Translations under genes and position numbers: made by a program
Shown here: positions 1 to 64,000 of the stretch, piece by piece
Layout: every line of letters starts with the position of its first letter
Numbering within the stretch: position 1 is the stretch's first letter
The notes under the pieces: model-generated
What the model was told of the DNA's origin: nothing
The model's input: only the letters and a program-made list of their open reading frames with translations
Database searches by the model: none
Source of the DNA: a virus
Strand: one strand, 5' to 3'
IMG/VR virus record: IMGVR_UViG_3300045988_183727
DNA: 64,000 bases

Positions 1-3000
1 GAACCTATCAAGGCAGCACACGATTATATCTGGGACATGATTAACCAGCAGGCACAGATTCCAAGTTTCGCTGTTGGCAGACCTACTCAGACATATAACG
101 ATTTCGAGTTGGTATGGGACGGCACTTCTTGGTCGTTGACAAGAACCGACACCAACAGAGTCCTGAGAAATTTTGACGACTTCGAGTTCAGCCTGCCCGG
201 TGTGAGCACCTTCCAGAGTGGAAACAATCTTACGATTACAGCCACGCCGGAAGCCGCTAAGAGTATGTTGAACGGCATTGTATCGTACCCCACCGAGGGC
301 AATGTGATTGACCCTGATAGCGTCAACGCTTACCTTCTCGTCGCGGGTGGCAGCAAGCAGGATTGCGTTGCTCTTAACGGCACCCCCGACCCTGTTACTG
401 CCTACGTCCGCGCCAAGGTCACAAAGACTACCGGCGATTTGAACATTGCCAAGACCTCCGAGGATGGCAAGGTAGGCGGCGTGAGTTTCACGGTCACGGG
501 CCCCAACGGTTACAGCAAGACTGTGACCACTGGTGCAAACGGTAAGATTGCCATTACCGATTTGCAGCCCGGTACTTATACCGTAACGGAGAATACACCC
601 GACAATTACATCCCGACGCAGCCCCAGTCCGTAAACATCGCAATCGGCGATTTTAAGACGGTGAACTTCAGCAACGTGCTGAAGAAGGGCGCCGTAAAGG
701 TGACTAAGACCTCAGAGGATGGTCAGATTGCTGGTCACACCTTCCGGCTGTCCGGCACTTCCGCAGCAGGTACGGCTGTCAATATGACGGCTGTTACGGA
801 TGCCAACGGCGTGGCTACCTTCAATAATGTTCCTGTGGGCAACAACTATAAGCTGGAGGAAATCAACACCGCAGCGAAGTATGTTGTTCCTGCGGTGCAG
901 GCTGGCGTGGTGGTTGAGTACAACACCAGCACCCCCGCTCAGTTTGAGAACAAGCTGGCTCGCGGCAATCTGAAAATCACGAAGACCTCCGAGGATGGCT
1001 TCGTGGCAGGCATGACCTTCCGGCTGACCGGTACGTCTATCTCCGGTGCAGCAGTCAATGAAACTGCTTCTACCGACGAGAACGGTGTCGTCATGTTCAG
1101 AGAAATCCTTATCGGTAATAACTATACCGTACAGGAAATCAACACCGCCGAGCGGTACGTTGTTCCCGCTGTCCAGAGCAATGTGACCGTCACGCTCAAC
1201 AACACCACCAGCTTGAACTTCCATAATAAGCTGGCTCGCGGCGCCGTTGAGGTTAAGAAGACCTCCGAGGACGGCAAGGTCGCTGGTATCACGTTCCGCC
1301 TGTCCGGTACTGCTATCAACGGCGAGACGGTGGATATGACCGCCGTGACCAATGACGCCGGAGTTGCCACCTTCAACAACGTTCTGATTGGCAATAACTA
1401 CAGCGTTGAGGAAGTGAACACGGCTGCCAAGTATATCGTTCCCGCTGTGACAAACGGCGTGAAGGTTACTCTGGATAACACCACCCCCGTGAATGTCTAC
1501 AACAAGCTCAAGCGCGGCGACCTGCGCGTTACCAAGACCTCTGAGGACGGCATGGTCGAGGGCATCACCTTCCGGCTGCATGGCACTGCCATCTCCGGCG
1601 ATGCTGTTGACCTGACTGCTACCACCAACGCTGACGGTATTGCCATCTTCAAGGATGTCCTGATTGGCGACAACTACACGCTGGAGGAAGTCGATACGGC
1701 GGTGAAGTATGTTATTCCTGCCGTGCAGACAGGTCTCGTTGTGGAGTTCCAGAAAGTTACCGACACCGCTGTGACTAACGTACTGAAGAAGTGGAAGGTC
1801 ACTGTGGAAAAGACGGACGCCGAGACTGGCAACATCCCTCGCGGCGATGGTGTCTTTGAGGGTGCTGTGTACGGTCTCTATAAGGGTGACGAACTGGTGA
1901 AGGAGTACGTTATCGGCAGTGATGGCAAGTTCACCACTGACGAGTACATCTGCGGCTATGATTACACCATCCGTGAAATCAAGGCGCCCACTGGCTATCA
2001 GATTGATGAGGGCGTGTATCGCGTTGGCGCCGAGCCGGAGAACTACCGTATCGAACACAACGTTGCTCCCCAGATTACCTCTGTCGAGGTCATCAATCGC
2101 GGCACATTCGCCATCACCAAGTTCATCTCCGACGGAACCTCCGGTCCCGCTAAGTTCGAGGGCGGTGCAGAGTTCAAGTATTGGCTGCAGTCCGCCGGCT
2201 CTTACGAGAACGCTAAGGATGACGAGCGCGGTATCCTGACGACCAACGACTTGGGTTACAGCGGCAAGTCTATCGAGCTGCCCTACGGCACCTATGTGGT
2301 GCATCAGACCAAGGCCGGCGATAAGGGTGCGGGGCTCGCGCCTGAGTTCACCGTTCTGGTTGGCGAGGTTGACCACGACCATCACGACTTGGCTGTCAAC
2401 AACGGACCTATTACCGCGTATCTGCGCGTTGTGAAGGTCGATGAGCTTGACGGCGAGGTCATTCCTTGGGGTGGTGCAAAGTTCCAGATTTACGACCCTG
2501 ACGGGAACAAGGTGTCCCAGAAGGTCACTTACCCCACGGTAACTTATATTGATACATTCGAGACAAATGATGAGGGTTATTTTGTGACCCCGCTGGTTCT
2601 GCCTTACGGCGAGAACTATCATCTGGTCGAAATCGTACCCCCGAAGGGTTATGAGCTGATGGATACCCCGATTACCTTCAGCGTTACGCCCGATACCATT
2701 TCTTTGGATGCCGAGACCGGTCTGGTGACTGTGAATATCATCGCCGAGGACGAGGCGGTGACTCCCAAGGTCAAGACTACTGCAACCGACAAGGAAGGCA
2801 ACAAGGAAATCGTTCCGGCCACCACCGTCACTATCGTCGATAAGGTGGAATGCACCGACGTTATCCCCAACAAGACCTATACGGTCGAGGGATATCTGGT
2901 GGTTAAGTCCACCGGCGAGCCTCTGCTGGACGCCGAGGGTAATCGCATTACCGCCTCTAAGACCTTCAAGGCTGAGGCCGACTTCACTGGCTTTGTGGAG

Positions 3001-4800
3001 CTGGAGTTCACCTTTGATGCGTCTCTGCTGGGTGGCGAGTCCATCGTTGTTTTCGAGGACCTGAAGCGCGGAAACCGTGTCGTTGCTACCCATGCTGACA
3101 TCAACGATGTTGACCAGACCGTTGTAATCCTGAACCCCAAGATTGGCACCACGGCCAAGAACGCTGTTGGCGGTAAGGAGTTCATGCCTCTGGCTGATGT
3201 GATTCTGGTGGATACCATCTCCTACGAGAATATGCCCGTGGGTAAGGAGTTCATCGCTATCGGTACGCTGATGGATAAGGCCACCGGCAAGCCTGTTACC
3301 GATGCCAACGGCGACCCCGTCACCTCTTACAAGGTGTTCACTCCCGAAGCTGCCACTGGTACGGTGGATGTGAAGTTCGTCTTTGACGCTTCTAAGCTGG
3401 CCGGCAAGTCTCTGGTGGTATTCGAGCGTGTGTATCTGGGTAACGAGATTGTTCCCGGCGACTCCAATAAACCCGTGTTTGTGAGTCACGAGGATATCAA
3501 CGATGAGGGGCAGACCGTCACCATCGGCGTTCCCGAAATCGGTACAAAGGCCGTGAACAACGCCACCAACGGCAAGACCCTCGACCCCGAATCCCGCGCT
3601 GAAATCAAGGATACCGTGTCCTATAAGGGCCTGATTGCTGGAGAGAAGTACACTGTCTCCGGTAAGCTGATGAACAAGGCCACCAACGAGCCCCTGAAGG
3701 ATAAGGACGGAAAGGAAATTACCTCCTCCGTTACCTTCACCGCTGAGGCGTCCGATGGCACCGTTGACGTGTTCTTCGTGCTCGATGCATCTCTGCTGCG
3801 TGGCCAGTCTATCGTTGTATTCGAGTCCCTGCAGTACAAGGACATTGAAATCGCAGTTCATGCCGACATCAACGATGTTGACCAGACTGTGACTGTCAAC
3901 AGCCCTGAAATCAAGACCACCGCTAAGAACGCTGCTGATGGCAAGAAGGAATTCTGGGCCTACAGCAAGGTCGAGCTGGTCGATACCGTGTCCTATAAGG
4001 GCCTGATTGCCGGCAATAAGTACACCGTAATCGGTAAGCTGATGGACAAGGCGACAGGTGAGCCTGTTCTGGGCCGCAACAACAAGGAAATCACCGCCAC
4101 TACCGAGTTCGAGGCCAAATCCTCTGACGGTACTGTGGATGTGAGTTTCGTGTTCGATGCATCCATTCTGGGCGGTAAGACGCTGGTCGTGTTCGAGACC
4201 CTGACCCGCAATGGCACTACGGTCGCAACTCACGCCGACATCAACGATGTTGACCAGACTGTGACCATCAAGCGCATCCCGACCTATTCCGGTCCGAGCA
4301 TTTCCACCACCGCTACCTTCGATGGCAAGGAGAAGAAGAACTCCGTTGCTGGTAAGAACGTAAAAATCGTGGACACCGTCAACTATACCGGCCTGACTGT
4401 GGGCAAGACCTACGTACTGGTTGGTACGCTGATGGATAAGGATTCCGGTGTTGCCCTCAAGGACAATAAGGGTAATCTGGTAACTGCTACTACGACCTTT
4501 ACGCCCAAGTCCTCCAACGGTGCTGTGAATGTTACGTTCAAGTTCGACGCATCCAAGCTGAAGGACCATGCGCTCGTGGTGTTCGAGACTCTGTATGAGG
4601 GTCGTGCTGAGGCGGGTAATGTCATTGCTACCCACAACGACCTGATGGACGGTGCTCAGACGGTGTATTTCCGCGACAGTGTCCAGACTGGCGATGAGGG
4701 CATCGGCCTGTGGGCCATGCTGGGTACGTTCAGTGCCATTGCTTGCTGCGGCACTGCGGTGTTCATGTTCCGCCGCAAGAAGGAGTATGGCGCCGAGTAA
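1..4800 (+). CDS. Giant cell-wall-anchored adhesin (5' end outside the window): SpaA/Cna-B-like Ig repeats, then VaFE / Thr-Gln ester-bond repeats, then a C-terminal SVQTG sorting signal
   Basis: Frame 1 is open from base 1. The track M at 37 has no signal peptide, so the N-terminus lies upstream. Repeats carry TKTSEDGxxAGxTFRLxGT...NYxxEExNTAxKYVxPAV, and later repeats end in SLVVFExL...ATHADINDVDQTV (HxDxxDxxQ). The tail is SVQTGDEG, a hydrophobic helix, then RRKKE. Confidence 0.9.
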   Translation, partial: EPIKAAHDYIWDMINQQAQIPSFAVGRPTQTYNDFELVWDGTSWSLTRTDTNRVLRNFDDFEFSLPGVSTFQSGNNLTITATPEAAKSMLNGIVSYPTEGNVIDPDSVNAYLLVAGGSKQDCVALNGTPDPVTAYVRAKVTKTTGDLNIAKTSEDGKVGGVSFTVTGPNGYSKTVTTGANGKIAITDLQPGTYTVTENTPDNYIPTQPQSVNIAIGDFKTVNFSNVLKKGAVKVTKTSEDGQIAGHTFRLSGTSAAGTAVNMTAVTDANGVATFNNVPVGNNYKLEEINTAAKYVVPAVQAGVVVEYNTSTPAQFENKLARGNLKITKTSEDGFVAGMTFRLTGTSISGAAVNETASTDENGVVMFREILIGNNYTVQEINTAERYVVPAVQSNVTVTLNNTTSLNFHNKLARGAVEVKKTSEDGKVAGITFRLSGTAINGETVDMTAVTNDAGVATFNNVLIGNNYSVEEVNTAAKYIVPAVTNGVKVTLDNTTPVNVYNKLKRGDLRVTKTSEDGMVEGITFRLHGTAISGDAVDLTATTNADGIAIFKDVLIGDNYTLEEVDTAVKYVIPAVQTGLVVEFQKVTDTAVTNVLKKWKVTVEKTDAETGNIPRGDGVFEGAVYGLYKGDELVKEYVIGSDGKFTTDEYICGYDYTIREIKAPTGYQIDEGVYRVGAEPENYRIEHNVAPQITSVEVINRGTFAITKFISDGTSGPAKFEGGAEFKYWLQSAGSYENAKDDERGILTTNDLGYSGKSIELPYGTYVVHQTKAGDKGAGLAPEFTVLVGEVDHDHHDLAVNNGPITAYLRVVKVDELDGEVIPWGGAKFQIYDPDGNKVSQKVTYPTVTYIDTFETNDEGYFVTPLVLPYGENYHLVEIVPPKGYELMDTPITFSVTPDTISLDAETGLVTVNIIAEDEAVTPKVKTTATDKEGNKEIVPATTVTIVDKVECTDVIPNKTYTVEGYLVVKSTGEPLLDAEGNRITASKTFKAEADFTGFVELEFTFDASLLGGESIVVFEDLKRGNRVVATHADINDVDQTVVILNPKIGTTAKNAVGGKEFMPLADVILVDTISYENMPVGKEFIAIGTLMDKATGKPVTDANGDPVTSYKVFTPEAATGTVDVKFVFDASKLAGKSLVVFERVYLGNEIVPGDSNKPVFVSHEDINDEGQTVTIGVPEIGTKAVNNATNGKTLDPESRAEIKDTVSYKGLIAGEKYTVSGKLMNKATNEPLKDKDGKEITSSVTFTAEASDGTVDVFFVLDASLLRGQSIVVFESLQYKDIEIAVHADINDVDQTVTVNSPEIKTTAKNAADGKKEFWAYSKVELVDTVSYKGLIAGNKYTVIGKLMDKATGEPVLGRNNKEITATTEFEAKSSDGTVDVSFVFDASILGGKTLVVFETLTRNGTTVATHADINDVDQTVTIKRIPTYSGPSISTTATFDGKEKKNSVAGKNVKIVDTVNYTGLTVGKTYVLVGTLMDKDSGVALKDNKGNLVTATTTFTPKSSNGAVNVTFKFDASKLKDHALVVFETLYEGRAEAGNVIATHNDLMDGAQTVYFRDSVQTGDEGIGLWAMLGTFSAIACCGTAVFMFRRKKEYGAE
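454..1732 (+). repeat. In-frame tandem Ig-like (Cna-B/SpaA-type) domain repeats within the adhesin gene
   Basis: About five ~93-aa units, each opening with (T/K)KTSEDG and containing TFRLxGT, GNNY and NTAxKY(V/I)VPAV. Borders are approximate. Confidence 0.7.
2659..4672 (+). repeat. In-frame tandem VaFE / ester-bond (Cpe0147-like) domain repeats within the adhesin gene
   Basis: About seven ~100-aa units, each with TTA(K/T)..., VDTVSYxGL, GxLMDKATGEP, VxFxFDAS, LVVFE and HxDINDxxQTV. Borders are approximate. Confidence 0.7.
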
Positions 4801-4837
4801 GCAGCTCACCATGTGGTGAGTAAACCCCAAAGTGAAT

Positions 4838-4876
4838 GCAGAGGGCGCAGACCTTGTGCCTGCGCCCTCTGCTTTT
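4838..4876 (+). terminator. Rho-independent terminator after the adhesin gene
   Basis: The 13-bp perfect stem gcagagggcgcag / ctgcgccctctgc has a 9-nt loop and is followed by TTTT. Confidence 0.8.
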
Positions 4877-4926
4877 ACAAATATAACAGTAGGGGAGAGC
4901 ACCTCCCCGGAAAGAGAGAAAAGGAA

Positions 4927-5235
4927 ATGAAATACTGTAATAATTGTGGCAAAGAGGTCTCTGATAACGCTGTTGTCTGTCCTTTCTGCGGCTGCGCCGT
5001 GGCGAGCAAGAATGTCGAGGTGGACAAGCCTTCTACCGGTCTGAACATCCTGTCGTTCCTCATCCCGCTGGTTGGCCTGATTCTGTACCTGTCGTGGCAG
5101 AATTCGACCCCCATTAAGGCGAAGGCGGTGGGGAAGTGGGCACTGATTGGATTCTGTGTGGCAGTCGGTCTGAGCATCCTTGGCACCATCCTTTCCGGCG
5201 CACTGATTTCCAGTGCTATCGGAGCTCTCTATTAA
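4927..5235 (+). CDS. Zinc-ribbon membrane protein
   Basis: The internal ATG at 4927 follows gagaaaaggaa. The N-terminus has CNNCG...CPFCG, followed by two or three hydrophobic helices. The part of the ORF upstream of 4927 overlaps the terminator. Confidence 0.75.
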   Translation: MKYCNNCGKEVSDNAVVCPFCGCAVASKNVEVDKPSTGLNILSFLIPLVGLILYLSWQNSTPIKAKAVGKWALIGFCVAVGLSILGTILSGALISSAIGALY

Positions 5236-5293
5236 GAGTTAAAGAGGAGAAGGGGAAACCCTCTCCTCTTTCGACTTTACAGAAAGGTGAAAA

Positions 5294-6016
5294 ATGGGAA
5301 ATAAAACAAAACAAGACAAGGCGTTGTACGACAACAATGAAAACAAGGTCGAGGATGAAACGAGTGTCCTCCTGCGTTTTTTCGTGCTGGCTGTAGTTGT
5401 TCTCGCTGGAATTTTACTTATCCTTTTGGCCGACTGCTATGGATGGTTTGATTTCTTAGAAAAGCCCATGAATGCGGCAGGTCAGTTCTTGAAGGATAAT
5501 TGGATGAAGGTATGGATAGGGCTTATAATTGTAGCACTTCTGCTTTGTTATCTTTCTTTCGAAATAGGCGGTGCAGTTTTCGCCAAGAAGCGTCGTCTTG
5601 AAATTGAGGCAAATGTAGTGGGAAGTGTTCCAATTTCACGTAAAGACTTTCTGCGTGATTGGGATTCCGCGCCCAGCCGGAGGGGGATGAATGCGTGTTC
5701 CAATGGAGCTTTGTTTGGATATAAATATGTCTTCTGTTCAGGTGTGTATGTGATTGCGGAGGTGGATGAATTGAATCGTTGTCTCAATGCGGTTTTCATT
5801 GGTTCGTCCTCCGTCGGAGCGTGCTGCTCACGGGCGTATGCTCATCTTTCGTGCAAGGCTGCAGCTTCTGTCGCTGTGTGTGACGCTGTTCGGGCAGGAT
5901 GTGAGCTTTATGTTGTGTTCGTTCCGTGTCAAGCAGAGTATGTGAACGAAGTGAAAGGCGCTGTTAAAACATATCTTGAGAGCGCTTCTGAGCTCATAAG
6001 ATTTGAAAATAGGTAG
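5294..6016 (+). CDS. Hypothetical membrane protein
   Basis: ATG preceded by aaaggtga. There are two N-terminal TM helices. The C-terminal part (GVYVIAE-x10-VFIGSS) is only faintly GIY-YIG-like. Confidence 0.6.
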   Translation: MGNKTKQDKALYDNNENKVEDETSVLLRFFVLAVVVLAGILLILLADCYGWFDFLEKPMNAAGQFLKDNWMKVWIGLIIVALLLCYLSFEIGGAVFAKKRRLEIEANVVGSVPISRKDFLRDWDSAPSRRGMNACSNGALFGYKYVFCSGVYVIAEVDELNRCLNAVFIGSSSVGACCSRAYAHLSCKAAASVAVCDAVRAGCELYVVFVPCQAEYVNEVKGAVKTYLESASELIRFENR

Positions 6017-6125
6017 ACTCTTTATCGCGGATGACTTTTGGGATAAAAAAGTTTTCGCAAAACACGCTGGTTTTCCGACTTCTCACATGGTAGAATAATT
6101 AAAAACAAAGAAGAGGAGTTTTCAA

Positions 6126-7637
6126 ATGCCGATGGATGCCGATTACGCGCTCTTGAAAAAGTGGAGCAACTGGTTCGACCGGAAAAACGGCAGCGGTTAT
6201 GGGCCAGCAAACATATTGCAGCGGAGAACAATGAACACTGCAATCGTAACTGTGAGTACACTGCAAAATATTCCTTTTACTGAGTTATCTTCTTCGCTGT
6301 ACTTCTTTTGTAGTGATATAGATAGCAAGGAGTTCTCTCGTCTGTATGAGTCTCAGGTGGAGTTGGCCGGTGCCAACCCTGACAAGTTTATCAAGGGCCT
6401 TCACAGCTTTTTCAATTCCATGGCCAAGAGAATCAAGAACGAATCCGAATACGCCCTGTTCTTTGATTTTCTCATGGCTGCATCTCGCCTTCTTTTTACC
6501 GCAAAGGAAGAAAAACAATCTAACATCAACATTGATGTGGTGTACTGTTACTTCAGTATCCTCCTTCAGCAGACGGAATACCTGCGTCCCGATAAGTTCG
6601 ACTTAACCAAAGTCGTCTGCGGTTTGAAAACGACCGGCGAACTGTTGGTCATGGAAGATACCTACCCCTTCTTGGATAAGCCTGCTTTTGAGTTGGAGCG
6701 CCGGAATCTTGATGGAAAGGTTCGTTCCCCCATGGAGCTGGATGCTCAAATCAAGGAAATTTATAGCAAGTGGGGATATGGCTACATCCAAAATAAGGAG
6801 GATTTGGAGCGCTACACGCAGGTAGACAGGATTTTTTCCAACCAAATAGCGGGTATGGCTGCGCTCATCAATGAATACACCTTCGACATACTTCCACAGC
6901 ATTGCTTTTCTGCCATCGCAAATAAGTTCTTTTCCGTTGTTGCGCTGCCTCCGATGCTGCCTGATGAGATGCATGAGCTGCTGCGGACGAAACGAAGTTC
7001 AACGCTTCCTGCCAACGGCGCAGTGTTTGAGTTTACAAGCGACAAAGACATTATCCGGAAGGTCTTGCTCAAGGAAACTCTATACGGCGATTCCATCTAT
7101 ATGCTTTACCGTCTGGACACCTGTGAGGGAGACTTGAGCGGGTACTATGATACTAAGACAGGGTTCTTCTTTTCGGTTTTCCTCGATTCAGAGGACAGAG
7201 TCATCTACGGGAACATAAGGCGGCTCGTTTTAACTCTCTACGCCTGTGCCGTAACGCGCAAAGGCCCAAAACTGCTGTCGCAACTAAGCAGCCATGTCAA
7301 GTATCTGTCCCTCGACAATAAGGGCGTCCGGAAATTTGATGAGGTATCCATAAGCTACTACGGTCGCGGAGGACGCCTCAGGAACGCCTACGACGGCGCG
7401 GAAGCGGCAGGGAAGGATGGATACACCCGTAAGGGCGACGAAGCCTATGAGGAGGCTCCCAGAGCCATTCAGGGCTTTATCCGAAAGGTGGGCGAGGGGA
7501 GAACGCCGTCCCGTGAGGCGGTGGAGTACGCGGAGGCTCTTGGGTACTCCCTCGCGCCTGACGAAACCTATGTAAAGCCATTCATCCGTAGAGTTCTTCG
7601 CCTGAAGCAAAAGGAAGCTGAGAACACAAATGGATAA
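6126..7637 (+). CDS. Hypothetical protein (503 aa)
   Basis: Long ORF with RBS aagaggag. No family recognised. Confidence 0.7.
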   Translation: MPMDADYALLKKWSNWFDRKNGSGYGPANILQRRTMNTAIVTVSTLQNIPFTELSSSLYFFCSDIDSKEFSRLYESQVELAGANPDKFIKGLHSFFNSMAKRIKNESEYALFFDFLMAASRLLFTAKEEKQSNINIDVVYCYFSILLQQTEYLRPDKFDLTKVVCGLKTTGELLVMEDTYPFLDKPAFELERRNLDGKVRSPMELDAQIKEIYSKWGYGYIQNKEDLERYTQVDRIFSNQIAGMAALINEYTFDILPQHCFSAIANKFFSVVALPPMLPDEMHELLRTKRSSTLPANGAVFEFTSDKDIIRKVLLKETLYGDSIYMLYRLDTCEGDLSGYYDTKTGFFFSVFLDSEDRVIYGNIRRLVLTLYACAVTRKGPKLLSQLSSHVKYLSLDNKGVRKFDEVSISYYGRGGRLRNAYDGAEAAGKDGYTRKGDEAYEEAPRAIQGFIRKVGEGRTPSREAVEYAEALGYSLAPDETYVKPFIRRVLRLKQKEAENTNG

Positions 7638-7643
7638 GCGAAA

Positions 7644-7677
7644 AAGACCGGTGGTGAGCCCATCGGTCTTTTTTTTC
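7644..7677 (+). terminator. Rho-independent terminator; an adjacent second hairpin (7683-7707) serves the convergent gene
   Basis: aagaccg / cggtctt stem followed by T8. It is followed by the ggaagca...tgcttcc hairpin. Confidence 0.7.
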
Positions 7678-7766
7678 AAAAAAGGAAGCAACCCTTGGGC
7701 TGCTTCCTGAGAAATACTGTAAGTATCGAATATTTAATTTTGAAATGTATTTGTCTTTGCAGGTTG

Positions 7767-8333
7767 CTATGCGTCCAGCTCGTACACGATAAGCCCAATA
7801 CTATCAATAAACTGATAGTGGTTCGCATATTCACGCTGGATGAATTCCTCTCCCTTTGCCCTGCCCCACTTATTCTCATCACAGATATCCGTAATCATGT
7901 CGGACATGGATTCGTAGATACTGGCGATAGGGGTAACAATGACATTTTCGCGCCTAAACAACCACATCCGCAGCACCTCGCGGGGAGAGAAAGCCCGACA
8001 GAGACTCTGCTCTTCGGGGACAAGGTCGTGCGGCGCACGGGTGCCGTAAATTTCGTGCTGCTTCACAAGAGTCTTGAGGCGAAGCTCTGCCATGTCGAGA
8101 AGCCGCTTCGCTGTTTCGGGGTCGTCCCCTCCAAACTCCATAATGGATATCATCACATCCATAAGGGAAAGAGGGTCGTTGACTGCCATTTCTACAGACT
8201 TCCGGACAGCGTCGCTTGTGCTGCCTGTGAATTGGCAAACGTCATCAATGAGGTCGTCATTATCTTTCTTGTTCTGTTTTTCTTCGTTGCTGGTTCCGTG
8301 TTCATAGATTCTACTGTTCTGTTTTCGCTGCAT
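7767..8333 (-). CDS. Hypothetical protein (188 aa)
   Basis: ATG with RBS gaaggagg. No family recognised. Confidence 0.7.
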   Translation of the reverse strand: MQRKQNSRIYEHGTSNEEKQNKKDNDDLIDDVCQFTGSTSDAVRKSVEMAVNDPLSLMDVMISIMEFGGDDPETAKRLLDMAELRLKTLVKQHEIYGTRAPHDLVPEEQSLCRAFSPREVLRMWLFRRENVIVTPIASIYESMSDMITDICDENKWGRAKGEEFIQREYANHYQFIDSIGLIVYELDA

Positions 8334-8549
8334 TTCCCGTGACCTCCTTCTACGCTGCTACTTTTTCCTTTCTTCCTTTGAAAACGATGACAGTGGCGTG
8401 TTTTGTTCGCCATTCGAGATATTGCTCCCGCGTATTGGGCTGGCAAGAGTACATGGAAATAGCGCTGACAAGCCGCTGCTTCTATGCCGCAAAAGTGGAG
8501 TAAGTGCTTCCTGCGGCAGTGAAAGTCGTCTGCCAGCGCTTATGTTCCA

Positions 8550-8592
8550 TATTCAATATCACTCTACCACGATTACATAATTTTGTCAAGTT
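8550..8592 (-). promoter_or_regulatory. Sigma-A-type promoter (member of the conserved promoter family)
   Basis: The minus strand reads cTTGACAAAATTATGTAATCGTGGTAGAGT, about 220 nt upstream of the 7767-8333 start. Confidence 0.5.
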
Positions 8593-8839
8593 TACGACTT
8601 GTGAAAATTGGAACAATCATGTCTTTCGTGTTGACATTATTCCTAATATAAGCCGTGTTAATTTGTGGGATGTTACAGTTTCGTGTAACATCTTTTAATC
8701 ATTTGTGAAAGGATTCTGCTCGTTTTTGTGCTAAATGTAGATATTCTTACCAAATTTTACGTTTTTAGGCGTTTTGCTTTTCTCCCTTACGGCTTGAATG
8801 ATTTTGGCGTATGAGCCACCCTTTTTACGCCCTGCGTAC

Positions 8840-8869
8840 TTGACATTATTTTATGTTCGTGCTAATATG
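8840..8869 (+). promoter_or_regulatory. Sigma-A-type promoter of the conserved TTGACAttATTTTATGTTCGTG-TAATAT family
   Basis: TTGACA at 8840-8845, TGcTAATAT at 8861-8869. Nearly identical to the promoters at 17260 and 47961. Confidence 0.7.
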
Positions 8870-8890
8870 AAATCGAAGAAATAAGCCCTT

Positions 8891-11206
8891 TTGGGAGCTT
8901 TTAATGCCTGCTGTGAAAGGTCGTGTTTCCACATTAAACTAATACTGGCTGAAAAGAAACAGCTTGGCGATTTGATTGCCCAAGCTATTCCCGGTACAGC
9001 ACATTATGACCGTGGTGCAACCGTGAAAGGTGAATATGTAATCGTCTGTTCGCAAGGACATCTTCTTTCTCTGAAGGAGCCTGAGGACTATGATGTCGCG
9101 TTTGGAAAATGGGAGTTGTCTGCCTTGCCGATTTATTTTCCGAACTGGCAAACAAAGGTGAAAGAGTATAACGGGAGAGGCGTGAATCCCAACGAGCGCG
9201 TTTCGCGCATTGGGGAGCTTTTGAAGCAGTGTTCCTGTGTAATCCACGCAGGAGACCCTGATGAAGAGGGGCAGCTTCTTATTGACGAGCTGCTTCGCTG
9301 GCACGGTTATCGTGGACCCGTTTACCGTTTGGCGACGGGCGACACCTCTATCCCTGCGCTGCAGCGTGCGCTCAATAACCTCAAGGACAACCGTCTCTTT
9401 GAGAACATGGGGTGGTCTGCTTACGCACGGAGCGTTGCCGACCTTATGGTTGGTGTGAATATGAGCCGATATTATTCGCTGGTCAACAATGCTTCGCTGA
9501 CAGTTGGACGTGTGCAGTCTCCTACTCTTGGGCTTGTGGTCGAGCGTGATATGCTTATCGAAAACCACGTAAAAACTAAATACTATGAGGTCTCAGCGAA
9601 GACTTCTATTGAGGGTAAGGTCGTTGAGACGAAGTACAGGCCGAAGAAAGATGACCCGCATCTGACTGATGGGCTTATCTTGGATAGACCTTACGCGGAG
9701 AGCAAGTCTGTGATGATTTCCGGAAAACAGTTCTCAGGGGCTGCCGTTACAAAAAAGATTTCCAAAGAACAACCGCCTTTGCCGTTTGATATGCTGGAAT
9801 TGCAGGGCTACTGTTTGAAGAGTTTCGGCTACAAGCTGGACGACACCATGGAAATCACGCAGTCTTTACGCGATAACTACAACGCCATTACATATAACCG
9901 TACTCAGGTGCGATATCTCCCCGAAAACTACTTTGCGGAAGCTCCTGCCACCTCCCGTACTGTTATCGCAAACATAAACACGGTAGGAAAGGGAAATTTC
10001 AACCCTATTCTTGGTATGGACTTCAAGACGAAGGGGCGGTGCTTCGACGATTCTAAAATTGAAGCGCATTTTGGTATCATTCCTCAAAATGTGAGTCTCG
10101 ACCTCAACAAGATGACGGAGCGGGAACGAAACGTATATCTTGCCATTTGTAAGTATTATCTTATCCAGTTCTTTCCGCCCGCTGAGAAGGAAACAACAAA
10201 GCTGGTTGTCCCGCTGCCGGACGGCGCCACTTTAGAGGCGTCCAGCACTGGTGTGCTGAAACCCGGTTATCTCGTGATGATGCGCGAAGGTGTAGATACG
10301 CCCACAGCGTTGAGTATGATACCCGCCGGCAGTTACGGTGCTTTTGTTTCCGACGCTCAGGTCTTAGAGAAGGAAACAAATCCCCCTCCTCGTTACACAC
10401 AGTACACACTGGCGAAGGATATGAGCCGTATTGCCAAGTATGTTACCGACCCATTCATCAAGAGCACTCTGCTGAAGAAAGATGCCGACGTGGAAGAGAA
10501 TAACGGGGCTATCGGCACCAGCGCAACACGGGACCAGATAATCTCCGGTCTCATTTCAAGAGGGTTCTTGCAGGAAAAGGGGAAGTCCCTTATTTCCACT
10601 CCACTTGGACGCGAGTTGTATCGCATTCTCCCCGATTCCCTTCGTGGACCGGACCTCACCGCCTTGTGGTGGGTCATTCAAGAGGAGATACATGAGGGGA
10701 AGGCGACGCCGGAGAAGCTGGAACAAAACGTTCTGGCTATGCTCAAAGATTTCCTGCAGCAACCGCATCCTAAAGTGGACCCCAACATTGTCCCGACAAG
10801 GAAGGGATTCACGCCGATAGGAGTCTGTCCTCGCTGTGGTGGGAACATCATAGAGGGGAAAATGGGCTTTGGTTGTTCCAACTGGAAGAGTGGATGTAAG
10901 TTTACCATCTGGAAAAAGCCAAAACCGACTCTGTTCCAGCACATCACATTCACAGAGAAGGATGTCAAAAACTTTCTCGCTGGAAAGCCTGTCCATAAGA
11001 CGAAGCTGACCAAGAAGGACGGCGGTACATTTGCGGCAGACCTTGTGATGGATGACAGTCAGCGCAGTGATTGGGGCCCGAACTTTACGCTTCAGTTCAA
11101 CAGCACCAAACCCGCAGGAGCCTCCTCGCGCTCTGGTGGTGGTCGTTCCGGTAGTCGCAGTACGTCGCGTGGTTCTTCGCGGAGTCGGCGCTCTGGACGT
11201 CGGTGA
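8891..11206 (+). CDS. topB: DNA topoisomerase III (type IA) with a C-terminal zinc ribbon and an RS/RG-rich tail
   Basis: Toprim N-terminus (KLILAEKKQLG, DPDEEG), topoisomerase IA core, then CPRCGG...GCSNWKSGC and SRSGGGRSGSRSTSRGSSRSRRSGRR. The start is uncertain: the track uses TTG at 8891. Confidence 0.9.
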   Translation: MGAFNACCERSCFHIKLILAEKKQLGDLIAQAIPGTAHYDRGATVKGEYVIVCSQGHLLSLKEPEDYDVAFGKWELSALPIYFPNWQTKVKEYNGRGVNPNERVSRIGELLKQCSCVIHAGDPDEEGQLLIDELLRWHGYRGPVYRLATGDTSIPALQRALNNLKDNRLFENMGWSAYARSVADLMVGVNMSRYYSLVNNASLTVGRVQSPTLGLVVERDMLIENHVKTKYYEVSAKTSIEGKVVETKYRPKKDDPHLTDGLILDRPYAESKSVMISGKQFSGAAVTKKISKEQPPLPFDMLELQGYCLKSFGYKLDDTMEITQSLRDNYNAITYNRTQVRYLPENYFAEAPATSRTVIANINTVGKGNFNPILGMDFKTKGRCFDDSKIEAHFGIIPQNVSLDLNKMTERERNVYLAICKYYLIQFFPPAEKETTKLVVPLPDGATLEASSTGVLKPGYLVMMREGVDTPTALSMIPAGSYGAFVSDAQVLEKETNPPPRYTQYTLAKDMSRIAKYVTDPFIKSTLLKKDADVEENNGAIGTSATRDQIISGLISRGFLQEKGKSLISTPLGRELYRILPDSLRGPDLTALWWVIQEEIHEGKATPEKLEQNVLAMLKDFLQQPHPKVDPNIVPTRKGFTPIGVCPRCGGNIIEGKMGFGCSNWKSGCKFTIWKKPKPTLFQHITFTEKDVKNFLAGKPVHKTKLTKKDGGTFAADLVMDDSQRSDWGPNFTLQFNSTKPAGASSRSGGGRSGSRSTSRGSSRSRRSGRR

Positions 11207-11219
11207 TGGTGCATCATAG

Positions 11220-11249
11220 TTGACATTTTAACATAGTCTATGGTATAGT
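11220..11249 (+). promoter_or_regulatory. Sigma-A-type promoter upstream of the YdjM-like gene
   Basis: TTGACA at 11220-11225, and TGGTATAGT with TATAGT at 11244-11249. Confidence 0.6.
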
Positions 11250-11279
11250 ACAAGTGTTCTATTTAACAAAGATGTACCA

Positions 11280-11291
11280 GAACATTTGTTC
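11280..11291. promoter_or_regulatory. LexA (Cheo/SOS) box GAAC-N4-GTTC
   Basis: aGAACATTTGTTCa is a perfect Gram-positive SOS-box core, lying between the promoter and the YdjM-like start. Confidence 0.6.
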
Positions 11292-11384
11292 AAGATGCTT
11301 GTTATTTACCTGTGATTTCCGAGATAAATAACAAGAATCTTGTTATTGTGCTATACCCCGTTCAAAACATTAGGAGGTGAACCA

Positions 11385-11933
11385 TTGGACGGGCGAACCC
11401 ATACTTTTGCCGGATACACGGCAGGATTACTTCTTGTGCAGGCACAAATCTTCGGAGCATTTGGACTTCCGGCGCCGGACGGCATTCTTCCGTGTGTCGG
11501 AATGGTTGGACTGTCCATGGCGGGCTCCCTCGCGCCTGACATAGACCTTCCGCGTAGCAGAGCAGGACGACGCAATAGACCCGTGTCCGCTGCCGTAAAC
11601 GCTCTTTTTGGGCATAGGGGGATTACCCATGCGCCCTTCATTTGGGCGGCGCTGTACGCGGCTTTGAAGCTGCTTTTGGGTGCTGAATGGTTGACCTATA
11701 TCCTTGCGTTTGTTATTGGTGGAGCAACTCATATTTTGCTCGACCTTTTCAATAAAGCCGGCGTTCCTTTGCTTTGGCCGATATCCCATCGCTTCTGGAT
11801 ATTCGGTATAAGGACGGACAGTGCTGCTGGTCACGCATTTTCTTTTGTCTTGGCGTGTGTCGCAGTTCTTTGTACCATCAATTTTTTCTACGAAGCCGGC
11901 GACTACTTAAAGGAGGCGATTTGGTTTGTTTGA
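11385..11933 (+). CDS. YdjM-family membrane-bound metal-dependent hydrolase
   Basis: TTG start at 11385, 7 nt after AGGAGG. Multi-TM protein with DIDLPRS and GHRGITHAP motifs. Confidence 0.7.
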   Translation: MDGRTHTFAGYTAGLLLVQAQIFGAFGLPAPDGILPCVGMVGLSMAGSLAPDIDLPRSRAGRRNRPVSAAVNALFGHRGITHAPFIWAALYAALKLLLGAEWLTYILAFVIGGATHILLDLFNKAGVPLLWPISHRFWIFGIRTDSAAGHAFSFVLACVAVLCTINFFYEAGDYLKEAIWFV

Positions 11934-11976
11934 CGCTACAACAACAAAGTCTGAAAACGCACAATGGGGTGAGCGC

Positions 11977-12636
11977 ATGGCGACATATATTGCGCTGATG
12001 CGGTGGAACGGCTACTCTGTGCAGGAAATTGCTGATACCTTTGGCATTTCCCGGCAGCAGGTGTATCTGCATCTGCAGAAGATTCCTTTTCCTAATGATA
12101 AGGCCAAAAGGTATCCTCGTCCCGCACTGAATGAAGAGCAGGTGAGGGCTGTGGTCGGTTTTTTTGTCGCGAATAAGGACGCGCCCATATCCGCTGCTTC
12201 AGAGACAACGGGCATTCCTGTTGCGGATGTTGTGATGCTTTGCAACAATATCCGTGGCGCTCATTCGTGGTATTTCAGCGAGGGTTATCCTCTCATTGCG
12301 GATTATCTGAACAGGGAGGGAGTTACGCTTGATTATCTGGAACAGATGGCTGGCGTTCAGGGACTCGCACAGTATATTTTTTCCACATACCCCTACAAGG
12401 AGATGCCGAAGGCTCGTGCTGCTGCGGTAGCCGCAGTAATTGACGTTCCCGCAGACAAGCTGATGGAGGTGGCTGTTGCGTCCGGAAATATGGCCACAGG
12501 TGTGGCAACATCGGATGAAATGGCATTGGTCATCGGCTCAGTAACCGGACGCGAAGCGAACTCGCGGCTCTTTTTCCGTGGACGCCGTATCAAACCTTCT
12601 TTCTCTGCAACTGGAGGTGGTTCTTGTGGTGAATAA
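11977..12636 (+). CDS. Hypothetical HTH protein
   Basis: The ATG at 11977 is in frame with the TTG at 11926. The N-terminal YSVQEIADTFGISRQQVYLHL is helix-turn-helix-like. Confidence 0.6.
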   Translation: MATYIALMRWNGYSVQEIADTFGISRQQVYLHLQKIPFPNDKAKRYPRPALNEEQVRAVVGFFVANKDAPISAASETTGIPVADVVMLCNNIRGAHSWYFSEGYPLIADYLNREGVTLDYLEQMAGVQGLAQYIFSTYPYKEMPKARAAAVAAVIDVPADKLMEVAVASGNMATGVATSDEMALVIGSVTGREANSRLFFRGRRIKPSFSATGGGSCGE

Positions 12637-13159
12637 ATCTGGACCTGACCTCCAGAGCGATATCGTCGTCGATACTCGCGATTATCCTGAAGCTCTGCAG
12701 CGCCTCACGATGAAGGGCATCTTGATGGCCGGTGCCATTGTGGTTATCCTCATTGCAACGCTTTGCCTGCAGAAGTCCGAATTGAAGGCAATGCTTCCCT
12801 TTGCCGGCGTTATCCTCTTGCTGGCAGGATATGTTGTCTATTCTGCCCTACACTTGCGAACAGAATGGCAGAATGGGGACATCGTGTGTCATATTGCTTT
12901 GTGCCGCTCTGTGCGGTCTCGGTCATGGCCACGGGACAGCAAAGAGGTGGTTTTTGTAACAGGGGAAGACGAAGGTCAAGAGGCCCATGTGTTTAATCTT
13001 CCTGACCGCAAGAACAAAGACCTGTATCCCGGCTTTAAGTACACCATCTATGTTCGTGCAAGAGATAATACGCATCTCTTGGCCTACAAAGAAATCTATG
13101 TGCCTTCCGATGCGAAGGACACCGAAGAAGTCAAGTCGGAGCTTTCTTCAGAAAAGTGA
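12626..13159 (+). CDS. Hypothetical membrane protein
   Basis: GTG at 12626 lies 5 nt after GGAGGTGG and overlaps the upstream stop. An alternative ATG is at 12710. Two TM helices. Confidence 0.6.
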   Translation: MVNKSGPDLQSDIVVDTRDYPEALQRLTMKGILMAGAIVVILIATLCLQKSELKAMLPFAGVILLLAGYVVYSALHLRTEWQNGDIVCHIALCRSVRSRSWPRDSKEVVFVTGEDEGQEAHVFNLPDRKNKDLYPGFKYTIYVRARDNTHLLAYKEIYVPSDAKDTEEVKSELSSEK

Positions 13160-13188
13160 AAAAAGCCGGCCTACGGGCCGGTTTTTTT
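13160..13188 (+). terminator. Rho-independent terminator
   Basis: aaaagccggcc tac gggccgg followed by T7. A second hairpin at about 13196-13230 serves the convergent gene. Confidence 0.75.
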
Positions 13189-13240
13189 GCGTTAAGAAGA
13201 GGCCTTGCCTTGTGGCAAGACCTCTTTCGTGTTGTGAAAG

Positions 13241-13687
13241 TTAATTGAAAAAGAAGGGCCTTCCGATTTCTGCATCCTCCTGAGGTTCAGACTCTTCCGG
13301 AGTAAAGCCGTTTTCCGGCGTATTGGCCTCGTTCACAAGGCCATCATCGCTGTCCTCGTCTTCCGTGGCTTCCGCTGCAACAGGGGATACACCCCAGTTG
13401 AGAATAGCCTCATCCTCCTCGGACAGTGCAATACGCTGCCTTTCAGCGGTATCGCGGATTTTCTTGACCATTTTTTCGCGGAAGTTTTTCATGGCGGACT
13501 GGATGCGTGTCGCGGCCTGTTCATCTACAACGATAGCAGGCTTTTTACGGCTTTTTGCCGATACCGTAAAGGCGTTATCCTTTGCAGCGATATCTAACAT
13601 CGTATTGATGTCTGCGACTGCTTTCAGTCCGTCTGAGACCTGCTGGAGTGCCTGCTGCTGCTTGGAATCACTGATAATTGCGGGCAT
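13241..13687 (-). CDS. Hypothetical acidic protein (148 aa)
   Basis: ATG with RBS aaaggagag. Acidic C-terminus. Confidence 0.7.
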   Translation of the reverse strand: MPAIISDSKQQQALQQVSDGLKAVADINTMLDIAAKDNAFTVSAKSRKKPAIVVDEQAATRIQSAMKNFREKMVKKIRDTAERQRIALSEEDEAILNWGVSPVAAEATEDEDSDDGLVNEANTPENGFTPEESEPQEDAEIGRPFFFN

Positions 13688-13711
13688 GATTTATCTCTCC
13701 TTTTCTTTTTT

Positions 13712-14398
13712 TTAGTTAGCGGGTGAGGTATCTGTCTCAGTATCGGCGCCTTCAATGACCGCGCTCATATCTGCGAGGTAGTAAACATCCGCTGCCTTGT
13801 CGTAGTTGATGTGTGCGATAAAGCTGCCAAGGTCTTCGCCCGTAGCCTTATCACATACGCGGATTGTCAGCGTTTCATTGCCGTTATATCCATCCACAAG
13901 AATGGAGTCCTGCCACGCAACACCGAATTTGTTTACATCGCGGTAGGTCGCGTCAATTCCCAGCACATCGTCATACCAAGTAAAGGCTGCAATACTGTTG
14001 GTATCCATTGTGTAAAAATCTTGCCGCTTGACCGTTGCGTATTCTTCCGGCATAAAGTATAGGGGATATGTCGTACGCTCACACTTGATATAGAACGCCG
14101 CACCGTTGGGGTCGTTGCAGGTGGGGTTCAAGTAGATGGCGTTGACGCCGGCATCCTTATCGCCCATACCCAGCGTGACCTCATAGCCGGATTCCAGCGT
14201 ACAGCTCAACTTGATGTCGTTGCGGTACTTGCCATCCCCGATATATCCTTGGGAGTCCTCTTCACCGTCGGGGATGGGTTCGGGATTTTCGAGGTTGTAC
14301 TGAGGTTCGCCGGTGTCCTCATCTTTATCTTTCTTTCCACATCCCACAATGGTCAGAGCCATAAGCACGGCCAGAGTCAATGCGATGAACTTCTTCAT
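13712..14398 (-). CDS. Lipoprotein
   Basis: Signal peptide MKKFIALTLAVLMALTIVGC with a lipobox. RBS aaggagg. Confidence 0.8.
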   Translation of the reverse strand: MKKFIALTLAVLMALTIVGCGKKDKDEDTGEPQYNLENPEPIPDGEEDSQGYIGDGKYRNDIKLSCTLESGYEVTLGMGDKDAGVNAIYLNPTCNDPNGAAFYIKCERTTYPLYFMPEEYATVKRQDFYTMDTNSIAAFTWYDDVLGIDATYRDVNKFGVAWQDSILVDGYNGNETLTIRVCDKATGEDLGSFIAHINYDKAADVYYLADMSAVIEGADTETDTSPAN

Positions 14399-14421
14399 AC
14401 GGGATTCCTCCTTACTGATTT

Positions 14422-15915
14422 TTACTGTACGGGGCTTGCGTTCTGAGGTGTGGTATCGCCGCAGAGCACACGGTCTACAAATTGGCAGATGTTGAGCTGT
14501 GCGGCGCGTTCGGGAGTGTTGGCTTCCAGCTCCTCCAGCAGCTCCACGGTCGTAACCGTACCGCTTGTAAGTGTTGCATCTGCACCAGTGACCATGGTCG
14601 CGTCATACACGGTTGCAGCCTTTTCTGTCATGCGGAATCTTACGATGGAGGGAACCATTTTTGCGATGCTAACATGGTTCTTCACATACTGTGTCAACTC
14701 GCCCTGCGGGATTGCTCCCAGCTTGGCATAGACATCAAACAGCAGCGTTCCGTCGGCGTTCAGGAGGTCGCTTACCACCGCATTCAGCTTAATGGTTTCA
14801 TGCCTCCGGTTATGCTCGTCCTTATCGCTGATGGTGTACTCGATAGTGGGGTCATCCGCATAGAGTTCCTCGCGCAACGCGGGGTTGTTGTCGTCCACTG
14901 TGCGATTGATGGTAATGACAGCCTCGCGTCCAAACATGAGGAAGCTGGTATCCGTTTCCCACAGATAATCTCGCACATCTTCCTCATCAGCGGCCAGCCA
15001 AGGGTTGACGGCAACTGATGTTCCTCCTGTGCTGTTTACACTAAACTGGTCGATGCGGAGAATTTGACCGGCGCCGATATATTCAGTCGCGTATTTCCCC
15101 ACCACAGTGGATACCATGTCCACATTACACAGCTTGGAGCCAATGGCCACAGCGCAGTTGTAGACGTCGGCGGGAATGGTTGCTACGGCAAGATTATCCT
15201 TAGAGAACTGCGTTCCCGGCAGTATATCGTCTGTGACCTGAATCACCTGTACGCTATCTCCATGAACGTAGGACGTGGAAACTGTCGTTCCATCAGAACG
15301 CTGGAGCGTCGTGGGGTACTGAAACCCGATAGGTGCAGAGCGGTTGGCCAGCGTGGTGTAGACGCAGAAGACAACAGCGGCACCGGCAATGATAGCTGCA
15401 GCAGGATAAACGACCTTTTTCAGAAACCGCTTCCCTTTACTTACAGGGACCATGCTCGTTCCTGCCGCATCACTTGCGGATACGTTCTTTTCCGCCGGTT
15501 TGCGCTTCTGCTGCTTTTTCTGCTCCTTTTCCCGCAGCCTCTCGGCCTTCAGCCGTTCTTCCTCCTGCCGCTTGAGCTCGCGCCAGTCGGGGGTTTCTGC
15601 CGTGCCTGAGCTGGGCGTGTCGGTGCTGTGAGTGGGGGATTCCGTGCTCCGAGAGGCTTCCTTTTTCTCAGGTGCGGAAGGGGGCGCGTCATCGCCGCCG
15701 TTTGCAGCGGGAACAACGATAGTCGTCTGCTTCTTTGCGCTACCAACGCGGCCAGTCAGCTCTCCGTCCTCCCTGCACTCGTAGAAGCGACTATTGGCGT
15801 CATCGAAATATCCGGTACAGATATTCCCAGCACCCAGCTTAAACTGGCGCTTAGGCAGCTTTTTGATTTGTGCGACTTCCTCAGCAGTGAAAGTCCATGT
15901 GTTATCTCTCGCCAT
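14422..15915 (-). CDS. Hypothetical single-pass membrane protein with a K/E-rich linker; the extracytoplasmic part is possibly SAF/CpaB-like
   Basis: 497-aa ORF with a TM segment (VVYPAAAIIAGAAVVFCVYTTLA). The family call is weak. Confidence 0.6.
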   Translation of the reverse strand: MARDNTWTFTAEEVAQIKKLPKRQFKLGAGNICTGYFDDANSRFYECREDGELTGRVGSAKKQTTIVVPAANGGDDAPPSAPEKKEASRSTESPTHSTDTPSSGTAETPDWRELKRQEEERLKAERLREKEQKKQQKRKPAEKNVSASDAAGTSMVPVSKGKRFLKKVVYPAAAIIAGAAVVFCVYTTLANRSAPIGFQYPTTLQRSDGTTVSTSYVHGDSVQVIQVTDDILPGTQFSKDNLAVATIPADVYNCAVAIGSKLCNVDMVSTVVGKYATEYIGAGQILRIDQFSVNSTGGTSVAVNPWLAADEEDVRDYLWETDTSFLMFGREAVITINRTVDDNNPALREELYADDPTIEYTISDKDEHNRRHETIKLNAVVSDLLNADGTLLFDVYAKLGAIPQGELTQYVKNHVSIAKMVPSIVRFRMTEKAATVYDATMVTGADATLTSGTVTTVELLEELEANTPERAAQLNICQFVDRVLCGDTTPQNASPVQ

Positions 15916-15937
15916 AGGGCATCATCTTCCTTTCTGT

Positions 15938-16393
15938 TTAGCCCTCAAATCCCAATGCTTTCATCACCGCTATTGCAGCGATAATTGGGATAATATACAT
16001 AAGAAGTTTTGATGGGCTTGAACTTACATCAGCCTCCGAAAAAACTCTGCCGTTATCGTGGTAAAGAGTGATTTTCAAAGGTGGCATACTATTTGAGGTT
16101 ACAACCTTTTTTGTGTGCAATCCATTAAGCTCATATTCGTATGTGGCTACATAATTTCTTGCACCAGAGCTTTTTTCATAATAACGACATTTTACCTGTG
16201 TTGCAGAAAGCATATGCCCGCTTTCTTTTGCCTTCGCTATTTTTTTCTCGCCGCTCGAAAAAATGATTCCCTTTTTGTATAAAACGATTTCAATAGCAAA
16301 AACAACGATAGCAGTAAAAACTCCTATCCAGACAGCAGGGTCATACGCCAGCAACTGTTCCCACGCTTCTTTGAGTCCAATTTGATTGTTCAT
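15938..16393 (-). CDS. Hypothetical membrane protein (TM, beta-rich domain, TM; DUF3592-like architecture)
   Basis: 151-aa ORF with terminal TM helices. Confidence 0.6.
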   Translation of the reverse strand: MNNQIGLKEAWEQLLAYDPAVWIGVFTAIVVFAIEIVLYKKGIIFSSGEKKIAKAKESGHMLSATQVKCRYYEKSSGARNYVATYEYELNGLHTKKVVTSNSMPPLKITLYHDNGRVFSEADVSSSPSKLLMYIIPIIAAIAVMKALGFEG

Positions 16394-16411
16394 ACAACTC
16401 TCCCAATTCTA

Positions 16412-16843
16412 TCAACCTACAGTCTCATCAGCCTTGGCTGAAACAGGTTTTTTTAAGAATGGGTTCGGTCCGGGAAATTCGCCCTTGTACTCTGTGGCGT
16501 CAAAAGCCAGAATTGCAAGGACGATGAGCTGGAAGAAAATCATCCAAATAAAAAGTTTAGGGGTGTGGTAGCTGGTGCGACCTTGATATTCGACGCCAAG
16601 CATAGGTATGAACTTCACCCATATGATAATCCACATGATGAGGTTTACACCCGGTATGAGCATCAGCCATATATAGCGAAGGTTCCCAAAAACGGAATAG
16701 AATAGGCAAATGATGTTATACACGGGGATAAGCCCCGCCCAAATGGGATACTTGGCCTTTTTAAGAATAAAGGCAAGAAGTATGCAGGTGGCAACGGTTC
16801 GGCCTACAATCCAAAGCAGGCGAAGAGTTTCATAGTGATTCAT
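16412..16843 (-). CDS. Small multi-pass membrane protein (DUF5684-like motif)
   Basis: KAKYPIWAGLIPVYNIICLF resembles the K-x-G-x-x-x-W-x-x-LIP-x-YN signature. Four hydrophobic helices. Confidence 0.6.
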   Translation of the reverse strand: MNHYETLRLLWIVGRTVATCILLAFILKKAKYPIWAGLIPVYNIICLFYSVFGNLRYIWLMLIPGVNLIMWIIIWVKFIPMLGVEYQGRTSYHTPKLFIWMIFFQLIVLAILAFDATEYKGEFPGPNPFLKKPVSAKADETVG

Positions 16844-16898
16844 AGTTTTGTCCTTTCAGTGTGGAGGCGTAGTTGATAGCCTCAGTGGGTTTAGTAGG

Positions 16899-17132
16899 TT
16901 AAATGATGCTCGTGAGCCAACCGAGAACAGTGTAGAAGATGTTCGGTACGAGGAAATAGAGTCCGGCCAGAACAGCCAGAATGGTCAATACAACAGACAG
17001 TCCCTTTTTCACTACTTTCCGCGCCGCATACAGTGCGGCAATGAGAATCAGCAGACTCGCGATTTGTGCGGGGGTAAGGGTCAATACCCAAACTTTGATA
17101 CGTTCAAAAATATTGACAAGTTTTTCAAGCAT
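16899..17132 (-). CDS. Small membrane protein (77 aa)
   Basis: The internal ATG at 17132 is preceded by ggaggtatttt. Two TM helices. Confidence 0.55.
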   Translation of the reverse strand: MLEKLVNIFERIKVWVLTLTPAQIASLLILIAALYAARKVVKKGLSVVLTILAVLAGLYFLVPNIFYTVLGWLTSII

Positions 17133-17259
17133 AAAATACCTCCGTTGGCAGGTTCCCGCCACAGCCACATTCCCTAAAGACCGTGGCGGGACTTGCTTTT
17201 CTACATTTTCTATATTACCATATTCGAACATAATGTCAAGCGAAAAGCACCATGTAGAC

Positions 17260-17288
17260 TTGACATTATTTTATATTCGTGTTATAGT
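17260..17288 (+). promoter_or_regulatory. Sigma-A-type promoter of the conserved family
   Basis: cTTGACATTATTTTATATTCGTGTTATAGT, about 40 nt upstream of the nuclease gene. Confidence 0.7.
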
Positions 17289-17330
17289 CGAATTACGATA
17301 GAAACATAAAAGACTCGAAAGGAAAGCGTT

Positions 17331-18122
17331 ATGGTAAAGAATAATAACAAGAAAAACAACGGCACGAATGCCTTGCGAGGGCTCCTCGCTTTCCTTGTTG
17401 CCCTTGCTGTGTTTCTCGGAGTAGAGCTCATTCCGCAGCTCACAGAGAACCTTGGCCCCGACAACCATCCGTCGTATACAGAAGCGTCTGACGTCTACGA
17501 GGAGAGTTATAAGAGCTGGTTTTCGTTAGATGACATTGTTCCGTTTGAAGGGGAGCCATATGTCGTTGTAAACGGTAATGTTCCTTTCTTTACAGAAGTT
17601 GATATGACCACAGAGCCGTTCGAATTGTTTTCCGAGTTGGATGACCTTGGACGCTGCGGGACTGCCTACGCAAATGTGTGCCAAGAGCTGATGCCTACGG
17701 AAGAACGAGGGTCTATCGGTTCCGTGAAGCCGTCAGGCTGGCACCTGAACAAATACGACTGCGTGGATGGCAAGTACCTCTACAATCGTTGTCATCTGCT
17801 GGGCTATCAGCTTACAGGCGAGAACGCCAATGTCAAGAACCTCATCACCGGAACTCGCTACCTCAATGTAACTGGTATGCTGCCGTTTGAGAACGAGATT
17901 GCTGATTATGTTCACGAGACAAACAACCACGTTCTGTATCGTGTGACTCCCGTTTTTGAAGGCGACAACCTTGTAGCGAACGGTGTCTTGATGGAAGCCC
18001 TTTCTGTGGAAGATGATACCATTGAGTTCTGTGTGTTTTGCTATAATGTGCAGCCCGGTGTCAAGATTGATTACGGCACCGGCCTCAACTGGGCGGACGC
18101 GGAATACTCCGCTGAAAACTAA
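17331..18122 (+). CDS. Membrane-anchored or secreted DNA/RNA non-specific endonuclease (EndA/NucA-like)
   Basis: N-terminal TM or signal segment. NRCHLLGYQLTGENANVKNLITGTRYLNV...MLPFENEIADYV matches the DNA-entry-nuclease family signature. Confidence 0.85.
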   Translation: MVKNNNKKNNGTNALRGLLAFLVALAVFLGVELIPQLTENLGPDNHPSYTEASDVYEESYKSWFSLDDIVPFEGEPYVVVNGNVPFFTEVDMTTEPFELFSELDDLGRCGTAYANVCQELMPTEERGSIGSVKPSGWHLNKYDCVDGKYLYNRCHLLGYQLTGENANVKNLITGTRYLNVTGMLPFENEIADYVHETNNHVLYRVTPVFEGDNLVANGVLMEALSVEDDTIEFCVFCYNVQPGVKIDYGTGLNWADAEYSAEN

Positions 18123-18149
18123 ATTAGAAAGAATAAAGGAGAAAGAACT

Positions 18150-19586
18150 ATGTTTGACCTGCTCTTTGGGAACAAGGCCGTTCTCGTCCCCGCAATTATC
18201 GTGATTGCGGTCCTCATCATCTGTATTTTGGGGTATATCAAGGCGCCGCCCGATATGGCGTATATCATCTCCGGTCTTCGCAAGAAGCCCAAAATCCTCA
18301 TTGGTCGTGCCGGCGTTCGCGTTCCGTTTCTGGAGCGCGTCGATAAGCTAATTGTCCGTCAGATTTCCGTGGACATCAAATCCGATGGCTACATTCCCAC
18401 ACTGGACTTCATCGGCGTTGATGTGGATGCCGTTGCCAAGGTCCGTGTCAGGACAGATGACGAGGGCATTAAGCTGGCTATGCGGAACTTCCTGAACATC
18501 ACTGATGCCCGTGGCTTTGAGCAGGCGATTTCGGACTCTCTGCAGGGAAACATGAGAGAGATTATCGGGACTATAACGCTCAAGGAAATCTGCAATGACC
18601 GTAAGAAATTCGGTGATGAAATCCAGTCAAAGGCGCAGGTTGACATGAATGCGTTGGGTATCGAGATTATCTCCTGTAATATCCAGCGCGTGACCGACGA
18701 GAAGGGCCTTATCAATGCTCTGGGTCAGGATAATATGAGTCAAATCCAGAAAAATGCTTCTATCGCCAAGGCCGAAGCGGAGCGCGATATCCAGATTGCT
18801 CAGGCGGAGGCGGCTCGTCAGGCGAACGAGGCTCAGGTCGCATCCGATACACAGATTTCTATTCGTAAGACCGAACTGGCCGTGAAGCAGGCCGAGCTGA
18901 AGGAAACCTCCGACATCAAGAAGGCTGCTGCCGATGCTGCCTATAAGATTGAGGAACAGAAGCAGCGCCGGAGCCTCGATATTGCATCTACCGATGCCGA
19001 CATTGCGAAGCGCGAGAAGGAAGCAGAACTGGCAGAGCGTGAAATCACGCTGCAGGAGCGTCGGTTGGATGCTGATATTCGCAAGAAGGCAGATGCCGAT
19101 AAGTACGCTGCCGAAAAGAAGGCCGAAGCAGAGCTGTACGCCCGCAAGCAGGAAGCCGAGGCCAAGCGCTTCGAGCAGGAGCAGATTGCCGAAGGTATCA
19201 AGGCCGTCGGTGCCGCAGAAGCCGAGGCTATCAAGGCCAAGGCTCTGGCCGAAGCGGAAGGTATCGACCGTAAGGCTGAGGCCATGAAAAAGTACGGTGA
19301 AGCCGCAGTGGTCGAGATGATTATGAACGCACTGCCCGAAATTGCCAAGAACGTGGCCGCGCCTCTCACTAATGTGGATTCCATCACCATGTACGGCGAG
19401 GGTAACAGTACGAAGCTGATTGAGGACATCGTTTCTTCTACCACTCAGGTTTCCAACGGTATGCTGAACGGTTTGGGTATCGACCTGCGGAGCCTGCTGG
19501 CCGGCTTTGTCGGAGGCAAGGTCGCAGTTCCCGCATCTGCTCCCAGTGTTGAGCCTACCGCCGTCACTGAGGGCGAAGCCGAGTAA
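18150..19586 (+). CDS. Flotillin (SPFH domain, FloT/YuaG-like)
   Basis: N-terminal hairpin helix, SPFH domain, and a long A/E/K-rich coiled coil (AEAERDIQIAQAEAARQANEAQ...). Confidence 0.9.
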   Translation: MFDLLFGNKAVLVPAIIVIAVLIICILGYIKAPPDMAYIISGLRKKPKILIGRAGVRVPFLERVDKLIVRQISVDIKSDGYIPTLDFIGVDVDAVAKVRVRTDDEGIKLAMRNFLNITDARGFEQAISDSLQGNMREIIGTITLKEICNDRKKFGDEIQSKAQVDMNALGIEIISCNIQRVTDEKGLINALGQDNMSQIQKNASIAKAEAERDIQIAQAEAARQANEAQVASDTQISIRKTELAVKQAELKETSDIKKAAADAAYKIEEQKQRRSLDIASTDADIAKREKEAELAEREITLQERRLDADIRKKADADKYAAEKKAEAELYARKQEAEAKRFEQEQIAEGIKAVGAAEAEAIKAKALAEAEGIDRKAEAMKKYGEAAVVEMIMNALPEIAKNVAAPLTNVDSITMYGEGNSTKLIEDIVSSTTQVSNGMLNGLGIDLRSLLAGFVGGKVAVPASAPSVEPTAVTEGEAE

Positions 19587-19629
19587 AAACAATTACCCCA
19601 CCGTAGGCACTCCCTGCGGCGGGGAATAC

Positions 19630-19717
19630 GGAGAGGTGGCCGAGTGGTTGAAGGCACCGGTCTTGAAAACCGGCGATGCGAAAGCATCCGTGGGTTTGAA
19701 TCCCACTCTCTCCGCCA
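19630..19717 (+). tRNA. tRNA-Ser (anticodon TGA), CCA encoded
   Basis: Acceptor GGAGAGG/TCTCTCC, D-arm GTGGCCGAGTGG, anticodon loop CTTGAAA, long variable arm, T-loop GGTTTGAATCC. Confidence 0.9.
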
Positions 19718-19728
19718 AAAAAAAACAA

Positions 19729-19859
19729 GTACGGACGGTATAACCGGAATTAACGCCTGTGGAGATGCATGGTCGTCGCGGAAGCAGGAATACTCTGTTG
19801 GCTGGCAATCACGTGAGAGGTGACGACCAGCACCTTGGGGGAACTGAATACCTGTGCTG
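19729..19859 (+). ncRNA. Omega-RNA-like scaffold, copy A (structured RNA family, 5 copies)
   Basis: GTACGGACGGTATAACCGGAATTAACGCCTGTGGAGATGCATGG...GCTGG-CAA-TCAC-GTGAGAG-GTGA-CGA-CCAGC...GGGGGAAC plus the linker TGAATACCTGTGCTGG. The central hairpin covaries among copies. Confidence 0.7.
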
Positions 19860-20053
19860 GGTATACACCACCCAGAAATAGCAGGGTACTATACCACAAG
19901 ATGCCGCACGTTGAATTTGAGTGGCGGTATACACCACCCAGAAAAAAACAGGGTACTATACCATCTCATTGCACACTGGCATATACCCGTTATCGTAAAG
20001 GATATGTCACGGTTAGGGGTATACACCACCCCGAAATAACAGGGTTGTATACC
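19860..20053 (+). repeat. Hairpin-repeat mini-array A (3 repeats; CRISPR-like layout)
   Basis: Repeats at 19860-19895, 19926-19962 and 20018-20053 (GGTATACACCACCCnGAAATAACAGGGTTGTATACC). The spacers are 30 and 55 nt, and the latter contains a degenerate repeat. Confidence 0.7.
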
Positions 20054-20098
20054 TCGGTATGACGATTATATCCGAAGGAAGCTCATTATCCAAGGAAA

Positions 20099-20117
20099 GT
20101 GTGCAATGATTGCACAC
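20099..20117. repeat. Perfect palindrome GTGTGCAATGATTGCACAC preceding scaffold B (the same palindrome is at 50304-50322)
   Basis: Identical 19-nt palindrome upstream of scaffolds B and C. Confidence 0.8.
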
Positions 20118-20125
20118 TTAAAGAC

Positions 20126-20250
20126 GTACGGATGGTACAGCCGGAATTTACGCCTGTGGAGACGAACTCCGTCGTAGAAGCAGGAACTTCCCATGGCTGA
20201 ACACCGCGTGAGAGGCGGTACAGCACCGAGGTGAGAGCACCTTGGGGAAC
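20126..20250 (+). ncRNA. Omega-RNA-like scaffold, copy B (divergent, no hairpin array)
   Basis: GTACGGATGGTACAGCCGGAATTTACGCCTGTGGAGACG...GCT-GAACA-CCGC-GTGAGAG-GCGG-TAC-AGC...TTGGGGAAC. It ends 30 nt before the ATG at 20281. Confidence 0.65.
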
Positions 20251-20280
20251 AGCTTGAGTATCAAAATCGGTGGAAGGGCG

Positions 20281-20691
20281 ATGATTGTTTGTATGGCTGA
20301 TTACTTCAAAGTCGTATATTCGCGGGAGCTCTCCTCAGAATATGAACCGCGTTACATTGTCATACAGCCCAAGACTGGTGCGGTATTGGATGATGCCCAA
20401 GGTTTCGGCTACACGAGCCGCGAGAAGGCGGCAAAGGCATACACCTACAAGAAGATGCCGCATCCCGAACAGCGGTCTCTGGCGGCCCGCAAACGCCGCG
20501 TTGAGAAGTGGTGTCTGGAACACCTTGATGTGGTAGATGGTTATGCTGACATCTGCTTACAGCATATGAAGGCATCGGGAGATGGACGTATCAGTATGAG
20601 TTCTGCTGTTGTCTCCCGTTATTTGAAGGACTGCGGATACGATAATCTGCCGTTCTCGGCACAGGACTTTATCCGCTACTGTAAAACTTGA
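20281..20691 (+). CDS. Hypothetical protein (136 aa)
   Basis: The ATG at 20281 follows ggtggaaggg. The track ORF starts at an upstream TTG inside the RNA scaffold. Confidence 0.65.
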   Translation: MIVCMADYFKVVYSRELSSEYEPRYIVIQPKTGAVLDDAQGFGYTSREKAAKAYTYKKMPHPEQRSLAARKRRVEKWCLEHLDVVDGYADICLQHMKASGDGRISMSSAVVSRYLKDCGYDNLPFSAQDFIRYCKT

Positions 20692-20713
20692 ATTTTGGGC
20701 GAGGTGAAAGGAC

Positions 20714-22903
20714 ATGAAGAACACCATATTGGGGACGGTGCGCTTTAATGACATCGAGGCATACAAGAATGAGTGGGCGGCGAGAAGCCGTGAATGGCGC
20801 TTTGAAAAAGCCCGACAGGAGGAAACCCACATTATCAGGGAGAATGACAGAGACGATGCAACGCTCTTTTCTGGACTCACAGACCTGTCCAGTCTCTCGC
20901 GAGATAATAGTGACACCAATGAGAGATGGTGGCGGAAACGCATTGAGGACTACCTCAAGAACCTTTCTGAGTTCATCGACTACTGTAAGACCTATGAGCA
21001 GCCTGCCAACGTATATAGCATTTATGAGGGCATTGGTATGGTCGTCGGCCTCGGCAGTCGTAGGTTCTTTCTCTACCAGCCGGACTCTCTGGTGGCGGAG
21101 TATGTGCCGGTCAAGGACTATTCCGCAATGTCCGTGGGCGAGATGCGAGCCCTCGCAACGCACGGCGCTTCATCGACGCTGCCGGCATCCGTGCCTGAGT
21201 CTCTATCGGTCTCTCAGGTGCGCGAAGGTCTGTCCGACCGTGAGGCGGAGCTGAACGCCCTCAAAGCCAATATCGAAGATACCAAGAACGGAACCAGTGA
21301 TGAACTCCGCGCCCTCAAGGAAGAGGTCGAGCGTGCCATGGCCGCCTTGGAGAAGAAAAAGGACAAACTGATGGCAGAGCTGTCCGCCAAACGCGAGGCT
21401 CTGGAGGAACAGGTAGAAATGATGAACAATCAGATTTACCTGTTGGAATCTCAGATTTATGCTATCCGCTGCTACATGGGTGAGACAATCAACTTTACCC
21501 GTATCCGCACTGGCCGGAACGCACCGGAAAAGGAGCCGGTTGTCCTGTTCCAGAAGCTCCGTTTTCTCGATGAAGAGATGGGGCGTCTTGCTTCCATTTA
21601 CAACATGAAAGAAAGCAAGCTGAAGTATTTCGAGGAGTTTCTCGCAGCGTCTCCTGTTGCGCTGGATACCTTTGCTCCCAGTGAGAAGTGCGTGGCACTG
21701 GTTCGTCTCAGCAAGACCGGCAAACATTTCTTTGGGCATGAGATGTGGAGCAATATGCTGGACAGCTATAATATCTACCACGGGAACACCATTGGTATCA
21801 TTATCCGAAACGGAGAAAATGTCTATATCGGTTGGACTGACCCGGAGGAAGTCCATGTGACAGATGACTTCATTATGGAAGTAAATCCCAAGGATTTCCG
21901 CGTCAATACGGAGTATATCGGGCAGGAGGATGAATACCAGCGGAAGCAGCGTGTCAAAGAGGAGCGTTCACAGGCGCGAAGTATGGTCGTGGAAATGGTT
22001 TCCAGAATTTTCCTGTTCAATATCCTGCAGGGTGTGGTGGATAGCTCCAACATCCTTTCTCTGCCGGATGGTGTCAAAATCTCCAAGTCCTCCGAATATG
22101 TCGTGTTTTCCATGGCTGACCGCTGGTTGACCGACAACCGTTATGGCAGCTTTGTAGACATCGTGAAGCGATGCAATAAGCCTGATGCAAAGAAAGGTGA
22201 TAGTATCTTGACCGTCCTTTCTTTGACTCCGGGGAGAGAATACAGGTATAGGCCTTACTGGAATGACCGTGGCAGGGGAGACCGCAACCGTACCCATGAC
22301 TGTTCCGTTGATGACTGCGCCATCTATCCCATCAATCTGGTGGAGTATGACGCACCGGAGCAGCGCACCTATTATCTCTTTAATGGCATTCGCTACTCCA
22401 CATATGGCGATGGCAGTAATCTCGGCGATGACGCTGAAATCATCGAAACCGTTATGGAGACTAAGCCGCATTTCTTCGTATCTGTGGAGAAAGGCGAGTC
22501 CATAAACCGCCGTTGGTATGCTGACGAGGGCAAGAAATGCGCCCGTTCCAACTTCGAGGTGTTCCGCGACGAATATATCAACCTCGCTTTTATGAACTCC
22601 GAGTGGCTGACTTACGCCATCAATACCAAGAACCTCGGTGGATGGATTATCGGCGGTAAGTGCGTGGATTACGCCTACGGTATCAAGTACCTGAATGTGG
22701 CACTGCAGCACATCCGCCAGCGCGAGGCATCCGAGAAAGAGCACCTTGACCGCTCTTGCCCCGGCTTTACGGAGAAGTACCCTTCTTGGATGGTAGACCT
22801 GTCAGAATGGAAGCTCGCCGAAGATGTCCATAGCCTCCATTCCCGCAATGTATCGAGATTCTTAAAATGGTTTGCTGAGAAAGCGGAAAGAGGTGAGGTG
22901 TAA
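20714..22903 (+). CDS. Hypothetical large protein with a central coiled coil (729 aa)
   Basis: RBS gaggtgaaagg. Coiled-coil segment around EAELNALKANIEDTK...LLESQIYAIRCY. No family recognised. Confidence 0.75.
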   Translation: MKNTILGTVRFNDIEAYKNEWAARSREWRFEKARQEETHIIRENDRDDATLFSGLTDLSSLSRDNSDTNERWWRKRIEDYLKNLSEFIDYCKTYEQPANVYSIYEGIGMVVGLGSRRFFLYQPDSLVAEYVPVKDYSAMSVGEMRALATHGASSTLPASVPESLSVSQVREGLSDREAELNALKANIEDTKNGTSDELRALKEEVERAMAALEKKKDKLMAELSAKREALEEQVEMMNNQIYLLESQIYAIRCYMGETINFTRIRTGRNAPEKEPVVLFQKLRFLDEEMGRLASIYNMKESKLKYFEEFLAASPVALDTFAPSEKCVALVRLSKTGKHFFGHEMWSNMLDSYNIYHGNTIGIIIRNGENVYIGWTDPEEVHVTDDFIMEVNPKDFRVNTEYIGQEDEYQRKQRVKEERSQARSMVVEMVSRIFLFNILQGVVDSSNILSLPDGVKISKSSEYVVFSMADRWLTDNRYGSFVDIVKRCNKPDAKKGDSILTVLSLTPGREYRYRPYWNDRGRGDRNRTHDCSVDDCAIYPINLVEYDAPEQRTYYLFNGIRYSTYGDGSNLGDDAEIIETVMETKPHFFVSVEKGESINRRWYADEGKKCARSNFEVFRDEYINLAFMNSEWLTYAINTKNLGGWIIGGKCVDYAYGIKYLNVALQHIRQREASEKEHLDRSCPGFTEKYPSWMVDLSEWKLAEDVHSLHSRNVSRFLKWFAEKAERGEV

Positions 22904-23113
22904 ATGTCTGCGGTAAAGAAGAACAGTTCCGGAATTCTCAAATACGTCGTGTTTTGCAGTGCCTGCGGGCAGACTGCTCCCTTAACTGACAAGGTTGATG
23001 TTGACGGCCATCTTATGTACGATTGGCACCGCCCTTGTCCGCGCTGTGGTAAGGAAGACTGGGCAACTCGCTTCATTGAACCTCTCGGAGCTGCAAAGAA
23101 AACGCAAACTTGA
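22904..23113 (+). CDS. Small zinc-ribbon protein (69 aa)
   Basis: The start overlaps the upstream stop (TAAATG). Contains CSACG...CPRCG. Confidence 0.6.
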   Translation: MSAVKKNSSGILKYVVFCSACGQTAPLTDKVDVDGHLMYDWHRPCPRCGKEDWATRFIEPLGAAKKTQT

Positions 23114-23211
23114 GTTTGCTTATCTCTTTGCTTATTCACCCAATCTCTTAGCTTTTTCCTTGAAATTTAGTTTGGTTTGTCGCAAGTTGGTTGCAACCTT
23201 GAAAAATAAGC

Positions 23212-23245
23212 AAAAAGCACCTCTCAAGAGAGAGGTGCTTTTGTG
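23212..23245. terminator. Bidirectional rho-independent terminator
   Basis: agcacctctc aaga gagaggtgct, flanked by an A-run and a T-run. Confidence 0.8.
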
Positions 23246-23246
23246 T

Positions 23247-24611
23247 TTAGAATTTGAGTTGCTCTTCAGTTATTTTTGCGATTTGCGGCAACTTGCGAGC
23301 TTCTTCGGTACGGAGCTGGAACATATCCAGCTCATAATTGCCGAGCCGAACGCGGTCAAGCCCATCAGCGTCTTTGAAAATATCAAAGAGTGCTTTGACG
23401 CGCAGCGCATCCTGCCTATCCCTCCAGTGTTCCGAGATGAAGTCGTAGCCTTCCTTATCGGGGCGGCAGTGATACTCCATCAGAAACAGAGTGATGGGGT
23501 CCGTATCAGGATATGCTTCCTGCAGCATCCTTGCGCTCTCGCCACCGTGGGTATTATCCTCGGAATCGCTACGCCTGCCTGTGTCGTGATACAGTGCAGC
23601 CTCAATCAGAATTTCCTTGTCTTCCAAGTCCAGACCCTTCATATATGCCAGCAGCATACACATGAATAGGACACGGCCAGCGTGAGCCTTTCCATGCAGT
23701 TTGCCTGCCATCTGGAATGGAACGGCGTCATAGTCAGCAGTCTTCTGATAGAGCCAGAAGTCGTCTATCGCACCGTCATCCGCTGCCTCGTTGAGCCAGT
23801 CGATACCATAGAAGGGGAAGTCTTCAACCTCCTTGATGTCATCGGGAGATACAATAACTTCAGCCTCCACGCCTTCGAAATACTCAATGACAGAGGCTTT
23901 TTCGACTGTAGCCCGATATACCTTTGCATGGTCAGACGGAAAGCGCGTGGCGAAGAACACGGCTACGGCAGGGTCCAGCGTCCAAGAGAACGCTTCCTCC
24001 AGACTTGCGCTTTCATCGCCGGTGCCACGGTAAACCGTCAGTGTGTCAGGATACTTCCTGAGCCCCTTCTCCGTTGCCTGAACCTGTTCCGGCGTTTTCA
24101 TGCTTTTGAGCTTCAGTATACCATCCCGTCCGAGTGCGGAGCATCCGTAATCGGAAAAGGGGTAGACATTGTAGAACAGTTTGTAAGCACCATCAAAGCC
24201 CTCATCAACGAGTTTCTTCAGATACTCTATCCGCATCCGGTCGTTGAGTGCCGTGATGATGAAGTTACAGTTGCCGGAGGCAATTTTCTCCTTCAGTTGC
24301 TCAACAGCCCCTCGGATTTCAGGCGTTTTATCTTCACCGTCGGCTGCCATTGTAAGACTGTTGCAGGGGAATATGACCTTATCCTTATCCCAGTAATAAA
24401 ACGGGGTAAAGCCGCAGCCGTAGTAGAGGTTCTCAATGATGTCGTCGGTTAGATGAAACTTCTTCCGCAGTTCATCGGCTGTATAGGGCGCCATATATCC
24501 GTTCCGACTGGCAACTGCCTTTGATTTCTCTGATGTGACAGATGTAACAGGGAGGAGGTTGTTGAACGATTCAACATTGCGGGACTTCATCACCACATCA
24601 GTGATGTTCAT
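23247..24611 (-). CDS. Fusion protein: ADP-ribosyltransferase-like central domain plus a C-terminal HD phosphohydrolase domain
   Basis: An R-S-E-like triad is present: TVYRGT, FSWTLD, EAEVIV. The C-terminus has HGKAHAGRV...ALYHDTGR (HD motif). ATG at 24611; the track TTG at 24620 sits too close to the RBS. Confidence 0.6.
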   Translation of the reverse strand: MNITDVVMKSRNVESFNNLLPVTSVTSEKSKAVASRNGYMAPYTADELRKKFHLTDDIIENLYYGCGFTPFYYWDKDKVIFPCNSLTMAADGEDKTPEIRGAVEQLKEKIASGNCNFIITALNDRMRIEYLKKLVDEGFDGAYKLFYNVYPFSDYGCSALGRDGILKLKSMKTPEQVQATEKGLRKYPDTLTVYRGTGDESASLEEAFSWTLDPAVAVFFATRFPSDHAKVYRATVEKASVIEYFEGVEAEVIVSPDDIKEVEDFPFYGIDWLNEAADDGAIDDFWLYQKTADYDAVPFQMAGKLHGKAHAGRVLFMCMLLAYMKGLDLEDKEILIEAALYHDTGRRSDSEDNTHGGESARMLQEAYPDTDPITLFLMEYHCRPDKEGYDFISEHWRDRQDALRVKALFDIFKDADGLDRVRLGNYELDMFQLRTEEARKLPQIAKITEEQLKF

Positions 24612-24807
24612 ACTTCTCAATCTCCTTCAATAATTTTTCTATCACATCGGCAGCATCCGCTTCAATGTCGTTGATGTTACAGGCACCGTCCACATCACGG
24701 TACTTGCACCGCTTATCGCCGCAGCCAAGGTTGTCTTCAGCGTCCGTGCCGTAGCAGCGGAGCTTCTTGATAACTCTCAGCGCATCGCTTTTCAGCTTTG
24801 CAGTCAT
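24598..24807 (-). CDS. Small Cys-containing hypothetical protein (69 aa)
   Basis: RBS aaaggagaaaac. Overlaps the downstream start. Confidence 0.6.
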   Translation of the reverse strand: MTAKLKSDALRVIKKLRCYGTDAEDNLGCGDKRCKYRDVDGACNINDIEADAADVIEKLLKEIEKYEHH

Positions 24808-24895
24808 TATGTTTTCTCCTTTCTACGGGTTCTTTTTGCATATCATTATATATTCTTATATGCAGAAACTCAACTCCTTTCTGCAGCAAACAGAA

Positions 24896-25132
24896 TCAAA
24901 GGGTCTCATCGGCAATGACTTCCTTGGAAACCGTGTTATTCCACATCCGCACACTCTTCCTGATACTGCTGGCATAGATTTTTGTGCCGGCATAGGTCTT
25001 CAGGTTTGCGTGGAACGGAAACCCCTTTTTGCAACTCTGACATACAGCCTTACAATCGGGCTTGCCACAGTGGGAATACAGCTTGATTTTGCCACCACAC
25101 ACGGGGCAGGGAGCAATGTAACCTAAATCCAT
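24896..25132 (-). CDS. Lar-family-like restriction-alleviation zinc-ribbon protein
   Basis: CPVCGG...CQSC followed by SIRKSVRMWNN, resembling Lar CPFCGG...AWNRR. ATG at 25132 follows AAAGGAG; the track TTG start lies inside the RBS. Confidence 0.5.
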   Translation of the reverse strand: MDLGYIAPCPVCGGKIKLYSHCGKPDCKAVCQSCKKGFPFHANLKTYAGTKIYASSIRKSVRMWNNTVSKEVIADETL

Positions 25133-25152
25133 AGCATTATCTCCTTTCAAAG

Positions 25153-25179
25153 AGAGCCACCCCGAAAGGTGGCTCTTTA
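25153..25179. terminator. Bidirectional terminator hairpin
   Basis: agagccacc ccgaaa ggtggctct, followed by TTTAA. Confidence 0.6.
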
Positions 25180-25186
25180 ATTGTTG

Positions 25187-27409
25187 TTAGACCTTCAACC
25201 GCTTCTTGACGATTTTGACCATTGCCTTGGGGAAGGTGGACAGGTCAGTAATGTCAAGGAACTGGTCGCCGTAAATCTTCTTGAGGTACTCTTTGTCGTC
25301 GCCAATAGCTGCTGCGACAATCTCAACACCGCGCCGGCGATTGCGGGCTACGATGTCTTTGATGTCCTTCGCCGCAGAATCTCCACCATAGGAATCATCA
25401 TTCGGCTTACCATCCGAAATGATAATGAGGAGCTTCGTGCGCTCAGGTCTCGCATTCAGCAGGTTCGCAACGACCTCCAGTGCTGCACCGTCACGGTTAC
25501 AGCCGCCAGTGGAGAGCTTGGCAAGACGGTACTTGTCACGCTTACCGGCCTTCAGGAAGTCTGTGTAGACGAACAGGTTGACCCTACCATGCATGGTCAC
25601 ATTGTGACCGTACACAGCGACAGGAACATGAACACGCTCTGCAAAGTCATGCAGGAGCATGGTAGCCTTCATAGCGGCGCCCATGCGCTGTCCGTACATC
25701 GAGCCAGACTGGTCAACCAGCACGGAAACTGCCATATCGGGCAGGTCCTGCGGCAACTTTGTGTCGCTGAAGAACCGGCAATCCGGACGCCACATTTCGC
25801 TTGCAACGATATCTCTACCGTACATTCGGTTTCTGCGGACATCGCCGTCCTGCAGGTCCTTCAACTCCTGCTGCATCAACTTTGCCAGACGCTTGGAATA
25901 CTGCGACACATCCTCCATCATTTCACCGTAGAGCTTGATGTTGGAAGGTGTTACTTCAACCTCGCGTTTGACGTCGATGCTATGGCCCTTGTGCGTAGAG
26001 CTACGGTCCATGATGTCAACATCAGCGATGATTTGAGACTTCAAATCCTGCTCCATCTGTGCTTCGGCCATGTTTCCGGCAACGGAGGAAATAATGGTCT
26101 GCAGGACATTCGCCAACATACTGTCGGCTTGCTCCTGCTTTCCGTTTTTATCCTGTCCATCGCCGCTCTTGCCGGCCACAGCAGCGGGGATGTTGCCCTT
26201 ATTGGCATCATTCCCGCCGGAACCACTACCGCTGTCGTTTTTCTTACCCTTCTTCTTGTCGGCAGACTGGGCATCCTTGGTAGCTTGCTTGGCTACGTTG
26301 GATGCCTTCTGGTTCTGAGGCATCTGAGAACCACCTCCATTCTGTGCGCCCTGAGCAATTTGCTGGAGCACCTGCTGAATGGCATTGGCGCTGGGCTGGG
26401 AGATACCTCCGCCGCCCTGCTGGTTCTGACTGCCTTGACCACCGCTGGAAGCGGGCTGTCCTTGCTGCCCGCCCTGACCGTTCTGGTCGGAGCCGGACTG
26501 CTGACCTTGCCCCTGCTGGCCTTGGCCTGCCTGAGAGCTCTGCTGCTTGTCACACTTCTCAATCGCGTCCTTAATGTAAGGCCACATAAAGAGAAGCATC
26601 ACATTGATTTGGGAATACAGCTCCTTCGGGTTATCCGTGTTGGTGGCAAGCTCAATGGTCTGCGAGATGTCTGTCAGCTTTTTGGCGTACTCATTGGTAT
26701 AGAGCGTCTGCTCATCCGCAACGAGAATTTCACCAAATCGTGCGAACTGGAGAACGAGGCTTGTCATAATAGACAGCGGCTCCTTCTTGTTGTTCGTATA
26801 GCCTTCCAGCGTGTGAAGCTGCCCCTGAAGGGAAGATGCTGCCATCTCAATACCACGAGCGACAATGCCGCCGTAGTAGTCGCTCATACGTTCCTCGTCG
26901 TGTGCGTCGATGATGCAGTTGACGAGTTCGTCTCGCAGCGACTTGAACACCTTGCGGTATTCAGGATGCTTCAGCGCCTCCTTCATCTCATCCAGCTCTG
27001 TCTCATCGTCCGGTTCAGGCATCCGTCCATAGAGTGTGCCGTTCTCTTCCAGTTCCTTGTCTGCCAGCGCATCGGCGCGAAAGTCGTGGAATCGGATGTG
27101 GGCCAACTCGTGATAGACAATACCCATGACCGTTGCGAATCGGGAGGAGGGGAGCTTATACCATGTGATGACACTGTTTGCCGTATTCTGACAAAGACTA
27201 TTCCCGTCAGTACAGGCGGTGATGTCGGATTTGGGGTTATGCATCAGAGAAACGGAGATGTGCTTGTCAAGGTCTTTCGTCATCGAATCGACCGTTGCCT
27301 GCACATGACTCCGAAACGCTTCACTGGTGTAGATGTCAGCATCTGTGAGTTTTTCGCTCATTTCCTTGGCGCCTACGCGGATTTGCCTCCAGATAGATTT
27401 CTGGTCCAT
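25187..27409 (-). CDS. CobT-like VWA-domain protein with an N-terminal HExxH motif and a Q/G-rich linker
   Basis: C-terminal MIDAS motif VLVDQSGSM...GGCNRDGAAL...IIISDGKPND. N-terminal YHELAHIRF. Low-complexity GQGQQGQGQQSGSDQNGQGGQQGQ. Confidence 0.8.
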   Translation of the reverse strand: MDQKSIWRQIRVGAKEMSEKLTDADIYTSEAFRSHVQATVDSMTKDLDKHISVSLMHNPKSDITACTDGNSLCQNTANSVITWYKLPSSRFATVMGIVYHELAHIRFHDFRADALADKELEENGTLYGRMPEPDDETELDEMKEALKHPEYRKVFKSLRDELVNCIIDAHDEERMSDYYGGIVARGIEMAASSLQGQLHTLEGYTNNKKEPLSIMTSLVLQFARFGEILVADEQTLYTNEYAKKLTDISQTIELATNTDNPKELYSQINVMLLFMWPYIKDAIEKCDKQQSSQAGQGQQGQGQQSGSDQNGQGGQQGQPASSGGQGSQNQQGGGGISQPSANAIQQVLQQIAQGAQNGGGSQMPQNQKASNVAKQATKDAQSADKKKGKKNDSGSGSGGNDANKGNIPAAVAGKSGDGQDKNGKQEQADSMLANVLQTIISSVAGNMAEAQMEQDLKSQIIADVDIMDRSSTHKGHSIDVKREVEVTPSNIKLYGEMMEDVSQYSKRLAKLMQQELKDLQDGDVRRNRMYGRDIVASEMWRPDCRFFSDTKLPQDLPDMAVSVLVDQSGSMYGQRMGAAMKATMLLHDFAERVHVPVAVYGHNVTMHGRVNLFVYTDFLKAGKRDKYRLAKLSTGGCNRDGAALEVVANLLNARPERTKLLIIISDGKPNDDSYGGDSAAKDIKDIVARNRRRGVEIVAAAIGDDKEYLKKIYGDQFLDITDLSTFPKAMVKIVKKRLKV

Positions 27410-27426
27410 GCGTCAACTCTCCTTTC

Positions 27427-27846
27427 TTACTTTTTCCGGTTCTTGAAAATTTCAACGGTAAATTCAAGGCAGAAGTCTGCCACCTGCAGGCGGTCGGTGG
27501 AATCTCCGGTAAAAATCGGACTGATTCCGTTTGCTGCCGCCATCCGGTTAATGACATTGCAGCTATTGCAAGCAACGTCATGGTAGCATTTACGGAGCCT
27601 GTCGATGGTCTGCAATGCGTCGCGGAGGTCTTCGCCCTCAAGACGGTTGTGAGCAATGATGATGCGGGTCTCACCCATATCAACTGTGTTCACATAGTCG
27701 AGGAAGGCAGAGCATCGCTCTTCAAGGCTCTCAAGCAGCTTATCTGCATTGGGAATACCCTTCTTGACGCATTCGCCGACCTTGGCGCAGAGCGCGTTGT
27801 AATTTTCACGATTGAAAAAGTTGATGTTGTTATAGTTCTGAGTCAT
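27427..27846 (-). CDS. Hypothetical protein (139 aa)
   Basis: The internal ATG at 27846 follows aaggagaaaaaaacacc. The upstream part of the track ORF crosses a hairpin. Confidence 0.65.
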   Translation of the reverse strand: MTQNYNNINFFNRENYNALCAKVGECVKKGIPNADKLLESLEERCSAFLDYVNTVDMGETRIIIAHNRLEGEDLRDALQTIDRLRKCYHDVACNSCNVINRMAAANGISPIFTGDSTDRLQVADFCLEFTVEIFKNRKK

Positions 27847-27922
27847 GGTGTTTTTTTCTCCTTTCTTTCTTATCCGAAAAGAAAGAAAAGAGGCACCATG
27901 CCTCTTTTCTCCTTTCGGACCC

Positions 27923-29788
27923 TTATGCCACCTTGCTGATGACTTGTGCTGCGTTGGAACGAATTTCGTTCTGTTCAACGGGGTCGTTCGTGCATTTCGA
28001 GATGAGGCACGTGTCAATATACTTTTCAAGATTCGCCAGATAGCGGTCATCACACTGCACGCAGCACACGAGGGATTCGAGCTCACAGATGGTGCAAGAA
28101 CCCTCGGTGATTTCCTTGTCCGCACAGTAGCTGCGAATCTGCTCGTACACATCGTAGAGCGCGTACAGGGTTCTGTCATCGCGACTCCAGCCGGTGTTGT
28201 ATTTGATGCGCTCCAGCATGGCTTTCTTCTCGATTTCCGTACTGTCGAAAATCATGCGGCAGCGACGGAGAACCGACTGGTCAATGGGACGGCAGGAAGC
28301 ATATCCGACGTTATCTGTGAATACCACAACGGCGTCCTTCTGCCGATAGGTAAATCCACCATCTACCAGAGGAATCATAGCTCCCGGCAAATCGTACTGG
28401 TTCAGCGCGACCATAACACCGGAATCCTTGATTCGGCTGACCTCCTGAATCTCGCAGATGTATCCGCGAGAAACAGCCTTCACAAAAGCGGATTCAACCA
28501 CTTTCACGGGGGAAGTGCAGCCGGCACGTGCAACCAACAGCTCGGAATACTTTGCAAAGCACTCCTCGGAGGTAATGCCCGTGCCATCTTCTCCTGTCAT
28601 GTTGTTCCACGCGGATTCGGGGTCGAAGGAAATTTCCTCAAAGGAGGGGAGTTCTCCTCGTGCCGCATCCACAGGATTGCAGGGAACGAACTCGGAAATC
28701 AAGTCCTTTGCCAACATATCAGTATGACAGGTCAGCTCCAAACGGGGGGTGTGCAGGATGCACGCCAACACCTTCGTACCGGTAGACTTGCCGTAACCGG
28801 TAATGCCGCGCCACAGGAAGTTGCGGAACGGAACGCGCATATTAGACGTTGCGACGATTTTATCTGCGATTTCGATTACCTCCGGCTGGACCTTGAAGTC
28901 GTCGTCAAAGGTGGGAATCAGCAGTTCTTCGTCTTGCGTCCACGTATGTGTTTTTGTCCATGCAGCATATCTGAGTTTGGCATCCTTCACGGTCATGCTC
29001 TTTTCAGACGAGCCGGTGCTTGAGGCCATGGTTCCACCGATAATGGTCGGGGAGCCAACGATGACGGTGCCATTAAAGGCTCCACTGTTTACCTTCTGCC
29101 GGGTCAGGGTATCCAGATTGCCGTTCTGGATGTTGAGAGGGATTTTTCCGTCTTCACAACCGTAGTAGAGAATGTCGCTGAATGTGTAGAGGAAGTCTCT
29201 TGCATCAGGAATCTCATCCATATGGTTGCCCCAGTCGGCGGGGTACTTGGCACTCAGGTCAAGGATGTCCGTCTGTACCTGCTTGAGCTCCACATTGTTT
29301 GCGACAACAGCCAGTTCAGGTGCGCCGTAATACGTTGCGAGGGTGAACGGGGTCATCGCAAGGAGAGCACCGCTCAGGTCGAGAGTGTCCGACTCCGAGC
29401 CAATAGACGGGGTTCCCGCCCACTGTCCGGAAGGTGCCGCTGACGCAGCCGCCAGCTTACCTACTGCCGGCGCATTCGTTTGAATGACCGTCTTGTAGGT
29501 GAAAAGATACGTCCTCGATTCCGTGGCGTCTCGATATTCCGCGCTCCACAGGTTATCAGAAACCTGCAAAAGAGCGTAGTCATCGACAAAATTGGGAATT
29601 CCCAGATACGCCAAAAGAGCTCTGGTCGCATAGTTGTGAAGGGTAGAATACCCCTTTGCAGAGGGGCGCTTGGGAGCACTCCATTTGGACACCGTACTTG
29701 TGTTTCTATTGGGAAGCGAGTTCAGCCCGTACGGAAGGGTGCTGATATCGAACCCTTTCTTCCCTCGGAAGAGTACACAGTTTGCCAT
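27923..29788 (-). CDS. AAA+ ATPase (CobS/MoxR/AAA_5-like), partner of the VWA protein
   Basis: Walker A RGITGYGKSTG, Walker B YICEIQE. The ~330-aa N-terminal domain is unknown. Confidence 0.75.
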   Translation of the reverse strand: MANCVLFRGKKGFDISTLPYGLNSLPNRNTSTVSKWSAPKRPSAKGYSTLHNYATRALLAYLGIPNFVDDYALLQVSDNLWSAEYRDATESRTYLFTYKTVIQTNAPAVGKLAAASAAPSGQWAGTPSIGSESDTLDLSGALLAMTPFTLATYYGAPELAVVANNVELKQVQTDILDLSAKYPADWGNHMDEIPDARDFLYTFSDILYYGCEDGKIPLNIQNGNLDTLTRQKVNSGAFNGTVIVGSPTIIGGTMASSTGSSEKSMTVKDAKLRYAAWTKTHTWTQDEELLIPTFDDDFKVQPEVIEIADKIVATSNMRVPFRNFLWRGITGYGKSTGTKVLACILHTPRLELTCHTDMLAKDLISEFVPCNPVDAARGELPSFEEISFDPESAWNNMTGEDGTGITSEECFAKYSELLVARAGCTSPVKVVESAFVKAVSRGYICEIQEVSRIKDSGVMVALNQYDLPGAMIPLVDGGFTYRQKDAVVVFTDNVGYASCRPIDQSVLRRCRMIFDSTEIEKKAMLERIKYNTGWSRDDRTLYALYDVYEQIRSYCADKEITEGSCTICELESLVCCVQCDDRYLANLEKYIDTCLISKCTNDPVEQNEIRSNAAQVISKVA

Positions 29789-29855
29789 GATGTTTTCTCC
29801 TTTCTCCCAGCCTGTGATAAGGACTTACGGGAAACCAAAATAAAATGTATATATA

Positions 29856-29992
29856 GAAAAAGACAATCACTGCCCGAAAAGGGAAGTGATTGTCTGAATT
29901 TATGATGTGACTTGAAAAACGGAGATAAAACTCCTTATAAAAATATCTTCGTAATTATACTATTATACTACCACGTTTCGCTATTTTGTCAA
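29856..29992 (-). promoter_or_regulatory. Promoter-leader-terminator cassette 1
   Basis: Minus strand: TTGACA (29992-29987), 16 nt, TAGTAT (29970-29965), then TATAAT-like (29959-29954), GGAG-n6-CTCC GTTTTT, and the terminator AGACAATCACTTCCC/GGGCAGTGATTGTCT + T5 (29895-29856). Confidence 0.75.
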
Positions 29993-30004
29993 CAGCAGCA
30001 ACGT

Positions 30005-30035
30005 AAAAAAAGAAGCTCCCGAAGGAGCTTCTTTT
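30005..30035. terminator. Bidirectional terminator ending the upstream (-) operon
   Basis: A6 agaagctcc cgaa ggagcttct TTT. Confidence 0.75.
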
Positions 30036-30061
30036 GAAATTTAGTTTTTTTTATCTTGCTT

Positions 30062-30703
30062 TTAGCATTCCCTTTTAACCATGCGCTCCTGATACTCCTT
30101 CAGAACCCTTTGGCCGCACCCATCAGCGTCGTTGCGATAATCCAAGGAAAACGCTGCGAAGGCGTCTCGCAGTACGGCGGCGCTTCTGGAAATGGTCTGG
30201 AGCAGTTCATCTTCCTGATGGCTCATTGCGGAGAGCGTGTTGTCGAAATCATCATGGTACTGAGCCGTCCAAGCGGTCGTAAATGTACCATCATCATCCC
30301 AAATCCACAAAGGGTCATTATGCTGCCCTTTTGCCTTGTAGAGTATATCCGTGCAATGTGACACATGGACGATATACTCGCACAGCGCAAAGTACAACTC
30401 GTGGTACGCTTTGATGGATTTCTGCTTACTCTCACAGTCGCTGTGGAACAGAATACCGGAAATCAGGAGATGGGCGTAGTTCTGTTCAACGAAGCCGTAT
30501 AACTCAGCCAGTTCGCGCTTCCGCAGAACCAGTTCCGCCGCGTCTTGCGGCAGGTCAGACAGCTTCGGACGAACCTGTAAGGACGCACCCATCCCGACGA
30601 TTGCGGCAATGGCTTCAGCCGCTTTCTCATAGCGGTTGATATACAGAATGGTCTCTCTTATCTTCGGTATAACAAAATGGCGAATGTCGGAAGTATCCAG
30701 CAT
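30062..30703 (-). CDS. Hypothetical protein (213 aa)
   Basis: The internal ATG at 30703 follows aaggagggacaaacgaaa. The track N-terminal extension overlaps the upstream gene. Confidence 0.65.
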   Translation of the reverse strand: MLDTSDIRHFVIPKIRETILYINRYEKAAEAIAAIVGMGASLQVRPKLSDLPQDAAELVLRKRELAELYGFVEQNYAHLLISGILFHSDCESKQKSIKAYHELYFALCEYIVHVSHCTDILYKAKGQHNDPLWIWDDDGTFTTAWTAQYHDDFDNTLSAMSHQEDELLQTISRSAAVLRDAFAAFSLDYRNDADGCGQRVLKEYQERMVKREC

Positions 30704-30728
30704 TTTCGTTTGTCCCTCCTTTCGTGGC

Positions 30729-31775
30729 TTAAATGGCGCAAGTAAATGTGTCATTGCAGCCAGACTTTTCCGTCTCTTTTTCCCATGCCTCAGTAATCTT
30801 GTTGCTGGGAGCGCCGGATGCCTTCTTCCATACAATAGCATCACCGCTGACTTCCAGCGCATCATCGCAAAAGACAAGCGAATTAAAGGTATGCTCGTCT
30901 TCATAGAGTGCCAAATGCATCGGGTTCAGCATGACTGCGCCTTCCGTCAGCAGCATACGGGCCCAGAGCTGGTATTCAAGCGACCAGCGGGACGTTTCTG
31001 TCGGCAGGTCGCCATACAGCTCGTCCAGCTTTCGCAGGATGGAGGCGCAAATCACGCAGCCTGCGGGAGTTCCGTGATGCGTACCGAGATACGGCAGCTT
31101 GGCGAAGAATAGGGGACTCTCAGCATACTCGTCTTCCGCATAGGCGTAAAACGTTAGCTCCATGTCCGCTGCTGCGAAGAACCGGTCGGGAAGGATATCC
31201 TTCACTTTACAGTTGCTCCAGACAACATCATCCGAAAGGAATCTGAAGCCAAGAGGCTCCGTCCTATCAGGTGTGAGGTACTTCCGTGCCATATGTCGGA
31301 CGAGGGCAACGAAACCCAGCTCATGCCGCAGCGTCGGCACATCGTCAAAGATTCTGTGAATGTTTGCCCACAGCTTCTCTTCGCTTCGTTCCACGCACTC
31401 GAAAAAGAGTTTGCAGGACGACCCGTGTGTGAAAGCGACACTCAGGGTCACGAGCCAAGGTGCGAAATCATCAGGCTTCAGAACATACTCTTTCTGCCCA
31501 GTACAGGCGACCGGCACAAACCAACCACCCGCACGAGCTTCGCTATACGAAGCGTCCTCCGCAGCATAGGCGGTTGTTCTGAAGGCATCGTCGGTGTCCT
31601 TATCAGGAATATCAATGGCATCGCCCTTGCAGATATACTTGAAGGGGACATACATTTCCACCTCTCTAATGCCGTCGCCATCTGCATCATCCGTATCACG
31701 GCAGTAACGCACGATATGGACCAATACGTTCTCGTCGCAATGCAGCTTTCGCTTGTTCGAAATCAGATTATCCAT
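30729..31775 (-). CDS. Hypothetical protein, paralogue of 31793-32830
   Basis: ATG at 31775 follows AAAGGAGAA; the track TTG lies inside the RBS. Both paralogues contain the FFAKLP motif and share a near-identical EYQLWARMLL(T/A)EGAVMLNP block. Confidence 0.7.
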   Translation of the reverse strand: MDNLISNKRKLHCDENVLVHIVRYCRDTDDADGDGIREVEMYVPFKYICKGDAIDIPDKDTDDAFRTTAYAAEDASYSEARAGGWFVPVACTGQKEYVLKPDDFAPWLVTLSVAFTHGSSCKLFFECVERSEEKLWANIHRIFDDVPTLRHELGFVALVRHMARKYLTPDRTEPLGFRFLSDDVVWSNCKVKDILPDRFFAAADMELTFYAYAEDEYAESPLFFAKLPYLGTHHGTPAGCVICASILRKLDELYGDLPTETSRWSLEYQLWARMLLTEGAVMLNPMHLALYEDEHTFNSLVFCDDALEVSGDAIVWKKASGAPSNKITEAWEKETEKSGCNDTFTCAI

Positions 31776-31792
31776 GTTTTCTCCTTTCAACG

Positions 31793-32830
31793 TCAGCCAG
31801 TTACGATGCAGGTAAAAGCCTCATCGCCGGACTCACTCATGTCATTCTCCCACGCCTCGGCGATTACGCTGATAGGTGTTTTGACAGCCTTTGCCCACGC
31901 AATACCGTCACCGCTGTCTTTCAGCATTTTATTACCGAAAGCCAGCGTTTTGAATTCGTAGGCGCAGTCGGGGAGGTCGAGGTGCTTCGGATTCAGCATG
32001 ACCGCACCTTCTGCCAGCAGCATACGAGCCCAAAGCTGATACTCCAGAGCCCATTTTGTTGTGTCTTCAGGCAGGTCGCCGTACATCTCATCCAGCTTCT
32101 GCAGCAGTTCTGCGATTGCAGCACGTCCCTCAGGCTTGTTGTACCGTTCGCCCAAATCGGGCAGTTTGGCAAAGAACAGGGGGGACGCTGAATACTCGCC
32201 GTCGGAATAGGCGAAGAACGTCAGCTCCATGGCAGGGGAATTGAAGAACTTCTCAGAGAGAATGTCCTTCACACCGCACTGGGTGAAGTTTACGCTGTCC
32301 GAAATGAGGCGGAAGCCGAACTGCTCCGTCCACTCGCGGGTAAGGTCTCTCTTCGCCATGGCCGCAACCGTGTCAGAATGCCGCCCGCAGGTGTTTTCCG
32401 GAGCCACACGCGGCTCGAATCTCGCCCGCATATTGTTGACGATAGCTTCAGTATCGTTGAGGACACTCTCAAAAAGCAGCCGGCAGCCGCGCCAATCTCC
32501 TTCGTCGGTGACGGAAAGGCTGATGATATAGGGCGCAAAATCTGCAGGATGGAGAATCAATACCGTCTTGCCAGCATCCTCAGTGACCTTAACAGACCAG
32601 CCGCACTCATTCCCGTATCGCTCGTCCTTCTCGAAAGAAGCATTTGTGAGAACGGAAAAGTGCAGTTCGTGACCGTCGCTGAAGACGCTCACAGAATCGC
32701 TCTTGCGGATGTCCTTGAAAGGAACGAATGTGGTCTCGAATCTGTCGTGCTTAGGGTTGTTGCGGGAGACCTTAACCAGCGTGTTCTCGTCGCAGAAAGC
32801 TGCGGCGGCTTTGATAGATACATTGTTCAT
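31793..32830 (-). CDS. Hypothetical protein, paralogue of 30729-31775
   Basis: The internal ATG at 32830 follows aaaggagaaaaat. Collinear similarity to the downstream gene. Confidence 0.7.
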   Translation of the reverse strand: MNNVSIKAAAAFCDENTLVKVSRNNPKHDRFETTFVPFKDIRKSDSVSVFSDGHELHFSVLTNASFEKDERYGNECGWSVKVTEDAGKTVLILHPADFAPYIISLSVTDEGDWRGCRLLFESVLNDTEAIVNNMRARFEPRVAPENTCGRHSDTVAAMAKRDLTREWTEQFGFRLISDSVNFTQCGVKDILSEKFFNSPAMELTFFAYSDGEYSASPLFFAKLPDLGERYNKPEGRAAIAELLQKLDEMYGDLPEDTTKWALEYQLWARMLLAEGAVMLNPKHLDLPDCAYEFKTLAFGNKMLKDSGDGIAWAKAVKTPISVIAEAWENDMSESGDEAFTCIVTG

Positions 32831-32895
32831 ATTTTTCTCCTTTCTTTTTTGGGAAAGCAGGGGAGAGGCAGAGTGCCTCTCCCGCTGGCTTTGAT

Positions 32896-33063
32896 TTAAC
32901 CGGTTATGACCGCCACAATAACCAAAACAATGGTGAGCGCAATAGTACCAAAGGCAGCCGGAAGCATTTCTGGCTGGTCTGATTTTTTTGCGGCTATGAC
33001 TGAGACGACCATTGCGGCGATGATGAGAACGACATAGGCTATAAACAAGGGGTTCGTCAGCAT
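32896..33063 (-). CDS. Small two-TM membrane protein (55 aa)
   Basis: MLTNPLFIAYVVLIIAAMVVSVIAAKK...IALTIVLVIVAVITG. Confidence 0.5.
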   Translation of the reverse strand: MLTNPLFIAYVVLIIAAMVVSVIAAKKSDQPEMLPAAFGTIALTIVLVIVAVITG

Positions 33064-33083
33064 TTTGAACACGTCCTTCTCCG

Positions 33084-33245
33084 TTAATACCACCGAACAA
33101 GTGCGAACAGTTCCACCATAATAACGCCCACAGAAACGCTGCAGACGATTGGCGGCAAGAGGTCCTGTGTGTCCAGTCTCCTTATGCCAAGGAATATGCC
33201 GCACATCACGAGAATGGTCAGAGCGAAGTAAAGAATAATCGACAT
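33084..33245 (-). CDS. Small two-TM membrane protein (53 aa)
   Basis: MSIILYFALTILVMCGIFLGIRR...VSVGVIMVELFALVRWY. Confidence 0.5.
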   Translation of the reverse strand: MSIILYFALTILVMCGIFLGIRRLDTQDLLPPIVCSVSVGVIMVELFALVRWY

Positions 33246-33250
33246 TAGAG

Positions 33251-33892
33251 TTACTCCACCTCGCTCTTTTCCAGCTCGGAAAGGTTGTCGCATTCAAATC
33301 CGCAGGTCATGCAGTGATATGGACCGTAGGGGTCAGACGACTCGTAGATGTTAGATTCGATTTCGTCGTTGATATTTCCGAGGAAATCTCCCGTTTCGAT
33401 GTCAACCAACACATCAATGTGGAGGACCTGATGACCAGAGAAAGATACGCCACCACAGTTGGGGCAGCAGCGGGTATACACCTTCTGCTCCCGCTCTGAT
33501 GCACCAGATTCGATGTCTTCAAACGCTTCGGCGAGTGTGAGAAGCATCTCATTGATTTCCTTGGCGTCCTCGACAAGCACTGACAGTTTCGGAACGCCTG
33601 ACGTGCCCTTTACGGAAGCCTCCGCAAACAGAGCGACGTGCTCGTCAACGTCGAAGTCCTCGTAGACGCGGCGCACAGCAGCGGCTACTCCATCGCCGAA
33701 ATCATCGTCGGCGTACAGGTCGAAGGAGTAGTCCTCGCCGGCAGGCGACCCCTGTCTGAACGTGAACACACCACAGACCTTGTCCTCGTCGATGACCCAG
33801 CCCAACGCTTCTGCCTTTTCGCGGTAGTTGGCCGGAAGCAGGTCAGGAACACTGGTCTGGACCTCCGCAGCGTTTTTTTGGTTATTCTCCAT
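33251..33892 (-). CDS. Hypothetical acidic protein with a C-terminal zinc ribbon (213 aa)
   Basis: The internal ATG at 33892 follows aaaggagaaaatc. Contains CCPNCGG...CMTCGFEC. Confidence 0.65.
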   Translation of the reverse strand: MENNQKNAAEVQTSVPDLLPANYREKAEALGWVIDEDKVCGVFTFRQGSPAGEDYSFDLYADDDFGDGVAAAVRRVYEDFDVDEHVALFAEASVKGTSGVPKLSVLVEDAKEINEMLLTLAEAFEDIESGASEREQKVYTRCCPNCGGVSFSGHQVLHIDVLVDIETGDFLGNINDEIESNIYESSDPYGPYHCMTCGFECDNLSELEKSEVE

Positions 33893-33914
33893 GATTTTCT
33901 CCTTTCTTTTTTCG

Positions 33915-34694
33915 TTAGGCTTCGGCGCCGAACACCTTTTTGCAGATAGAGTGAATAGCCACGAACTGTTCCTGAAGCTGTGCCGGCACAAGGGAGATGG
34001 AGAGACCGGCATCACGCCATACACTATGGCCTGCGAATGCTTTGTCCCACAGTTCTCCACGTTCGTGCTGGGCCTCCAAGAGCCTCTCATAGCGTTCTTC
34101 TTCCGTCTTTGCAGCGCCAATGTACTGCCGTGTGTACTCGTTGAAGTCTGAAATATTCATCTCCGTCTGGTCGGTGTACTCAAAGCGGGGATATTGGGAG
34201 TCGATGAAAGGGGCCGCTTCTCTGGTGAGATTGAACCCTTTCATGTAGGTACTGCCATTATCGCCCCTGAGGAACAGCAGTGACGCCTGCCAATCACGGG
34301 AGACGATTTCGTAGATTTCAGTGATAACGTCGAGCAGATTTCTCTTCTGCTCTACTGTCAATGAAATCTTCCGTTTCTGCGCCTCCTTCTGCAGAATCTG
34401 TTCCGCAGAGCTTTTGGCGCTATCCGTCATCGTAAAAGACGGCGTCCAGTCGTACATCAGAACACACTTATGGACGACGTTTGCGGCGATTGAAGCAAAA
34501 ACAGGTCTGAGCTCCTCAATATCCTCTACAGACTTCTTGGCGAAGATGATGGCGAGCTGGCAGAAATCGAGCGAGTTGTAGACAGCGTCCACAAAGGACT
34601 TCTGCTGCACTTCCCGAATCTCACTGCCGAGCTTGACCAACTCCCCGATGTCGGTAGAGTTGATGCGCCAAGCATCAAAGATTTTTGTGCTCAT
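33915..34694 (-). CDS. Hypothetical protein (259 aa)
   Basis: ATG at 34694 overlaps the upstream stop (ATGA). RBS aaggaagg. Confidence 0.65.
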   Translation of the reverse strand: MSTKIFDAWRINSTDIGELVKLGSEIREVQQKSFVDAVYNSLDFCQLAIIFAKKSVEDIEELRPVFASIAANVVHKCVLMYDWTPSFTMTDSAKSSAEQILQKEAQKRKISLTVEQKRNLLDVITEIYEIVSRDWQASLLFLRGDNGSTYMKGFNLTREAAPFIDSQYPRFEYTDQTEMNISDFNEYTRQYIGAAKTEEERYERLLEAQHERGELWDKAFAGHSVWRDAGLSISLVPAQLQEQFVAIHSICKKVFGAEA

Positions 34695-35059
34695 TTCAGG
34701 CACCCGCCTTCCTTGAGAATGTCCATGACCTTCTCCAACACGGTCAACGGGGCGTTGAAGCCGAAGTCGCCAACGGCTCTGCGAAGAGCCATGAGCAATT
34801 CCGCCTGCCGGTGATAGTCCTTGGCAGCCTGTTCCGTCTGATACAGCCGGTAATCTGTACTCCAGTACATGGAGTTTTGCTGGAAGTAGGGATTTCTGTT
34901 CGCATCTTCGGAAGGAGCCTTGTAGTATCGACAGTCTCTATTGTCTGTCAGCCACTTGGTTCCAACCTTGACCGTGACCTCATCCACCACCTTTCCGTGC
35001 CGCCGTTCGGCATTACTACCGATAATAGGTACGCGGTAGAGTCTCATCTCAGTGGCCAT
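34691..35059 (-). CDS. Hypothetical protein, tandem paralogue Y2 (122 aa)
   Basis: About 75% identical to the N-terminal 105 aa of 35049-35501. Confidence 0.65.
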   Translation of the reverse strand: MATEMRLYRVPIIGSNAERRHGKVVDEVTVKVGTKWLTDNRDCRYYKAPSEDANRNPYFQQNSMYWSTDYRLYQTEQAAKDYHRQAELLMALRRAVGDFGFNAPLTVLEKVMDILKEGGCLK

Positions 35060-35501
35060 TGTTCTTACTCCTTTCTTCGTCTGTCAGCCCACCATCCACA
35101 GCCATGTCCATCAGCGTATTGAAGACGCTGGTGAGACGCTGTGCGAACGGGGTGTATTTCAGCGTATCCATGACCTTCTCCAGCACAGGCAGGGGAGCGT
35201 TGAAGCCGAAATTGCTCACCGCCCTGCAAAGCGCCACACGCAGTTCCGCTTGCCGAAGGTAATCCTTGGCGGTCTGCTCTGTCTGATACAGTCGGTAGTC
35301 CATGCAGTACATGGTGTTGAGCTGGAAGTAAAGGTTTCGGTTTGCGTCCTCAAGCGGCACCTTGTAGTAGCGACGACCGTTATCGTCCGTCAGCCACTTG
35401 GTTCCGACCTTGACTGTGACCTCATCCACCACTTTTCCACGCTGCCTCTCGGCATTGCTGCCGACAACCGTTACGCGGTAAAGTCTCATCTCAACAGCCA
35501 T
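35049..35501 (-). CDS. Hypothetical protein, tandem paralogue Y1 fused to an X-like C-terminus (150 aa)
   Basis: The N-terminus resembles 34691-35059. The C-terminal YTPFAQRLTSVFNTLMDMAVDGGLTDEERSKNNGH nearly equals the C-terminus of 35491-35700. Confidence 0.65.
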   Translation of the reverse strand: MAVEMRLYRVTVVGSNAERQRGKVVDEVTVKVGTKWLTDDNGRRYYKVPLEDANRNLYFQLNTMYCMDYRLYQTEQTAKDYLRQAELRVALCRAVSNFGFNAPLPVLEKVMDTLKYTPFAQRLTSVFNTLMDMAVDGGLTDEERSKNNGH

Positions 35502-35700
35502 TGTTCTTGCTCCTTTCTTCGTCCGTCAGCCCGCCATCCACAGCCATGTCCATCAGTGTATTGATGACGCTGGTTAGACGCTGTGCGAACGGGGTGTAGG
35601 GGTTCGACAACTCACTGCGGCGCTCCATCAGAATCGCCATAGCAAACTTAGCGTCATTGACGCTCTTCAGCTCTTCGATTGTCCAGCGATGCTTACTCAT
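35491..35700 (-). CDS. Hypothetical small protein X (69 aa)
   Basis: ATG with overlapping operon organisation. Its C-terminus is duplicated in the downstream gene. Confidence 0.6.
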   Translation of the reverse strand: MSKHRWTIEELKSVNDAKFAMAILMERRSELSNPYTPFAQRLTSVINTLMDMAVDGGLTDEERSKNNGC

Positions 35701-36005
35701 GCTCTTTCACCCCCTTCCATAACAGGCCGGTCGGCATAAGCCGACTGCAACGCGAACTCCATAGCGGAGATGACCTGTGCGATTGAGGGCGTAGGCTTAC
35801 TCAAATCGCGGGCATATCCGCACCTGTCGTTCAGGTGGGTAGTCAGGGTGTCCCTGACCTTTCCCTGTATTCCCGTTATTTCCAGCAGCCGCCTCAGAGC
35901 GTCGTTGACGTCTTTTGCGGGCAACTTCTTGCGGGGGTGGAACAACAACTCGTTCCGATACTGAGACAATGTGCTGTCAATAAAGTGCAGCGAAGATGTA
36001 TCCAT
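35697..36005 (-). CDS. Hypothetical protein (102 aa)
   Basis: ATG with RBS agaaaggagaataaa. Confidence 0.6.
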   Translation of the reverse strand: MDTSSLHFIDSTLSQYRNELLFHPRKKLPAKDVNDALRRLLEITGIQGKVRDTLTTHLNDRCGYARDLSKPTPSIAQVISAMEFALQSAYADRPVMEGGERA

Positions 36006-36020
36006 TTTATTCTCCTTTCT

Positions 36021-36197
36021 CTAAATCTGCTTGTAAGGCCCAAGTGTGATAGACAGGTTGTAGATATAATTACCACAACGCACACATTCGTCGTTCTTTC
36101 CCCACAAGCCGCTTGCTTTCATACCGCGCACGCTGCCTGTATAATGGATAGACGGGTGTGTATCGCACTCGTGCTGGGTAAGCTCCTTTTGTTTCAT
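36021..36197 (-). CDS. Small hypothetical protein (58 aa; below the ORF-track cutoff)
   Basis: My own translation is MKQKELTQHECDTHPSIHYTGSVRGMKASGLWGKNDECVRCGNYIYNLSITLGPYKQI. RBS aaaggagtaaacgc. It is the first gene after cassette 2. Confidence 0.5.
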   Translation of the reverse strand: MKQKELTQHECDTHPSIHYTGSVRGMKASGLWGKNDECVRCGNYIYNLSITLGPYKQI

Positions 36198-36235
36198 GCG
36201 TTTACTCCTTTCGTTTTTACTTGTTCTGAATATAT

Positions 36236-36368
36236 AAAAAGACAGTCGTTCCCAAATGAGAACAACTGTCTTGAATATGATGATGTGACTGAAAACGGAG
36301 ATAAATCTCCTTATAAAAATATCTTCGTAATTATACTACTATACTACCACAATTCTTTATAATGTCAA
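36236..36368 (-). promoter_or_regulatory. Promoter-leader-terminator cassette 2
   Basis: TTGACA (36368-36363), 16 nt, TAGTAT (36346-36341), TATAAT-like (36335-30), GGAGATTTATCTCC GTTTTC, and the terminator AAGACAGTTGTTCTC/GGGAACGACTGTCTT + T5 (36272-36236). Confidence 0.75.
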
Positions 36369-36380
36369 CGGAAACGGTAC

Positions 36381-36413
36381 AAAAAAAGAAGCCCCCGAAA
36401 GAGCTTCTTTTTA
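36381..36413. terminator. Bidirectional terminator ending the upstream (-) operon
   Basis: A7 gaagccc ccgaaa gagcttc T5. Confidence 0.65.
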
Positions 36414-36421
36414 AGTTAAGG

Positions 36422-36925
36422 TTATTCGTTCTTTGCAGTCTTATCGGCGATACCATCGAAGATGTTGCCAACAACACGGATTTCGGTGCCGAGCAGCTTA
36501 CAAAACGGAACAAAATGTCCGTTGTCGTAAGCCTCGTCCATCAGCTCTGCTGCCGTTTTTGTTTTCAAAGACTCACTAACCAGCAGGCCAAAAGAACCAT
36601 TTCGGAACACAACCGTGTTCTCGTTGAAGAGAGGAGTGGGGCGGAATCCTTCAAAGGTCTCCACGATGTCTCCTTCGAACACCTTTGCGCCGTCCTTGTC
36701 GATGATGCCGGTGTACTGCGTTACGGTATCCGCGTAGACACCGCAAACGTCGCGGCTTTCAGCCGTGTCGGACAAGTACGTGTAGATGATGGCGAAGTCC
36801 TTCGGGCTATTATGGGGACGTGCGGCGCCCCCGTAGACCCAAATTCCCGGCAGGGGTGCTCCGGTTGCCATGCGAACTTTCTCGCCATGCCGCCGAACCT
36901 GACCACGAAACAGGATTTCTTTCAT
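36422..36925 (-). CDS. YopX-family protein
   Basis: ILFRGQ...GIWVYGG...DTVTQYTGIIDKDGAKVFEGDIVE is the typical YopX signature. Confidence 0.8.
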   Translation of the reverse strand: MKEILFRGQVRRHGEKVRMATGAPLPGIWVYGGAARPHNSPKDFAIIYTYLSDTAESRDVCGVYADTVTQYTGIIDKDGAKVFEGDIVETFEGFRPTPLFNENTVVFRNGSFGLLVSESLKTKTAAELMDEAYDNGHFVPFCKLLGTEIRVVGNIFDGIADKTAKNE

Positions 36926-36946
36926 TGTTTTTTTCTCCTTTCATTT

Positions 36947-37246
36947 TCAATGCAGTCCGTGGAGCTTTTTCCACTGGGCCTTGTCCATCCAAGGTCCGTC
37001 AAAGCTGTCGTCCACACACTCTGTTCTGAGACAGTTAGGGCAGACGAGACAGTCCACAGCCCGCCGGACACGACCGGTCTTGAACCGCACACCATGTTGG
37101 ATGATTTCTTCCTCCTCCACGAAGTAGCTCGGTTCAAGCTCGCAGCCACAGGTGCCGCAGATGCCAAACGGGTTTGCATTGGACTCGTAGGTGCCGTTCT
37201 GTTTTTGGATATTCTCCTGAATCACTGCATGGTAATCCGTCGCCAT
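36947..37246 (-). CDS. Small zinc-ribbon protein (99 aa)
   Basis: Contains CGTCGC...CLVCPNC. Confidence 0.6.
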   Translation of the reverse strand: MATDYHAVIQENIQKQNGTYESNANPFGICGTCGCELEPSYFVEEEEIIQHGVRFKTGRVRRAVDCLVCPNCLRTECVDDSFDGPWMDKAQWKKLHGLH

Positions 37247-37983
37247 CAGAACTTCACCTCCTCAAATTCAATGACCCATACCCACGGGTTTCCGGCCCAC
37301 TTTGACAGGGCCTTGTGTTCGGGAATCGTGCTGTCCCACAGCTCGATAAACTTCTCCTGAAGGGACATGGTGTTCTCGCCGGAGGTACTGTCACAGGTGA
37401 TGCCCTCCTTAGTGAAGTCCTCGTCCTTCATGTCATTCAAATGTTCCAACCGCACATCCGTCACACGCAGGAAAATGCGTGCCGCCTCTTTGGGCATATG
37501 AATGGACGGTGTCCAGTGAATGAGGGAACTCACCTCAGGGGAGTTTTTCAAATCCTCATCCGAATAATCGGCCTTATAGAGCCAGCGGTTCTCGGCGCAG
37601 GCACAGGTCGTTTCGCGAACATACAGGACGTCTCCCTTGTCAAACGGAGCACAGAAGCTGCGAATGACGGTGTTCTCATCAGCGAAAGCGGCCACGAGAC
37701 GTCCGTCTCCGTCGCGATACAGTCCATCCACTTTCTTTCCCGCGAAGTGAAACGCACCACGGCGTGTTACCATCTTGCGCCCCTCGCGGATGGCACGTAC
37801 CATCTCGCCGTTGAACAGGATAGGCTTCGGCTTCTTGTCCTTGAAGATGTCGGGGTCAAAATGGATGCCGGCTTTCTCGCGCAGTTCCTTGCAACGAGAG
37901 CCACGATAGATGTCTGTGTCGCACTCTTTGACAGGACAATGTGAGAGGCAGATTCGCCGCTCATAAGGTTCCTTTCTGGGCAT
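37246..37983 (-). CDS. Hypothetical protein, ASCH-like N-terminal core
   Basis: KPILFNGEMVRAIREGRKMVTRR resembles the ASCH / phage morphogenetic-protein motif. The family call is tentative. Confidence 0.55.
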   Translation of the reverse strand: MPRKEPYERRICLSHCPVKECDTDIYRGSRCKELREKAGIHFDPDIFKDKKPKPILFNGEMVRAIREGRKMVTRRGAFHFAGKKVDGLYRDGDGRLVAAFADENTVIRSFCAPFDKGDVLYVRETTCACAENRWLYKADYSDEDLKNSPEVSSLIHWTPSIHMPKEAARIFLRVTDVRLEHLNDMKDEDFTKEGITCDSTSGENTMSLQEKFIELWDSTIPEHKALSKWAGNPWVWVIEFEEVKF

Positions 37984-38011
37984 ATGTTTTTTCTCCTTTC
38001 TTTTCCGGGGG

Positions 38012-38464
38012 TCACTCGTATTCCTGACAACAAAGGTCGTAGACCTTATGCAGCGCAGCTAACGCCGCCTCAGGAATATCCTGAGTGTCCATATCAAACC
38101 ATTCGCCGAGCAATCCGGTAACATCTCCAAGAAACAGGAACTCGTCGAACACTTCCGACGGCGTACCGGAACCTTTTTTGCTTACCTTGCGCCGCTTATG
38201 TGGTGCAGTTCCGCGACAGGCATCCAGTGCGTCCTGCAGGAGCGATATCGCACCCTTGGGAATTTCACCGGTATCCATTTTCAGCCAATTCGCCAGAGTC
38301 TCGATAACATCATCGAGGAACACATAATTGCACTCGCAGATAATTCTCGCCATCTGCAAGTGTCGAATTGCGTCCGTTGGGATGTCGTTAATGTCACACT
38401 CGGTGAGTTGTCTCTTCAGGTTCTTTACAACCTCATCGCGGGACAAAACCTTGTTTCTTCCCAT
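38012..38464 (-). CDS. Hypothetical protein with three internal repeats (150 aa)
   Basis: The repeating unit is (D/T)xxDIPxxA(I/L)xxLxxA. Confidence 0.6.
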   Translation of the reverse strand: MGRNKVLSRDEVVKNLKRQLTECDINDIPTDAIRHLQMARIICECNYVFLDDVIETLANWLKMDTGEIPKGAISLLQDALDACRGTAPHKRRKVSKKGSGTPSEVFDEFLFLGDVTGLLGEWFDMDTQDIPEAALAALHKVYDLCCQEYE

Positions 38465-38491
38465 GTTGTCTCCTTTCTTTTTTTGCGGATT

Positions 38492-39010
38492 TCAACTGCT
38501 CTGCCTCAGCGTATCAGGCACGGCACCGAAGCTCTGCGCGGCTGGGTAGGCGGGAGGGAAGGGGATAGCCCCTCCTCTCGCTACCTGAGCCACCACGAGG
38601 GTGCTAATGCCGCCAGAGGGCGTTTTGTATTGCTGAACGCTTGGCGTGTAGAGAAACCCATCTACCGCTTGTCTCACGGTCATTGTGGGGTATTTTGGCG
38701 CCCGCCAACGATGCTCCTTAGAATAGTAGATTTCCCTGACCCGACACGTTGCAACTGTGACGGGAATGAGGGGATTGTCTACCGTATGTTCACACACGAT
38801 GGCGATAGATGTCTTTCCAATTCTGGAAGCATCCTCCACCATGCGCTGGAGCGCGAGTCTCTGACCATAAGGCATTGCGGCATTACGATGCTTCACCTCA
38901 AAGAAAACATACCCCTTGTCGTGATACTCAATGAGTCCGTCGATGTCGGTAGGATAACAGTTACCCTTGTTTTCAATAGTCATGCCCGTGAAGCTGACGA
39001 GCTGTTTCAT
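38492..39010 (-). CDS. Hypothetical protein, possible PD-(D/E)xK fold (172 aa)
   Basis: The internal ATG is at 39010. TDIDGLIEY...VFFEVKH suggests a D...ExK motif. Tentative. Confidence 0.5.
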   Translation of the reverse strand: MKQLVSFTGMTIENKGNCYPTDIDGLIEYHDKGYVFFEVKHRNAAMPYGQRLALQRMVEDASRIGKTSIAIVCEHTVDNPLIPVTVATCRVREIYYSKEHRWRAPKYPTMTVRQAVDGFLYTPSVQQYKTPSGGISTLVVAQVARGGAIPFPPAYPAAQSFGAVPDTLRQSS

Positions 39011-39071
39011 CCTTGCGGGAAATCTAATGTAGTCCTTCCTCACGGGAGCCTCCTTTCTGCAGGCATCCCCC

Positions 39072-39404
39072 TCAGCGGGGGATGCCTTTGCCGTTTTTGA
39101 GCATGGAAATGACTTTTGCGGCCAAGAAATCGTCGGCCACAAACTGGTTATAGCCGTTTTTCAGACCGTTGCTGGAGAAATCCTCTGTGTCCTTGGCATA
39201 GCGGCACATGGATTTGTCGGAAATAGGTCCATAGCAAGAGTGCTCGGTGGTTACATAGACGCAACTCTCTCTGCAAGTCACGAAGCCAGAGCAGCCGCGC
39301 TTCTGTCCGTTGACTGTGATGTTCTTCAGGTGCGTGGTAATGTCCATGCCCATCTGTTCTGCCAAAGAGGTAAGTCCGTTTTTCAGCTTTACAGAAAGCA
39401 ACAT
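39072..39404 (-). CDS. Hypothetical protein (110 aa)
   Basis: The internal ATG at 39404 follows aaaggcggtgtaaga. Confidence 0.55.
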   Translation of the reverse strand: MLLSVKLKNGLTSLAEQMGMDITTHLKNITVNGQKRGCSGFVTCRESCVYVTTEHSCYGPISDKSMCRYAKDTEDFSSNGLKNGYNQFVADDFLAAKVISMLKNGKGIPR

Positions 39405-39406
39405 TC

Positions 39407-40159
39407 TTACACCGCCTTTCTTTCTACCCAGACATCGCCCAACTTGGCGCACTCGCCGTGGTAAGGGCAGTCGTGATAGGTTTCGCAACCCTCATCAACG
39501 AAGGTCTGGCAGGTGCCACAGTCCAAATTGTGATGCAGAAGACGCTGGATAACATCCCGCGCATTTTCGGTCTCTACCGCGAGGTAGGAAAAAGCTCTCG
39601 CCTTGACGCTTGCATCGTACTCATCCGTGTAGTAGAGGGAAGACGCACAGAGAACCTTTGCGCCGAACACACGGCGGCACTCCTCATCGGAGAGCATTTC
39701 ACCGGCAAACGGGAAAAGACCGCGTCTGCCTCTGAGCTGGTTGCTGACGTGTGTGTGCGCGTTCTTTGCCAACTTAACGCCCTCACGAGCCTCATCCAGT
39801 GTGTCGAAGGACAACGCACACACATCCACAAGAGAACCTTCGCCGATAGGGGAGTGGTTCACAAAAAGCATCGCGTATCTTCTGCTGGGAAGGGTTGCAG
39901 TTCTCGCTGCATCCTCGCCTTCGAGACACACGTAACGCGCCACTTTGTCGTCCCACACATACTTCTCACAGGAGGTGCAGGTGTTCTCTGCCTTATCACA
40001 TCCGGATTTCGACGCAACGACCTTCAGCTCGGCTGCTTTTTTTTCTGCCTCGCACTTATCCACAGCGGCAAAGCACACTTTTCGTCCCTTTTCCTCATCG
40101 AAACGATAGTGCTCACATAACGCACAGGAACCAGCAGGCTTTTCACAGATATATGCCAT
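39407..40159 (-). CDS. Cys-rich hypothetical protein (250 aa)
   Basis: The internal ATG at 40159 follows gagaaaggagaaaaat. It has multiple CxxC pairs at both termini and is the first gene after cassette 3. Confidence 0.65.
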   Translation of the reverse strand: MAYICEKPAGSCALCEHYRFDEEKGRKVCFAAVDKCEAEKKAAELKVVASKSGCDKAENTCTSCEKYVWDDKVARYVCLEGEDAARTATLPSRRYAMLFVNHSPIGEGSLVDVCALSFDTLDEAREGVKLAKNAHTHVSNQLRGRRGLFPFAGEMLSDEECRRVFGAKVLCASSLYYTDEYDASVKARAFSYLAVETENARDVIQRLLHHNLDCGTCQTFVDEGCETYHDCPYHGECAKLGDVWVERKAV

Positions 40160-40222
40160 ATTTTTCTCCTTTCTCCCAGCCTGTGTTAAGGTCTTATGGG
40201 AACAAAAATGTAGTGAATATAT

Positions 40223-40355
40223 AAAAAGACAGTCGTTCTCAAAAGAGAACAACTGTCTTGAATGTGATGATGTGACTGAAAACGGAGACAAAGCTCCTTA
40301 TAAAAATATCTTCGTAATTATACTACTATACTACCACATTTCCTTATAATGTCAA
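40223..40355 (-). promoter_or_regulatory. Promoter-leader-terminator cassette 3
   Basis: TTGACA (40355-40350), 16 nt, TAGTAT (40333-28), TATAAT-like, GGAGCTTTGTCTCC GTTTTC, and the terminator AAGACAGTTGTTCTC/GAGAACGACTGTCTT + T5 (40259-40223). The post-terminator 5'UTR is shared with cassette 1. Confidence 0.75.
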
Positions 40356-40367
40356 CGGTTTCGACGC

Positions 40368-40400
40368 AAAAGAAAAGAGCCGCACAGCGGCTCTTTTCTT
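40368..40400. terminator. Bidirectional terminator ending the upstream (-) operon
   Basis: aaaagagccgc aca gcggctctttt. Confidence 0.75.
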
Positions 40401-40412
40401 TAGGCTTGTTGT

Positions 40413-41372
40413 TCACGCTTCTACGTAAACTGGTTTAAGATACTGTGCGCTGAGAAATTTGCCTCGCAAGGAAGAAATCTTTGCCTCAGCGTCTTTCTCA
40501 CTGATAAACCTCTGAGCATCATCCACGGAGGACGTGTACTGGAGGTTGTTCTTCACGGATTTCTTCACATACTTCCCTGCGTATGCCTTTTCCGTACACA
40601 TAACGACATAGGGCCGAGGCGCCGTCATCTTGCGCGTTACGGTCTTGAACTCAAGTCCCATTACGCTGATAACCTCTCCCATTGCTGCCGTAGCTGCTTC
40701 CGCAGACGGGTAGTGAATGGCATCTCTGACATCCTTTGTGAAATGCACAGTTATTCTTCCAATCACATTATCAAATGCACGCACATAGCCCGCGTTGCGC
40801 TTTTGAACTACAAGCGGACCCTTTACATCCCGCGCTCTGGCAGGTCGCAGGCGCTCGCCGCGCTGTGTTCCGCTGAACGACATGAAGATGTAGTGGTCCT
40901 TGTGTTCTTTTACCAGTTCCCGTGCCTCATCCAGCCAGACTTCCAGCTCATCCGTTGTTCTGACATACCTCCACAGCAGATGGTCGCCGGACGTATAGGG
41001 CATCAGCCCTACATTCAGGTCGTTGACGCCGGGATTGGCGGCGAGGATGTCCTCCAGCGTGGCGGCATCCTTTGCGGCGCGAGCAAACCATTTCCGTGCC
41101 TGAGAGCAAGTGACCCACTTGCTGTTCATCTTCCAGCACTCATCATCGGTGTCGGGGAAGGTGGTATTCACCTTCGCCACAAATTCGTCCTCAGGAAGTT
41201 CCAGAAGATTGATTCCTCCCAGCAAGAACCAGTGGCGCTCGCGAACCTCTCGCGGCTTGAAATTCCTGTCGTAGATGAACTCGGAGCAGTTGTTGCTGCC
41301 ACCCAAGGCAAGGGGAATGATACCACGAGTTGTCTTGATGAAAGAGCGGGCATCAATGATAGTGTATCCCAT
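40413..41372 (-). CDS. Hypothetical protein (319 aa)
   Basis: ATG at 41372 follows aaaggagatgtaaaa. Confidence 0.65.
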   Translation of the reverse strand: MGYTIIDARSFIKTTRGIIPLALGGSNNCSEFIYDRNFKPREVRERHWFLLGGINLLELPEDEFVAKVNTTFPDTDDECWKMNSKWVTCSQARKWFARAAKDAATLEDILAANPGVNDLNVGLMPYTSGDHLLWRYVRTTDELEVWLDEARELVKEHKDHYIFMSFSGTQRGERLRPARARDVKGPLVVQKRNAGYVRAFDNVIGRITVHFTKDVRDAIHYPSAEAATAAMGEVISVMGLEFKTVTRKMTAPRPYVVMCTEKAYAGKYVKKSVKNNLQYTSSVDDAQRFISEKDAEAKISSLRGKFLSAQYLKPVYVEA

Positions 41373-41388
41373 TTTTACATCTCCTTTC

Positions 41389-41658
41389 TTACATCTCGCC
41401 ATCCTCGGCAGCGGTTATAATACCGAATCTGAGGTTGTTGTTGATGTCGTAGATACTTAATCCGCTATCAAAGTCCTTGCGGAGCTGCGTCGCAGCGGCC
41501 TCTACGGAGTCTTCGCCGTACTCAAACGTCTCGGACTCGACGCAGGTTGCCACAAGCTCCTTCAGCTTTGCGCGGGAAGTCGTCGCAGAAACCAGACGCA
41601 TAGAGTCTGTTGCTTTCCAAGCGTCACAGGCAAACACGATGAAGATAGGATTACTCAT
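41389..41658 (-). CDS. Hypothetical protein (89 aa)
   Basis: The internal ATG at 41658 overlaps the end of the upstream gene. Confidence 0.55.
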   Translation of the reverse strand: MSNPIFIVFACDAWKATDSMRLVSATTSRAKLKELVATCVESETFEYGEDSVEAAATQLRKDFDSGLSIYDINNNLRFGIITAAEDGEM

Positions 41659-42229
41659 TTTCGGCTTGCTCCTTTCTTCTTCCAACGGTGGCTGCGGGGT
41701 ACGGTGTGGCCCGCTTGTTGTTGCTGTCCATGATTCGCATAACATGGACAAGCATCTCGGAATATGCCCTGTGCATGGTTTCATACCGCGCACGCCATGT
41801 ATTATCATCATTGTCGTTCACGCGAGCACTCAGCCCCATGCTGTAGTACAGCGCGGCGTCGATGTCTACCAGCTCCGCTTCAGTCAGGTGGCAGATATAG
41901 GCTCCCAGCTCATTGACAGAAACTGCCATCGGCTGCTCGCACAGTGCTGTGCTGGGGCGGCTCGTGCTCGTGATGAGTACATGGGAGGGCTGCTGCATCT
42001 TTGGAGATGATGTCGTAAATACGACCTCCACTACACTGCTGTAGCGGTTCAGGTCATCCGAAGATACAACGATTGCGGGACGATGCCCTCTGATAACAGA
42101 GCTATTGGAAGGATGTCCGTCTTTATCGCGGAACTGGCTTCCTTCCGGGGCCCAAGGGGAAAAGATTTCGATTTCTTTCGCATTGACCCAAAAAACATCG
42201 CCCCTGCGGATGTTTCCATTTCTACCCAT
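41651..42229 (-). CDS. PemK/MazF-family toxin-like protein with a ~70-aa C-terminal extension
   Basis: RRGDVFWV...GHRPAIVVSSDDLN...VVEVVFTTSS...PSHVLI...STALCEQPMAVSVNELG matches the MazF/PemK pattern. Confidence 0.7.
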   Translation of the reverse strand: MGRNGNIRRGDVFWVNAKEIEIFSPWAPEGSQFRDKDGHPSNSSVIRGHRPAIVVSSDDLNRYSSVVEVVFTTSSPKMQQPSHVLITSTSRPSTALCEQPMAVSVNELGAYICHLTEAELVDIDAALYYSMGLSARVNDNDDNTWRARYETMHRAYSEMLVHVMRIMDSNNKRATPYPAATVGRRKEQAENE

Positions 42230-42437
42230 AGATTCTTGTCTCCTTTCCTTCAGAATTGGTTACACACGACGGAATGCCGAAAAAAGACAGAACCGCTTTA
42301 AGCGGCTCTGTCTCCATGCAGTCGATATGACACTGTTTGTTTTCGTAGGGTGCCTCGACAAATTCTTCGCCAACCTCAATGGGTTCGTGGCAAATGCAGC
42401 ATTCGCCGGCGTAACGAATTTCCTTTTTTGCTTTCAC
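42222..42437 (-). CDS. Small Cys-containing protein (71 aa), candidate cognate antitoxin by position only
   Basis: GTG start after aaaggag. Overlaps the MazF-like start by 8 nt. Confidence 0.5.
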   Translation of the reverse strand: MKAKKEIRYAGECCICHEPIEVGEEFVEAPYENKQCHIDCMETEPLKAVLSFFGIPSCVTNSEGKETRIYG

Positions 42438-42458
42438 AATGAATTTACTCCTTTCTTT

Positions 42459-42662
42459 TCAAAGTTGCCGAGACAGTGTTACGGCTGCCTGCTGGCGTCG
42501 TCTTTCGCAGTTTCTTCGCTGCACTTCGATAGCTTCGCGAGCCTCCGCAATACACTGCTTCGCACGCCTATCCTGTTCAGAAGAGAAAGATGCGTAGCGC
42601 TCAGAGTAGACGGAATCCATACGCTCGGCTCTCTCAATTAACTCATACAGCGGTGTAGACAT
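42459..42662 (-). CDS. Small hypothetical protein (67 aa)
   Basis: ATG with RBS gaggaggag. Confidence 0.55.
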   Translation of the reverse strand: MSTPLYELIERAERMDSVYSERYASFSSEQDRRAKQCIAEAREAIEVQRRNCERRRQQAAVTLSRQL

Positions 42663-42678
42663 AGCTTCTCCTCCTCGT

Positions 42679-42951
42679 TTATTGAATGTTCATGCCTACG
42701 GCGCGAGGACCTTCTTTGGACCAAGTTTCCTTGAGCCAGTGATAGGTGATTGTGCTATCTTCGGGACTCTTGTCTGGGTAGCAGGGAAGGTATGCTGCGG
42801 AGTACAAGTCTCTGCACTGACTGAAGTACACATGATTCCAGTCAGCCCACACATCACCAAGAGAACGGATAGCTCGCTTGAACGACCGAAAGCTCTGTGG
42901 CGTGTGAACTACGATGGCATTTGCTCCGTTCCACTTTCCATTCCACATCAT
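42679..42951 (-). CDS. Hypothetical protein (90 aa)
   Basis: ATG overlapping the upstream stop. Confidence 0.55.
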   Translation of the reverse strand: MMWNGKWNGANAIVVHTPQSFRSFKRAIRSLGDVWADWNHVYFSQCRDLYSAAYLPCYPDKSPEDSTITYHWLKETWSKEGPRAVGMNIQ

Positions 42952-43217
42952 TGCACTTCACCTCCCTGATACGTCGGGCGGCTGCGTCTGTTACGGAACG
43001 GAGGCATCACCGGTGCGGTGTAGCTGGTCAGCTCACCCGTCATTTTGACAGGCACACACTGGAGCAATCCGCGCTGTTTTCGATACTGGTGAGCCAAGTT
43101 GTTGCGAGCCTGTTTCTCAGAAACCGCCATAGTCGTCCCGCCCCACTTATTTGTGGTAATGTCGTCATAGACACGAACGGGTCCGAGATAGCTGAAAACC
43201 ATTTTTGCCTGTGCCAT
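42948..43217 (-). CDS. Hypothetical protein (89 aa)
   Basis: ATG follows aagaaaggagaaaacaca. It is the first gene after cassette 4. Confidence 0.6.
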   Translation of the reverse strand: MAQAKMVFSYLGPVRVYDDITTNKWGGTTMAVSEKQARNNLAHQYRKQRGLLQCVPVKMTGELTSYTAPVMPPFRNRRSRPTYQGGEVQ

Positions 43218-43262
43218 TGTGTTTTCTCCTTTCTTATTGTGTTGTAATGTAAAAAAATATAT

Positions 43263-43394
43263 AAAAAGACAGCTATCCCTGTCTTGGGATAACTGTCTTG
43301 AATACTTGGTGTGACTGGAAGCGGAGATAAGTCTCCTTATAAAAATATCTTCGTAATTATACTATTATACTACCACAATTATTTATAATGTCAA
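43263..43394 (-). promoter_or_regulatory. Promoter-leader-terminator cassette 4
   Basis: TTGACA (43394-43389), 16 nt, TAGTAT (43372-67), TATAAT-like, GGAGACTTATCTCC, and the terminator AAGACAGTTATCCC/GGGATAGCTGTCTT + T5 (43299-43263). Confidence 0.75.
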
Positions 43395-43404
43395 CAATGG
43401 CAGA

Positions 43405-43439
43405 GAAAAAAGAGGCGGCTTTCGCCTGCCTCTTTTTTT
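43405..43439. terminator. Bidirectional terminator ending the RecG operon
   Basis: A6 gaggcgg ctttcg cctgcctc T7. Confidence 0.7.
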
Positions 43440-44610
43440 ACCTTATTTCCTCGGAGTATTGTGCCATCCAGCAGTCGCAAAGGGCTTCCGCTACGACCTC
43501 ACTTCTATCGTTATCGTCAGAAATCATCAGGATTGAAGAAAGGGCTGACCGCATACCTTCATCGAGCGTAAACTCCCTCTCGTTTCCACTTTTATCTGGG
43601 ACATTTGTTCGAGCAAGCAGCGTCGAATATTTCGTATAATCGGGGGAAATGAAATAGTCCACAGCCGTGTCGAGTCCAATACTCAGCATCATAAGATTGC
43701 CGGTCGTTCCCATTGGTTCTTTCTTTCCGGACTTCTTCTCCGGTCTCATAAGAGTTCCGTTCTTGTCAAAGAATATTGCCCTATCTGACTTTTCAAATGT
43801 GTCTACAGGAACGCTAAAGCATCTGATTGCCATGTTCTTAAAAGGAGCACTGGCGTCTTCGCCGAACAGTGAGGAAGCATTACAGCAGTCATTTTCCATC
43901 TTCTCGTTAAGCCGCTTTATATAAAGCTCCTGAAAATCAATGGGAGCACCTGCGCTGTCCGCGTATACGTAGTTTTCTGGCTTTTTGCCGTCTGCCGTTT
44001 CCCTTACCATGTACTGCTCGTACTGCTTGCACATTTCTTTAATCTTAACTTGTATCCGCAAGGAATCGGAAAACGGAACTGCTGAGATTTGGGAGAAAAG
44101 GGAGGAGTAGTTGTGAGGGAGGTGGATGGGCGCACACTCATCTCCGAATAAGACTTTTTCGCAGGACTTGTCAAGGAAAAAGTATGAGGTTTTGTAAAGA
44201 CCTTCAACAGACGCATAAAACCCTTCAGGCAGCCGTCGCGTCTGCTTGCCGTCTGCTGGAGGCGAAATGCGTAACTCAAACGGGCCCACAGAGGTAAGCG
44301 CACCGTCCTCAGGCTCCTTGAGGCGCGACATTTTAGTTGCGTCCATGCCGATTTCTGCGCCAATTTGCTTCACATTCCATTCTCCATAGACACGTGGCAT
44401 TTTGGTAATGGCAAACAGCTCTTCGTACACTCTCGCGGAAACAAGCCTGCGTACCAAAGTGAGCTCATCGCTGAATTCGGCATATATTCCGAGCATTTCC
44501 TTGTAATTCAATTTTTCCGACTTCTCGGCGGAAGAGAACCGCGTATTGAGTTTTGTCGCCCATTTATTGCAGTCGATATATGCGTTGACTGCACTATCCT
44601 TTTTTCTCAT
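43438..44610 (-). CDS. Hypothetical protein (390 aa) with a possible HTH
   Basis: ATG with translational coupling to the upstream gene. VKQIGAEIGMDATKMSRL is HTH-like. The stretch is visibly AT-richer. Confidence 0.65.
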   Translation of the reverse strand: MRKKDSAVNAYIDCNKWATKLNTRFSSAEKSEKLNYKEMLGIYAEFSDELTLVRRLVSARVYEELFAITKMPRVYGEWNVKQIGAEIGMDATKMSRLKEPEDGALTSVGPFELRISPPADGKQTRRLPEGFYASVEGLYKTSYFFLDKSCEKVLFGDECAPIHLPHNYSSLFSQISAVPFSDSLRIQVKIKEMCKQYEQYMVRETADGKKPENYVYADSAGAPIDFQELYIKRLNEKMENDCCNASSLFGEDASAPFKNMAIRCFSVPVDTFEKSDRAIFFDKNGTLMRPEKKSGKKEPMGTTGNLMMLSIGLDTAVDYFISPDYTKYSTLLARTNVPDKSGNEREFTLDEGMRSALSSILMISDDNDRSEVVAEALCDCWMAQYSEEIR

Positions 44611-45575
44611 TTGTTTTCCTCCTTAAAGTGTTCAAGTCTTTCGGAAAACTTTTGCAGCGCTTTTCTAAACTCAATTTTGCAGGTGGTTGACATGAAATAA
44701 TAGGCGGAAACAATATCTTCTGTCGTAGAGTTTTTCGCATAAAGTCGCATTGTGCTTGGCATCCCCATGAGCCAGTGTAAAGAGACGCCAAAGGCAGCCG
44801 CTATATGCGGCAGAATTCTTTCGTTGCTTGTGGAGCAGGAGGGTCTCACCAACATGATATTCGCCAACTCGTGAATGACATCCTTTTGTTTATCATCTAA
44901 TTCAAAATTGCCTTTTCCGGACTGAATCAATTCATCCAAATCGAGAATATCCTGTCGCTTAAATGAACATCTGTGGGAAAAAACGTACTGTACTCGCGCA
45001 GAAGGGCGCAGCAATAAGCTGCGTTTTTTATCATCCCAGAATTGATGTATCCACATCGTATCAATCATGCCGAGAGCGGACTCTCTTATGCATCCGTCTC
45101 TTATCGTTTCTGGAAAGCTATCTACAAGATTATAGACTTCTTGAACATCTGGCGGTAGGCTGCTGAAAGCTGGAAAGTTTTTATCTCCGAATCGAATCAT
45201 TTCCTCGTAAGATATGTCCAACTCGGCAAGAATCCGAAAAACGATTTGCCAGTTAAATCCCTGCCAGCCTATAAATCGCTGTGTTTCTCCGTTTGTAACG
45301 GGAGTTTTATCAAATAAAAGGGCTGGCAGCTTTTCTTCTGGACAATTAAGCTGTTCGGCTAACCGCAGCTTTTTCATTTCTGCCCTGTATGGCGTGGTGT
45401 CTGTGATAATGTTGTTTACTCTTGCCATGTTGCCTGCATCCTCCGCAATTCTTAATTTGCGGAGGAGCAGGACTATAGAGGTATAGACAGTTGTTGAGAC
45501 GTTTTCTCCGTACCTTATATCGTCTCCAGCTCGTGCCGGCTTTGTAGGATTTGTTCTTTTATAAATAGCACTCAT
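44607..45575 (-). CDS. Hypothetical protein (322 aa) with XRE-like HTH segments
   Basis: ILPHIAAAFGVSLHWLMG and FRILAELDISYEEMIRFG are HTH-like. Overlaps the recG stop. Confidence 0.65.
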   Translation of the reverse strand: MSAIYKRTNPTKPARAGDDIRYGENVSTTVYTSIVLLLRKLRIAEDAGNMARVNNIITDTTPYRAEMKKLRLAEQLNCPEEKLPALLFDKTPVTNGETQRFIGWQGFNWQIVFRILAELDISYEEMIRFGDKNFPAFSSLPPDVQEVYNLVDSFPETIRDGCIRESALGMIDTMWIHQFWDDKKRSLLLRPSARVQYVFSHRCSFKRQDILDLDELIQSGKGNFELDDKQKDVIHELANIMLVRPSCSTSNERILPHIAAAFGVSLHWLMGMPSTMRLYAKNSTTEDIVSAYYFMSTTCKIEFRKALQKFSERLEHFKEENK

Positions 45576-47647
45576 TTTCTTGATGCCTCCTTTGCGGTAT
45601 TGTCGGTCTCCTGACCTCCCGCGATTATGGAATCGACCATTTTGCAGGAACCTTTTCCTCTGTTCAAAAGTGTCTTTGCGTCCTCCTTTGCCTGTTCGTA
45701 CTCAGCGGGGTATGCCATCATAAGGGTCATATATCGGTTCCATCCGGATTGTTCTGTGCCGAGGAAATCTCCGGCACCTCTAATGCGGAGGTCCGCCTCT
45801 GCAATTTCAAACCCGTTATTGGTCTGTACCATGGCGTTCAGTCTCTCCATCGCAGCCGGCGTGGGCGACGCGCCTGCTTCCAGCACACAATAGGACTGTA
45901 CGCTGCTCCGCCCTACACGCCCTCTCAACTGGTGCAGACTGGAAAGCCCGAAACGGTCCGCGTTTACAATGACCATCATTGTCGCGGTAGGGACATTTAC
46001 GCCAACCTCCACAACGGTTGTACTGACAAGCACATCTACTTGACCATCCTTGAATCGCGAGAGAATGTCCTCCGTTTCTGTCTTTCCCATCTTGCCTGTT
46101 ACTGTTTCGATGCGGACGCCATACGGCTCCAGAACAGAACGGTATTCTGCGCTGACCTCCTCGACAGACTGTACGCCTTCCAGTTTTTCGCTTCTATCAA
46201 TAAGCGGACAGACAACATAGGTTTGATACCCCTTTTGTTTCTGCAGCAGAATGAAGCGAAAGATTTTTTCTTTACTTGTGGCAATACCGGTAATAACTGG
46301 AAGACGTCCGTCCGGCATCGTTTTAATGGTGTGGAGCTGCACGGTATCCCCATAAATTACCTGAGCCAGACTGCGGGGGATGGGGGTGGCAGACATAGTA
46401 ATAGAATGAACACCGCCTGAAGCCTTTTCGATGAGCGCTGTACGCTGGTCAACGCCAAACTTGTGTTCCTCATCCGTTACGGTTAAGGCGAGATTTTTAT
46501 ACTCCACATCTTCTCCAATGATGGACTGTGTTCCAACAATGAGCTGTGCCTTGCCTTCCTTGATGGCGGCCAAGGCTTTTTTCTTTTCGCTCGTCTTCAA
46601 ATCGCTGCCAAGCCAAACAACACTTACGTCAAACGGTTCCGCCAGAGCAGAGAGGTCCTCGTAGTGCTGACGCGCCAACACCAGCGTTGGAGCCATCACC
46701 GCTGCCTGATACCCATTCTCAGCCATGGTCATCATAAGGCAAAAGGCAACGATGCTCTTTCCACAACCGACATCACCCTGCACAAGCGCGTTGATGCGAT
46801 GCCCGTCTGCTGCAAATTGAGTCATGCTCTCAATCGCGTCCATCTGGTCTTTTGTGAGAGAATAGGGCAGGGACTTCTTAATCTTTTCAATCCAGCCGTT
46901 TGTTTTGACGGAGAATTGGCTACCTTTAGAAATCTTTCGTGCGGCCCATTCGTTAGCCATAGCAAAATATACGAGGTCTTCCTGAAGGAGTCGGGATTGA
47001 CCATCCTTAATATCCTGCTCGGAAACGGGGAAGTGCAGCTTCTTGAGTGAAGTCCAAAGGCTTGAAAGACCTTTTTTGTCGAGGAAATCATTGGGAAGCG
47101 TTTCAATAAGTCCGATAGTTCTGTCGGAAGCCTCCTGAATCTTTTCTCTCAGGTAGGCATCGCTCACGCCTCCGATTTGAGCGTACACAGGACGAATGCC
47201 CGGTGCCTGCCCATAGGCAGGCTCGAAAATCTCCGGTGCCGTCATGGTGTAGTTGTTGTATTTCTCGCTGTATCCGACCTTTCCAGCCACATAAACCTCC
47301 TGCCCTGTGCAAGTGGAAATCTTGCGGAAGAGGTAGTTTTGCCGGAACCATGTAATAACGAGTTTTTCTCCGCTTGGAAGCACCGTGCAGTGTGCGATAA
47401 TCATAGGGACATGAGAGGAAGTCTGCACATAAGAACCCTTATAGCGCAGTTCTTGGCCGAAGGACTTCACTTCGTCTACACGTACAAGACAAGCCTGCTC
47501 CGCACCATCTATGAGATGCGTTGCAAGCTGCCGGTAGTCCTTATAGCTTTTTGGGATATAACGCAGAAGGTCTTCTGCTGAGTGGATACCTTTTTTCTCG
47601 AAACGCTTTTCCTTTTGTGCGTTTACTCCAATGACGGATAGCTTCAT
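45572..47647 (-). CDS. recG: ATP-dependent DNA helicase RecG
   Basis: Wedge domain plus SF2 helicase: GDVGCGKS (Walker A), VTDEEHKFGV (DEEH), QLRGRVGR. The internal ATG at 47647 follows ggaggtgagaacatat. Confidence 0.9.
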   Translation of the reverse strand: MKLSVIGVNAQKEKRFEKKGIHSAEDLLRYIPKSYKDYRQLATHLIDGAEQACLVRVDEVKSFGQELRYKGSYVQTSSHVPMIIAHCTVLPSGEKLVITWFRQNYLFRKISTCTGQEVYVAGKVGYSEKYNNYTMTAPEIFEPAYGQAPGIRPVYAQIGGVSDAYLREKIQEASDRTIGLIETLPNDFLDKKGLSSLWTSLKKLHFPVSEQDIKDGQSRLLQEDLVYFAMANEWAARKISKGSQFSVKTNGWIEKIKKSLPYSLTKDQMDAIESMTQFAADGHRINALVQGDVGCGKSIVAFCLMMTMAENGYQAAVMAPTLVLARQHYEDLSALAEPFDVSVVWLGSDLKTSEKKKALAAIKEGKAQLIVGTQSIIGEDVEYKNLALTVTDEEHKFGVDQRTALIEKASGGVHSITMSATPIPRSLAQVIYGDTVQLHTIKTMPDGRLPVITGIATSKEKIFRFILLQKQKGYQTYVVCPLIDRSEKLEGVQSVEEVSAEYRSVLEPYGVRIETVTGKMGKTETEDILSRFKDGQVDVLVSTTVVEVGVNVPTATMMVIVNADRFGLSSLHQLRGRVGRSSVQSYCVLEAGASPTPAAMERLNAMVQTNNGFEIAEADLRIRGAGDFLGTEQSGWNRYMTLMMAYPAEYEQAKEDAKTLLNRGKGSCKMVDSIIAGGQETDNTAKEASRK

Positions 47648-47770
47648 ATATGTTCTCACCTCCGTGTGGTGGGAAAATGTTAGGGTGTCGGGGTGCTTTT
47701 CGTGAACTACTCGGCAATAAATCACCGAGGATTCTTGCTTACTTCTTATAAAGAGGGCTTACACACCCTT

Positions 47771-47800
47771 ATTATAAACACGAACATAAAATTTTGTCAA
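47771..47800 (-). promoter_or_regulatory. Promoter of the recG operon (conserved family)
   Basis: The minus strand reads cTTGACAAAATTTTATGTTCGTGTTTATAAT. Confidence 0.7.
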
Positions 47801-47960
47801 GTGTGTTAGAGAGAAAATTTACTGGATGTCAACCTTTTTTCTTTTGCATATTCGTTATTATTGCCAACTATTTTTCCGTAAAATACAGCTTGCTTTAGTT
47901 TGCGCGGCACGCTTTGCGGCGTATAAACTCGCGGTATAGCTTTTTTTTCTGATAATTAGA

Positions 47961-47989
47961 CTTGACATTTTTATATGTTCGTGTTAGTA
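47961..47989 (+). promoter_or_regulatory. Promoter of the conserved family driving the leader and tRNA cluster
   Basis: cTTGACATTTTTATATGTTCGTGTTAGTAT. Divergent from the recG promoter. Confidence 0.7.
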
Positions 47990-48300
47990 TAACAGCGTGG
48001 ACAGGGCAAGAAAGGCTCGTTCGAAGGGCTCGTGCCTAAAATGACAATATTCTTGCGATTGTAAGAATAAGCGCCTAAATTGCCCGTCCCGTTTTCTTCT
48101 TTCTTTAATTACACTCATAAGCACAATAAAGTCAGCTCCCTGAGGGAAGTGTGCGGGAGTTGCTTCGACTTTCGCGTTGTTCTCCATGCGGGGAGGTTCT
48201 GGCGGTTCGAGTCCGCACGACGCGCCTTCTGTTTTCGCTGCTTCTATCTTCACCTCCGTCTTTTTAACGAGCAGCGGACACAGAAACATCTCTCAATATG

Positions 48301-48379
48301 ATAGCGTAGCATAACTGGTAATGCCGTACCTCTCTCACAGGTAACGATATGTTGGTTCAACTCCAGCCGCTATTGCCAG
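48301..48379 (+). tRNA. Atypical tRNA-like gene, probable anticodon CTC (Glu), CCA encoded
   Basis: Acceptor GATAGCG/CGCTATT, D-arm GCAT-AACTGGTA-ATGC, anticodon stem TACCT/AGGTA with loop CTCTCAC, T-arm GTTGG-TTCAACT-CCAGC. There is one extra nt between the D and anticodon stems and a 7-nt variable loop. Confidence 0.5.
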
Positions 48380-48484
48380 CCGGCGTTCTACCCACCCCGC
48401 CGACATCAACTCTCTTCGGCGCTGGCGGCCTCCGTGCAGACGGGATTACACGTGATAAGCGGAGGCTGCCAGCACCACCAAAAT

Positions 48485-48560
48485 GCTGGTGTAGCTCAGT
48501 AGGCAGAGCGGCGCACTCGTAACGCGCAGGTCGTGGGTTCGACCCCCACCGTCAGCTCCA
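48485..48560 (+). tRNA. tRNA-Thr (anticodon CGT), CCA encoded
   Basis: GCTGGTG...TAGCTCAGTAGG...anticodon loop CTCGTAA...GGTTCGACCCC...CGTCAGC-T-CCA. Confidence 0.85.
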
Positions 48561-48652
48561 TTCCATACTCATTCTCCTTCAAGTGAAGCCCCCGTGTAAC
48601 AGGTCTTTTGAAAAGTGCTTTCAGCCTCGTTGTGCGGGGGCTTCACGACTAT

Positions 48653-48728
48653 GCTGATGTAGCTCAGTTGGCAGAGCGGCGGATTTGTAAACCGCAGGTC
48701 GGGGGTTCAAGGCCCTCCATCAGCTCCA
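48653..48728 (+). tRNA. tRNA-Thr (anticodon TGT), CCA encoded
   Basis: GCTGATG TAGCTCAGTTGG...anticodon loop TTTGTAA...GGTTCAAGGCC...CATCAGC-T-CCA. Confidence 0.85.
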
Positions 48729-48763
48729 TTAAAACCATGTGCTTTTGTGGTGTTTTTATATGC

Positions 48764-48840
48764 GCGGATGTCGTCTAATTTGGTGAGACACCAGCCTTCC
48801 AAGCTGGTCATTGCGGGTTCGAGTCCCGTCGTCCGCTCCA
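48764..48840 (+). tRNA. tRNA-Gly (anticodon TCC), CCA encoded
   Basis: GCGGATG...anticodon stem CCAGC/GCTGG with loop CTTCCAA...GGTTCGAGTCC...CGTCCGC-T-CCA. Confidence 0.85.
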
Positions 48841-48867
48841 AGGACACCGTAAAGTGTGTCCTTTTTT
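48841..48867 (+). terminator. Rho-independent terminator after the tRNA cluster
   Basis: aggacac cgtaaagt gtgtcct followed by T6. Confidence 0.8.
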
Positions 48868-49229
48868 CTTTATCTGCTTATTTGTCCTGTGTTTTTCGGA
48901 CAACATCGGTGAGCGCAAAAGTCGCCTGAAGCGTGAGAAGCGAGCTGCCTGCATCTGTTTTGCGGGCGGTGGCGTGATAAGGGTGAAACTCTGCGCTTTC
49001 AGTAGCCGTAAGCAGGTGAGCAAAAGTCTCTGCGAACGCCTGCATGGTTCGCGGGACAAGGGAAGCCGGAAAAATAAGTAAACGCGGGCCGAGCGCAGAG
49101 GTTGTTGGCGTATTCCAGACGTGGGTGCTGCCTTTTATGCTGTGCTTGTTTGCGTGGGGTCCGGTGTTCTCGCAGTCTGGATGGTTGCTGCGAGAGGTGC
49201 CAAAACTTATTGCGAAAGGACGGAGTTCT

Positions 49230-50288
49230 ATGCCAACTACATTTCAAGCGTTTAAGTATCGCATTTACCCGACTGATGAGCAGGTCGAAATCATTGAAAA
49301 GACTTTCAAGTGCTGCCGGTTTGTGTGGAACCATTTCCTTGAGCGAACCTCCAAAATCTATGACCGTCGGCAGGAAAAGATGACGACCTTCGACTGTATG
49401 AAGGTTCTCACGGAGATGCGGGAGCGCTGGCCTTGGCTTGCGGACTGCGGCTGTACGGCAGAGAGATATGCCATCATTGATTTGTTTGAGGCGCGAAAGG
49501 CGTTCTTCCGCCGCATTAAAGCGGGGGAGAAGCCCGGTTATCCCAAATTTAAGGGCGCGTCCCATCCGACACAGAGTTTTACGACCGCTGGTACTATCTA
49601 TGTGACGGACGATTACATTCAGGTTCCGTTTGGAGGACAGTATCAGAAAATCAACAAGCTCAGGCGAGGGACGGGGCGCCCCATCGAAGGGTCTCCCCGC
49701 GAGGTCACTATTTCTCGGTCTGCTACCGGAAAATACTGGGCATCTGTCTGCTGTAAAGTAGAGCGAGACACGCTGCCTATTGTGGACGGCGAGGTGGGAA
49801 TCAGTCTCGGCCTGAAGGAGTTGGCTATTGACAGCAACGGCGTTCACTATGAGAACCCGAAGCATCTGAGCAAGTCTGCAAAGCGGTTGGCACGTGAGCA
49901 GCGGCGTCTATCCCGCAAGAAGAAGGGCTCTGTCAACTACGAGAAGCAGCGGCGCAAGGTAGCCGGCGTCCATGAGCATATTGCCAATCAGCGCAATGAC
50001 TACCGGCATAAAATCAGCCGTGAACTTGTCAACGCAAACCAGCTTATTGCCGTTGAGAAGGTGGCCGTTAAGCCCTTAGTTGAGGGCAATGAGCAGGCTA
50101 AAAGCATCCTCGATGCCGGCTGGTCTGAACTTACCGGTATGATAAAGTATAAGGCGGACTGGGCTGGACGCACTCTGGTGGACGTAGATACCGCCACCGT
50201 AGCACCGGAAGCCAAGCATGATGAGGCACTGGCACAGGTCGTGCTGTCCGAAGGTCAGCGCATGGCTTCCGAGCAGAAGCCTGCCTAA
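49230..50288 (+). CDS. TnpB-like protein, predicted nuclease-dead and C-terminally truncated (TldR-like); could alternatively be a decaying tnpB
   Basis: N-terminal FKYRIYPTDEQ (OrfB/TnpB). RuvC-I reads VGISLGLK where the family consensus has GIDLG (D to S). RuvC-II has IAVEKV. The ORF stops after KADWAGRTLVDVD, before the zinc finger and RuvC-III. ATG at 49230 follows aaaggacgg. Confidence 0.8.
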   Translation: MPTTFQAFKYRIYPTDEQVEIIEKTFKCCRFVWNHFLERTSKIYDRRQEKMTTFDCMKVLTEMRERWPWLADCGCTAERYAIIDLFEARKAFFRRIKAGEKPGYPKFKGASHPTQSFTTAGTIYVTDDYIQVPFGGQYQKINKLRRGTGRPIEGSPREVTISRSATGKYWASVCCKVERDTLPIVDGEVGISLGLKELAIDSNGVHYENPKHLSKSAKRLAREQRRLSRKKKGSVNYEKQRRKVAGVHEHIANQRNDYRHKISRELVNANQLIAVEKVAVKPLVEGNEQAKSILDAGWSELTGMIKYKADWAGRTLVDVDTATVAPEAKHDEALAQVVLSEGQRMASEQKPA

Positions 50289-50303
50289 AGCCGAGCGAGG
50301 AAA

Positions 50304-50322
50304 GTGTGCAATGATTGCACAC
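50304..50322. repeat. Palindrome GTGTGCAATGATTGCACAC (second copy)
   Basis: Identical to 20099-20117. It lies between the tnpB-like stop and scaffold C. Confidence 0.8.
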
Positions 50323-50344
50323 ATTGCCAAGGAAATAAAAACGA

Positions 50345-50473
50345 GTACGGACGGTATAGCCGGAATTAACGCCTGTGGAGATGCATGGTCGTCGTGGAAG
50401 CAGGAATACTCTGTTGGCTGGTAGTCACGTGAGAGGTGGCACCAGCGCTTTGGGGAACTGAATACCTGTGCTG
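50345..50473 (+). ncRNA. Omega-RNA-like scaffold, copy C (cognate position 57 nt downstream of the TnpB-like gene)
   Basis: Same family as A, B, D and E. Central hairpin GCTGG-TAG-TCAC-GTGAGAG-GTGG-CA-CCAGC, ending GGGGAAC plus TGAATACCTGTGCTGG. Confidence 0.75.
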
Positions 50474-50563
50474 GGTATACACCACCCGGAAATAACAGGG
50501 TTGTATACCAATTCATGGCGTCTCCTTTTGGTATACACCACCCGGAAATAACAGGGTTTTACC
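50474..50563 (+). repeat. Hairpin-repeat mini-array C (2 repeats, 20-nt spacer)
   Basis: Repeats at 50474-50509 and 50530-50563. The spacer is AATTCATGGCGTCTCCTTTT. Confidence 0.7.
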
Positions 50564-50663
50564 ATTCGTAATTATAGTTCTTCCCTCCGCTGTGTGGAGC
50601 GTTTTGTCGAAATGACAAAACATTCCTCTTAAATTCTTAAAAACAAGAAAGGAAATAAAGAAT

Positions 50664-51242
50664 ATGGAACCTTCTATCAACAGAACTCTCACCGTCAGCG
50701 TCGTCAGCTATGGCGTCGTATCTGTCGTCAATGGAGTCATCAACGTTGACAACCAGAACCCCATCGAGTTTCCCGCCGTGCTGGACGAGGCATCCGCTGC
50801 CAAGCTGCTGAAGAGCAGATACGGCGGCAAGCTGTTCCCCGTGGATGCAAATATCGTCGTGTCTTCCATCCGGCATGAGAAGTGGAAGTTCTCTATGGAC
50901 CTGAGCCAGTTCGTCGCTACCGCTGCCCGCAGCCGTGTGGACGGCACCGCATCCGAGGCCGACGATGCCCCCGCAGAGGACATCCCCGCCACTGAACCTG
51001 CTGTTCCCGCGCCTGAGACGACTCCCGCTGCTTCTCCTACTATCCCCATGCCTCTGGTCTCTGAGCCTGAGGAGGATTTTGCGCCTGCTACTCCCGAAGC
51101 GCCTGCTCCCACCGGTGGTTTCGCTCCTGAGACTCCCACTCCTGCACCTGATGCTCCCGCCAAGGAAGTTCCCTATGGTGGTAACTTCAATTTCCCCTCT
51201 GACTTCGGTGGCGACTTCGGTTCCGGCTTTTTCGGCGGTTAA
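50664..51242 (+). CDS. Hypothetical protein with a Pro/Ala/Glu-rich disordered tail (192 aa)
   Basis: ATG follows agaaaggaaataaagaat. The tail ends ...GGNFNFPSDFGGDFGSGFFGG. Confidence 0.65.
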   Translation: MEPSINRTLTVSVVSYGVVSVVNGVINVDNQNPIEFPAVLDEASAAKLLKSRYGGKLFPVDANIVVSSIRHEKWKFSMDLSQFVATAARSRVDGTASEADDAPAEDIPATEPAVPAPETTPAASPTIPMPLVSEPEEDFAPATPEAPAPTGGFAPETPTPAPDAPAKEVPYGGNFNFPSDFGGDFGSGFFGG

Positions 51243-51248
51243 TAACCG

Positions 51249-51416
51249 ATGGATGTCGTGAACGTTGGACGTGGATGCCTTGATTGCATCAATAAGGAAA
51301 CTCCGACGAATAAAGAACCCTGTAAGAGCTGTTCCCGCTGGAATAGGTGGGAACCTGACGAAAAGTGTAAGGAAAAGATGGCGGTCAAAGCCGCACGTGA
51401 AAGGACGAAGAAATGA
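51249..51416 (+). CDS. Small Cys-rich protein (55 aa; below the ORF-track cutoff)
   Basis: My own translation is MDVVNVGRGCLDCINKETPTNKEPCKSCSRWNRWEPDEKCKEKMAVKAARERTKK. Its stop overlaps the next ATG (ATGA). Confidence 0.4.
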   Translation: MDVVNVGRGCLDCINKETPTNKEPCKSCSRWNRWEPDEKCKEKMAVKAARERTKK

Positions 51417-51730
51417 GCAACACCAATACACCTGAAAAGCCCGTCGTCGTATTCATCAGTAATGACCACGATACCGTCATTGGTGTGATGGTCATTAAGA
51501 ACGACGATGAAAACCTGCAGAACAATCTCGAAATCATTGAGAAAAACTGGGTTGCTGCTCGTAACGAGTTGCTCCAGCGGGCTCGTGAGGACGATAGCAT
51601 TGAAGCAGACGAGGACGAGCTTCACATCGCATTCATCGCACACGAGTTGGGGATGTTCGACGAGCCCTATGAGACTATCGACATCTCCGGCGTTTACTCC
51701 GTCTCCAATGGGAATGTGGACCGCATCTAA
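51413..51730 (+). CDS. Hypothetical acidic protein (105 aa)
   Basis: ATG coupled to the upstream small ORF. Confidence 0.6.
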   Translation: MSNTNTPEKPVVVFISNDHDTVIGVMVIKNDDENLQNNLEIIEKNWVAARNELLQRAREDDSIEADEDELHIAFIAHELGMFDEPYETIDISGVYSVSNGNVDRI

Positions 51731-51754
51731 GTTGGTCTTGGCAGCAGACACACA

Positions 51755-51791
51755 GCGGCGCAGGCCCTACTCCGGCGGCTGCGCCGCTTTT
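51755..51791 (+). terminator. Rho-independent terminator
   Basis: gcggcgcag ... ctgcgccgc followed by TTTT. Confidence 0.7.
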
Positions 51792-51811
51792 CGCTAAATA
51801 CCTAAAAGCAA

Positions 51812-51942
51812 GTACGGACGGTATAACCGGAATTAACGCCTGTGGAGATGCATGGTCATCGTGGAAGCAGGAATGCTCTGTTAGCTGGTTTTCATGTGAG
51901 AGATGATGCCAGCAGCTAAGGGAACTGAATATGCCTGTGTTG
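51812..51942 (+). ncRNA. Omega-RNA-like scaffold, copy D
   Basis: Central hairpin GCTGG-TTT-TCAT-GTGAGAG-ATGA-TG-CCAGC (TCAT/ATGA covaries with TCAC/GTGA). Linker TGAATATGCCTGTGTTGG. Confidence 0.7.
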
Positions 51943-52155
51943 GGTGTATGAGGCCCTGAAATGACAGGGGTGTATACCATATAATCTGTCGCTTGAGGAG
52001 ACAGGCGTATAGAGCCCAGAAATAACAGGGTTGTATACCCCTTAACCGCGCTCCAACTTTCAATCCTAAGGTGTATAAGGGCCTGAAATAACGGGGTGAT
52101 ACCTCAGTTATTCCTTTTAGGTACATAACGGGCTAAAACAACAGGGTAGTGTACC
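51943..52155 (+). repeat. Hairpin-repeat mini-array D (4 repeats)
   Basis: Repeats at 51943-51978, 52005-52039, 52071-52103 and 52121-52155. Spacers are 26, 31 and 17 nt. The 3' arm CAGGGTTGTATACC is conserved while the 5' arm varies but keeps pairing. Confidence 0.7.
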
Positions 52156-52221
52156 AGATTATATATGATATGGGTGTAGGTATTCGTTTAGGACAACTTG
52201 AAGTTGAAAGGAGGTCTCTGG

Positions 52222-52743
52222 ATGGCCTCAAAAAAGATATATAGTTCCCCTGAACTCTATGAGGACAAGTTGGTGCGCGTAATGGCGCGGCTTGGTATCG
52301 AAGAAGGCGACTACAACTACGACTGGAGTCGTCAGGAGTGTTGGGTTGAGTTCAGGTACAAGGGTGAGCTTTACCGCTTCTCCCATAGCGTGAAGAACGC
52401 CCAAGAGCACGGCATCTCCCTGCAGTACGGCTCCGATGCCTTCGCACAGGTCGTGCTTTCTTTGGAAGACCTCGCCCGTATGGTCGAACGTGGCATCTAC
52501 GACCTGTCCACATGGGTGGCCGGAATGAGAGCTCTGCCGGAGCGCTCAAAGTCCTTGGATGCCTGTTTCATTGCTCTCGGCTTTGTAGAGCCGCCCACAT
52601 CCAAAGAAGAAATCACACTCCACTACCGCCGGTTGGCGAAGGTGTATCACCCTGATGCCGGTGGCGATAGCTCCTCATTTGATGCGCTGTCTAACAACTA
52701 TGCGAAATGTATGGAGATTTTCGAGGAGGTTGCCAACAAATAA
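52222..52743 (+). CDS. J-domain (DnaJ-like) protein
   Basis: ATG at 52222 follows aaaggagg. The C-terminal LHYRRLAKVYHPDAGGD carries the HPD motif. Confidence 0.75.
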   Translation: MASKKIYSSPELYEDKLVRVMARLGIEEGDYNYDWSRQECWVEFRYKGELYRFSHSVKNAQEHGISLQYGSDAFAQVVLSLEDLARMVERGIYDLSTWVAGMRALPERSKSLDACFIALGFVEPPTSKEEITLHYRRLAKVYHPDAGGDSSSFDALSNNYAKCMEIFEEVANK

Positions 52744-53252
52744 TGTATATGTCTCAGAAAGAGTTCAACGCTATGATGAAGAAAAACCCCCGCCTCCGTG
52801 TTCACGGTGCAAATAACAATACCCGCGAACATCGCTCCAAAGCGAATAAGGCGGCAAAATATAGAAATGTAAAGGTCTACGAGTATGCCGATGGGCTGGC
52901 TTTTTTCGGTAAGCCCCGCAATAATGGTGAAATCCCTATCGCTGTCTTTGACAGCAAGAAGGAGTACCACCGCTGGAAAGAGCTTCAGATTTTGGAGCGC
53001 GGCGGACATATCCACGACCTTCGCCGGCAGGTGCCTTTGACCATCATTACCGAGTTCGAGTATCGTGGTCAGAAGGTCTCCGGTATTACTTACAAAGCCG
53101 ACGCCGTCTATGTGCGCGACGGCAAGTGTGTGGTAGAGGACGTGAAGCCCTTCGATACCACAACGCAGAAGTATCGAACTACAAAGGATTTCAACCTCAA
53201 GTGGAAGCTGCTCAAGGCTGAATATCCTACTTGGTCTTTTGAAATCTATTAA
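52743..53252 (+). CDS. DUF1064-family protein (phage-type, nuclease-fold)
   Basis: KYRNVKVYEYADGLAFFGKPRN..., FDSKKEYHRWKELQILERGGHI..., ITYKADAVYVRDGKCVVEDVKP... follows the DUF1064 pattern. The start overlaps the upstream stop (TAATG). Confidence 0.65.
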   Translation: MYMSQKEFNAMMKKNPRLRVHGANNNTREHRSKANKAAKYRNVKVYEYADGLAFFGKPRNNGEIPIAVFDSKKEYHRWKELQILERGGHIHDLRRQVPLTIITEFEYRGQKVSGITYKADAVYVRDGKCVVEDVKPFDTTTQKYRTTKDFNLKWKLLKAEYPTWSFEIY

Positions 53253-53258
53253 AAACGA

Positions 53259-53390
53259 GTACGGATGGTATAACCGGAATTAACGCCTGTGGAGATGCAT
53301 GGTCGTCGTGGAAGCAGGAATACTCTGTTGGCTGGTAATCATGTGAGAGATGATACCGGCACCTTTGGGGAACTGAATATGCCTGTGTCG
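53259..53390 (+). ncRNA. Omega-RNA-like scaffold, copy E
   Basis: Central hairpin GCTGG-TAA-TCAT-GTGAGAG-ATGA-TA-CCGGC, whose U-G pair is only allowed on the + strand RNA. Linker TGAATATGCCTGTGTCGG. Confidence 0.7.
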
Positions 53391-53533
53391 GGTATATAGA
53401 ACCCTGAAACGACAGGGTTGTGTATCACAGAATAACTGCGGCAGCGGCATATATGGCTCTGAAACAACAGGGTTGTATACCGCATAAAAAAGGCTATGGT
53501 GTGTAATACCCTGAAATAACAAGGTTGTGTACC
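53391..53533 (+). repeat. Hairpin-repeat mini-array E (3 repeats)
   Basis: Repeats at 53391-53426, 53447-53481 and 53499-53533. Spacers are 20 and 17 nt. Confidence 0.7.
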
Positions 53534-53718
53534 CCATAACATATTGTTTCTGAAAGTGGTGGACGGCAAGTGGAAAATCTGAGCAACATCCGGTGGCGAG
53601 TTCATCTGTAAGACCTGCTACGGTGGAGGGAGCGGTATTTTCCTTGCCTACTTCGACCTCGTGCAGTGAGTGATTGCAGGGCTTTCGACGGTTCCGCAAA
53701 TTTGTTCGTTCCAAGAAC

Positions 53719-53796
53719 TTGACAAAATATCGAATTATAGTAGTATAGAATTATAAGGAAGGACAGTCTAACACAGACTGTCCTTCCGCTTTTTTA
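53719..53796 (+). promoter_or_regulatory. Promoter immediately followed by an intrinsic terminator (cassette 5, + strand, short leader)
   Basis: TTGACA (53719-24), 16 nt, TAGTAT (53741-46), then GGAAGGACAGTCT-AACAC-AGACTGTCCTTCC GCTTTTTT (53757-53796), 25 nt before the TTG start at 53821. Confidence 0.7.
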
Positions 53797-53820
53797 TGCT
53801 CAGAAAGGGGATGACAATTT

Positions 53821-54615
53821 TTGGGAAACACAAGCAAAAAGCACGTAAAATGGGGGATTTTCAAGACTGCACTTTTTACGTTCCTGTTCGTCGCAGTATC
53901 CGTTTTCTACTTTCTCTCCACCAACGTGACACTCGCACAGGCCGAAGAACGCTCGAACCACGAATCACCTCCTGCAGCAGAGGTTGCCGCCCAGATGGAC
54001 GACACCAAGCTGTCAGAAGAAGCGCAGCAAGATGTTTTGGTGCTGAAGGAAGGAATCCTCGACCCGCTTTCCGACATCACGGAAGCAGAGAACTCTGAAG
54101 ATGACCCCGACGCCGTGGAGGAAGTACAGGAAGTCGTTCCGACAGTCTGTTCCTACTGCGGCTCTGAGAACCATAGTTCCTCAATCTGTGCAAAGAGGTC
54201 TATCGCCAATGGTGCCTATGGGCGCTGGGTGATTCCGTCTGTTGGCTGTAATGTAGCGGCCTACTCGTGTAACTGGGATGCAGACCAATCCTATGTTCAG
54301 GAAATTACTGACAGTTCCGACAGTGCAGCTTTCTTGACTTGCGGCGGCGTTGGTGTTCTTGCGGACCACAATAACCAAGGTTTCTGTGGACTTTCCAATA
54401 TTTCTGTTGGCGCAAAAGCCTACATGGATTTTGGTGATGGTGCAACTTACTACGAGTGCTATCAGGTTGAATATGGACACAATACCGGCGAAAAGATGCT
54501 CGATGGAAATGGAAACATAATGAGCTACAGCAACTATTCTTCCGGCACCGTGATTTGCTACACCTGCCTTGACCACTGGACCAACATTTACATCACTTAC
54601 TGGACGCCGGTATAA
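53821..54615 (+). CDS. Sortase-like membrane-anchored protein, paralogue 1
   Basis: N-terminal TM, acidic linker, CSYCGSENHSSSIC. Sortase-type strands are WVIPSVGCNVAAY, LADHNNQGF and VICYTC. No obvious catalytic Arg. TTG start follows aaagggga. Confidence 0.55.
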   Translation: MGNTSKKHVKWGIFKTALFTFLFVAVSVFYFLSTNVTLAQAEERSNHESPPAAEVAAQMDDTKLSEEAQQDVLVLKEGILDPLSDITEAENSEDDPDAVEEVQEVVPTVCSYCGSENHSSSICAKRSIANGAYGRWVIPSVGCNVAAYSCNWDADQSYVQEITDSSDSAAFLTCGGVGVLADHNNQGFCGLSNISVGAKAYMDFGDGATYYECYQVEYGHNTGEKMLDGNGNIMSYSNYSSGTVICYTCLDHWTNIYITYWTPV

Positions 54616-54654
54616 GCGCCAGACACCCACTCTACTCTAAGAAAGGACAAAACC

Positions 54655-55455
54655 GTGAAAACGAAATTCAAAATCCCTCGGTGGGCACTCTTCACCGTTA
54701 TCATTCTGTCCTTTATCGGTGGTCTCTTTGCCATCTCCATGCTGCCTGCTTTCGCATCACGTGAAAGCTCTCCGCCTTTGGCAGTAGCAGAAGCCGCGCA
54801 GAACGAGGAAAAGGACGCAAATTCTGATGCTCAGACTCCCGAAGCAAACGAGACATCCGATGAGCATGGAAGCACTGAAACTCCCGTAGAGGACGAGCCT
54901 CAGGCAGACGATGCTGTCGTCGTTGAAGTGACTCCCTCCGAAGAGCCTGTTCAGGAAACTCCAACCACCTGTTCCTACTGCGGCAGCGTAGAACACACCA
55001 AAGACTACTGTGCCGTCCGTGCCGTGGACAATGGCGCCATTGGACGGCTCCGGATTCCCTCTGTCGGTGTTGACGTGGCTGTTTACGACGTCACTTGGTA
55101 CTCTCTGCAGCACACCACCGAAGGCGATAACTACGCGCAGGCCGTTACAGATGCATGGGACAGCGCCGCACAAATCGTCTATCTCGGCCAGACCGTTATT
55201 GGCGACCATAATAATCAGGGCTTCTCCGCCATCAACAACTGTGCCGAGGGCACTTACTCCTACATCGACATAGGCGACTCTGTCCTGACCTATGTTTGTA
55301 CCGGCATCCAGCATGGTCGCAACCCCGGTGGCTATCTTACCGGAGCCGATGGCGATAGCATCTATACCTCTTACTTCAATCCCAATGGTCTGACGCTGTA
55401 TACCTGTCTCGACCACAACTTCAATGTTGCCCTTGTGACATTCCAGCCTGCTTAG
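54655..55455 (+). CDS. Sortase-like membrane-anchored protein, paralogue 2
   Basis: GTG start follows aagaaagga. Contains CSYCGSVEHTKDYC, LRIPSVGVDVAVY, IGDHNNQGF and LTLYTC. Confidence 0.55.
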   Translation: MKTKFKIPRWALFTVIILSFIGGLFAISMLPAFASRESSPPLAVAEAAQNEEKDANSDAQTPEANETSDEHGSTETPVEDEPQADDAVVVEVTPSEEPVQETPTTCSYCGSVEHTKDYCAVRAVDNGAIGRLRIPSVGVDVAVYDVTWYSLQHTTEGDNYAQAVTDAWDSAAQIVYLGQTVIGDHNNQGFSAINNCAEGTYSYIDIGDSVLTYVCTGIQHGRNPGGYLTGADGDSIYTSYFNPNGLTLYTCLDHNFNVALVTFQPA

Positions 55456-55457
55456 GC

Positions 55458-55489
55458 TATTTAAGATTTGATGTGGGAAACCCACAAAA
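55458..55489. repeat. Left terminal inverted repeat (contains the GTGGG-AAA-CCCAC hairpin)
   Basis: Perfect 32/32 match to the reverse complement of 57153-57184. Confidence 0.9.
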
Positions 55490-55659
55490 AGTCTTATAGC
55501 CACAGCCACACCGACGTGTGTAAGTCTTCTCTCAGGTAGAGGCGACGGATGCACCTGCGGGTTTTCCCAGCTCGCAGCTCTGCCAAGCATACGCCGAGGT
55601 AAGGGAGACATTACCGCCTCCTCCGGAGGCGAGACACTACTGAAAGGAGATGAGCGCAC
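55490..55659 (+). ncRNA. Candidate IscB omega-RNA (HEARO-like) scaffold
   Basis: Non-coding, GC-rich and hairpin-rich (CACAC-CGAC-GTGTG; CGCCTCC-TCC-GGAGGCG) stretch directly upstream of iscB, which is the canonical omega-RNA position. The exact ends are unknown. Confidence 0.5.
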
Positions 55660-57144
55660 ATGACGATGGTCTATGTGCAAAATAAAGACGGTAAACCTTT
55701 GATGCCGACAACTCGCTATTGTTATGTGCGCCTTCTCCTGAAGGAGAAGAAAGCACGAGTTGTTTGCACTACCCCGTTTACCATCCAGTTGAACTATGAT
55801 ACCCCAGACATCACCCAAGACTTGATTCTTGGCATCGACCCCGGCAGAACGAACATTGGTGTCGCTGTCGTCAAGGAGGACGGCCAATGCGTGTTCTCCG
55901 CACATCTGGAGACGCGCAATAAGGACGTACCTCTTCTGATGCAGAAGCGTGCCGGTTTCCGTAAGCAGCATCGCACGTTGGACCGGCGCCGCAAGCGCCA
56001 GCGTCGTGCGAAGGCTGCTGGGACCACCGTTGCCGGGGGTTCTGTCGAGAGATTGCTCCCCGGCTATGAGAAGCCCATTGTGTGCCACCATATCCGCAAT
56101 AAGGAGGCGCGGTTCAATAACCGTAGCCGCCCTGTGGGATGGTTGACACCTACAGCAAATCACCTGCTGCAAACCCACATCAACCTGATTGCAAAGGTTG
56201 CGAAGTTCTTACCTATCACGAAAGTGGTGGTGGAGCTGAACCGCTTTGCATTCATGGCGATGGATAATCCCAATATCCGTCGGTGGGAGTACCAGCAGGG
56301 GCCGTTGTACGGACTGGGTTCCGTGGAGGATGCGGTGTACGCACAGCAGGATGGACATTGCCTGTTCTGCAAGAAGCCCATTGACCATTACCATCATGTT
56401 GTTCCACGCCACAAGGGTGGAAGTGAGACGCTGGCTAACCGGTGTGGGCTTTGTGCGAAGCATCACGACCTCGTCCATAAGGACAAGGCGTGGGCGGATA
56501 AGCTGGTCACACGCAAGGAAGGTATGAATAAAAAGTACCACGCCTTGAGTGTTCTGAACCAGATTATCCCGCATCTCATGGAGTATCTCGGAGGCGAGAC
56601 TCTCTACGATGTCTATGCCACGGATGGTAAGTCCACCAAGGGCTTCCGCGTTGCCAAGAACGTGCCGAAAGAACATTACACGGATGCCTACTGTATCGCC
56701 TGTTCCATTTTGGATGCGAATACGAAGGTCTCCACACCTGCCGAACCCTTTAAGCTGAAGCAGTTCCGTCGGCACGACCGGCAATCCTGCATCCGCCAAA
56801 TGGTTGACCGGAAGTACCTTCTGGATGGCAAGGTCGTTGCAGCAAACCGGCATAAGGCCATTGAGCAAAAGTCCGATAGCCTGCAGGAGTTCCGTGAGGC
56901 TTACGGCGATGCTGCGGTATCGCAGCTCACCGTGAAACCTCACTCGCCCCAGTACAAGGACATGACTCGTATCATGCCGGGGGCGGTGATGGATTTCGGT
57001 GGCGCTGTCGGGATTCTTCAGGGGTCGGAAGGCTTCCATAACGGCAAGCCGGACTACTATAAATCTACGAAAGGAGAACGGGTTTTAACGAGGAGATGTG
57101 CGCTTCTCGCACAGAACGCAGGCATGGTTTTCATTCCCGCCTGA
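55660..57144 (+). CDS. iscB: IscB RNA-guided nuclease (PLMP, RuvC, bridge helix and HNH)
   Basis: DGKPLMPT (PLMP), [14 protein letters not shown] (RuvC-I), Arg-rich [25 protein letters not shown]...[38 protein letters not shown] (RuvC-III). 494 aa. Confidence 0.9.
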
Positions 57145-57152
57145 AAACAAAG

Positions 57153-57184
57153 TTTTGTGGGTTTCCCACATCAAATCTTAAATA
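57153..57184. repeat. Right terminal inverted repeat (contains the GTGGG-TTT-CCCAC hairpin)
   Basis: Perfect reverse complement of 55458-55489. Confidence 0.9.
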
Positions 57185-57199
57185 TCCGGTGCAGCTTTA

Positions 57200-57973
57200 A
57201 TGAAAACAAAGAAAATTTCCCGCCGCGCCGTTACGCTGGCTGCCTTTTTGCTGGTAAGTGCATCATCTTTACATATGGCTTGTGCAGAGGCTTCGGTGCC
57301 TTTCGATTACTTTACTGATGACCTCTCTGTGTCCACTGACGCCGTTGCGAAGGAAGATAAATACCGGCCTCCTGAGTGGTTCACAAAAGAAAATGTTGTA
57401 AGTGAAGTGGACTCAGACACGCCTCCGGGGGAGACTCCTACCCCTGCGGGCGAACCTTCTGTGGCGACCCCCGTGCCTGAGCCCGCACCGGAAACCGCAG
57501 CAGCCTGCAGCTATTGCGGCAGCGCAGGGCACTCGCAGAATAGGTGTGCCGTTTACGCTGTCGAACAGCGAGGTGCCGTTGGGCGTTGGTCTATCCCTTC
57601 TATTGGAATAGATGTCGCTTGCTTCACCTATGTGCTTGGAAGCGATTCCTTCGAGTACGGACAGGCAATTTGTGACGCTGCCGATAGTGCCGGCTACAGT
57701 GCGTATGGGAGCCAGTATCTCATTGCAGACCACAACTATCAGGGCTTTTCTGCCATAGCCAACTGCGCGGTCGGTGCGGTGGGATATATGGATTACGGAA
57801 ACAGTCGAACAGAATATGTTTGTACTGGGGTGGAGTATGGGCACAATGAAGGCACGGAACTGACTGATAATGACGGAAACGATGTTGCGTACAACAACAG
57901 TGGAGGAATTACCCTTTACACCTGTTACAACGGCTGGCAAAACGTCGTCATAGCGTATTTTACTCCGGTTTAA
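57200..57973 (+). CDS. Sortase-like membrane-anchored protein, paralogue 3
   Basis: CSYCGSAGHSQNRC, WSIPSIGIDVACF, IADHNYQGF, ITLYTC. There is no convincing RBS; the IscB element abuts its 5' end. Confidence 0.5.
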   Translation: MKTKKISRRAVTLAAFLLVSASSLHMACAEASVPFDYFTDDLSVSTDAVAKEDKYRPPEWFTKENVVSEVDSDTPPGETPTPAGEPSVATPVPEPAPETAAACSYCGSAGHSQNRCAVYAVEQRGAVGRWSIPSIGIDVACFTYVLGSDSFEYGQAICDAADSAGYSAYGSQYLIADHNYQGFSAIANCAVGAVGYMDYGNSRTEYVCTGVEYGHNEGTELTDNDGNDVAYNNSGGITLYTCYNGWQNVVIAYFTPV

Positions 57974-58066
57974 CCGCTGGCCGCTGATGCTGAAGGATAT
58001 TTGAGGTTGGTTGTGCGGCGGCGCATCCAATCTTACATATCCCAGTTCTGAAAGGAAATGATAAAA

Positions 58067-58255
58067 ATGGCACGTCCCGTTGAAACCATAGACCCCAAGT
58101 TAGAAACGAGCAGATATATAACTGTTGATGGGGAGTATGAAGAACGAGAATCCTTTGCCGGAATGGTTTACAGCGACTCTTTACTGCAATCATTCTTCAG
58201 GAGGACTTGGAAGCGGCTTGAAGACGCCGCAAATGCCCATCAGGATACTCCCTGA
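58067..58255 (+). CDS. Small hypothetical protein upstream of the recombinase (possible directionality factor, by position only)
   Basis: ATG at 58067, 9 nt after gaaagga. The track start at 58058 is too close to the RBS. Confidence 0.45.
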   Translation: MARPVETIDPKLETSRYITVDGEYEERESFAGMVYSDSLLQSFFRRTWKRLEDAANAHQDTP

Positions 58256-58282
58256 TGGGCATTTTTCCCAAGAACTTACGAC

Positions 58283-58311
58283 TTGTCATTTTTTTATGTG
58301 GGTTGTATAAT
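58283..58311 (+). promoter_or_regulatory. Sigma-A-type promoter of the recombinase gene
   Basis: TTGTCA (58283-88), 17 nt, TGTATAAT (58304-11). Confidence 0.6.
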
Positions 58312-58359
58312 ATAGGTGAACGTCTTTGCAGAGGGCGTAACTTATAGGAAAGGGGACTT

Positions 58360-59937
58360 ATGCCTACAGAAAGAAAGAAGAAAACAACAAAAGAAGAAAA
58401 CGCAAAAAATAACTCAACAAAAAACACAATAAAAAAACCAAGAAACTCAACAAGTAACACGAAAAGCAAGAAAGAAAGCAAGTCTCTTTTGGGGTTAAAG
58501 GACCTGATGGAAGATACGTCTCCAGAAAAAGTCGTCGGCTGTTATGTTCGTGTATCTACCGATGCACAGGCGGAGCAGGGATATTCTATACCTGACCAAA
58601 CAGCCAAATTGCAGGCCTTTTGTACCGTAAAAGGCTGGGAGAACGCGAAATTCTACACGGACCCCGGATTCAGCGGCAGCAACTTAAATCGACCGGCAAT
58701 GCAGGAAATGATATCCGATGCGATGGAAGGGAAGCTGAAGGCGGTTGTCGTCTTCAAGCTGGACCGTCTCTCCAGAAGTCAGAAGGATACTCTTTATTTA
58801 ATTGAGGATGTGTTTCTTCCGAACGAAGTGGATTTTGTAAGCATTTCCGAGGCCCTTGACACTACCACTCCATATGGACGAGCGATGATAGGTATTTTGA
58901 GCGTCTTCGCCCAGTTGGAACGCGAGAATATCTATATGCGAACCCGTATTGGAATGATGGGTCGTGTAAGCGCGGGGTATTGGCGTGGCGGCGGAAACGT
59001 TCCGTTTGGCTATGATTATGACAAGACAAGCAAATCCCTTATCCCAAATGCTGACGCGCCAAAAGTGCCACAGGCTTACGACCTCTACATCAAGGGCTAT
59101 AGTTGCCAGAAAATTGCGGATATGCTCGGACTAAGTAGCGAACAGCTCGTGAGGAATATTCTCACCAAGCGCACATATTGCGGCTACATCAACTACAAAG
59201 GCAAAGACTACAAGGGTTTCCACGAGCCTTTGATTGATGAAGAGCGGTTCATGCTCGTGGCTGCAGAAATGGAACGCCGTGGGAAGGAAAACCTCGCAGT
59301 CTGCGGCAACAATAAATATTATCTTCTTACCGGGCTTGTTTTCTGCGGAGATTGTGGCGCCAGAATGCGGTACATGAAGTGGGGGAAGTATATCCGTATC
59401 GTCTGCTACTCGCACACGTGTAAAAAGAACATGGTTAAGGACCCCGATTGTCCAAACAAGGGCGTTCGCGCAGATGAACTTGAGAAGGTTGTTATCTCAA
59501 AACTTTTTGACATTGGTACTGACATTTCTCTCGACGATTTTGACGACACCCACGTGCCTGCAAGTGCAGCAGAAATCCTGACGAACCGGATAGATGAGCT
59601 GAAGGAGTCTCTCAGGCGCCTATATGGGCTCTATGCCGACATCGGAGACCCCATGGTGTACGAGCGCATTGAGGATGTGCGAGGACAGCTCCACGTATTG
59701 CAGAGACAGCTTGCAAGCGAGGAAACGCAGAAACTCAAGGAAGAGCACATCAACTACGTCCGTGAGAAAATTCAGACTATTGGAGACCTCTGGCCCCATC
59801 TTACTCCTATGGAGCGCCAAACTCTTGTTCGTGATTGTGTTGAGAAGGTTATTTTGCATCACAACGGACGTGTTGAGGTTTACTACACTTTCCATACTGA
59901 GAAAGATAGTAAAATTCTCAAAAGGAAAGGCGCATAA
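58360..59937 (+). CDS. Large serine recombinase with a Lys-rich N-terminal extension
   Basis: Resolvase catalytic CYVRVSTDAQAEQGYSIPDQ, recombinase domain, zinc ribbon CGDCGARM...CYSHTC, and a coiled-coil C-terminus. An alternative start is at 58507. Confidence 0.9.
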   Translation: MPTERKKKTTKEENAKNNSTKNTIKKPRNSTSNTKSKKESKSLLGLKDLMEDTSPEKVVGCYVRVSTDAQAEQGYSIPDQTAKLQAFCTVKGWENAKFYTDPGFSGSNLNRPAMQEMISDAMEGKLKAVVVFKLDRLSRSQKDTLYLIEDVFLPNEVDFVSISEALDTTTPYGRAMIGILSVFAQLERENIYMRTRIGMMGRVSAGYWRGGGNVPFGYDYDKTSKSLIPNADAPKVPQAYDLYIKGYSCQKIADMLGLSSEQLVRNILTKRTYCGYINYKGKDYKGFHEPLIDEERFMLVAAEMERRGKENLAVCGNNKYYLLTGLVFCGDCGARMRYMKWGKYIRIVCYSHTCKKNMVKDPDCPNKGVRADELEKVVISKLFDIGTDISLDDFDDTHVPASAAEILTNRIDELKESLRRLYGLYADIGDPMVYERIEDVRGQLHVLQRQLASEETQKLKEEHINYVREKIQTIGDLWPHLTPMERQTLVRDCVEKVILHHNGRVEVYYTFHTEKDSKILKRKGA

Positions 59938-59944
59938 AAATTAG

Positions 59945-59976
59945 AAACGCGCCTCTTCTGAGGCGCGTTTGCTTTT
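59945..59976 (+). terminator. Rho-independent terminator
   Basis: aaacgcgcctc ttct gaggcgcgttt gctttt. Confidence 0.8.
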
Positions 59977-60094
59977 CTAAAAACTAAAATCCAATTCCAG
60001 CAAAAGGGTCGTTTTTTCTCCTTTCCAACACTATGCCGATGGTGTTGTGAAGATGAAAAAACTCTGAGGCTGGTATTCCGAGGAGCGTGTTTTC

Positions 60095-61186
60095 GTGAAA
60101 ACCAAACTCTACCTCCTACAAAACGAAGCATTTGACGTAATTCTTGATTATTTCAAGAACAATTCTAACTCATGTTCTATGAGCGACGACCTCTGCCTTG
60201 CTTTGAAAAAATTGGAGGAAATCAAGCAAAATAACCAGTCCCTTACGTGGAAGCAGCTCGGTATAATTGCTTCTGTTGAGAGCTACCTCGCAAACAGTGG
60301 AGGTAAACCTCTAACGAGGCAAAGTTTCCTTGAAAACCATTCACTTCCGTCTGCGGACGTTTTTAAGAACTCGTTCGATAAGACATCTTTCAAATGGCTA
60401 TTGGAAAGATATCCTTATCATACGAAAAAATCTTCCACAGATTTAATTTATGGTGGAAAGGCGTATGACGATGTGGATGAAGTAAAGGATGCTTTTATAA
60501 AAGAGTATTACAGAATAAGGCCTGCAACGCAGCACGAGTTCAACTCAAAGAAAAGTAAAACTATCCCATACTGGGAGTCCTTAGCCGCACGATTTGGCGT
60601 TGTGTCATGGATAGCCCTTATCGACCTCTTGGAGCTGCCGAGGTACAACAAGCGTGGTGACAATCCACTGAGAGTTATAGAAACTAATTTGTGCATAACG
60701 GACGATAGGGTGTCCTTCGCAGGGAGGAAAAGACCTCATGTGTTTAGACGAACATTTTGGACAAAAGAGCTTATTCGTCAGCGTGTCGAAGGGTTCATTA
60801 TTCAAAATGGACGTATCCCAAGCAGGGAAGACCTCCTTGGCACCCCTGAGTTGCCTTCGCCGGAGACATTCAATAATGTTGTGAAGATGAATTGGCGGCT
60901 TTGGATTAAAGAAACATTTCCTGACTGTGTTCCCGATAACTGGCGATATGACCTGTTATCCAGCAAGAAAATAGACAAAAAGAAGTGGCTGGAACTATTC
61001 AAAAAGGAATACAAGAGAATTAAGCCGTCAACGGGCAATCAATACAATCAGCAACGCACTCAAGGAACGCCAACATGGAACACAATCGCAAAACTCATAG
61101 GAGAAAGCGAACACAAATGGAGCAACATGAAAAAGGTTGCAGGGGTAGAGGATGTTCCCATTTCCAGCAAAAAGCCGTCCACGTAA
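60095..61186 (+). CDS. Hypothetical protein with four homing-endonuclease-associated-type repeats
   Basis: GTG start follows gaggag. The repeated pattern (P/T)xxx(F/Y)...(L/I)PSxxT(F/I)...W... resembles the HNH-associated repeat. AT-rich gene. Confidence 0.6.
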   Translation: MKTKLYLLQNEAFDVILDYFKNNSNSCSMSDDLCLALKKLEEIKQNNQSLTWKQLGIIASVESYLANSGGKPLTRQSFLENHSLPSADVFKNSFDKTSFKWLLERYPYHTKKSSTDLIYGGKAYDDVDEVKDAFIKEYYRIRPATQHEFNSKKSKTIPYWESLAARFGVVSWIALIDLLELPRYNKRGDNPLRVIETNLCITDDRVSFAGRKRPHVFRRTFWTKELIRQRVEGFIIQNGRIPSREDLLGTPELPSPETFNNVVKMNWRLWIKETFPDCVPDNWRYDLLSSKKIDKKKWLELFKKEYKRIKPSTGNQYNQQRTQGTPTWNTIAKLIGESEHKWSNMKKVAGVEDVPISSKKPST

Positions 61187-61218
61187 AAAAAGACCACCGT
61201 AAGGTGGTCTTTTTTTTG
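61185..61218. terminator. Bidirectional terminator
   Basis: A6 agaccacc gtaa ggtggtct T8. Confidence 0.85.
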
Positions 61219-61230
61219 TATTTTGTGGTT

Positions 61231-61782
61231 CTAAATTGACTCGTCCTCCGTCTCATCCAAACGTTTGATGCGTTGAAAGCCATTTGCAGAGACCTTCTTT
61301 CGACTGCCATCTGCTCTATGGAAAAAATCGCCGATAATAATGCCTTCTTCAACGTATCGTTTTGAACTGGGATGGTTTCGAGTTCCGCCCCACACCAAGA
61401 AAGAACAAAGCCATCTTTCAGGAACGGTTCGGTTGTTCTTCACCTGAGACTGTTCCTTCCTGCATTTTTCAACGTCCTCATTGATTCTCTTGTCTGTAAG
61501 AGAAGCAAGATAATCAATATCTAAAGAGTAGAAGTCGGTTCCGTTGAAATACTTGCTCGTATGGTGCCATGACGCATACTGCAGAACCTTTGTCCGCAAG
61601 AAAGAAAGCGGGGCCTGCTTGAGCTTTTCAATGTTGCATTGAAGAGACAGCGTTCCGTTCAAAATCTCGGCCTCGATTGCGTTCAGTATGGCTGCTTTCG
61701 TCCACTTTGAACGCGGTTTTTCGCCGGATTCATAAGCATCCACAGCGTTGTTGCTCATCGAGTAGCCGGAATACCCGGCCAT
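61231..61782 (-). CDS. Hypothetical protein (183 aa)
   Basis: ATG overlaps the upstream stop. Confidence 0.65.
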   Translation of the reverse strand: MAGYSGYSMSNNAVDAYESGEKPRSKWTKAAILNAIEAEILNGTLSLQCNIEKLKQAPLSFLRTKVLQYASWHHTSKYFNGTDFYSLDIDYLASLTDKRINEDVEKCRKEQSQVKNNRTVPERWLCSFLVWGGTRNHPSSKRYVEEGIIIGDFFHRADGSRKKVSANGFQRIKRLDETEDESI

Positions 61783-62717
61783 TACACATTCCCTCCGTCA
61801 TCGGAGATACCCTGCAGAAGCAGGTTCTCGTCGATATATGTAGCTGTTTCATCTGCGCGATGCAGAAGAAAAGCCAGAGGATAGCGCGTAAAGGCCGCTG
61901 AGGTATTCTTATCTGTGGAATACTCTCCCATGTGGAAACGGATTGCAAAAGCCTCCGGCATCGTCAGGCGAATATAGCGTTCTGCAAGAAACACAGATTT
62001 ATCGCCGTGGCTGCCGAACGGGAGCTTCTCGTCATAGGAAATCCAAGGCACCTTCTTCCACTGTCCGGTTTTGGGGTCCTTCACATTTCTGCTGTCCCAT
62101 TTATAGAAATCGGCCTTGCAGATATCGTGAAGAAGTGCGGAGATGGCAATGCTATCATTGACCATCTTCCTCTCCCCCTCGGAAAGCGTCTTTCCATTCC
62201 GCTCAATTTCCGTGAAGTATGTGTCGTTCAGACGCATAAATACGTTGACTGAGTGGTCCAGAAGCCCGCCGCAGTAGCTTGAGTGATACTTAGCACTTGC
62301 GGGCGCCGTGAAGAAATCCGTCTTCTCCAGCAGCCACAGCACAAGGTCTCTGATGCCTTTGCGTCCCGTACTGACAAGTGCGCCAATGAACGCGATGGCT
62401 TTAGATTCATACTCCTTATCGGGAGTTGTGCCGGCAGGGTCCTCTACCGTAGGGCGGTAGTCCCCGCCGTGCGCCGTGTACTTTGCGAGCGCCTGAGCTG
62501 CTGCCCATTTAATGAAGTCTTCCAATCTGTCGGGGTCGCCATTGTTAGACTGCTCGACAGTGCGGGAGAAGGCGTCATAGTCATCGAGGGCAGCTTGGCA
62601 GACGTCATCGTGACAAGCTCCCTTTTCAAACTGTCCGGAAATAGCTATCAACGCAGCTTCAGCACGCTCGTGCAGCTTTTGAATCCTCTCGAATTCAGGG
62701 GGGTAGTTGTAACCCAT
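61782..62717 (-). CDS. HD-domain phosphohydrolase
   Basis: AKYHSSYCGGLLDHSVNV...LLHDICK...HGDKSV (HD superfamily motifs). Confidence 0.7.
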   Translation of the reverse strand: MGYNYPPEFERIQKLHERAEAALIAISGQFEKGACHDDVCQAALDDYDAFSRTVEQSNNGDPDRLEDFIKWAAAQALAKYTAHGGDYRPTVEDPAGTTPDKEYESKAIAFIGALVSTGRKGIRDLVLWLLEKTDFFTAPASAKYHSSYCGGLLDHSVNVFMRLNDTYFTEIERNGKTLSEGERKMVNDSIAISALLHDICKADFYKWDSRNVKDPKTGQWKKVPWISYDEKLPFGSHGDKSVFLAERYIRLTMPEAFAIRFHMGEYSTDKNTSAAFTRYPLAFLLHRADETATYIDENLLLQGISDDGGNV

Positions 62718-62719
62718 AG

Positions 62720-63259
62720 TTATTCTCCTTTCTTGATGAAGTCCTCAGCCCTGATAGTACCGGAAGTCCATGCGCTTGTAGGGAAGCTGATTTCGGGGAC
62801 TCTCTCCAGCATAGCATCCCTCAAAGCGTCTCTATAACGCTCGAAATGCCGTTTCTGGAAGCCGAGAATTCTTTCGTCATACTTTACTTCCTTCTGAAGA
62901 AGTTCAACGGCAAGAGAGTTCTCGTTGTCCTCGACCGCGATGGCGAAAAGCTCGTTTTCCATAATCACCCGCTGTGTTCTGGAAACCCACTTTTCGCCCA
63001 ACACAGGCGTCATGCTGCGGAAGCGGTGTCCCAGTGTATCAACGATACACTCCAACACATCGGCCTCCTCATTCATAGAGCCCTCCTCATCGAATAGCCA
63101 CCGGCAGGTGTCCAGTTCAAAGTAGGGGATGTCGTTCAGCAGACGAACTTCCGGTTCCTCTTTATAGGGCTCATCTTCTCGATAGACATGAAGGAAGCTG
63201 TTGGAAATGTAGTAGACGGCCTCGTAAGGTCCATGAACAGAAACATTACCTTTGCCCAT
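62720..63259 (-). CDS. Hypothetical protein (179 aa)
   Basis: ATG follows aaaaagaaaggagaaacgaatc. Confidence 0.65.
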   Translation of the reverse strand: MGKGNVSVHGPYEAVYYISNSFLHVYREDEPYKEEPEVRLLNDIPYFELDTCRWLFDEEGSMNEEADVLECIVDTLGHRFRSMTPVLGEKWVSRTQRVIMENELFAIAVEDNENSLAVELLQKEVKYDERILGFQKRHFERYRDALRDAMLERVPEISFPTSAWTSGTIRAEDFIKKGE

Positions 63260-63291
63260 GATTCGTTTCTCCTTTCTTTTTTTGCGACCTT

Positions 63292-63483
63292 TCAGGTGCG
63301 GCTGACGGTGTGGAGCTTCTGCTCCAGCAGCTCTGCCTTCTCACGGGTCGCTCCACAGGTACACATCTGCGGACAAACAAGAGGGTCGTAGTAGTCCTCG
63401 TTCTTCTCAGGGAAGAATGGCTTTCCGCCCTCATTTACACGCACCACATTAGGGCGCGGGCAGTTGTGACAGGGGTTATACAT
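63292..63483 (-). CDS. Small Cys-rich protein (63 aa)
   Basis: ATG follows aaaggagaacctacag. Contains CHNC...CPQMCTC. Confidence 0.55.
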   Translation of the reverse strand: MYNPCHNCPRPNVVRVNEGGKPFFPEKNEDYYDPLVCPQMCTCGATREKAELLEQKLHTVSRT

Positions 63484-63498
63484 CTGTAGGTTCTCCTT

Positions 63499-63759
63499 TC
63501 AAATGAGTGTTTTGTGGCGTCCTGTTTCTTTGCGAAAGCGCAAAATACTGAAGTATGCATCAGCAGGGTGCTGTGGCAAATCAGCAACTGCCTTAAACAC
63601 CTCATCAATGCAATGTACGGCGAGTTCACGCTCACGAAGCAGGAAAGAAAGCATCTCCGCTGCGGCCAGCAGTTCAGTGCTGCCGGAGGCAGCACCGGAC
63701 CGCTGAAGGCGGACGACCATTGATTTTACGTCTTCGCTTGGAATGTAGGTCTTTTCCAT
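63499..63759 (-). CDS. Hypothetical protein (86 aa)
   Basis: ATG at 63759 lies 6 nt after GGTGGAGGA. The track GTG at 63789 lacks an RBS. Confidence 0.55.
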   Translation of the reverse strand: MEKTYIPSEDVKSMVVRLQRSGAASGSTELLAAAEMLSFLLRERELAVHCIDEVFKAVADLPQHPADAYFSILRFRKETGRHKTLI

Positions 63760-63776
63760 GTCGTCCTCCACCGCAA

Positions 63777-64000
63777 TTACGGTCTCCACGGTGAATTGTG
63801 GAGTTCTTCATTGATTTGCTTTATTGTTTTTTCCTGCCACCGGTTGACGTGCTTCGTCCTTGTGAGATTAAGCTCACCAACCTTGTGAAGAGTGATACCA
63901 ACTGAGCCAAAGTGCAGCCACGTACCCTCGGAAACGGATACTGTGCAGCCTTTTTTCGCACCCTTCAGCCGCTTCTTCACCGACGCGACCATTGCTTGCG
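63777..64000 (-). CDS. Hypothetical protein, possibly 5'-truncated by the window edge
   Basis: The ORF is open to the window end. The ATG at 63992 has no clear RBS. Confidence 0.4.
   Translation of the reverse strand, partial: QAMVASVKKRLKGAKKGCTVSVSEGTWLHFGSVGITLHKVGELNLTRTKHVNRWQEKTIKQINEELHNSPWRP

Follow-up and report, generated by a model that had tools for sequence, protein, structure and literature searches.

The locus described here is best explained as an element-borne, cleavage-deficient, type V-like CRISPR system directed against rival elements, in which a TldR-like protein would operate with CRISPR-like guides. Judging from sequence evidence, we assign this reading a probability of roughly 0.6. 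TldRs are TnpB-like nuclease-dead repressors (Wiegand et al., bioRxiv 10.1101/2023.11.30.569447; Xiao et al., 10.64898/2026.09.22.753285). TnpB domestication is usually treated as having followed two separate lines, one to the TldRs as dead fixed-guide factors and the other to the array-guided type V effectors, whereas this locus combines both. The window analyzed is the whole stretch of DNA, 64,000 nucleotides in length, and it was compared with related contigs in IMG/VR.

The TnpB-like protein and its genomic context

An intact open reading frame of 352 residues, beginning with MPTTFQAFKY, lies just downstream of four tRNA genes, a cluster that had been noted originally:

48300..48840, + strand: tRNA cluster (Glu-CTC, Thr-CGT, Thr-TGT, Gly-TCC) upstream of the TnpB-like gene
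49230..50288, + strand: TnpB-like gene, predicted to be nuclease-inactivated, 352 aa, TldR-like or miniature dCas12-like effector (from Pfam, phmmer, AF2 and alleles)

The assignment of this reading frame to TnpB/IS605-OrfB in the original prediction was confirmed by Pfam matches (HTH_OrfB_IS605, E 1.6e-17; OrfB_IS605, E 3.1e-25) and by a phmmer match to ISDra2 TnpB (PDB 8bf8/8h1j) with an E value of 1.9e-49. With its HTH_OrfB and OrfB_IS605 (WED/REC/RuvC) domains and its TnpB fold, the protein belongs to the TnpB/IS605 OrfB superfamily; the AF2 model (pLDDT 81.4) reached TM values of 0.79-0.81 to ISDra2 TnpB 8exa in Foldseek, and the sequence is ~50% identical to active transposon TnpBs. It was the sole match to Cas12/TnpB models among the 59 open reading frames of the window, with Cas12f and Cas12u as its best PADLOC models. 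A candidate 'Csx1' reported by PADLOC was discarded, as this match is the TnpB-like protein itself.

Three acidic RuvC residues coordinate two metal ions. In the phmmer alignment, the query segment GISLGLKELAI was placed on GVDVGIKDFAI of ISDra2 TnpB, with Ser192 at the position of the RuvC-I aspartate (ISDra2 D191). This column holds Asp in 14/14 full-length relatives, in agreement with the earlier observation that GISLGLK lacks this residue. The RuvC-II glutamate is present as E276 in 'AVEKV'. The reading frame had been thought to end right after KADWAGRTLVDVD (VDVD), but it runs on for 32 residues, TATVAPEAKHDEALAQVVLSEGQRMASEQKPA, and this tail is the in-frame counterpart of the C terminus of full-length relatives, ...G(A)xxDRDENAAKNILTEGLRMLAA. 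The proposed C-terminal loss was thus correct with regard to the zinc finger (FFPSSQxCSxCG...CPxCG), which is gone through an in-frame deletion of ~30 aa and not through truncation, but incorrect with regard to RuvC-III, which is degenerate and not absent: DRDxNAAxNI has become KHDEALAQVV, and D331 still aligns with the catalytic Asp column. A Cas12f1-like TNB/zinc-finger model matched with just its first 24 of 60 positions and scored below the model cutoff. The D-to-S change and the zinc-finger loss, for which an alignment check had been suggested, were both seen, and neither the intact D-E-D RuvC triad nor the CxxC...CxxC zinc finger of an active nuclease was found. The protein is predicted to be a nuclease-dead descendant of TnpB in which E276 and possibly the RuvC-III aspartate (D331) remain.

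Strong purifying selection acts on the TnpB-like gene, which occupies a fixed position in a mobile element. All 22 of 22 alleles were intact, with GISLG and an identical tail, and dN/dS was 0.075-0.086 at a dS of 1.04-1.11. The orthologue search suggested earlier, with its 22 intact alleles and a dN/dS of ~0.08, shows that the deleted form is conserved and is not a lone pseudogene. More than 25 contigs carry one copy of the gene each, always in the same syntenic setting, with the RecG-like helicase and the tRNAs upstream and the same small open reading frames downstream, and no transposase was called beside it. The features of a mobile insertion sequence, namely left and right ends, many copies in varied contexts and often tnpA, are not those of this gene. 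Purifying selection of this strength calls for a function, most economically one in RNA binding.

The carrier, which may be a phage or a conjugative element, is one of a family of mobile elements of gut Clostridia that are listed as viral in IMG/VR. Genes in the window encode a TQ/SpaA adhesin, a TopB-like topoisomerase, a VWA protein, a RecG-like helicase and a serine integrase, and no match to capsid, terminase or tail genes was found in the window. A megablast search with window positions 44-56 kb against GenBank phages returned nothing. Active-looking TnpB insertion sequences also occur in some members of the family; contig 181874 and at least one further member have a full-length, P0011-like TnpB ~1.2 kb 5' of the dead gene.

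Scaffold RNAs and repeat-spacer arrays

Downstream of the TnpB-like gene and at other intergenic sites of the window, scaffold copies and arrays were identified as follows:

19719..19859, + strand: scaffold C, 2 nt past the end of tRNA-Ser (19630-19717) (nhmmer E 2.8e-57)
19860..20053, + strand: array C, 3 repeats, spacer 19896-19925 (30 nt) and a 55-nt interval 19963-20017
20096..20252, + strand: array-less diverged scaffold copy, with 5' hairpin 20096-20117 and scaffold 20124-20252 (nhmmer E 7.5e-19)
50301..50322, + strand: palindromic hairpin AAAGTGTGCAATGATTGCACAC, 12 nt past the stop codon of the TnpB-like gene (from sequence and the alignment of scaffold instances)
50335..50473, + strand: scaffold A, omegaRNA-derived (tracr-like), fused to the first repeat of array A (nhmmer E 4e-61)
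50474..50561, + strand: array A, repeats 50474-50509 and 50530-50561 (degenerate), one 20-nt spacer 50510-50529
51801..51942, + strand: scaffold B, stand-alone, without an adjoining tnpB gene (nhmmer E 3.7e-59)
51943..52155, + strand: array B, 4 repeats, spacers 51980-52003 (24 nt), 52040-52069 (30 nt) and 52103-52119 (17 nt)
53249..53390, + strand: scaffold D, stand-alone (nhmmer E 5e-60)
53391..53533, + strand: array D, 3 repeats, spacers 53426-53445 (20 nt) and 53482-53497 (16 nt)

The scaffold is homologous to the omegaRNA of related active TnpBs, and duplicates of it occupy several intergenic regions, all in one orientation. Four full copies and one array-less copy are present in the window, all on the + strand, and related contigs hold at least six. 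In unrelated contigs, the scaffold profile had matches immediately downstream of full-length tnpB genes, with E values down to 4.5e-5, the matching portion being the 5' half of the scaffold, and TACGG..GCCG.AA.TTACGCCTGTGGAGA..GAAGCAGGAAT is common to the scaffold and the omegaRNA of a mobile relative. The region downstream of P0005 (L003), the closest full-length relative, gave no useful alignment to the scaffold. The consensus fold was 97.2% paired, compared with 33-49% when the partners were slid, and 15 doubly changed cells were counted in the structure as opposed to 5.2 ± 2.6 in shuffles. The many G-U pairs place the scaffold RNA on the + strand.

The hairpin AAAGTGTGCAATGATTGCACAC recurs 5' of the array-less scaffold (20096-20117), and that scaffold ends just upstream of an unannotated reading frame with an ATG at 20283, as noted from the sequence alone. 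A conserved GTACGG core is located ~10 nt beyond the start of scaffold C, whose junction with a tRNA gene has counterparts in other family members. A sigma-70 scan revealed no convincing promoters before the scaffolds (6 sites compared with 5.0 expected by chance), no anti-repeat was seen in the scaffold, and Rfam at gathering thresholds returned tRNAs only. A resemblance of the repeat to the last ~40 nt of a related insertion sequence omegaRNA was only suggestive, as 40/2000 shuffles scored as high. At one locus, a hybrid scaffold with the 3' half of the P0011-like insertion sequence omegaRNA was observed, and in P0026, a related dead clade, a remnant of the scaffold persists without an array.

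Each array in the window consists of repeats of 36 nt and is fused to a scaffold copy. Among the 169 arrays of related IMG/VR contigs, 159 have a scaffold directly upstream, and the TnpB-like gene is present in 23 of the 24 repeat-bearing contigs. Array A starts 186 nt past the stop codon of the gene and is followed by terminator-like hairpins (50585-50621). With constant repeats, unique spacers of near-constant length and a position on the same strand downstream of a RuvC/TnpB effector gene, the arrays have the properties of type V-like arrays. The 112 distinct spacers have a modal length of 30 nt, and 74 of them measure 29-31 nt. The arrays of the window are short and hold only two 30-nt spacers, one of which (array B) is conserved in 24 family loci; most window spacers are 16-24 nt long, old and without a match.

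New spacers are found on the scaffold side, where the content varies, while those at the far end are common to relatives, shortened and degenerate; short distal spacers of 15-20 nt are conserved family-wide. In related elements, the array A locus comprises 1-6 repeats with differing scaffold-proximal spacers, and such differences occur even between elements whose TnpB-like genes are 99% identical. The same polarity is evident when spacer orders are compared: 3, 4, 5 in L002 vs 18, 19, 3, 4, 5 in L017, and 21, 27, 24 in L030 vs 25, 26, 21, 27, 24 in L022. Full-length spacers stand first in 41/49 arrays and last in 26/49. Cas1, Cas2 and Cas4 gave no strong match among the 59 window open reading frames, as judged from the best 25 of 42 PADLOC families and for the 64 kb inspected, the element reaching up to ~190 kb. 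The repeat was absent from GTDB representative genomes, and no host CRISPR with the same repeat was found there.

Spacer targets and alternative readings

Four of ~100 spacers matched foreign integrative elements, with two target elements in all. Each of the four protospacers has a G at position -1, where the arrays themselves have C, although n = 4 is too few to define a 5' motif beyond -1, and all four matches are in the sense of the coding strand of the target. Three of these spacers, from three contigs, match a single 225-bp stretch that covers the upstream region, the start codon and the 3' part of an HTH_17 excisionase-like gene, which is adjoined by a tyrosine integrase. In MT835962.1, the mismatches number 1, 1 and 3; a Clostridiales MAG contains the matches as well. 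The spacer of array C at 19896-19925 matched a metagenome contig with a foreign conjugative-type element at 28/30 positions, and a variant of this spacer at 30/30; the target lies just upstream of an FtsK/SpoIIIE-like gene.

Spacers of at least 20 nt had no match outside arrays in the window or in the fetched loci. Within the 64 kb, the guides of the window matched nowhere else, whether as 12-nt exact matches or as 16-nt matches with at most 2 mismatches, and self-targeting was rejected on these grounds. The 3' flank of the array-less scaffold likewise had no second match in the window. Two window spacers scanned in IMG/VR were found in arrays only, ~80 spacers had no plasmid match in PLSDB, and the integrase of the target element had no relative in IMG/VR.

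The guide side acts like CRISPR, with a scaffold and arrays, spacers that vary between near-identical elements, and foreign matches; the proposed link between protein and arrays rests on genomic association. In the preferred reading, the arrays would be transcribed together with their own scaffold, one of which may gain its 5' end by tRNA processing. The dead protein would bind the scaffold and repeat-spacer RNA and recognize complementary DNA flanked by G. By staying on this DNA without cutting it, the protein could keep rival elements that share its host from being transcribed or replicated, for instance at the promoter and start codon of the excisionase/integrase region. Such silencing would follow a logic analogous to that of Cas12m or of type IV systems on plasmids. 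Distal spacers may work in trans with a scaffold; alternatively, only the first guide, fused to the scaffold, may be active, and the copying of a scaffold along with every array would then be explained.

An alternative, which we consider unlikely, is a classical TldR reading, with the protein as a transcription factor whose fixed guide leads it to repress a conserved host promoter or one of the element itself, the arrays being incidental or supplying a few fixed regulatory guides. The architecture of the protein is that of a TldR, and the family-wide conserved distal spacers of 15-20 nt fall in the guide range of TnpB and TldR. Moreover, the arrays are intergenic and just upstream of + strand genes, an array-less scaffold exists (20124-20252), and the dead clade P0026 keeps its scaffold remnant without an array. 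However, the guides of the window lack a second match in the 64-kb window, scaffold-proximal spacers differ although the gene is 99% identical, and four spacers match foreign integrative elements.

Ranking next, and likewise improbable, is the explanation that the arrays guide another active TnpB or Cas12 of the element or its host, with the dead protein as an array regulator, a decoy or an anti-defense factor. The P0011-like TnpB found close to the dead gene in at least two family members, contig 181874 among them, together with the hybrid scaffold, would fit such an arrangement, and the polarized gain of spacers implies a machinery that was not found in the window. Against it, no second TnpB/Cas12 match was obtained in the window, and the array scaffold directly follows the dead gene, where an omegaRNA belongs. 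The presence of the dead gene in 23/24 repeat-bearing contigs, the absence of the repeat from GTDB representative genomes, and purifying selection on the dead gene, for which an RNA-binding function is most economical, also argue against another effector.

That the protein is still a nuclease appears highly improbable. In this case, Ser192, E276 and D331 would form a non-canonical site in a very small active type V effector; E276 is indeed kept, an Asp aligns with the RuvC-III column, and array-associated non-canonical RuvC-I variants such as V-U24 have been reported (PMC10691335). The RuvC-I aspartate is, however, invariant in ISDra2 and 14 full-length relatives, and the whole zinc-finger/TNB module is gone along with the NAAxNI part of RuvC-III, while metal coordination rests on three acidic residues. 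Finally, a decaying IS200/IS605 remnant, that is, a pseudogene with leftover right-end repeats, would account for the TnpB origin, the lost catalytic parts and the scaffold copies scattered across the element, but it can be dismissed almost entirely, as it is contradicted by 22/22 intact alleles with a dN/dS of ~0.08 at a dS of ~1 and opposed by the in-frame zinc-finger deletion, the uniform 30-nt spacers, their polarized gain and the foreign-element matches.

A bolder version of the type V-like reading is tentative at best. It would see in the locus a self-contained, still-adapting silencing system built on a 352-aa dead TnpB, in which each array is fused to a complete omegaRNA scaffold, as a living intermediate on the way from a fixed-guide transposon RNA to a CRISPR array. 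Spacers would be gained in a polarized manner through a capture mechanism that dispenses with Cas1-Cas2, and rivals would have their genes for excision and conjugation silenced. If the preferred type V-like reading is confirmed, the locus would provide a natural snapshot of omegaRNA segments turning into CRISPR repeats and a test case of spacer gain without visible adaptation genes. It would also be an example of mobile elements competing in the human gut, with the excisionase/integrase and conjugation modules of integrative elements as the targets. A DNA-binding effector as small as 352 aa, with an apparently minimal need for a 5' flank, would be attractive for CRISPRi-type tools.

Comparison with known systems

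The described TldRs have one adjacent gRNA with a fixed guide of 9-16 nt for a conserved host promoter such as fliC or oppA (10.1101/2023.11.30.569447; 10.64898/2026.09.22.753285). Like them, the present protein descends recently from an IS200/IS605 TnpB, has lost a RuvC residue and parts of the C-terminal ZnF/RuvC region under selection, and is immobile among conserved non-transposon neighbors on a mobile element or prophage, with an omegaRNA-derived guide RNA just downstream; DNA binding without cleavage is a further predicted likeness. In contrast to TldRs, several scaffold copies are present here, each heading a repeat-spacer array, and the spacers of ~30 nt turn over and match foreign integrative elements. 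An association with fliC, oppF or csrA is not seen, and a single fixed guide complementary to a TAM-flanked host or cognate promoter was not found. The original label TldR-like hence applies to the architecture of the protein, its selection and its immobility, but does not extend to a single fixed guide on a host promoter, in place of which there are arrays with variable spacers.

Virus-encoded CRISPR mini-arrays (PMC11656645) are also short arrays on mobile elements with spacers against competitors. They copy the repeat of the host and rely on host Cas proteins, whereas the repeat described here is absent from GTDB representatives and the element carries its own effector and scaffold.

TranC (LaTranC, PDB 9jfo) and the V-U/Cas12f-like effectors of TnpB size (PMC10691335) share with our locus a TnpB lineage with repeat-spacer arrays, which in their case are thought to come from the duplication of omegaRNA segments (PMC10691335). 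The 9jfo structure matched the AF2 model with a Foldseek E value of 5.6e-14, and in sequence these effectors are distant (phmmer E 1e-11 over 80 residues). They differ from the present protein in being active nucleases, and here the scaffold is still physically fused to the array.

In V-M (Cas12m), V-C and the predicted V-O and V-P systems (PMC11656645, PMC12669027), as proposed here, arrays guide a non-cutting effector of the RuvC family. These systems, too, are borne on mobile elements and direct their spacers against rivals. They have no adaptation genes nearby, and in the 64-kb window no strong match to such genes was obtained among the best 25 of 42 PADLOC families; many V-U, V-M and V-K loci also lack an adaptation module (PMC10691335). 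There are clear differences as well. Cas12m has ~600 aa compared with ~350 aa here, and the present protein has no zinc finger and is 50% identical to active TnpBs. At 352 aa, and with Cas12m2 structures ranking 29-34 in Foldseek at 8-11% identity, it falls outside the Cas12m clade. Unlike in V-M and its kin, each array is fused to a full omegaRNA-like scaffold, and many small dispersed arrays take the place of one locus. By analogy, V-M/Cas12m and other nuclease-inactive type V systems of mobile elements are probably the closest functional counterparts of the present locus, and the spacers against rivals that they have in common point to interference by a block of transcription.

A TnpB homologue with a degenerate nuclease site

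The open reading frame 49230-50288 (+) is intact and encodes a protein of 352 aa that matches the Pfam models HTH_OrfB_IS605 (E 1.6e-17) and OrfB_IS605 (E 3.1e-25). Its best natural match among solved structures is ISDra2 TnpB (8bf8/8h1j, E 1.9e-49), which bears out the proposed TnpB/IS605-OrfB homology. In this alignment GVDVGIKDFAI lies opposite GISLGLKELAI, and the RuvC-I aspartate, invariant in 14 full-length relatives, is replaced by Ser192 as originally predicted; the RuvC-II glutamate is retained (E276). The Cas12f1-like TNB (zinc-finger) model is covered at only its first 24 of 60 positions, with a score below the model cutoff. The original prediction, in which the frame ended directly after the ...GRTLVDVD block and lacked both the zinc finger and RuvC-III, was largely right but has to be corrected in one detail. 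A further 32 residues follow and align in frame with the DRDENAAKNILTEGLRMLAA C-terminus of full-length relatives; the zinc finger has therefore been lost by an in-frame deletion of ~30 aa, whereas the RuvC-III motif is degenerate (KHDEALAQVV) and not cut off. An AlphaFold2 model (pLDDT 81.4) superimposes on ISDra2 TnpB with a TM score of 0.79-0.81, indicating that the TnpB fold is kept in the predicted structure.

Protein searches returned relatives of equal length with 99%, 88% and 79% identity, none of which has the TNB domain; the nearest full-length TnpBs share only 51-53% identity. The gene occupies one syntenic place in 25 IMG/VR contigs. All 22 distinct alleles are open and carry GISLG and the identical tail. 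Comparing the window allele with the 88% class gives dS of 1.04-1.11, dN of 0.078-0.090 and dN/dS of 0.075-0.086; for pairs within a class, dN/dS is 0.03-0.12. The zinc-finger-less form has thus long been kept by purifying selection, and the alternative of a unique frameshifted pseudogene is ruled out by the open alleles, the same-length relatives and the low dN/dS.

Further proteins predicted to be nuclease-dead were also seen. P0003 (L002:10001-11047) is a recombinant allele (dN/dS 0.33 to the window allele) that is nearly identical to an active P0011-like TnpB over residues ~50-170 and has the window-type dead RuvC in its C-terminal half. P0026 (L188:1387-2349; also P0022) represents a second dead clade of 320 aa and 45% identity, in which TIRRDD replaces GIDxG and the frame closes shortly behind the last RuvC strand; 3' of its stop lies a short omegaRNA-like remnant (L188:2350-2480) without a repeat array, and the locus may be a classical fixed-guide TldR (TnpB-like nuclease-dead repressor). 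P0078 (L004-L006) is N-terminally truncated, reads GVCLGV at RuvC-I, and has a deleted zinc finger and a long Lys-rich tail; its gene lies behind another tnpB fragment, with an HU-like gene 36 nt downstream.

An omegaRNA-like scaffold fused to repeat arrays

A conserved non-coding stretch follows the stop codon of the dead gene. Another frame of it reads 'GIAGINACGD..KQE', which we take, as a lead only, to be the kind of peptide encoded by omegaRNA at the ends of longer TnpBs. A 129-nt block of this scaffold (50336-50464) recurs with 86% identity at 51803-51931, where no tnpB gene is present. Its 27-nt core occurs at four sites in the window, all on the + strand (19746, 50362, 51829, 53276; 0 expected by chance), and a diverged fifth copy lies at 20124-20252. 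Across IMG/VR the core was found in 43 stretches, all from one contig family and at most six per contig.

A profile built from 24 scaffold copies matches the 50-90 nt directly 3' of full-length tnpB genes, on the sense strand, in unrelated viral contigs (E 4.5e-5 to ~0.08). The motif TACGG..GCCG.AA.TTACGCCTGTGGAGA...GAAGCAGGAAT is common to the scaffold and the omegaRNA of the mobile P0011-like IS, whose right end was set by four independent insertions. Moreover, L030:8001-8205 is a hybrid RNA gene with an array-scaffold 5' half and a P0011-like omegaRNA 3' half joined at GAAGCAGGAAT; it terminates at the IS right end without a repeat array. Taken together, the profile matches, the shared motif and the hybrid argue that the scaffold is an omegaRNA descendant.

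In the consensus fold, the scaffold 5' end pairs with the segment just before the first repeat, and four internal stems form. This fold is 97.2% paired (33-49% with slid partners), shows 15 doubly changed cells where shuffles have 5.2 +/- 2.6, and contains many G-U pairs possible on the + strand only. At the tRNA-adjacent copy (scaffold C), the profile match starts 2 nt past the 3' end of tRNA-Ser(TGA) (window 19630-19730), followed by an A-run, and the conserved GTACGG core starts ~10 nt later than the match. Several related contigs have the same junction, suggesting that this putative guide RNA is transcribed together with the tRNA and that tRNA processing could make its 5' end. A promoter scan turned up no convincing candidate before the scaffolds.

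Directly 3' of every scaffold except the diverged fifth copy lies a repeated 36-nt unit, GGTATACACCACCCGGAAATAACAGGGTTGTATACC. The repeat profile finds 12 units in four arrays in the window:

19860-20053, +, array
50474-50561, +, array
51943-52155, +, array
53391-53533, +, array

Fetched family loci hold 169 arrays of 1-7 repeats, with the scaffold directly upstream in 159, a locus edge in 7 and neither in 3. The 112 distinct intervening sequences have a sharp modal length of 30 nt (54 have exactly this length and 74 are 29-31 nt long). Spacers at one locus differ between elements whose dead proteins are 99% identical, and this variation is polarised: the scaffold-proximal end differs and the far end is common ([3,4,5] vs [18,19,3,4,5]; [21,27,24] vs [25,26,21,27,24]; [20,21,27,24] vs [47,20,21,27,24]). 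Full-length spacers occupy the first position in 41 of 49 distinct arrays but the last in just 26 of 49; the terminal repeats are degenerate. To judge from these patterns, the arrays behave like CRISPR arrays that gain spacers at one end. Those in the window are small and contain mostly old shared spacers (20, 24, 30, 17, 20 and 16 nt), together with a single proximal spacer of 30 nt and an interval of 55 nt. Towards its 3' end the repeat is similar to the final ~40 nt of the related IS omegaRNA (40/2000 shuffles score as high), and the repeat end ...GGGTTGTATACC compares with the IS end ...AAGGTTGAATATCC, after which the guide follows; an origin of the repeat by duplication of the guide-adjacent omegaRNA segment would fit.

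The diverged scaffold (20096-20252 with its 5' hairpin, which it shares with the copy behind the dead gene) is array-less and ends just upstream of an unannotated reading frame, read from the sequence, with its ATG at 20283; its 3' flank has no other match within the window. The gene right behind array A (50664-51242) codes for 192 aa; its product matches no family and is of low complexity and rich in Pro/Ala/Thr in the C-terminal half. Related elements conserve the gene start despite the varying intergenic arrays ahead.

Spacer targets and the carrying element

Spacers had no match outside arrays in the window and the fetched family parts, and none of about 80 searched matched a PLSDB plasmid. 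Among GenBank phages, BLAST identified one target record only, the 14.7-kb human faecal virome scaffold MT835962.1, matched by three spacers from three contigs (L061, L080/L095, L088) with 1, 1 and 3 mismatches; the calculated chance expectation for a 30-mer with <=1 mismatch in 2.3 Gb is ~4e-7 per spacer. The three protospacers lie on one strand within 225 bp: immediately 5' of a small excisionase-type (HTH_17) gene, across its ribosome-binding site and start codon, and in its 3' part, ~60 bp ahead of the tyrosine integrase start. The element also stands at a contig end of the uncultured Clostridiales MAG UMGS1457, where the integrase sequence is 100% identical and the protospacers recur; IMG/VR contains no relative of the element.

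In metagenomes, the core sequence of spacer 19896-19925 from the window matched seven arrays and one true protospacer (L180 4568-4597), identical to a variant spacer (30/30) and 28/30 to the window copy, both mismatches being distal. It falls in an ORF of 122 aa; a 340-aa ORF and an FtsK/SpoIIIE-type ATPase come just downstream, with XRE-type regulators adjacent, a layout that points to an integrative conjugative or mobilisable element. Position -1 is G in all four protospacers and C in the arrays (repeat end ...TATACC); this difference would amount to a simple self/non-self rule. In addition, each of the four runs in the sense of the target's coding strand. As a lead only, dCas12a-type roadblocks are most effective in this orientation.

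The carrying element is listed as viral in IMG/VR, although capsid, terminase and tail families have no match in the 64-kb window. It could be conjugative or plasmid-like:

37-4800, 1587-aa TQ/SpaA adhesin
8891-11206, TopB-like topoisomerase
18150-19586, SPFH/flotillin protein
25187-27409, -, VWA/CobT-like protein
45572-47725, -, RecG-like helicase
55660-57144, HNH endonuclease
58360-59937, large serine integrase
within the window, PemK/MazF-like toxin

In the IMG/VR contigs L097-L100, each copy of the P0011-like IS with full-length TnpB (an 885-member cluster; every locus has tnpB at 1501-2616) is flanked by an 8-10-nt direct duplication (GAGCAACAG, GATATAAT, GGTTCTGG, CACAACAACA) preceded by TTGGG or GGG. 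Target duplications are not expected from IS200/IS605 peel-and-paste transposition.

The candidate effector and its relation to known systems

Among the 59 window ORFs, Cas12f/Cas12u models are matched by the dead TnpB only, and Cas1, Cas2 and Cas4 have no strong match among the best 25 of 42 PADLOC families; a 'Csx1' match is the same protein and not a separate gene. The dead gene is present in 23 of 24 repeat-bearing IMG/VR contigs. On the most economical reading, the arrays have the dead TnpB as their effector, although an active-looking P0011-like TnpB also occurs in some family members. No anti-repeat was found in the scaffold. Either downstream repeat-spacer units dock by another route, or full activity is confined to the first guide, the one fused to the scaffold; the latter option would account for the separate scaffold at every array and the decay of distal spacers, but target-matching spacers stand at array positions 1, 2 and 5. 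Mini-arrays borrowing a host CRISPR system were rejected since the repeat is absent from GTDB representative genomes. For a dead TnpB that has CRISPR-like arrays of its own, directed against rival integrative elements, full mechanism included, we put the probability at about 0.6; the selection-conserved dead protein, the scaffold-array fusions and the foreign protospacers are far more certain.

The proposed TldR identity was half right: the protein has the hallmarks of a TldR, but what defines TldRs, one fixed guide directed against a host promoter, is not found here. In function the locus, known here from sequence, resembles nuclease-inactive type V systems on mobile elements, of which V-M and V-C were shown, and V-O and V-P predicted, to block transcription (PMC11656645; PMC12669027). 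The inter-element competition proposed there fits this locus, as does, in evolutionary terms, the view that arrays have arisen repeatedly from omegaRNA segments (PMC10691335; TranC structures). This arrangement was not found described in the literature searched, and the V-U groups of PMC10691335 could include it. In contrast to all these systems, the effector is TnpB-sized, it has lost the zinc finger, and its divergence from active TnpBs is only ~50%; every array carries a full scaffold fused to it, the mini-loci are many and dispersed instead of one, and spacer gain is polarised with no adaptation genes in view.

Follow-up and report, generated by a model that had tools for sequence, protein, structure and literature searches.

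In canonical systems such as ISDra2, the omega-RNA overlaps the tnpB gene at its 3' end. Cas12c and Cas12m are type V effectors that bind DNA without cutting it, and phage-encoded CRISPR arrays can be aimed at rival elements, as those of ICP1 are against PLE. TnpB-like nuclease-dead repressors (TldR) were described by Wiegand et al. (bioRxiv 10.1101/2023.11.30.569447; Nature 2024). Transposon-CRISPR intermediates (TranC; Jin et al., Cell 2025, per the summary in PMC13565253) are presented as nucleases.

Here we analyse a TnpB-derived locus in a 64,000-nt stretch of viral DNA (IMG/VR record IMGVR_UViG_3300045988_183727), hereafter the window. An earlier note had placed a remnant of a lost zinc-finger/RuvC-III coding region in the +1 frame at 50200-50400. 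Very probably, a frame-0 TldR-like tail, a palindrome-bearing spacer and an omega-RNA-derived scaffold were misread there, in the wrong frame, as a decayed TnpB C-terminus. The +1-frame relic itself is not real.

49230..50288, + strand: TldR-like gene (predicted nuclease-dead, TnpB-derived), 352 aa, from Pfam, alignments, AF2, Foldseek and synteny
50190..50213, + strand: deletion junction, with TATVAPEA (residues 321-328) in place of FFPSSQxC, from MAFFT alignments
50214..50285, + strand: RuvC-III/C-terminal helix remnant in frame 0, from HMMs, Smith-Waterman, tblastn and substitution pattern
KHDEALAQVVLSEGQR: peptide stretch expected from frame-0 translation to 50285
50218..50424, + strand: +1-frame ORF of 68 aa, neither gene nor relic but open by accident in this sequence variant
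50289..50338, + strand: spacer from stop to scaffold, absent from intact relatives, from the sequence
50304-50322: perfect 19-bp palindrome GTGTGCAATGATTGCACAC, also found before scaffold B at 20099-20117

A TldR-like gene fixed in a gut phage family

The product of 49230-50288 carries the N-terminal HTH_OrfB domain and the OrfB_IS605 (WED/REC/RuvC) core of a TnpB, with Pfam E-values of 1.6e-17 (HTH_OrfB_IS605) and 3.1e-25 (OrfB_IS605). Its AF2 model (mean pLDDT 89.7) has ISDra2 TnpB as best Foldseek match (8EXA, E 3e-27, TM 0.85), and LaTranC is among its structural and sequence matches. The protein shares about 50% identity with IS605-type TnpBs of gut phages. Against solved TnpB structures, phmmer alignments end at residues 320-322, residues 6-322 aligning with ISDra2 TnpB. 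A blastn search of GenBank phages with 49230-50600 gave no match.

The RuvC D-E-D triad is no longer intact. In MAFFT alignments, Ser192 (GISLGL) occupies the nearly invariant Asp column of RuvC-I. Glu276 is retained, and D331 falls on the catalytic Asp column of RuvC-III, where the NAAxNI motif is lost. D331 might itself remain an Asp of the catalytic type, leaving one residue as the demonstrable loss from the triad. The C-terminal CCCC zinc ribbon is missing: the TNB/Zn-ribbon profile (PF07282) matches over positions 1-24 of 60 only, at 18.1 bits against a cut-off of 26.3. TldRs are defined by an inactivating RuvC mutation and/or loss of the ZnF/RuvC C-terminus, and D192S and the zinc-finger deletion are changes of this kind; a change is, however, demonstrable for only one of the three acidic residues, where the original TldR screen called for at least two. 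From the Asp-to-Ser exchange in RuvC-I we infer that the protein should bind DNA without cutting it.

The gene holds a syntenic position common to 27 phage contigs; in all close relatives a RecG-like gene is followed by a tRNA cluster and then by the TldR-like gene. It shows neither LE/RE ends nor varying insertion sites, its position being fixed in close relatives. In contrast, the intact 372-aa tnpB of L031-L033 occupies three different sites and has a defined RE end. The gene at 49230-50288, by comparison, encodes a TldR-like protein fixed in a gut phage family.

The C-terminal tail in frame 0

The true stop of the gene is the frame-0 TAA at 50286-50288. The earlier note had taken 50200-50202 as a stop followed by a +1 reading; this TAG does lie in the +1 frame, and its translation had been transcribed correctly. 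A RuvC-III remnant is likewise present inside 50200-50400, but in frame 0 (50214-50285) rather than in +1.

About 28 residues that follow the junction in intact TnpB, including all four zinc-finger cysteines, are absent from the product, and this 28-column gap is reproduced in MAFFT alignments with 16 and with 95 homologues. Beyond it, both of these independent alignments set the tail KHDEALAQVVLSEGQRMASEQKPA against (H)DRDENAAKNILSEGLRLLA and place D331 in the catalytic Asp column. A tblastn search with the intact TnpB P0005 (residues 2-369 of 370) runs in one frame across 49236-50270, which argues for loss of the zinc finger by an in-frame internal deletion, not by a frameshift. The gene is a zinc-finger-less TnpB derivative, as the note had it, but one that arose by an internal deletion instead of the frameshift or truncation proposed there.

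A second truncated lineage complicates this history: P0022 and P0026 end just past the shared 'TAT' junction (...TATLNVS* and ...PATLNAG*) and have no tail, so the tail could have been secondarily regained or lost. They also lend themselves to a simpler proposal, namely that our gene was likewise truncated after VDVDTAT, its 24-aa tail being unrelated sequence, either newly arisen or a read-through into what had been 3' UTR, and the likeness to the RuvC-III helix coincidental. The match is indeed short (17-20 aa, about 40-50% identity). If all three frames of 288 nt are searched without restriction, 6% of dinucleotide shuffles score as high, and the significance of the match depends on putting the tail to the test as a translated peptide. 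When that is done, C-terminal HMMs score the frame-0 tail at 5.7-6.2 bits, a value reached by at most 0.05% of shuffles. None of 500 shuffles equals the alignment of its part KHDEALAQVVLSEGQRMAS (50214-50270) to HDRDENAAKNILSEGLRLLA. Smith-Waterman comparison with the 3' ends of 33 intact tnpB genes gives a mean of 27.7 in frame, clearly above the out-of-frame values (18.4 and 16.9) and the shuffled tail (16.0 +/- 1.9). The match is collinear and stops within a few residues of the profile end, and its LSEGxR(M/L) run is identical in P0010 and P0012. Moreover, of the 12 variable sites in the tail, 10 fall on third codon positions of frame 0, and of 10 variable codons 8 differ synonymously: purifying selection acts on frame 0 as far as the TAA at 50286. 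Simple truncation is therefore unlikely. AF2 predicts a helix at 331-349 (pLDDT about 90), a prediction that is not independent of the alignment used.

Past the gene: the +1 frame, the spacer and the guide scaffolds

After the TAG at 50200-50202, the +1 frame reads HRKPSMMRHWHRSCCPKVSAWLPSRSLPKAERGKCAMIAHIAKEIKTSTDGIAGINACGDAW and continues to the TAG at 50422-50424, remaining open in the window from 50203 to 50421. SCC and KC are 19 aa apart, as the earlier note gave it, and KC and D are 14 aa apart, about the 15 it stated. A frameshift near 50200 would explain these letters if it had moved the ZnF/RuvC-III codons into +1, making SCC, KC and DGIAGINA relics of CxxC, CxxC and DxNAAxNI and the scaffolds copies of formerly coding DNA. 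DGIAGINA does match DxNAAxNI at four of eight positions, and the overlap of canonical omega-RNAs such as ISDra2's with tnpB would suit such an origin.

We nevertheless regard a frameshift as highly improbable, the resemblance of the +1 frame to a TnpB C-terminus being due to chance. A Pfam scan of the +1 peptide (E<=10) returned no match. Against HMMs of the C-terminal ~62 aa built from 16 or 106 intact relatives it scores 0.9 or 0.2 bits; residue shuffles equal these values in 14% or 24% of cases, and random 73-aa window translations in 6-10%. A frameshift-tolerant alignment in three frames (frameshift penalties -6, -10 and -15) returned no +1-frame segment on 50193-50480; by the criterion that the note had itself set, the +1 relic is refuted. 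The anchored version ends at 50192, and the best segment on 50193-50480 is the frame-0 tail; frame 0 already explains the DNA of 50214-50285. On 50289-50480 the best segment is the mixed-frame PSEEVCNDC, equalled by 10% of shuffles. Full-length and C-terminal HMMs run against three frames score only the frame-0 body and tail.

Two other candidates were rejected. The +1 alignments MMRHWHRSCC/sVReWtCpeC and ACGDAWSSWK/CGaqns are at noise level, and the first reuses DNA explained in frame 0. Frame-0 read-through past the stop (CNDCTHCQGNKNEYGRYSRN*RLWRC), considered as a CxxC...RxWxC-like zinc-finger relic, scores 2.4-3.1 bits; 4-7% of shuffles do as well.

The +1 frame is also broken in most close relatives, where 7-10 nt indels disrupt it between "SCC" and "TDGIAGINA" and stops intervene; the SCC-to-TDG distance is 108 nt here and 110, 114, 115, 116, 117 or 118 nt in relatives. 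With its ATG start and 68 open codons, ORF 50218-50424 might be taken for a genuine small overlapping gene, a proposal to which we give practically no credence. The ORF is not conserved in relatives whose neighbouring genes are 87-99% identical, it matches no family, and most of it lies inside a structured RNA. Within 50203-50285, 10 of 11 variable +1 codons alter the amino acid, and 50339-50424 has no codon periodicity.

Five scaffolds of the same kind occur in the window, and scores below refer to a covariance model, CM R1, built solely from the post-stop regions of 22 intact tnpB loci.

50339..50473, + strand: scaffold C, omega-RNA-derived; CM R1 matches 50339-50427 over the full model length, 49.5 bits, E 6.9e-9
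19723..19815, + strand: scaffold A, beginning 5 nt past tRNA-Ser (19630-19717); 48.1 bits, E 1.4e-8
20120..20212, + strand: scaffold B, a divergent copy with the same palindrome before it; 51.7 bits, E 2.3e-9
51806..51896, + strand: scaffold D, then four repeats (51943, 52004, 52070, 52120); E 2.4e-9
53253..53345, + strand: scaffold E, then three repeats (53391, 53446, 53498); E 1.5e-9

CM R1 matched exactly these five and nothing else in the 128 kb searched (E 1e-8 to 1e-9), giving the gene a neighbouring guide RNA homologous to omega-RNA, as in TldRs, together with four more copies. Nothing simpler than a covariance model sufficed, since per copy the E-values from stringent local alignment of the DNA, and from nhmmer or blastn with single post-stop regions, were only marginal. 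Rfam assigned no family to the scaffold and matched tRNAs alone.

In at least 22 intact tnpB loci, a TACGG..CCGGAAUUUACGCCUGUGGAG..GAAGCAGGAA module (also TACGG..GCCTGTGGAG) lies 3-21 nt past the stop, and these loci keep the true DRDxNAAxNI motif inside the ORF. The DNA homologous to the supposed relics is thus non-coding where the real motif survives upstream, and the equation of SCC, KC and DGIAGINA with degraded TnpB motifs falls. By this positional homology, the scaffold begins at about 50339 and descends from the post-stop omega-RNA. The earlier derivation of the scaffolds from the 3' end of an ancestral tnpB holds to that extent, but not their descent from former codons.

The note had further claimed that every scaffold copy keeps the TDGI(A/T)GINACGDAW-coding stretch. 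Four of five do (19731, 50347, 51814 and 53261); copy B reads TDGTAGIYACGDEL at 20128. This stretch (50347-50388, 'TDGIAGINACGDAW') is the 5' module of the omega-RNA-derived guide scaffold, comprising hairpin 1 (50348-50362), a conserved linker GAAUUAACG and 5' stem strands, namely those of a long-range CCUGU/GCAGG pairing (50372-50376 with 50400-50404) and an inner GAU/GUC. Compensatory changes are present in 12 of the 17 pairs, and this covariation supports the fold; RNA structure accounts for the conservation of the stretch. The stand-alone scaffolds A, D and E have nothing in common upstream of about -8 from TACGG, and tblastn found no further tnpB remnants beside A, B, D or E.

The distance from stop to scaffold is 3-21 nt in intact loci, and the spacer at 50289-50338 has no counterpart there. 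Its palindrome is invariant among relatives, the 7-10 nt indels falling in the 5' part of the spacer. A sigma-70 scan of the + strand from stop to scaffold found no canonical promoter; in a second truncated lineage (L111), TTGACA-N18-TATAAT stands at the spacer position. We infer that the palindrome is probably a promoter/operator or a processing hairpin for the guide RNA, the spacer serving guide-RNA expression or processing.

The preferred reading, very probably correct, is as follows. An ancestral TnpB lost about 28 codons in frame, and with them the whole CCCC zinc finger, while the RuvC-III/C-terminal helix stayed in frame, still translated (50200-50288) and held by purifying selection. 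A short inserted spacer with a conserved 19-bp palindrome occupies 50289-50338, probably for guide-RNA expression or processing. From 50339 on follows the scaffold, inherited from omega-RNA sequence that intact relatives carry beyond their tnpB stop; its 'TDGIAGINACGDAW' reading represents a conserved hairpin, linker and stem strand rather than ex-codons. By analogy with TldR, the protein with its five scaffolds and arrays most likely forms an RNA-guided repressor.

Repeat-spacer arrays and comparison with known systems

Each scaffold carries a CRISPR-like repeat-spacer array, and the window contains 12 repeats, each about 36 nt long.

50474..50583, + strand: array C, with a repeat (50474-50509), spacer C1 AATTCATGGCGTCTCCTTTT (50510-50529), a degenerate repeat (50530-50563) and a terminal guide

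Across 27 relatives there are 70 distinct spacers with a modal length of 30 nt, and content varies among relatives; repeat-spacer arrays with variable spacers are thus present, as in type V CRISPR and TranC. In silico, spacer C1 matches L121 and L122 at 20 of 20 positions at a gene start, and relatives' spacers tile L121:707-823 and L122:7020-7337, stretches that lie ahead of an HTH_17 gene and extend over its start. This gene is excisionase-like and lies on another integrative element, its promoter and start being tiled by several spacers of different relatives. The LE flanks of L031-L033 and the protospacer flanks gave no consistent TAM motif.

Altogether, it stands at about even chances that the locus is a CRISPR-like silencing system, free of nuclease and carried by a phage, which evolved independently out of a TnpB and its omega-RNA. 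It would combine a ZnF-less, RuvC-degraded effector with five scaffolds and arrays grown from a duplicated last omega-RNA hairpin, whose 30-nt spacers, turning over fast among near-identical phages, converge on the regulatory region of the excisionase/integrase module of another integrative element, e.g. a rival prophage or satellite. If true, it would be a natural intermediate, linking TldRs that have a single guide to type V systems programmed by arrays; a literature search found no description of a phage-borne, nuclease-free, array-programmed TnpB-derived system. A phage TldR-like protein with multi-spacer arrays would bear on how omega-RNAs evolved towards array guidance, and on RNA-guided warfare among mobile elements. 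The boundaries established here (in-frame ZnF deletion, kept RuvC-III helix, scaffold from about 50339) are needed for effector and guide expression or engineering. More generally, an open frame that crosses a structured guide-RNA gene can look like a protein motif; positional homology to intact relatives is what tells one from the other.

Like TldRs, the protein is homologous to TnpB and has become fixed in a genome of (pro)phage type, with RuvC-I Asp changed to Ser and the C-terminal zinc finger lost; an omega-RNA-derived guide is encoded just downstream, and in silico the predicted guides match the promoter/5' region of a putative target gene. However, the locus is a separate lineage: an internal in-frame deletion removed the zinc finger and kept the RuvC-III helix and Asp column where TldRs are terminally truncated, and five scaffolds, each with a strain-variable repeat-spacer array, stand in place of one fixed guide. 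With IS200/IS605 TnpB (ISDra2, PDB 8EXA/8H1J) it shares the fold, and its scaffold is a homologue of intact relatives' omega-RNAs; unlike ISDra2 TnpB, it lacks the zinc finger, carries Ser in place of the RuvC-I Asp and has neither IS ends nor mobility, and in this clade the conserved omega-RNA module starts past the stop, not inside the ORF. TranC likewise pairs a TnpB-sized effector with CRISPR-like repeat-spacer units derived from omega-RNA, whereas here the active RuvC nuclease of type V CRISPR and TranC is absent (Ser192, no zinc finger), the RuvC site being degraded, and the arrays follow full scaffold copies. As in ICP1-type phage arrays, the spacers are carried by a phage and match another mobile element. 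Array-programmed silencing without DNA cleavage, as predicted here, would resemble that of Cas12c and Cas12m, although the present effector is much smaller and of independent origin.

The 3' end of the TldR-like gene

49230-50288, plus strand: TldR-like gene, 352 aa, frame 0 open to the TAA at 50286-50288

The 352-aa protein matches the Pfam models HTH_OrfB_IS605 (1.6e-17) and OrfB_IS605 (3.1e-25); its match to the TNB/zinc-ribbon model stays below the cut-off and covers no more than positions 1-24 of 60. In alignments its RuvC-I aspartate is replaced by serine (GISLGL), Glu276 is kept and the zinc finger is absent. At least 27 IMG/VR phage contigs carry the gene at the same syntenic position. 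Immediately upstream of it, at 48300-48840 of the window, four tRNA genes are clustered (Glu, Thr, Thr, Gly). The AlphaFold model (mean pLDDT 89.7) has ISDra2 TnpB as its closest structural match (8EXA, E 3e-27), residues 331-349 forming a confident helix.

The +1 frame had been read in an earlier note as weakly resembling a degraded TnpB C-terminus. Its transcription was accurate: a TAG at 50200-50202 is followed by HRKPSMM...TDGIAGINACGDAW, open to 50424. The resemblance itself proved to be at chance level by Pfam, C-terminal HMMs, frameshift-tolerant alignment and tblastn. The peptide has no Pfam match at E<=10, and HMMs of the ~62 last residues of the 16 nearest, or of 106, intact relatives score it at 0.9 and 0.2 bits; 14% and 24% of residue-shuffled peptides, respectively, do as well, as do 6-10% of 73-aa translations taken at random from the window. 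In a three-frame alignment to a profile of the nearest relatives, with frameshifts allowed, the run anchored in the gene ends at 50192, and that of 50193-50480 contains no +1-frame segment. When the C-terminal parts of six intact proteins serve as tblastn queries, all segments found in 50200-50290 are in frame 0; one further match, of 11 aa in the scaffold, is noise. The SCC-to-TDG distance is 108 nt in the window versus 110-118 nt in relatives, most of which interrupt the +1 frame by indels of 7-10 nt immediately upstream and 1-3 nt downstream of a palindrome.

Frame 0 behaves differently. In MAFFT alignments of 16 and 95 homologues alike, a 28-column gap after ...GRTLVDVDT spans the entire CxxC...CxxC zinc finger; beyond it the frame-0 tail KHDEALAQVVLSEGQRMASEQKPA is aligned with HDRDENAAKNILSEGLRLLA, so that D331 occupies the column of the RuvC-III Asp. 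Against the C-terminal HMMs the tail obtains 5.7-6.2 bits, a score that at most 0.05% of shuffles reach. In Smith-Waterman comparisons with 33 intact tnpB genes, the mean score is 27.7 (maximum 39) for in-frame 3' ends versus 18.4 and 16.9 for the two other frames; shuffled tails give 16.0 ± 1.9, and none of 500 reaches the observed value. The tail varies at 12 sites among 27 phage relatives, and 10 of these sites fall on third positions of frame 0. Read in frame 0, 8 of 10 variable codons differ only synonymously, whereas in the +1 frame 10 of 11 alter the amino acid; this purifying selection confirms that frame 0 is translated through to its stop. The helix at 331-349 is not independent support, as the AlphaFold input alignment already held the tail placement. 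When 288 nt are searched in all three frames without restriction, 6% of dinucleotide shuffles score as high as the tail; the evidence for homology is therefore good, short of overwhelming, and a genuine, modest RuvC-III remnant lies in frame 0 at 50214-50285.

With the intact protein P0005 (370 residues) as query, just one tblastn HSP links residues 2-369 to 49236-50270 without a change of frame, contrary to the proposed frameshift origin of the gene. From these alignments, the zinc finger was removed by an in-frame internal deletion, for which no frameshift is necessary.

Another truncated lineage (P0022/P0026; L111:1387-2460; 320 aa) ends directly after the common 'TAT' junction and has VTIRRDD as its RuvC-I region. 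Loci L019-L022 (around 5030 and 3896-3996) encode a 348-aa variant with a tail ending ...MASEGY*, a scaffold copy lying directly upstream of the gene and none directly downstream. Protein P0003 looks like a recombinant of the TldR-like gene with the intact 372-aa TnpB of L031-L033, the latter supplying the N-terminal part.

Origin of the guide-RNA scaffolds

An element of ~130 nt occurs in five copies, scaffolds A to E (19723, 20120, 50339, 51806 and 53253), each followed downstream by 36-nt hairpin repeats with short unique sequences between them. The reading TDGI(A/T)GINACGDAW, which the earlier note gave for every scaffold, is present in four of the five; copy B reads TDGTAGIYACGDEL.

Intact relatives of 370-372 aa, which include L031-L033 of the same phage family and, from elsewhere, L002, L028 and L035 among others, keep true DRDxNAAxNI codons within the ORF, and their module TACGG..GG..CCGGAAUUUACGCCUGUGGAG...GAAGCAGGAA starts 3-21 nt past the stop codon. 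Because both coexist in the same loci, neither can have arisen by decay of the other, and the 'TDGIAGINACGDAW' DNA is not a relic of DxNAAxNI codons. The structure that RNAalifold predicts for the post-stop regions of 22 intact loci has a hairpin of 5 bp and a long-range CCUGU/GCAGG stem, with compensatory changes in 12 of 17 pairs. A covariance model made from intact tnpB loci only, searched on both strands of the window, matches exactly the five scaffolds at full model length (E 1.5e-9 to 1.4e-8), its position 1 aligning to 50339. Since, in addition, stand-alone copies A, D and E have no sequence in common upstream of ~8 nt before TACGG, scaffold C starts at ~50339 and corresponds wholly to post-stop omega-RNA. 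Conservation of 50347-50388 across copies is explained by what this part encodes: hairpin 1 and a conserved linker, together with the 5' strands of two stems. Of the earlier note, the zinc-finger-less TnpB derivative with scaffolds derived from omega-RNA stands; its +1-frame relic, the frameshift and the derivation of scaffolds from coding DNA do not.

The TldR-like stop and scaffold C are separated by 50 nt with no counterpart in intact loci. This spacer contains a perfect 19-bp palindrome, GTGTGCAATGATTGCACAC (50304-50322, again at 20099-20117), within a common 25-nt element that precedes only scaffolds C and B; the palindrome is invariant among relatives. A sigma-70 scan of this spacer found no canonical promoter. 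In L111 (P0026), a canonical TTGACA-N18-TATAAT promoter overlaps a palindrome between stop and scaffold, and by analogy the 50-nt spacer probably serves guide-RNA expression or processing. The L111 scaffold stem is compensated (GCCCGUGGAG...GCGGGAA).

Scaffold A starts 5 nt past a tRNA-Ser (19630-19717 of the window), which suggests co-transcription and tRNA-type processing. In a sister phage (contig IMGVR_UViG_3300045988_181874), an intact 372-aa IS605-type tnpB with its omega-RNA (L032:1501-2812, RE end ...AAAAGGTTGAATATCC) is inserted between a RecG-like gene and a tRNA cluster; L031 and L033 carry the same tnpB at other sites, and the window is without it.

Repeat-spacer arrays and their putative targets

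19860-20053: array after a guide scaffold
50474-50583: array after scaffold C
51943-52155: array after a guide scaffold
53391-53533: array E, after a guide scaffold
L121:707-823: tiled region, spacer matches in a MAG contig
L122:7020-7337: tiled region, spacer matches in a 28-kb IMG/VR element

Arrays are also found in loci L001 and L003-L027. Their repeat of ~36 nt is the last omega-RNA hairpin, and spacers are 15-38 nt long (mode 30). The 27 loci hold 70 distinct spacers, many found in one contig only, which differ widely among phages with 99% identical effectors (87-100% identity overall); such diversity implies rapid spacer turnover.

Spacer C1 of array C (50510-50529) is exactly antisense to an RBS and ATG: on an Oscillospiraceae MAG contig it matches 20/20 where an HTH_17 (excisionase-like) gene begins, with a tyrosine integrase after it. 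Three further exact matches, in soil taxa, are consistent with the ~1 expected by chance. The same place is matched by spacers of L005/L011 (30 nt, 1 mismatch), L007 (32 nt, 1 mismatch) and L016 (27/30), and likewise of L013, L023 and L017/L019, so that at least six spacers from relatives, besides C1, tile one regulatory region of ~120-320 bp, on the MAG contig as well as on the 28-kb IMG/VR element. Window spacer E2 (53482-53497) matches 15/16 within the integrase gene (1375-1389 of L121). The protospacer 5' flanks (ACTTG, TTCCG, AATGG, AAAGG) show no consistent TAM. As spacers of separate relatives converge on the same regulatory region, these matches point to arrays that would silence the excision/integration switch of another integrative element.

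The terminal guide of array C (TTCGTAATTATAGT, 50564-50581) matches the window itself at 29947, 36323, 40310 and 43349, with 12 contiguous nt and 13-14/16 in all. These matches lie in the -10/start region of a promoter-like repeat, 166 nt long and present in four copies, that drives minus-strand operons. Alternatively, 50571-50598 may be a paralogous minus-strand promoter (TCCACA-N16-TATAAT).

Elsewhere in the window, 430-4460 has tandem protein-coding repeats of families D5, D6 and D9 (e.g. ...KTSEDGK...), which suggests a large repetitive surface or tail-fibre-type protein.

Comparison with TldRs

In TldRs (TnpB-like nuclease-dead repressors) the RuvC site is degraded, a guide RNA lies downstream and the C-terminal ZnF/RuvC part is often lost (10.1101/2023.11.30.569447). 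The window protein is like them in its serine at the RuvC-I Asp, its missing zinc finger and its fixed syntenic site. Because it fits the published description, in homology as well as anatomy, we infer that it acts as an RNA-guided DNA-binding repressor. Unlike known TldRs, the window system has a CRISPR-like array behind each scaffold.

Follow-up and report, generated by a model that had tools for sequence, protein, structure and literature searches.

The closest described counterparts of the protein analysed here are the TldRs (fliC-, csrA- and oppF-associated clades), which are TnpB-sized, have a RuvC DED triad decayed at two of three positions and have lost the Zn-finger and RuvC-III; their guide RNA is encoded directly 3′, they lack TnpA and are immobile, and one known clade is also phage-borne. 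These features recur in a dead TnpB encoded within a 64-kb window (the whole stretch of viral DNA that we analysed, 64,000 nucleotides of IMG/VR record IMGVR_UViG_3300045988_183727). Unlike the TldRs, this protein is accompanied by at least five guide-RNA scaffold loci in 64 kb, four of which head arrays with strain-variable 30-nt spacers, and its guides match sites within an operon that belongs to a foreign integrative element.

Nuclease-inactive type V systems (Cas12m/V-M, Cas12c/V-C, V-O, V-P and Cas12b3) and Cas12k offer a second parallel, combining a TnpB-derived effector with a downstream CRISPR array, a predicted mode of interference by binding rather than cutting, and frequent absence of cas1 and cas2 (PMC12669027, PMC10691335). 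Compared with the inactive type V effectors, the dead TnpB is small (352 aa, without an enlarged REC lobe) and has a genuinely truncated RuvC site, unlike Cas12m and Cas12c, in which RuvC is kept for crRNA processing. Here, moreover, each array begins with a repeat fused to a complete omegaRNA scaffold, arrays are scattered across the genome and the carrier is a virus-like element. TranC proteins and omegaRNA arrays (Altae-Tran et al. 2023) likewise involve TnpB-like proteins at the omegaRNA-to-CRISPR transition, where arrays are thought to arise via duplication of the omegaRNA 3′ part (PMC10691335, PMC13565253). LaTranC was detectable as a structural relative of the dead TnpB; TranCs, however, are active nucleases with split tracrRNA and crRNA, while at this locus the nuclease is inactive and the scaffold still runs straight into the first repeat-spacer unit.

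The carrier of the window, a virus-like genome of ~180–190 kb from IMG/VR, is probably a large temperate phage infecting gut Firmicutes. Since no structural phage genes were seen within the 64-kb window, the label ‘phage’ relies on the IMG/VR listing and on phage-common families matched in the window and related loci (YopX, DUF1064/phrog_190, phrog_95 integrase and N6_N4 methylase). The dead tnpB open reading frame spans 49044–50288 on the + strand, with a likely true start at 49230, directly 3′ of a + strand tRNA cluster (Glu, Thr, Thr, Gly; 48300–48840), a synteny kept in all relatives. The protein matches the Pfam families OrfB_IS605 (4.5e-25) and HTH_OrfB_IS605, with only 24 residues of the TNB Zn-ribbon domain. 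An alignment of the window protein with 12 relatives showed that RuvC-I reads GISLG in the dead TnpB and its close kin (P0001–P0003), as against GIDxG in active relatives (P0005–P0062), which amounts to a D-to-S substitution; the RuvC-II Glu (AVEK) is retained in the dead TnpB and these kin, and both CxxC pairs and the DRDxNAA motif of RuvC-III are missing from them. The Zn-finger and RuvC-III are deleted, and alignment to ISDra2 TnpB (PDB) ends at residue ~322. In spite of the lost active site, the AlphaFold2 model (pLDDT 87; TM 0.84 vs ISDra2 TnpB, 8exa) retains the TnpB fold, and the remaining RuvC-II Glu may support residual or RNA-processing activity.

Across 25 related IMG/VR contigs of up to 192 kb, the dead TnpB occupies one single locus at 87–100% identity, with a dN/dS of 0.07–0.08 at a dS of ~1.05, a sign of strong purifying selection. 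Because of this fixed position, the conserved synteny, the low dN/dS and the linkage to scaffold-headed CRISPR-like arrays, comparison of the sequences points to a truly domesticated protein.

Scaffold 1, an omegaRNA-derived element of ~140 nt (50333–50473), starts 45 nt past the tnpB stop codon and is one of five such copies in the window, all on the + strand, as are all repeats; four of the five head 36-nt repeats. Behind scaffold 1, array 1 (50474–50563) consists of a repeat (50474–50509), a 20-nt spacer (50510–50529) and a degenerate repeat (50530–50563). Scaffold 0 (19717–19859), which begins 3 nt past a tRNA-Ser (19630–19717), heads array 0 (19860–20053; repeats at 19860–19895, 19926–19962 and 20018–20053). 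Scaffold 2 (51800–51942) is followed by array 2 (51943–52155; repeats at 51943, 52004, 52070 and 52120, with spacers of 25, 30 and 16 nt), and scaffold 3 (53247–53390) by array 3 (53391–53550; repeats at 53391, 53446 and 53498, then a conserved terminal guide at 53534–53550). With their degenerate repeats and short spacers, arrays 2 and 3 may be decaying. The fifth copy, at 20116–20264, is divergent, scoring 62.8 bits against a covariance model of the scaffold, and has no recognisable hairpin repeat behind it. Scaffold boundaries are sharp, and the scaffolds share a conserved fold with covarying pairs. A first-pass annotation of this DNA had described the TnpB as inactive, which the RuvC-I substitution and the absent Zn-finger and RuvC-III bear out, and its guide-RNA-like loci as multiplied; these loci are confirmed and exceed its count, with five scaffold copies rather than three.

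At the position of array 1, relatives carry one to five repeats with unique spacers between them, mostly of 30 nt, and array content varies even between phages whose dead TnpBs are 99% identical. Spacers at the far end of array 1 are shared across phages and scaffold-proximal ones are unique. Spacer acquisition may be ongoing. We counted 61 distinct spacers, 34 of them exactly 30 nt long; 30 nt is the length peak among relatives, and the range in the window is 16–30 nt.

Adjacency, the omegaRNA ancestry of the scaffold and the lack of any other effector in the DNA examined suggest that the dead TnpB binds the scaffold and array RNAs. One could instead read the arrays as phage ‘mini-arrays’ serving a different, active nuclease, either a host Cas12- or TnpB-type protein that shares the repeat or an effector encoded at another place in the phage genome; the dead TnpB would then be a bystander, compete for the RNAs as a decoy or in an anti-CRISPR-like manner, or regulate something else. 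Cases of phage mini-arrays borrowing Cas proteins from the host have been described (PMC11656645), Pfam scans of the window ORFs found no Cas1, Cas2 or Cas4, the fixed 30-nt spacers imply a Cas1–Cas2-like integrase somewhere, and most scaffold-array loci do not adjoin dead tnpB. Against this, a scaffold lies directly 3′ of dead tnpB in 25/25 relatives, and the covariance model gives weak matches that each sit directly 3′ of a related active tnpB (L041/L043, E 6e-5; L107/L108, 0.05; L006, 0.12; L016, 0.12). No close relative of the dead TnpB lineage occurs among 185,579 GTDB species genomes (best 38%), the same repeat recurs in seven of seven array-bearing metagenome contigs, with the phage-type scaffold junction in all five whose upstream sequence is readable, and the surroundings of the other scaffold clusters yielded no second effector. 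These observations, together with a strand bias among the targets that would be unexpected if the system cuts, make mini-arrays for another nuclease a rather unlikely explanation.

A target was identified for only ~20% of spacer families. Matches to a ~7-kb integrative element were found for at least nine families and for one conserved terminal guide; the element lies in gut bacterial chromosomes adjoining ychF and carries genes for Int, Xis, an FtsK-like protein, an HTH protein, a 107-aa ORF and a Rep-like protein. Matches were 30/30, 31/31, 30/30, 30/30, 31/32, 29/30 and 27/30; the array 0 spacer at 19896–19925 matches at 28/30 positions, the first 26 nt contiguously, and the terminal guide of array 3 (53534–53550) matches the Rep-like gene at 16/17. 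Oriented by the Rep-like gene, ten of ten protospacers lie on the + (coding) strand of the element, and all ten, that of the terminal guide included, have a G at −1, a 1-nt 5′ adjacent motif unlike the known 4–5-nt TAMs of TnpB. Scans of INPHARED and PLSDB and one IMG/VR spacer search yielded no protospacers.

These targets also bear on a reading of the dead TnpB as a transcription factor of the classical TldR type, acting on phage or host genes via the conserved terminal guides, the variable arrays being non-functional recombination products. Its active-site decay and C-terminal truncation do match TldR descriptions (10.1101/2023.11.30.569447), each scaffold-array lies directly upstream of a conserved gene, and the terminal guides are conserved across clades. 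The guides, however, have no match in the window or in the related phage loci examined, outside the arrays, and the one conserved terminal guide with a match recognises the foreign integrative element, not the phage; a 30-nt length mode, perfect matches to one foreign element and a shared adjacent base are not what random recombination debris would be expected to produce, and we consider this explanation distinctly unlikely. From their sequences, we interpret the dead TnpB and its arrays as a silencing system akin to TldR or to dead type V effectors.

The first-pass annotation had also claimed that a TnpA is absent. We searched all six frames with a Y1 HMM and with phmmer, using manually entered seed sequences; in the positive controls, this search detected Y1 TnpA beside TnpB in three loci (L004, L005 and L006; E ~1e-37) and, in another (L008), an ORF for a serine recombinase directly upstream of TnpB. 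It found no Y1 or IS607-type TnpA in the 64-kb window (best E 0.2), none in 25 related 21-kb loci, and none at E ≤ 1 across ~1 Mb of related loci, a set that took in the 4 kb on either side of 31 IscB copies. Pfam scans of the remaining window ORFs of at least 70 aa revealed no transposases. The sole serine recombinase found is a large protein of 525 aa (58360–59937, + strand; Resolvase, Recombinase and Zn_ribbon_recom; phrog_95 integrase), an integrase-type gene of the carrier element; it was rejected as an IS607 TnpA, or as the TnpA of either module, being of phage-integrase type with a position conserved in relatives. This gene, 1.2 kb downstream of IscB, had been overlooked in the earlier annotation.

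OgeuIscB and other ISC elements of the IS200/IS605 group are the closest counterparts of the second module, a complete mobile element of 1733 bp (55455–57187, + strand) whose bounds were set by empty sites in relatives. Its iscB gene (55660–57144, + strand; 494 aa; Pfam RRXRR, 2.4e-49) encodes a protein that aligns end to end with OgeuIscB (7xht/7utn; E 1e-196) and conserves all catalytic motifs (GIDPG, VVELN, the HNH motif DHYHHVVP...N...H, and HYTDAY); by these measures it is a close homologue and, as the first-pass annotation had said, intact. A 205-nt omegaRNA scaffold (55455–55659, + strand) is sharply conserved from the element's first base, shows some compensatory changes against a 61%-identical relative and compares with 206 nt in OgeuIscB (PMC9640706). 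By analogy with the 5′ guide position in OgeuIscB (PMC9640706), the predicted guide would be the 16 nt of left flank, CATTCCAGCCTGCTTA (55439–55454, + strand). Like most ISC elements, this one is multi-copy and lacks tnpA in cis. ISC and IS200/IS605 elements, however, lack inverted ends, use a 4-nt motif for insertion and leave the target unduplicated (PMC4810608, PMC13565253), whereas the ends of the IscB element (55455–55489 and 57153–57187) are complementary in inverted orientation over 31–35 nt, 9-bp duplications occur at seven of ~16 sites (three verified against empty sites), and no conserved 4-nt target motif was found across the ~16 sites.

Both genes might be ordinary IS200/IS605 debris: the TnpB would be a pseudogene in decay, and the IscB element a standard non-autonomous ISC copy mobilised in trans by a Y1 TnpA of the host. 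In favour of this, tnpA is missing from most ISC and TnpB-only elements, for which movement in trans is assumed (PMC4810608); IscB is also multi-copy, and its left end has a subterminal hairpin resembling IS200/IS605 ends. An intact open reading frame under purifying selection at a locus fixed in 25 genomes does not agree with a pseudogene, though, and the duplications, inverted ends and lack of a target motif do not fit the IS200/IS605 mechanism and contradict defining features of such transposition. We therefore regard debris as very unlikely.

Our census comprised 31 IscB copies of 85–96% identity at ~16 sites, one to three per contig, inserted at gene junctions of the phage-like genome. 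Insertion is polymorphic: the window site is empty in most close relatives, including 100%-identical ones (L016 and L038), and occupied in a divergent 88% clade (L029). IscB is thus not domesticated, but a multi-copy selfish element unrelated to the dead TnpB and without its own transposase gene; it is non-autonomous, as is the norm for ISC elements (PMC4810608). Free-standing phage homing endonuclease genes (T4 seg/mob; intronless homing) are similar: a nuclease gene is flanked by conserved phage genes, and a given site is occupied in some relatives and empty in others, divergent clades included (PMC13565253). They differ in that IscB would recognise its target through an RNA guide, which the flanking DNA would supply automatically, and in that the IscB element occupies many different sites.

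The first-pass annotation was right to see neither gene as an ordinary autonomous IS200/IS605 copy and to place both on a larger element. Its joint reading of ‘domesticated or non-autonomous’ modules stands for a domesticated dead TnpB and a non-autonomous IscB, and fails for a domesticated IscB and for a shared explanation; their different histories make them independent modules. It had named many identical IS copies or a nearby tnpA as evidence against itself: IscB is indeed multi-copy, but its copies are not identical, and no TnpA turned up nearby.

We consider it reasonably probable that silencing of the integrative element by the dead TnpB, together with IscB as a separate selfish homing element, jointly explains this segment. 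IscB, with its scaffold and gene, would take as its guide whatever DNA adjoins its left end 5′, so that it could cut the unoccupied allele in co-infecting relatives and be copied in, akin to transposon ‘non-restorative’ homing, occasionally reaching new gene junctions and leaving 9-bp duplications; its distribution suggests such homing. The dead TnpB would be a domesticated protein of the same kind as TldR or dead Cas12, without nuclease activity and binding DNA under RNA guidance. Its scaffold would have been multiplied to at least five window loci and joined to a hairpin repeat, from which small CRISPR-like arrays of 36-nt repeats arose by reiteration. Its guides would pair with the template strand in the integrative element's operon for regulation and replication (HTH, 107-aa ORF and Rep-like genes), and we infer that binding represses that element.

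Type I-F arrays of phage ICP1 carry spacers matching a small integrative element of the host, the Vibrio PLE. The arrays described here likewise match a small integrative element of the host, in line with the general theme of CRISPR in mobile elements (PMC11656645), although ICP1 has a complete, cutting type I-F system with adaptation genes, and here a single dead TnpB-sized protein is found, with no adaptation genes seen in the window. Most likely, the phage would silence the resident integrative element by blocking its transcription or replication without cutting, in what may be a contest between mobile elements comparable to that of ICP1 CRISPR with PLE.

Motif alignments and Pfam searches bore out the two RNA-guided-nuclease homologues reported by the first-pass annotation, a dead TnpB and an intact IscB. 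The ORF of the former lies on the + strand at 49044–50288 and has its most plausible start at Met63 (49230), giving a protein of 352 aa, in which Pfam detects OrfB_IS605 (4.5e-25) and HTH_OrfB_IS605 together with only 24 residues of the TNB Zn-ribbon domain. Alignment with the nearest relatives showed that the RuvC-I Asp is replaced by Ser (GISLG in the window protein and in its homologues P0001–P0003 vs GIDxG in active relatives), that the RuvC-II Glu is retained in these four proteins, and that a deletion of ~28 residues removes from all of them both CxxC pairs and the DRDxNAA RuvC-III motif, including its Asp. The nearest full-length TnpBs, ~50% identical and longer at 370–384 aa, have all catalytic and Zn motifs. 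ISDra2 TnpB in the PDB was matched at E 2e-49, with homology stopping at residue ~322 of the window protein, and an AlphaFold2 model (pLDDT 87.4, pTM 0.77) superposed on ISDra2 TnpB (8exa) with a TM score of 0.84, so that the TnpB fold is predicted to be intact. The ORF is uninterrupted in every relative, and the gene shows a dN/dS of 0.07–0.08 at dS ~1.05 against its divergent relatives (the 88% clade), which points to a domesticated protein rather than a decaying pseudogene.

Two side observations concern TnpB diversity in this family. The dead TnpB P0003 (L001:10001–11047) is a recombinant, resembling the active P0011 type over residues ~40–170 and near-identical to the window copy elsewhere. 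In P0022 and P0026, which form a second, independent clade of short TnpBs (320 aa), the RuvC-I region is altered (RRDD) and the C-terminus truncated; these may be further nuclease-dead derivatives.

In IMG/VR, 25 contigs, the longest of 192 kb, carry dead TnpB at 87–100% identity, always at a single locus with a constant RecG–four-tRNA cluster–tnpB synteny; a close relative was absent from 185,579 GTDB species genomes (best 38%), and megablast of 45000–62000 returned no match among INPHARED phages or PLSDB plasmids. In some relatives, an extra TnpB homologue, 51% identical to dead TnpB over residues 5–320, is inserted between RecG and the tRNA cluster (L016:7665–8600, L024:7666–8601, L020:3–251), which indicates that TnpB elements are also mobile in this phage family. 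Other window genes encode YopX, a DUF1064 (resolvase-like) protein, PemK and topoisomerase III; with no capsid or terminase gene within the 64 kb, the identity of the carrier as a large temperate phage is likely, short of proof. The window also holds surface-protein cargo that is unusual for a virus-like genome, namely an adhesin of 1587 aa (37–4800) that contains TQ-ester and SpaA domains, and the three weakly sortase-like paralogues described below with IscB.

The multiplied guide-RNA-like loci noted earlier for TnpB are present as five scaffold copies in the window. A unit of ~140 nt begins 45 nt past the tnpB stop (50333 region) and is repeated at 51800, 53247 and 19717, with a divergent copy at 20116. 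Its 5′ boundary is sharp even though the upstream sequences (tRNA, terminator hairpin or palindrome) are mutually unrelated, and RNAalifold on 29 copies gave 46 pairs, some with compensatory changes (10 double changes at columns 97/105). A covariance model of the copies gave weak matches, each directly 3′ of a related active tnpB (L041/L043, 6e-5; L107/L108, 0.05; L006, 0.12) or of the extra TnpB of L016 (0.12), and from this placement we conclude that the scaffold descends from an omegaRNA. Rfam, at gathering and E-value thresholds, held no family for this RNA or for the IscB RNA, and a promoter/terminator scan showed no enrichment over shuffles.

Related genomes contain more scaffold clusters among ordinary genes. 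A second effector acting from these places was considered and rejected, as the genes there comprise a DNA methylase, a LexA-like HTH protein and, for the rest, unknown ORFs. As to immediate surroundings, within 19630–19725 a tRNA-Ser is followed after 3 nt by the scaffold at 19717, an arrangement also seen at L091:2404–2460, and the dead tnpB locus likewise follows its four-tRNA cluster; the 5′ end of the guide RNA might be defined by enzymes that process tRNAs. A palindrome, AAAGTGTGCAATGATTGCACAC, lies upstream of the first scaffold (50296–50318) and of the divergent copy (20088–20110), and might act as an operator, belong to a promoter or fold into a 5′ hairpin.

Of the five scaffolds in the window, all but the divergent copy lead directly into a 36-nt hairpin repeat with the consensus GGTATACACCACCCGGAAATAACAGGGTTGTATACC, which is reiterated one to five times, invariably on the + strand, the only strand on which the G-U pairs in its stem are tolerated. 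Array 1, the repeat-spacer stretch nearest to tnpB, starts 186 nt after the tnpB stop; arrays 2 and 3, farther downstream, are more degenerate, with spacers of 16–30 nt. Across the loci examined we counted 61 distinct spacers in 44 families, 34 of the 61 being exactly 30 nt long (the mode). Array 1 differs between phages whose dead TnpBs are 99% identical (L026 vs L001 and L036; L024 vs L018 and L016): far-end spacers are held in common and scaffold-proximal ones are unique, the pattern expected of polarised gain plus loss, and spacer acquisition may still be ongoing. Between arrays 2 and 3, a DUF1064/Holliday-junction-resolvase-like gene (52707–53252) and a weakly matching J-domain gene (52198–52743) overlap by 37 nt.

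A blastn search in 'distant' mode with 44 concatenated spacers found no match in GenBank phages or plasmids, and one spacer scanned for exact matches in IMG/VR retrieved nothing but arrays. Self-targeting was rejected, since no spacer matched outside the arrays in the window or in the related phage loci examined; one spacer resembles the antisense strand of the scaffold (16 nt, 1 mismatch, E 0.7). A metagenome scan with the core of the window spacer at 19896–19925 recovered seven arrays and, in the bacterial contig L111, a single 30/30 protospacer. In L111 a ~7-kb insert between sufBD and ychF carries HTH genes, a 107-aa ORF, a 340-aa ORF, an FtsK/SpoIIIE-like ATPase, a Tn916-type Xis and a tyrosine integrase. 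An SF3-helicase domain (PF00910) is present in some homologues of the 340-aa (Rep-like) ORF.

At least 9 of the 44 spacer families, drawn from different strains and arrays, match this integrative element over 27–31 nt in L111 and nine more copies, the best protospacers being 31/31, 30/30 and 29/30 in L125, 30/30 in L119, 31/32 in L126 and 27/30 in L111. The conserved terminal guide of array 3 (53534–53550) matches the 340-aa gene at 16 of 17 positions. The coding strand of the HTH/107-aa/Rep-like operon carries every one of the ten protospacers, so that the guides would base-pair with template DNA and are unable to pair with mRNA; all ten are likewise preceded by G at −1, whereas the array repeat ends in C. 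The element itself (L111:2000–8800; L119–L127) adjoins ychF every time and is abundant in gut metagenomes (683 members in the cluster of its protein P0121), and many of its contigs are ~7 kb long, compatible with an excised circular form.

We propose from these sequence relationships that dead TnpB performs guide-directed binding and repression of the integrative element. Loaded with scaffold-linked guides, an effector of this size would bind the regulatory/replication operon of the resident element and block its transcription or replication, with no cutting. Blocking is suggested over cutting by the loss of the active site, by a strand bias that has no exception and by the precedents for binding without cleavage set by TldR (10.1101/2023.11.30.569447), Cas12m and Cas12c (PMC12669027).

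The system appears to be a variant of two known kinds. With TldRs it shares TnpB homology and fold, the loss of at least two RuvC DED residues and/or C-terminal truncation, an adjacent omegaRNA-derived guide RNA, and an immobile existence in a new conserved gene neighbourhood with no transposase. With inactivated type V systems it shares a TnpB-derived RuvC-type effector with a downstream CRISPR array, and strain-variable spacers that match a foreign mobile element by a conserved motif; it departs from them in that the effector, at 352 aa, shows no enlargement by REC lobe accretion, and in that Pfam found no Cas1, Cas2 or Cas4 among window ORFs of at least 70 aa, an adaptation module not being obligatory for many V subtypes. 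More interesting than the pairing of effectors first noticed are these arrays of a dead TnpB, which begin with a scaffold, vary in their spacers and are directed at a single integrative element.

That pairing had been remarked on for having no TnpA beside either effector, which held. We ran a Y1 HMM, built from three TnpA sequences, on six-frame translations, alongside a serine-recombinase query. The HMM recovered the TnpA adjoining TnpB in the control loci L004, L005 and L006 at E~1e-37, and the serine-recombinase query matched an ORF just upstream of TnpB in L008. Neither a Y1 nor a serine TnpA was found in the window or the 25 related loci, and ~1 Mb of related loci, in which 4 kb on either side of 31 IscB copies was covered, gave nothing at E<=1. 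Pfam scans of the other window ORFs of at least 70 aa likewise revealed no transposase. The sole serine recombinase found is a 525-aa protein of the large, phage-integrase type (58360–59937; phrog_95, 2e-120), whose position is conserved in relatives. We rejected it as the IscB mobiliser because it is fixed and IscB copies lie up to tens of kb off, at unrelated sequences.

The iscB ORF (55660–57144, + strand) encodes 494 aa with an RRXRR match of 2.4e-49 in Pfam, and aligns with OgeuIscB over its full length (E 1e-196) with every catalytic motif kept. Comparison with relatives delimits the element to 1733 bp (55455–57187). It has the makeup of an ISC element, namely an IscB with PLMP/RRXRR, split RuvC and HNH domains and an upstream omegaRNA, mobile and in multiple copies: IMG/VR holds 31 copies, 85–96% identical and hence not the same throughout, at 1–3 per contig and almost all in the window's phage family. 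The window copy lies at the junction of srtL2 and srtL3, two of three paralogous genes for secreted proteins with weak sortase similarity (53821–54615, 54655–55455, 57200–57973). In most relatives srtL2 and srtL3 are adjacent and the site is empty, reading ...CCTGCTTA AAGGG GGTGCAG...; it is filled in the window and in L029 of the 88% clade, and empty in two relatives with a dead TnpB 100% identical to the window protein, L016 and L038. Presence and absence at the same site are therefore out of step with phylogeny, as in a homing gene. Other copies occupy the 5′ end of orf105 (L020), the last codons of dead tnpB (L032–L035), the orfJ181/orf181b junction (L037) and about a dozen other gene junctions, ~16 sites in total. 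The L037 copy falls exactly at the junction of the DUF1064-like and J-domain genes.

The proposal that both effectors belong to domesticated or non-autonomous modules has consequently to be divided. 'Domesticated' fits dead TnpB alone, given its dN/dS and fixed locus, and 'non-autonomous' fits IscB alone, whose 31 copies, ~16 sites and empty sites in relatives speak against domestication; the lack of a transposase of its own is the norm for ISC elements such as IscB.

How IscB spreads is suggested in part by the 205 nt between the first base of the element and the iscB ATG, which are highly conserved and correspond in length to the omegaRNA scaffold of OgeuIscB, where 206 nt are preceded by a 5′ guide (PMC9640706). 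By this analogy the left flank would serve as the IscB guide and would direct the ribonucleoprotein to cut the allele that lacks the element, so that the element might spread by 'non-restorative' homing between co-infecting genomes (PMC13565253). The OgeuIscB TAM, NWRRNA, showed no consistent fit at the empty sites by eye.

The element ends, GGCTATTTAAG, are complementary in inverted orientation over 31–35 nt, and 9-bp direct duplications abut them at 7 of the ~16 sites, three of these verified against single-copy empty sites in the window; the remaining sites have no duplication, and the window site is minus 5 bp. By definition, IS200/IS605 and ISC elements lack inverted ends and target duplication (PMC4810608, PMC13565253) and use a fixed 4–5-nt motif, whereas the IscB element departs from this definition, and no flank motif is common to its ~16 sites. 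A search of IMG/VR for a transposase-bearing element that has such ends and could act on IscB in trans found none: the end motif occurred only beside IscB copies or as solo 47-nt hairpins in the phage family, apart from one additional match on an unrelated 14-kb contig.

The solo hairpins are ~47-nt left ends without iscB (L097:4500–4560, L102:1050–1110, L099, L100, L077, L050:6901, L060:6132), some directly upstream of guide-RNA scaffolds, and may be excision/deletion footprints or miniature derivatives. At L020:5560–5640, the IscB right end is remodelled and supplies an RBS and ATG, restoring the interrupted orf105 with a new N-terminus (MKNTSNLKSPVVVF...).

Taken as a whole, our tentative reading, which we regard as possible rather than probable, is that dead TnpB and its spacer-gaining, scaffold-headed arrays are a living omegaRNA-to-CRISPR intermediate, serving a large gut phage as a natural CRISPRi directed against a parasitic 7-kb integrative element, possibly a phage satellite, accompanied by an IscB that inserts outside IS200/IS605 chemistry by a route producing 9-bp duplications, such as the filling-in of a staggered cut that it makes itself. 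The IscB copies, with ~16 insertion sites and matched empty sites, form a natural data set able to test RNA-guided homing in phages, and point to a mode of insertion for which the IS200/IS605 model does not account. If our reading is true, no natural system for array-programmed DNA silencing would be known that is smaller than the dead TnpB system (352 aa, a ~140-nt scaffold, 36-nt repeats and a minimal 5′-G), from which compact CRISPRi tools stand to gain. It would also provide a natural example of a CRISPR array growing from the 3′ hairpin of an omegaRNA with the scaffold still attached, complementing the 'RNA splitting' scenario of TranC and making the omegaRNA-to-array step testable, and would extend TldR biology from single-guide regulation of host genes to conflicts in the human gut in which one mobile element uses many guides against another.
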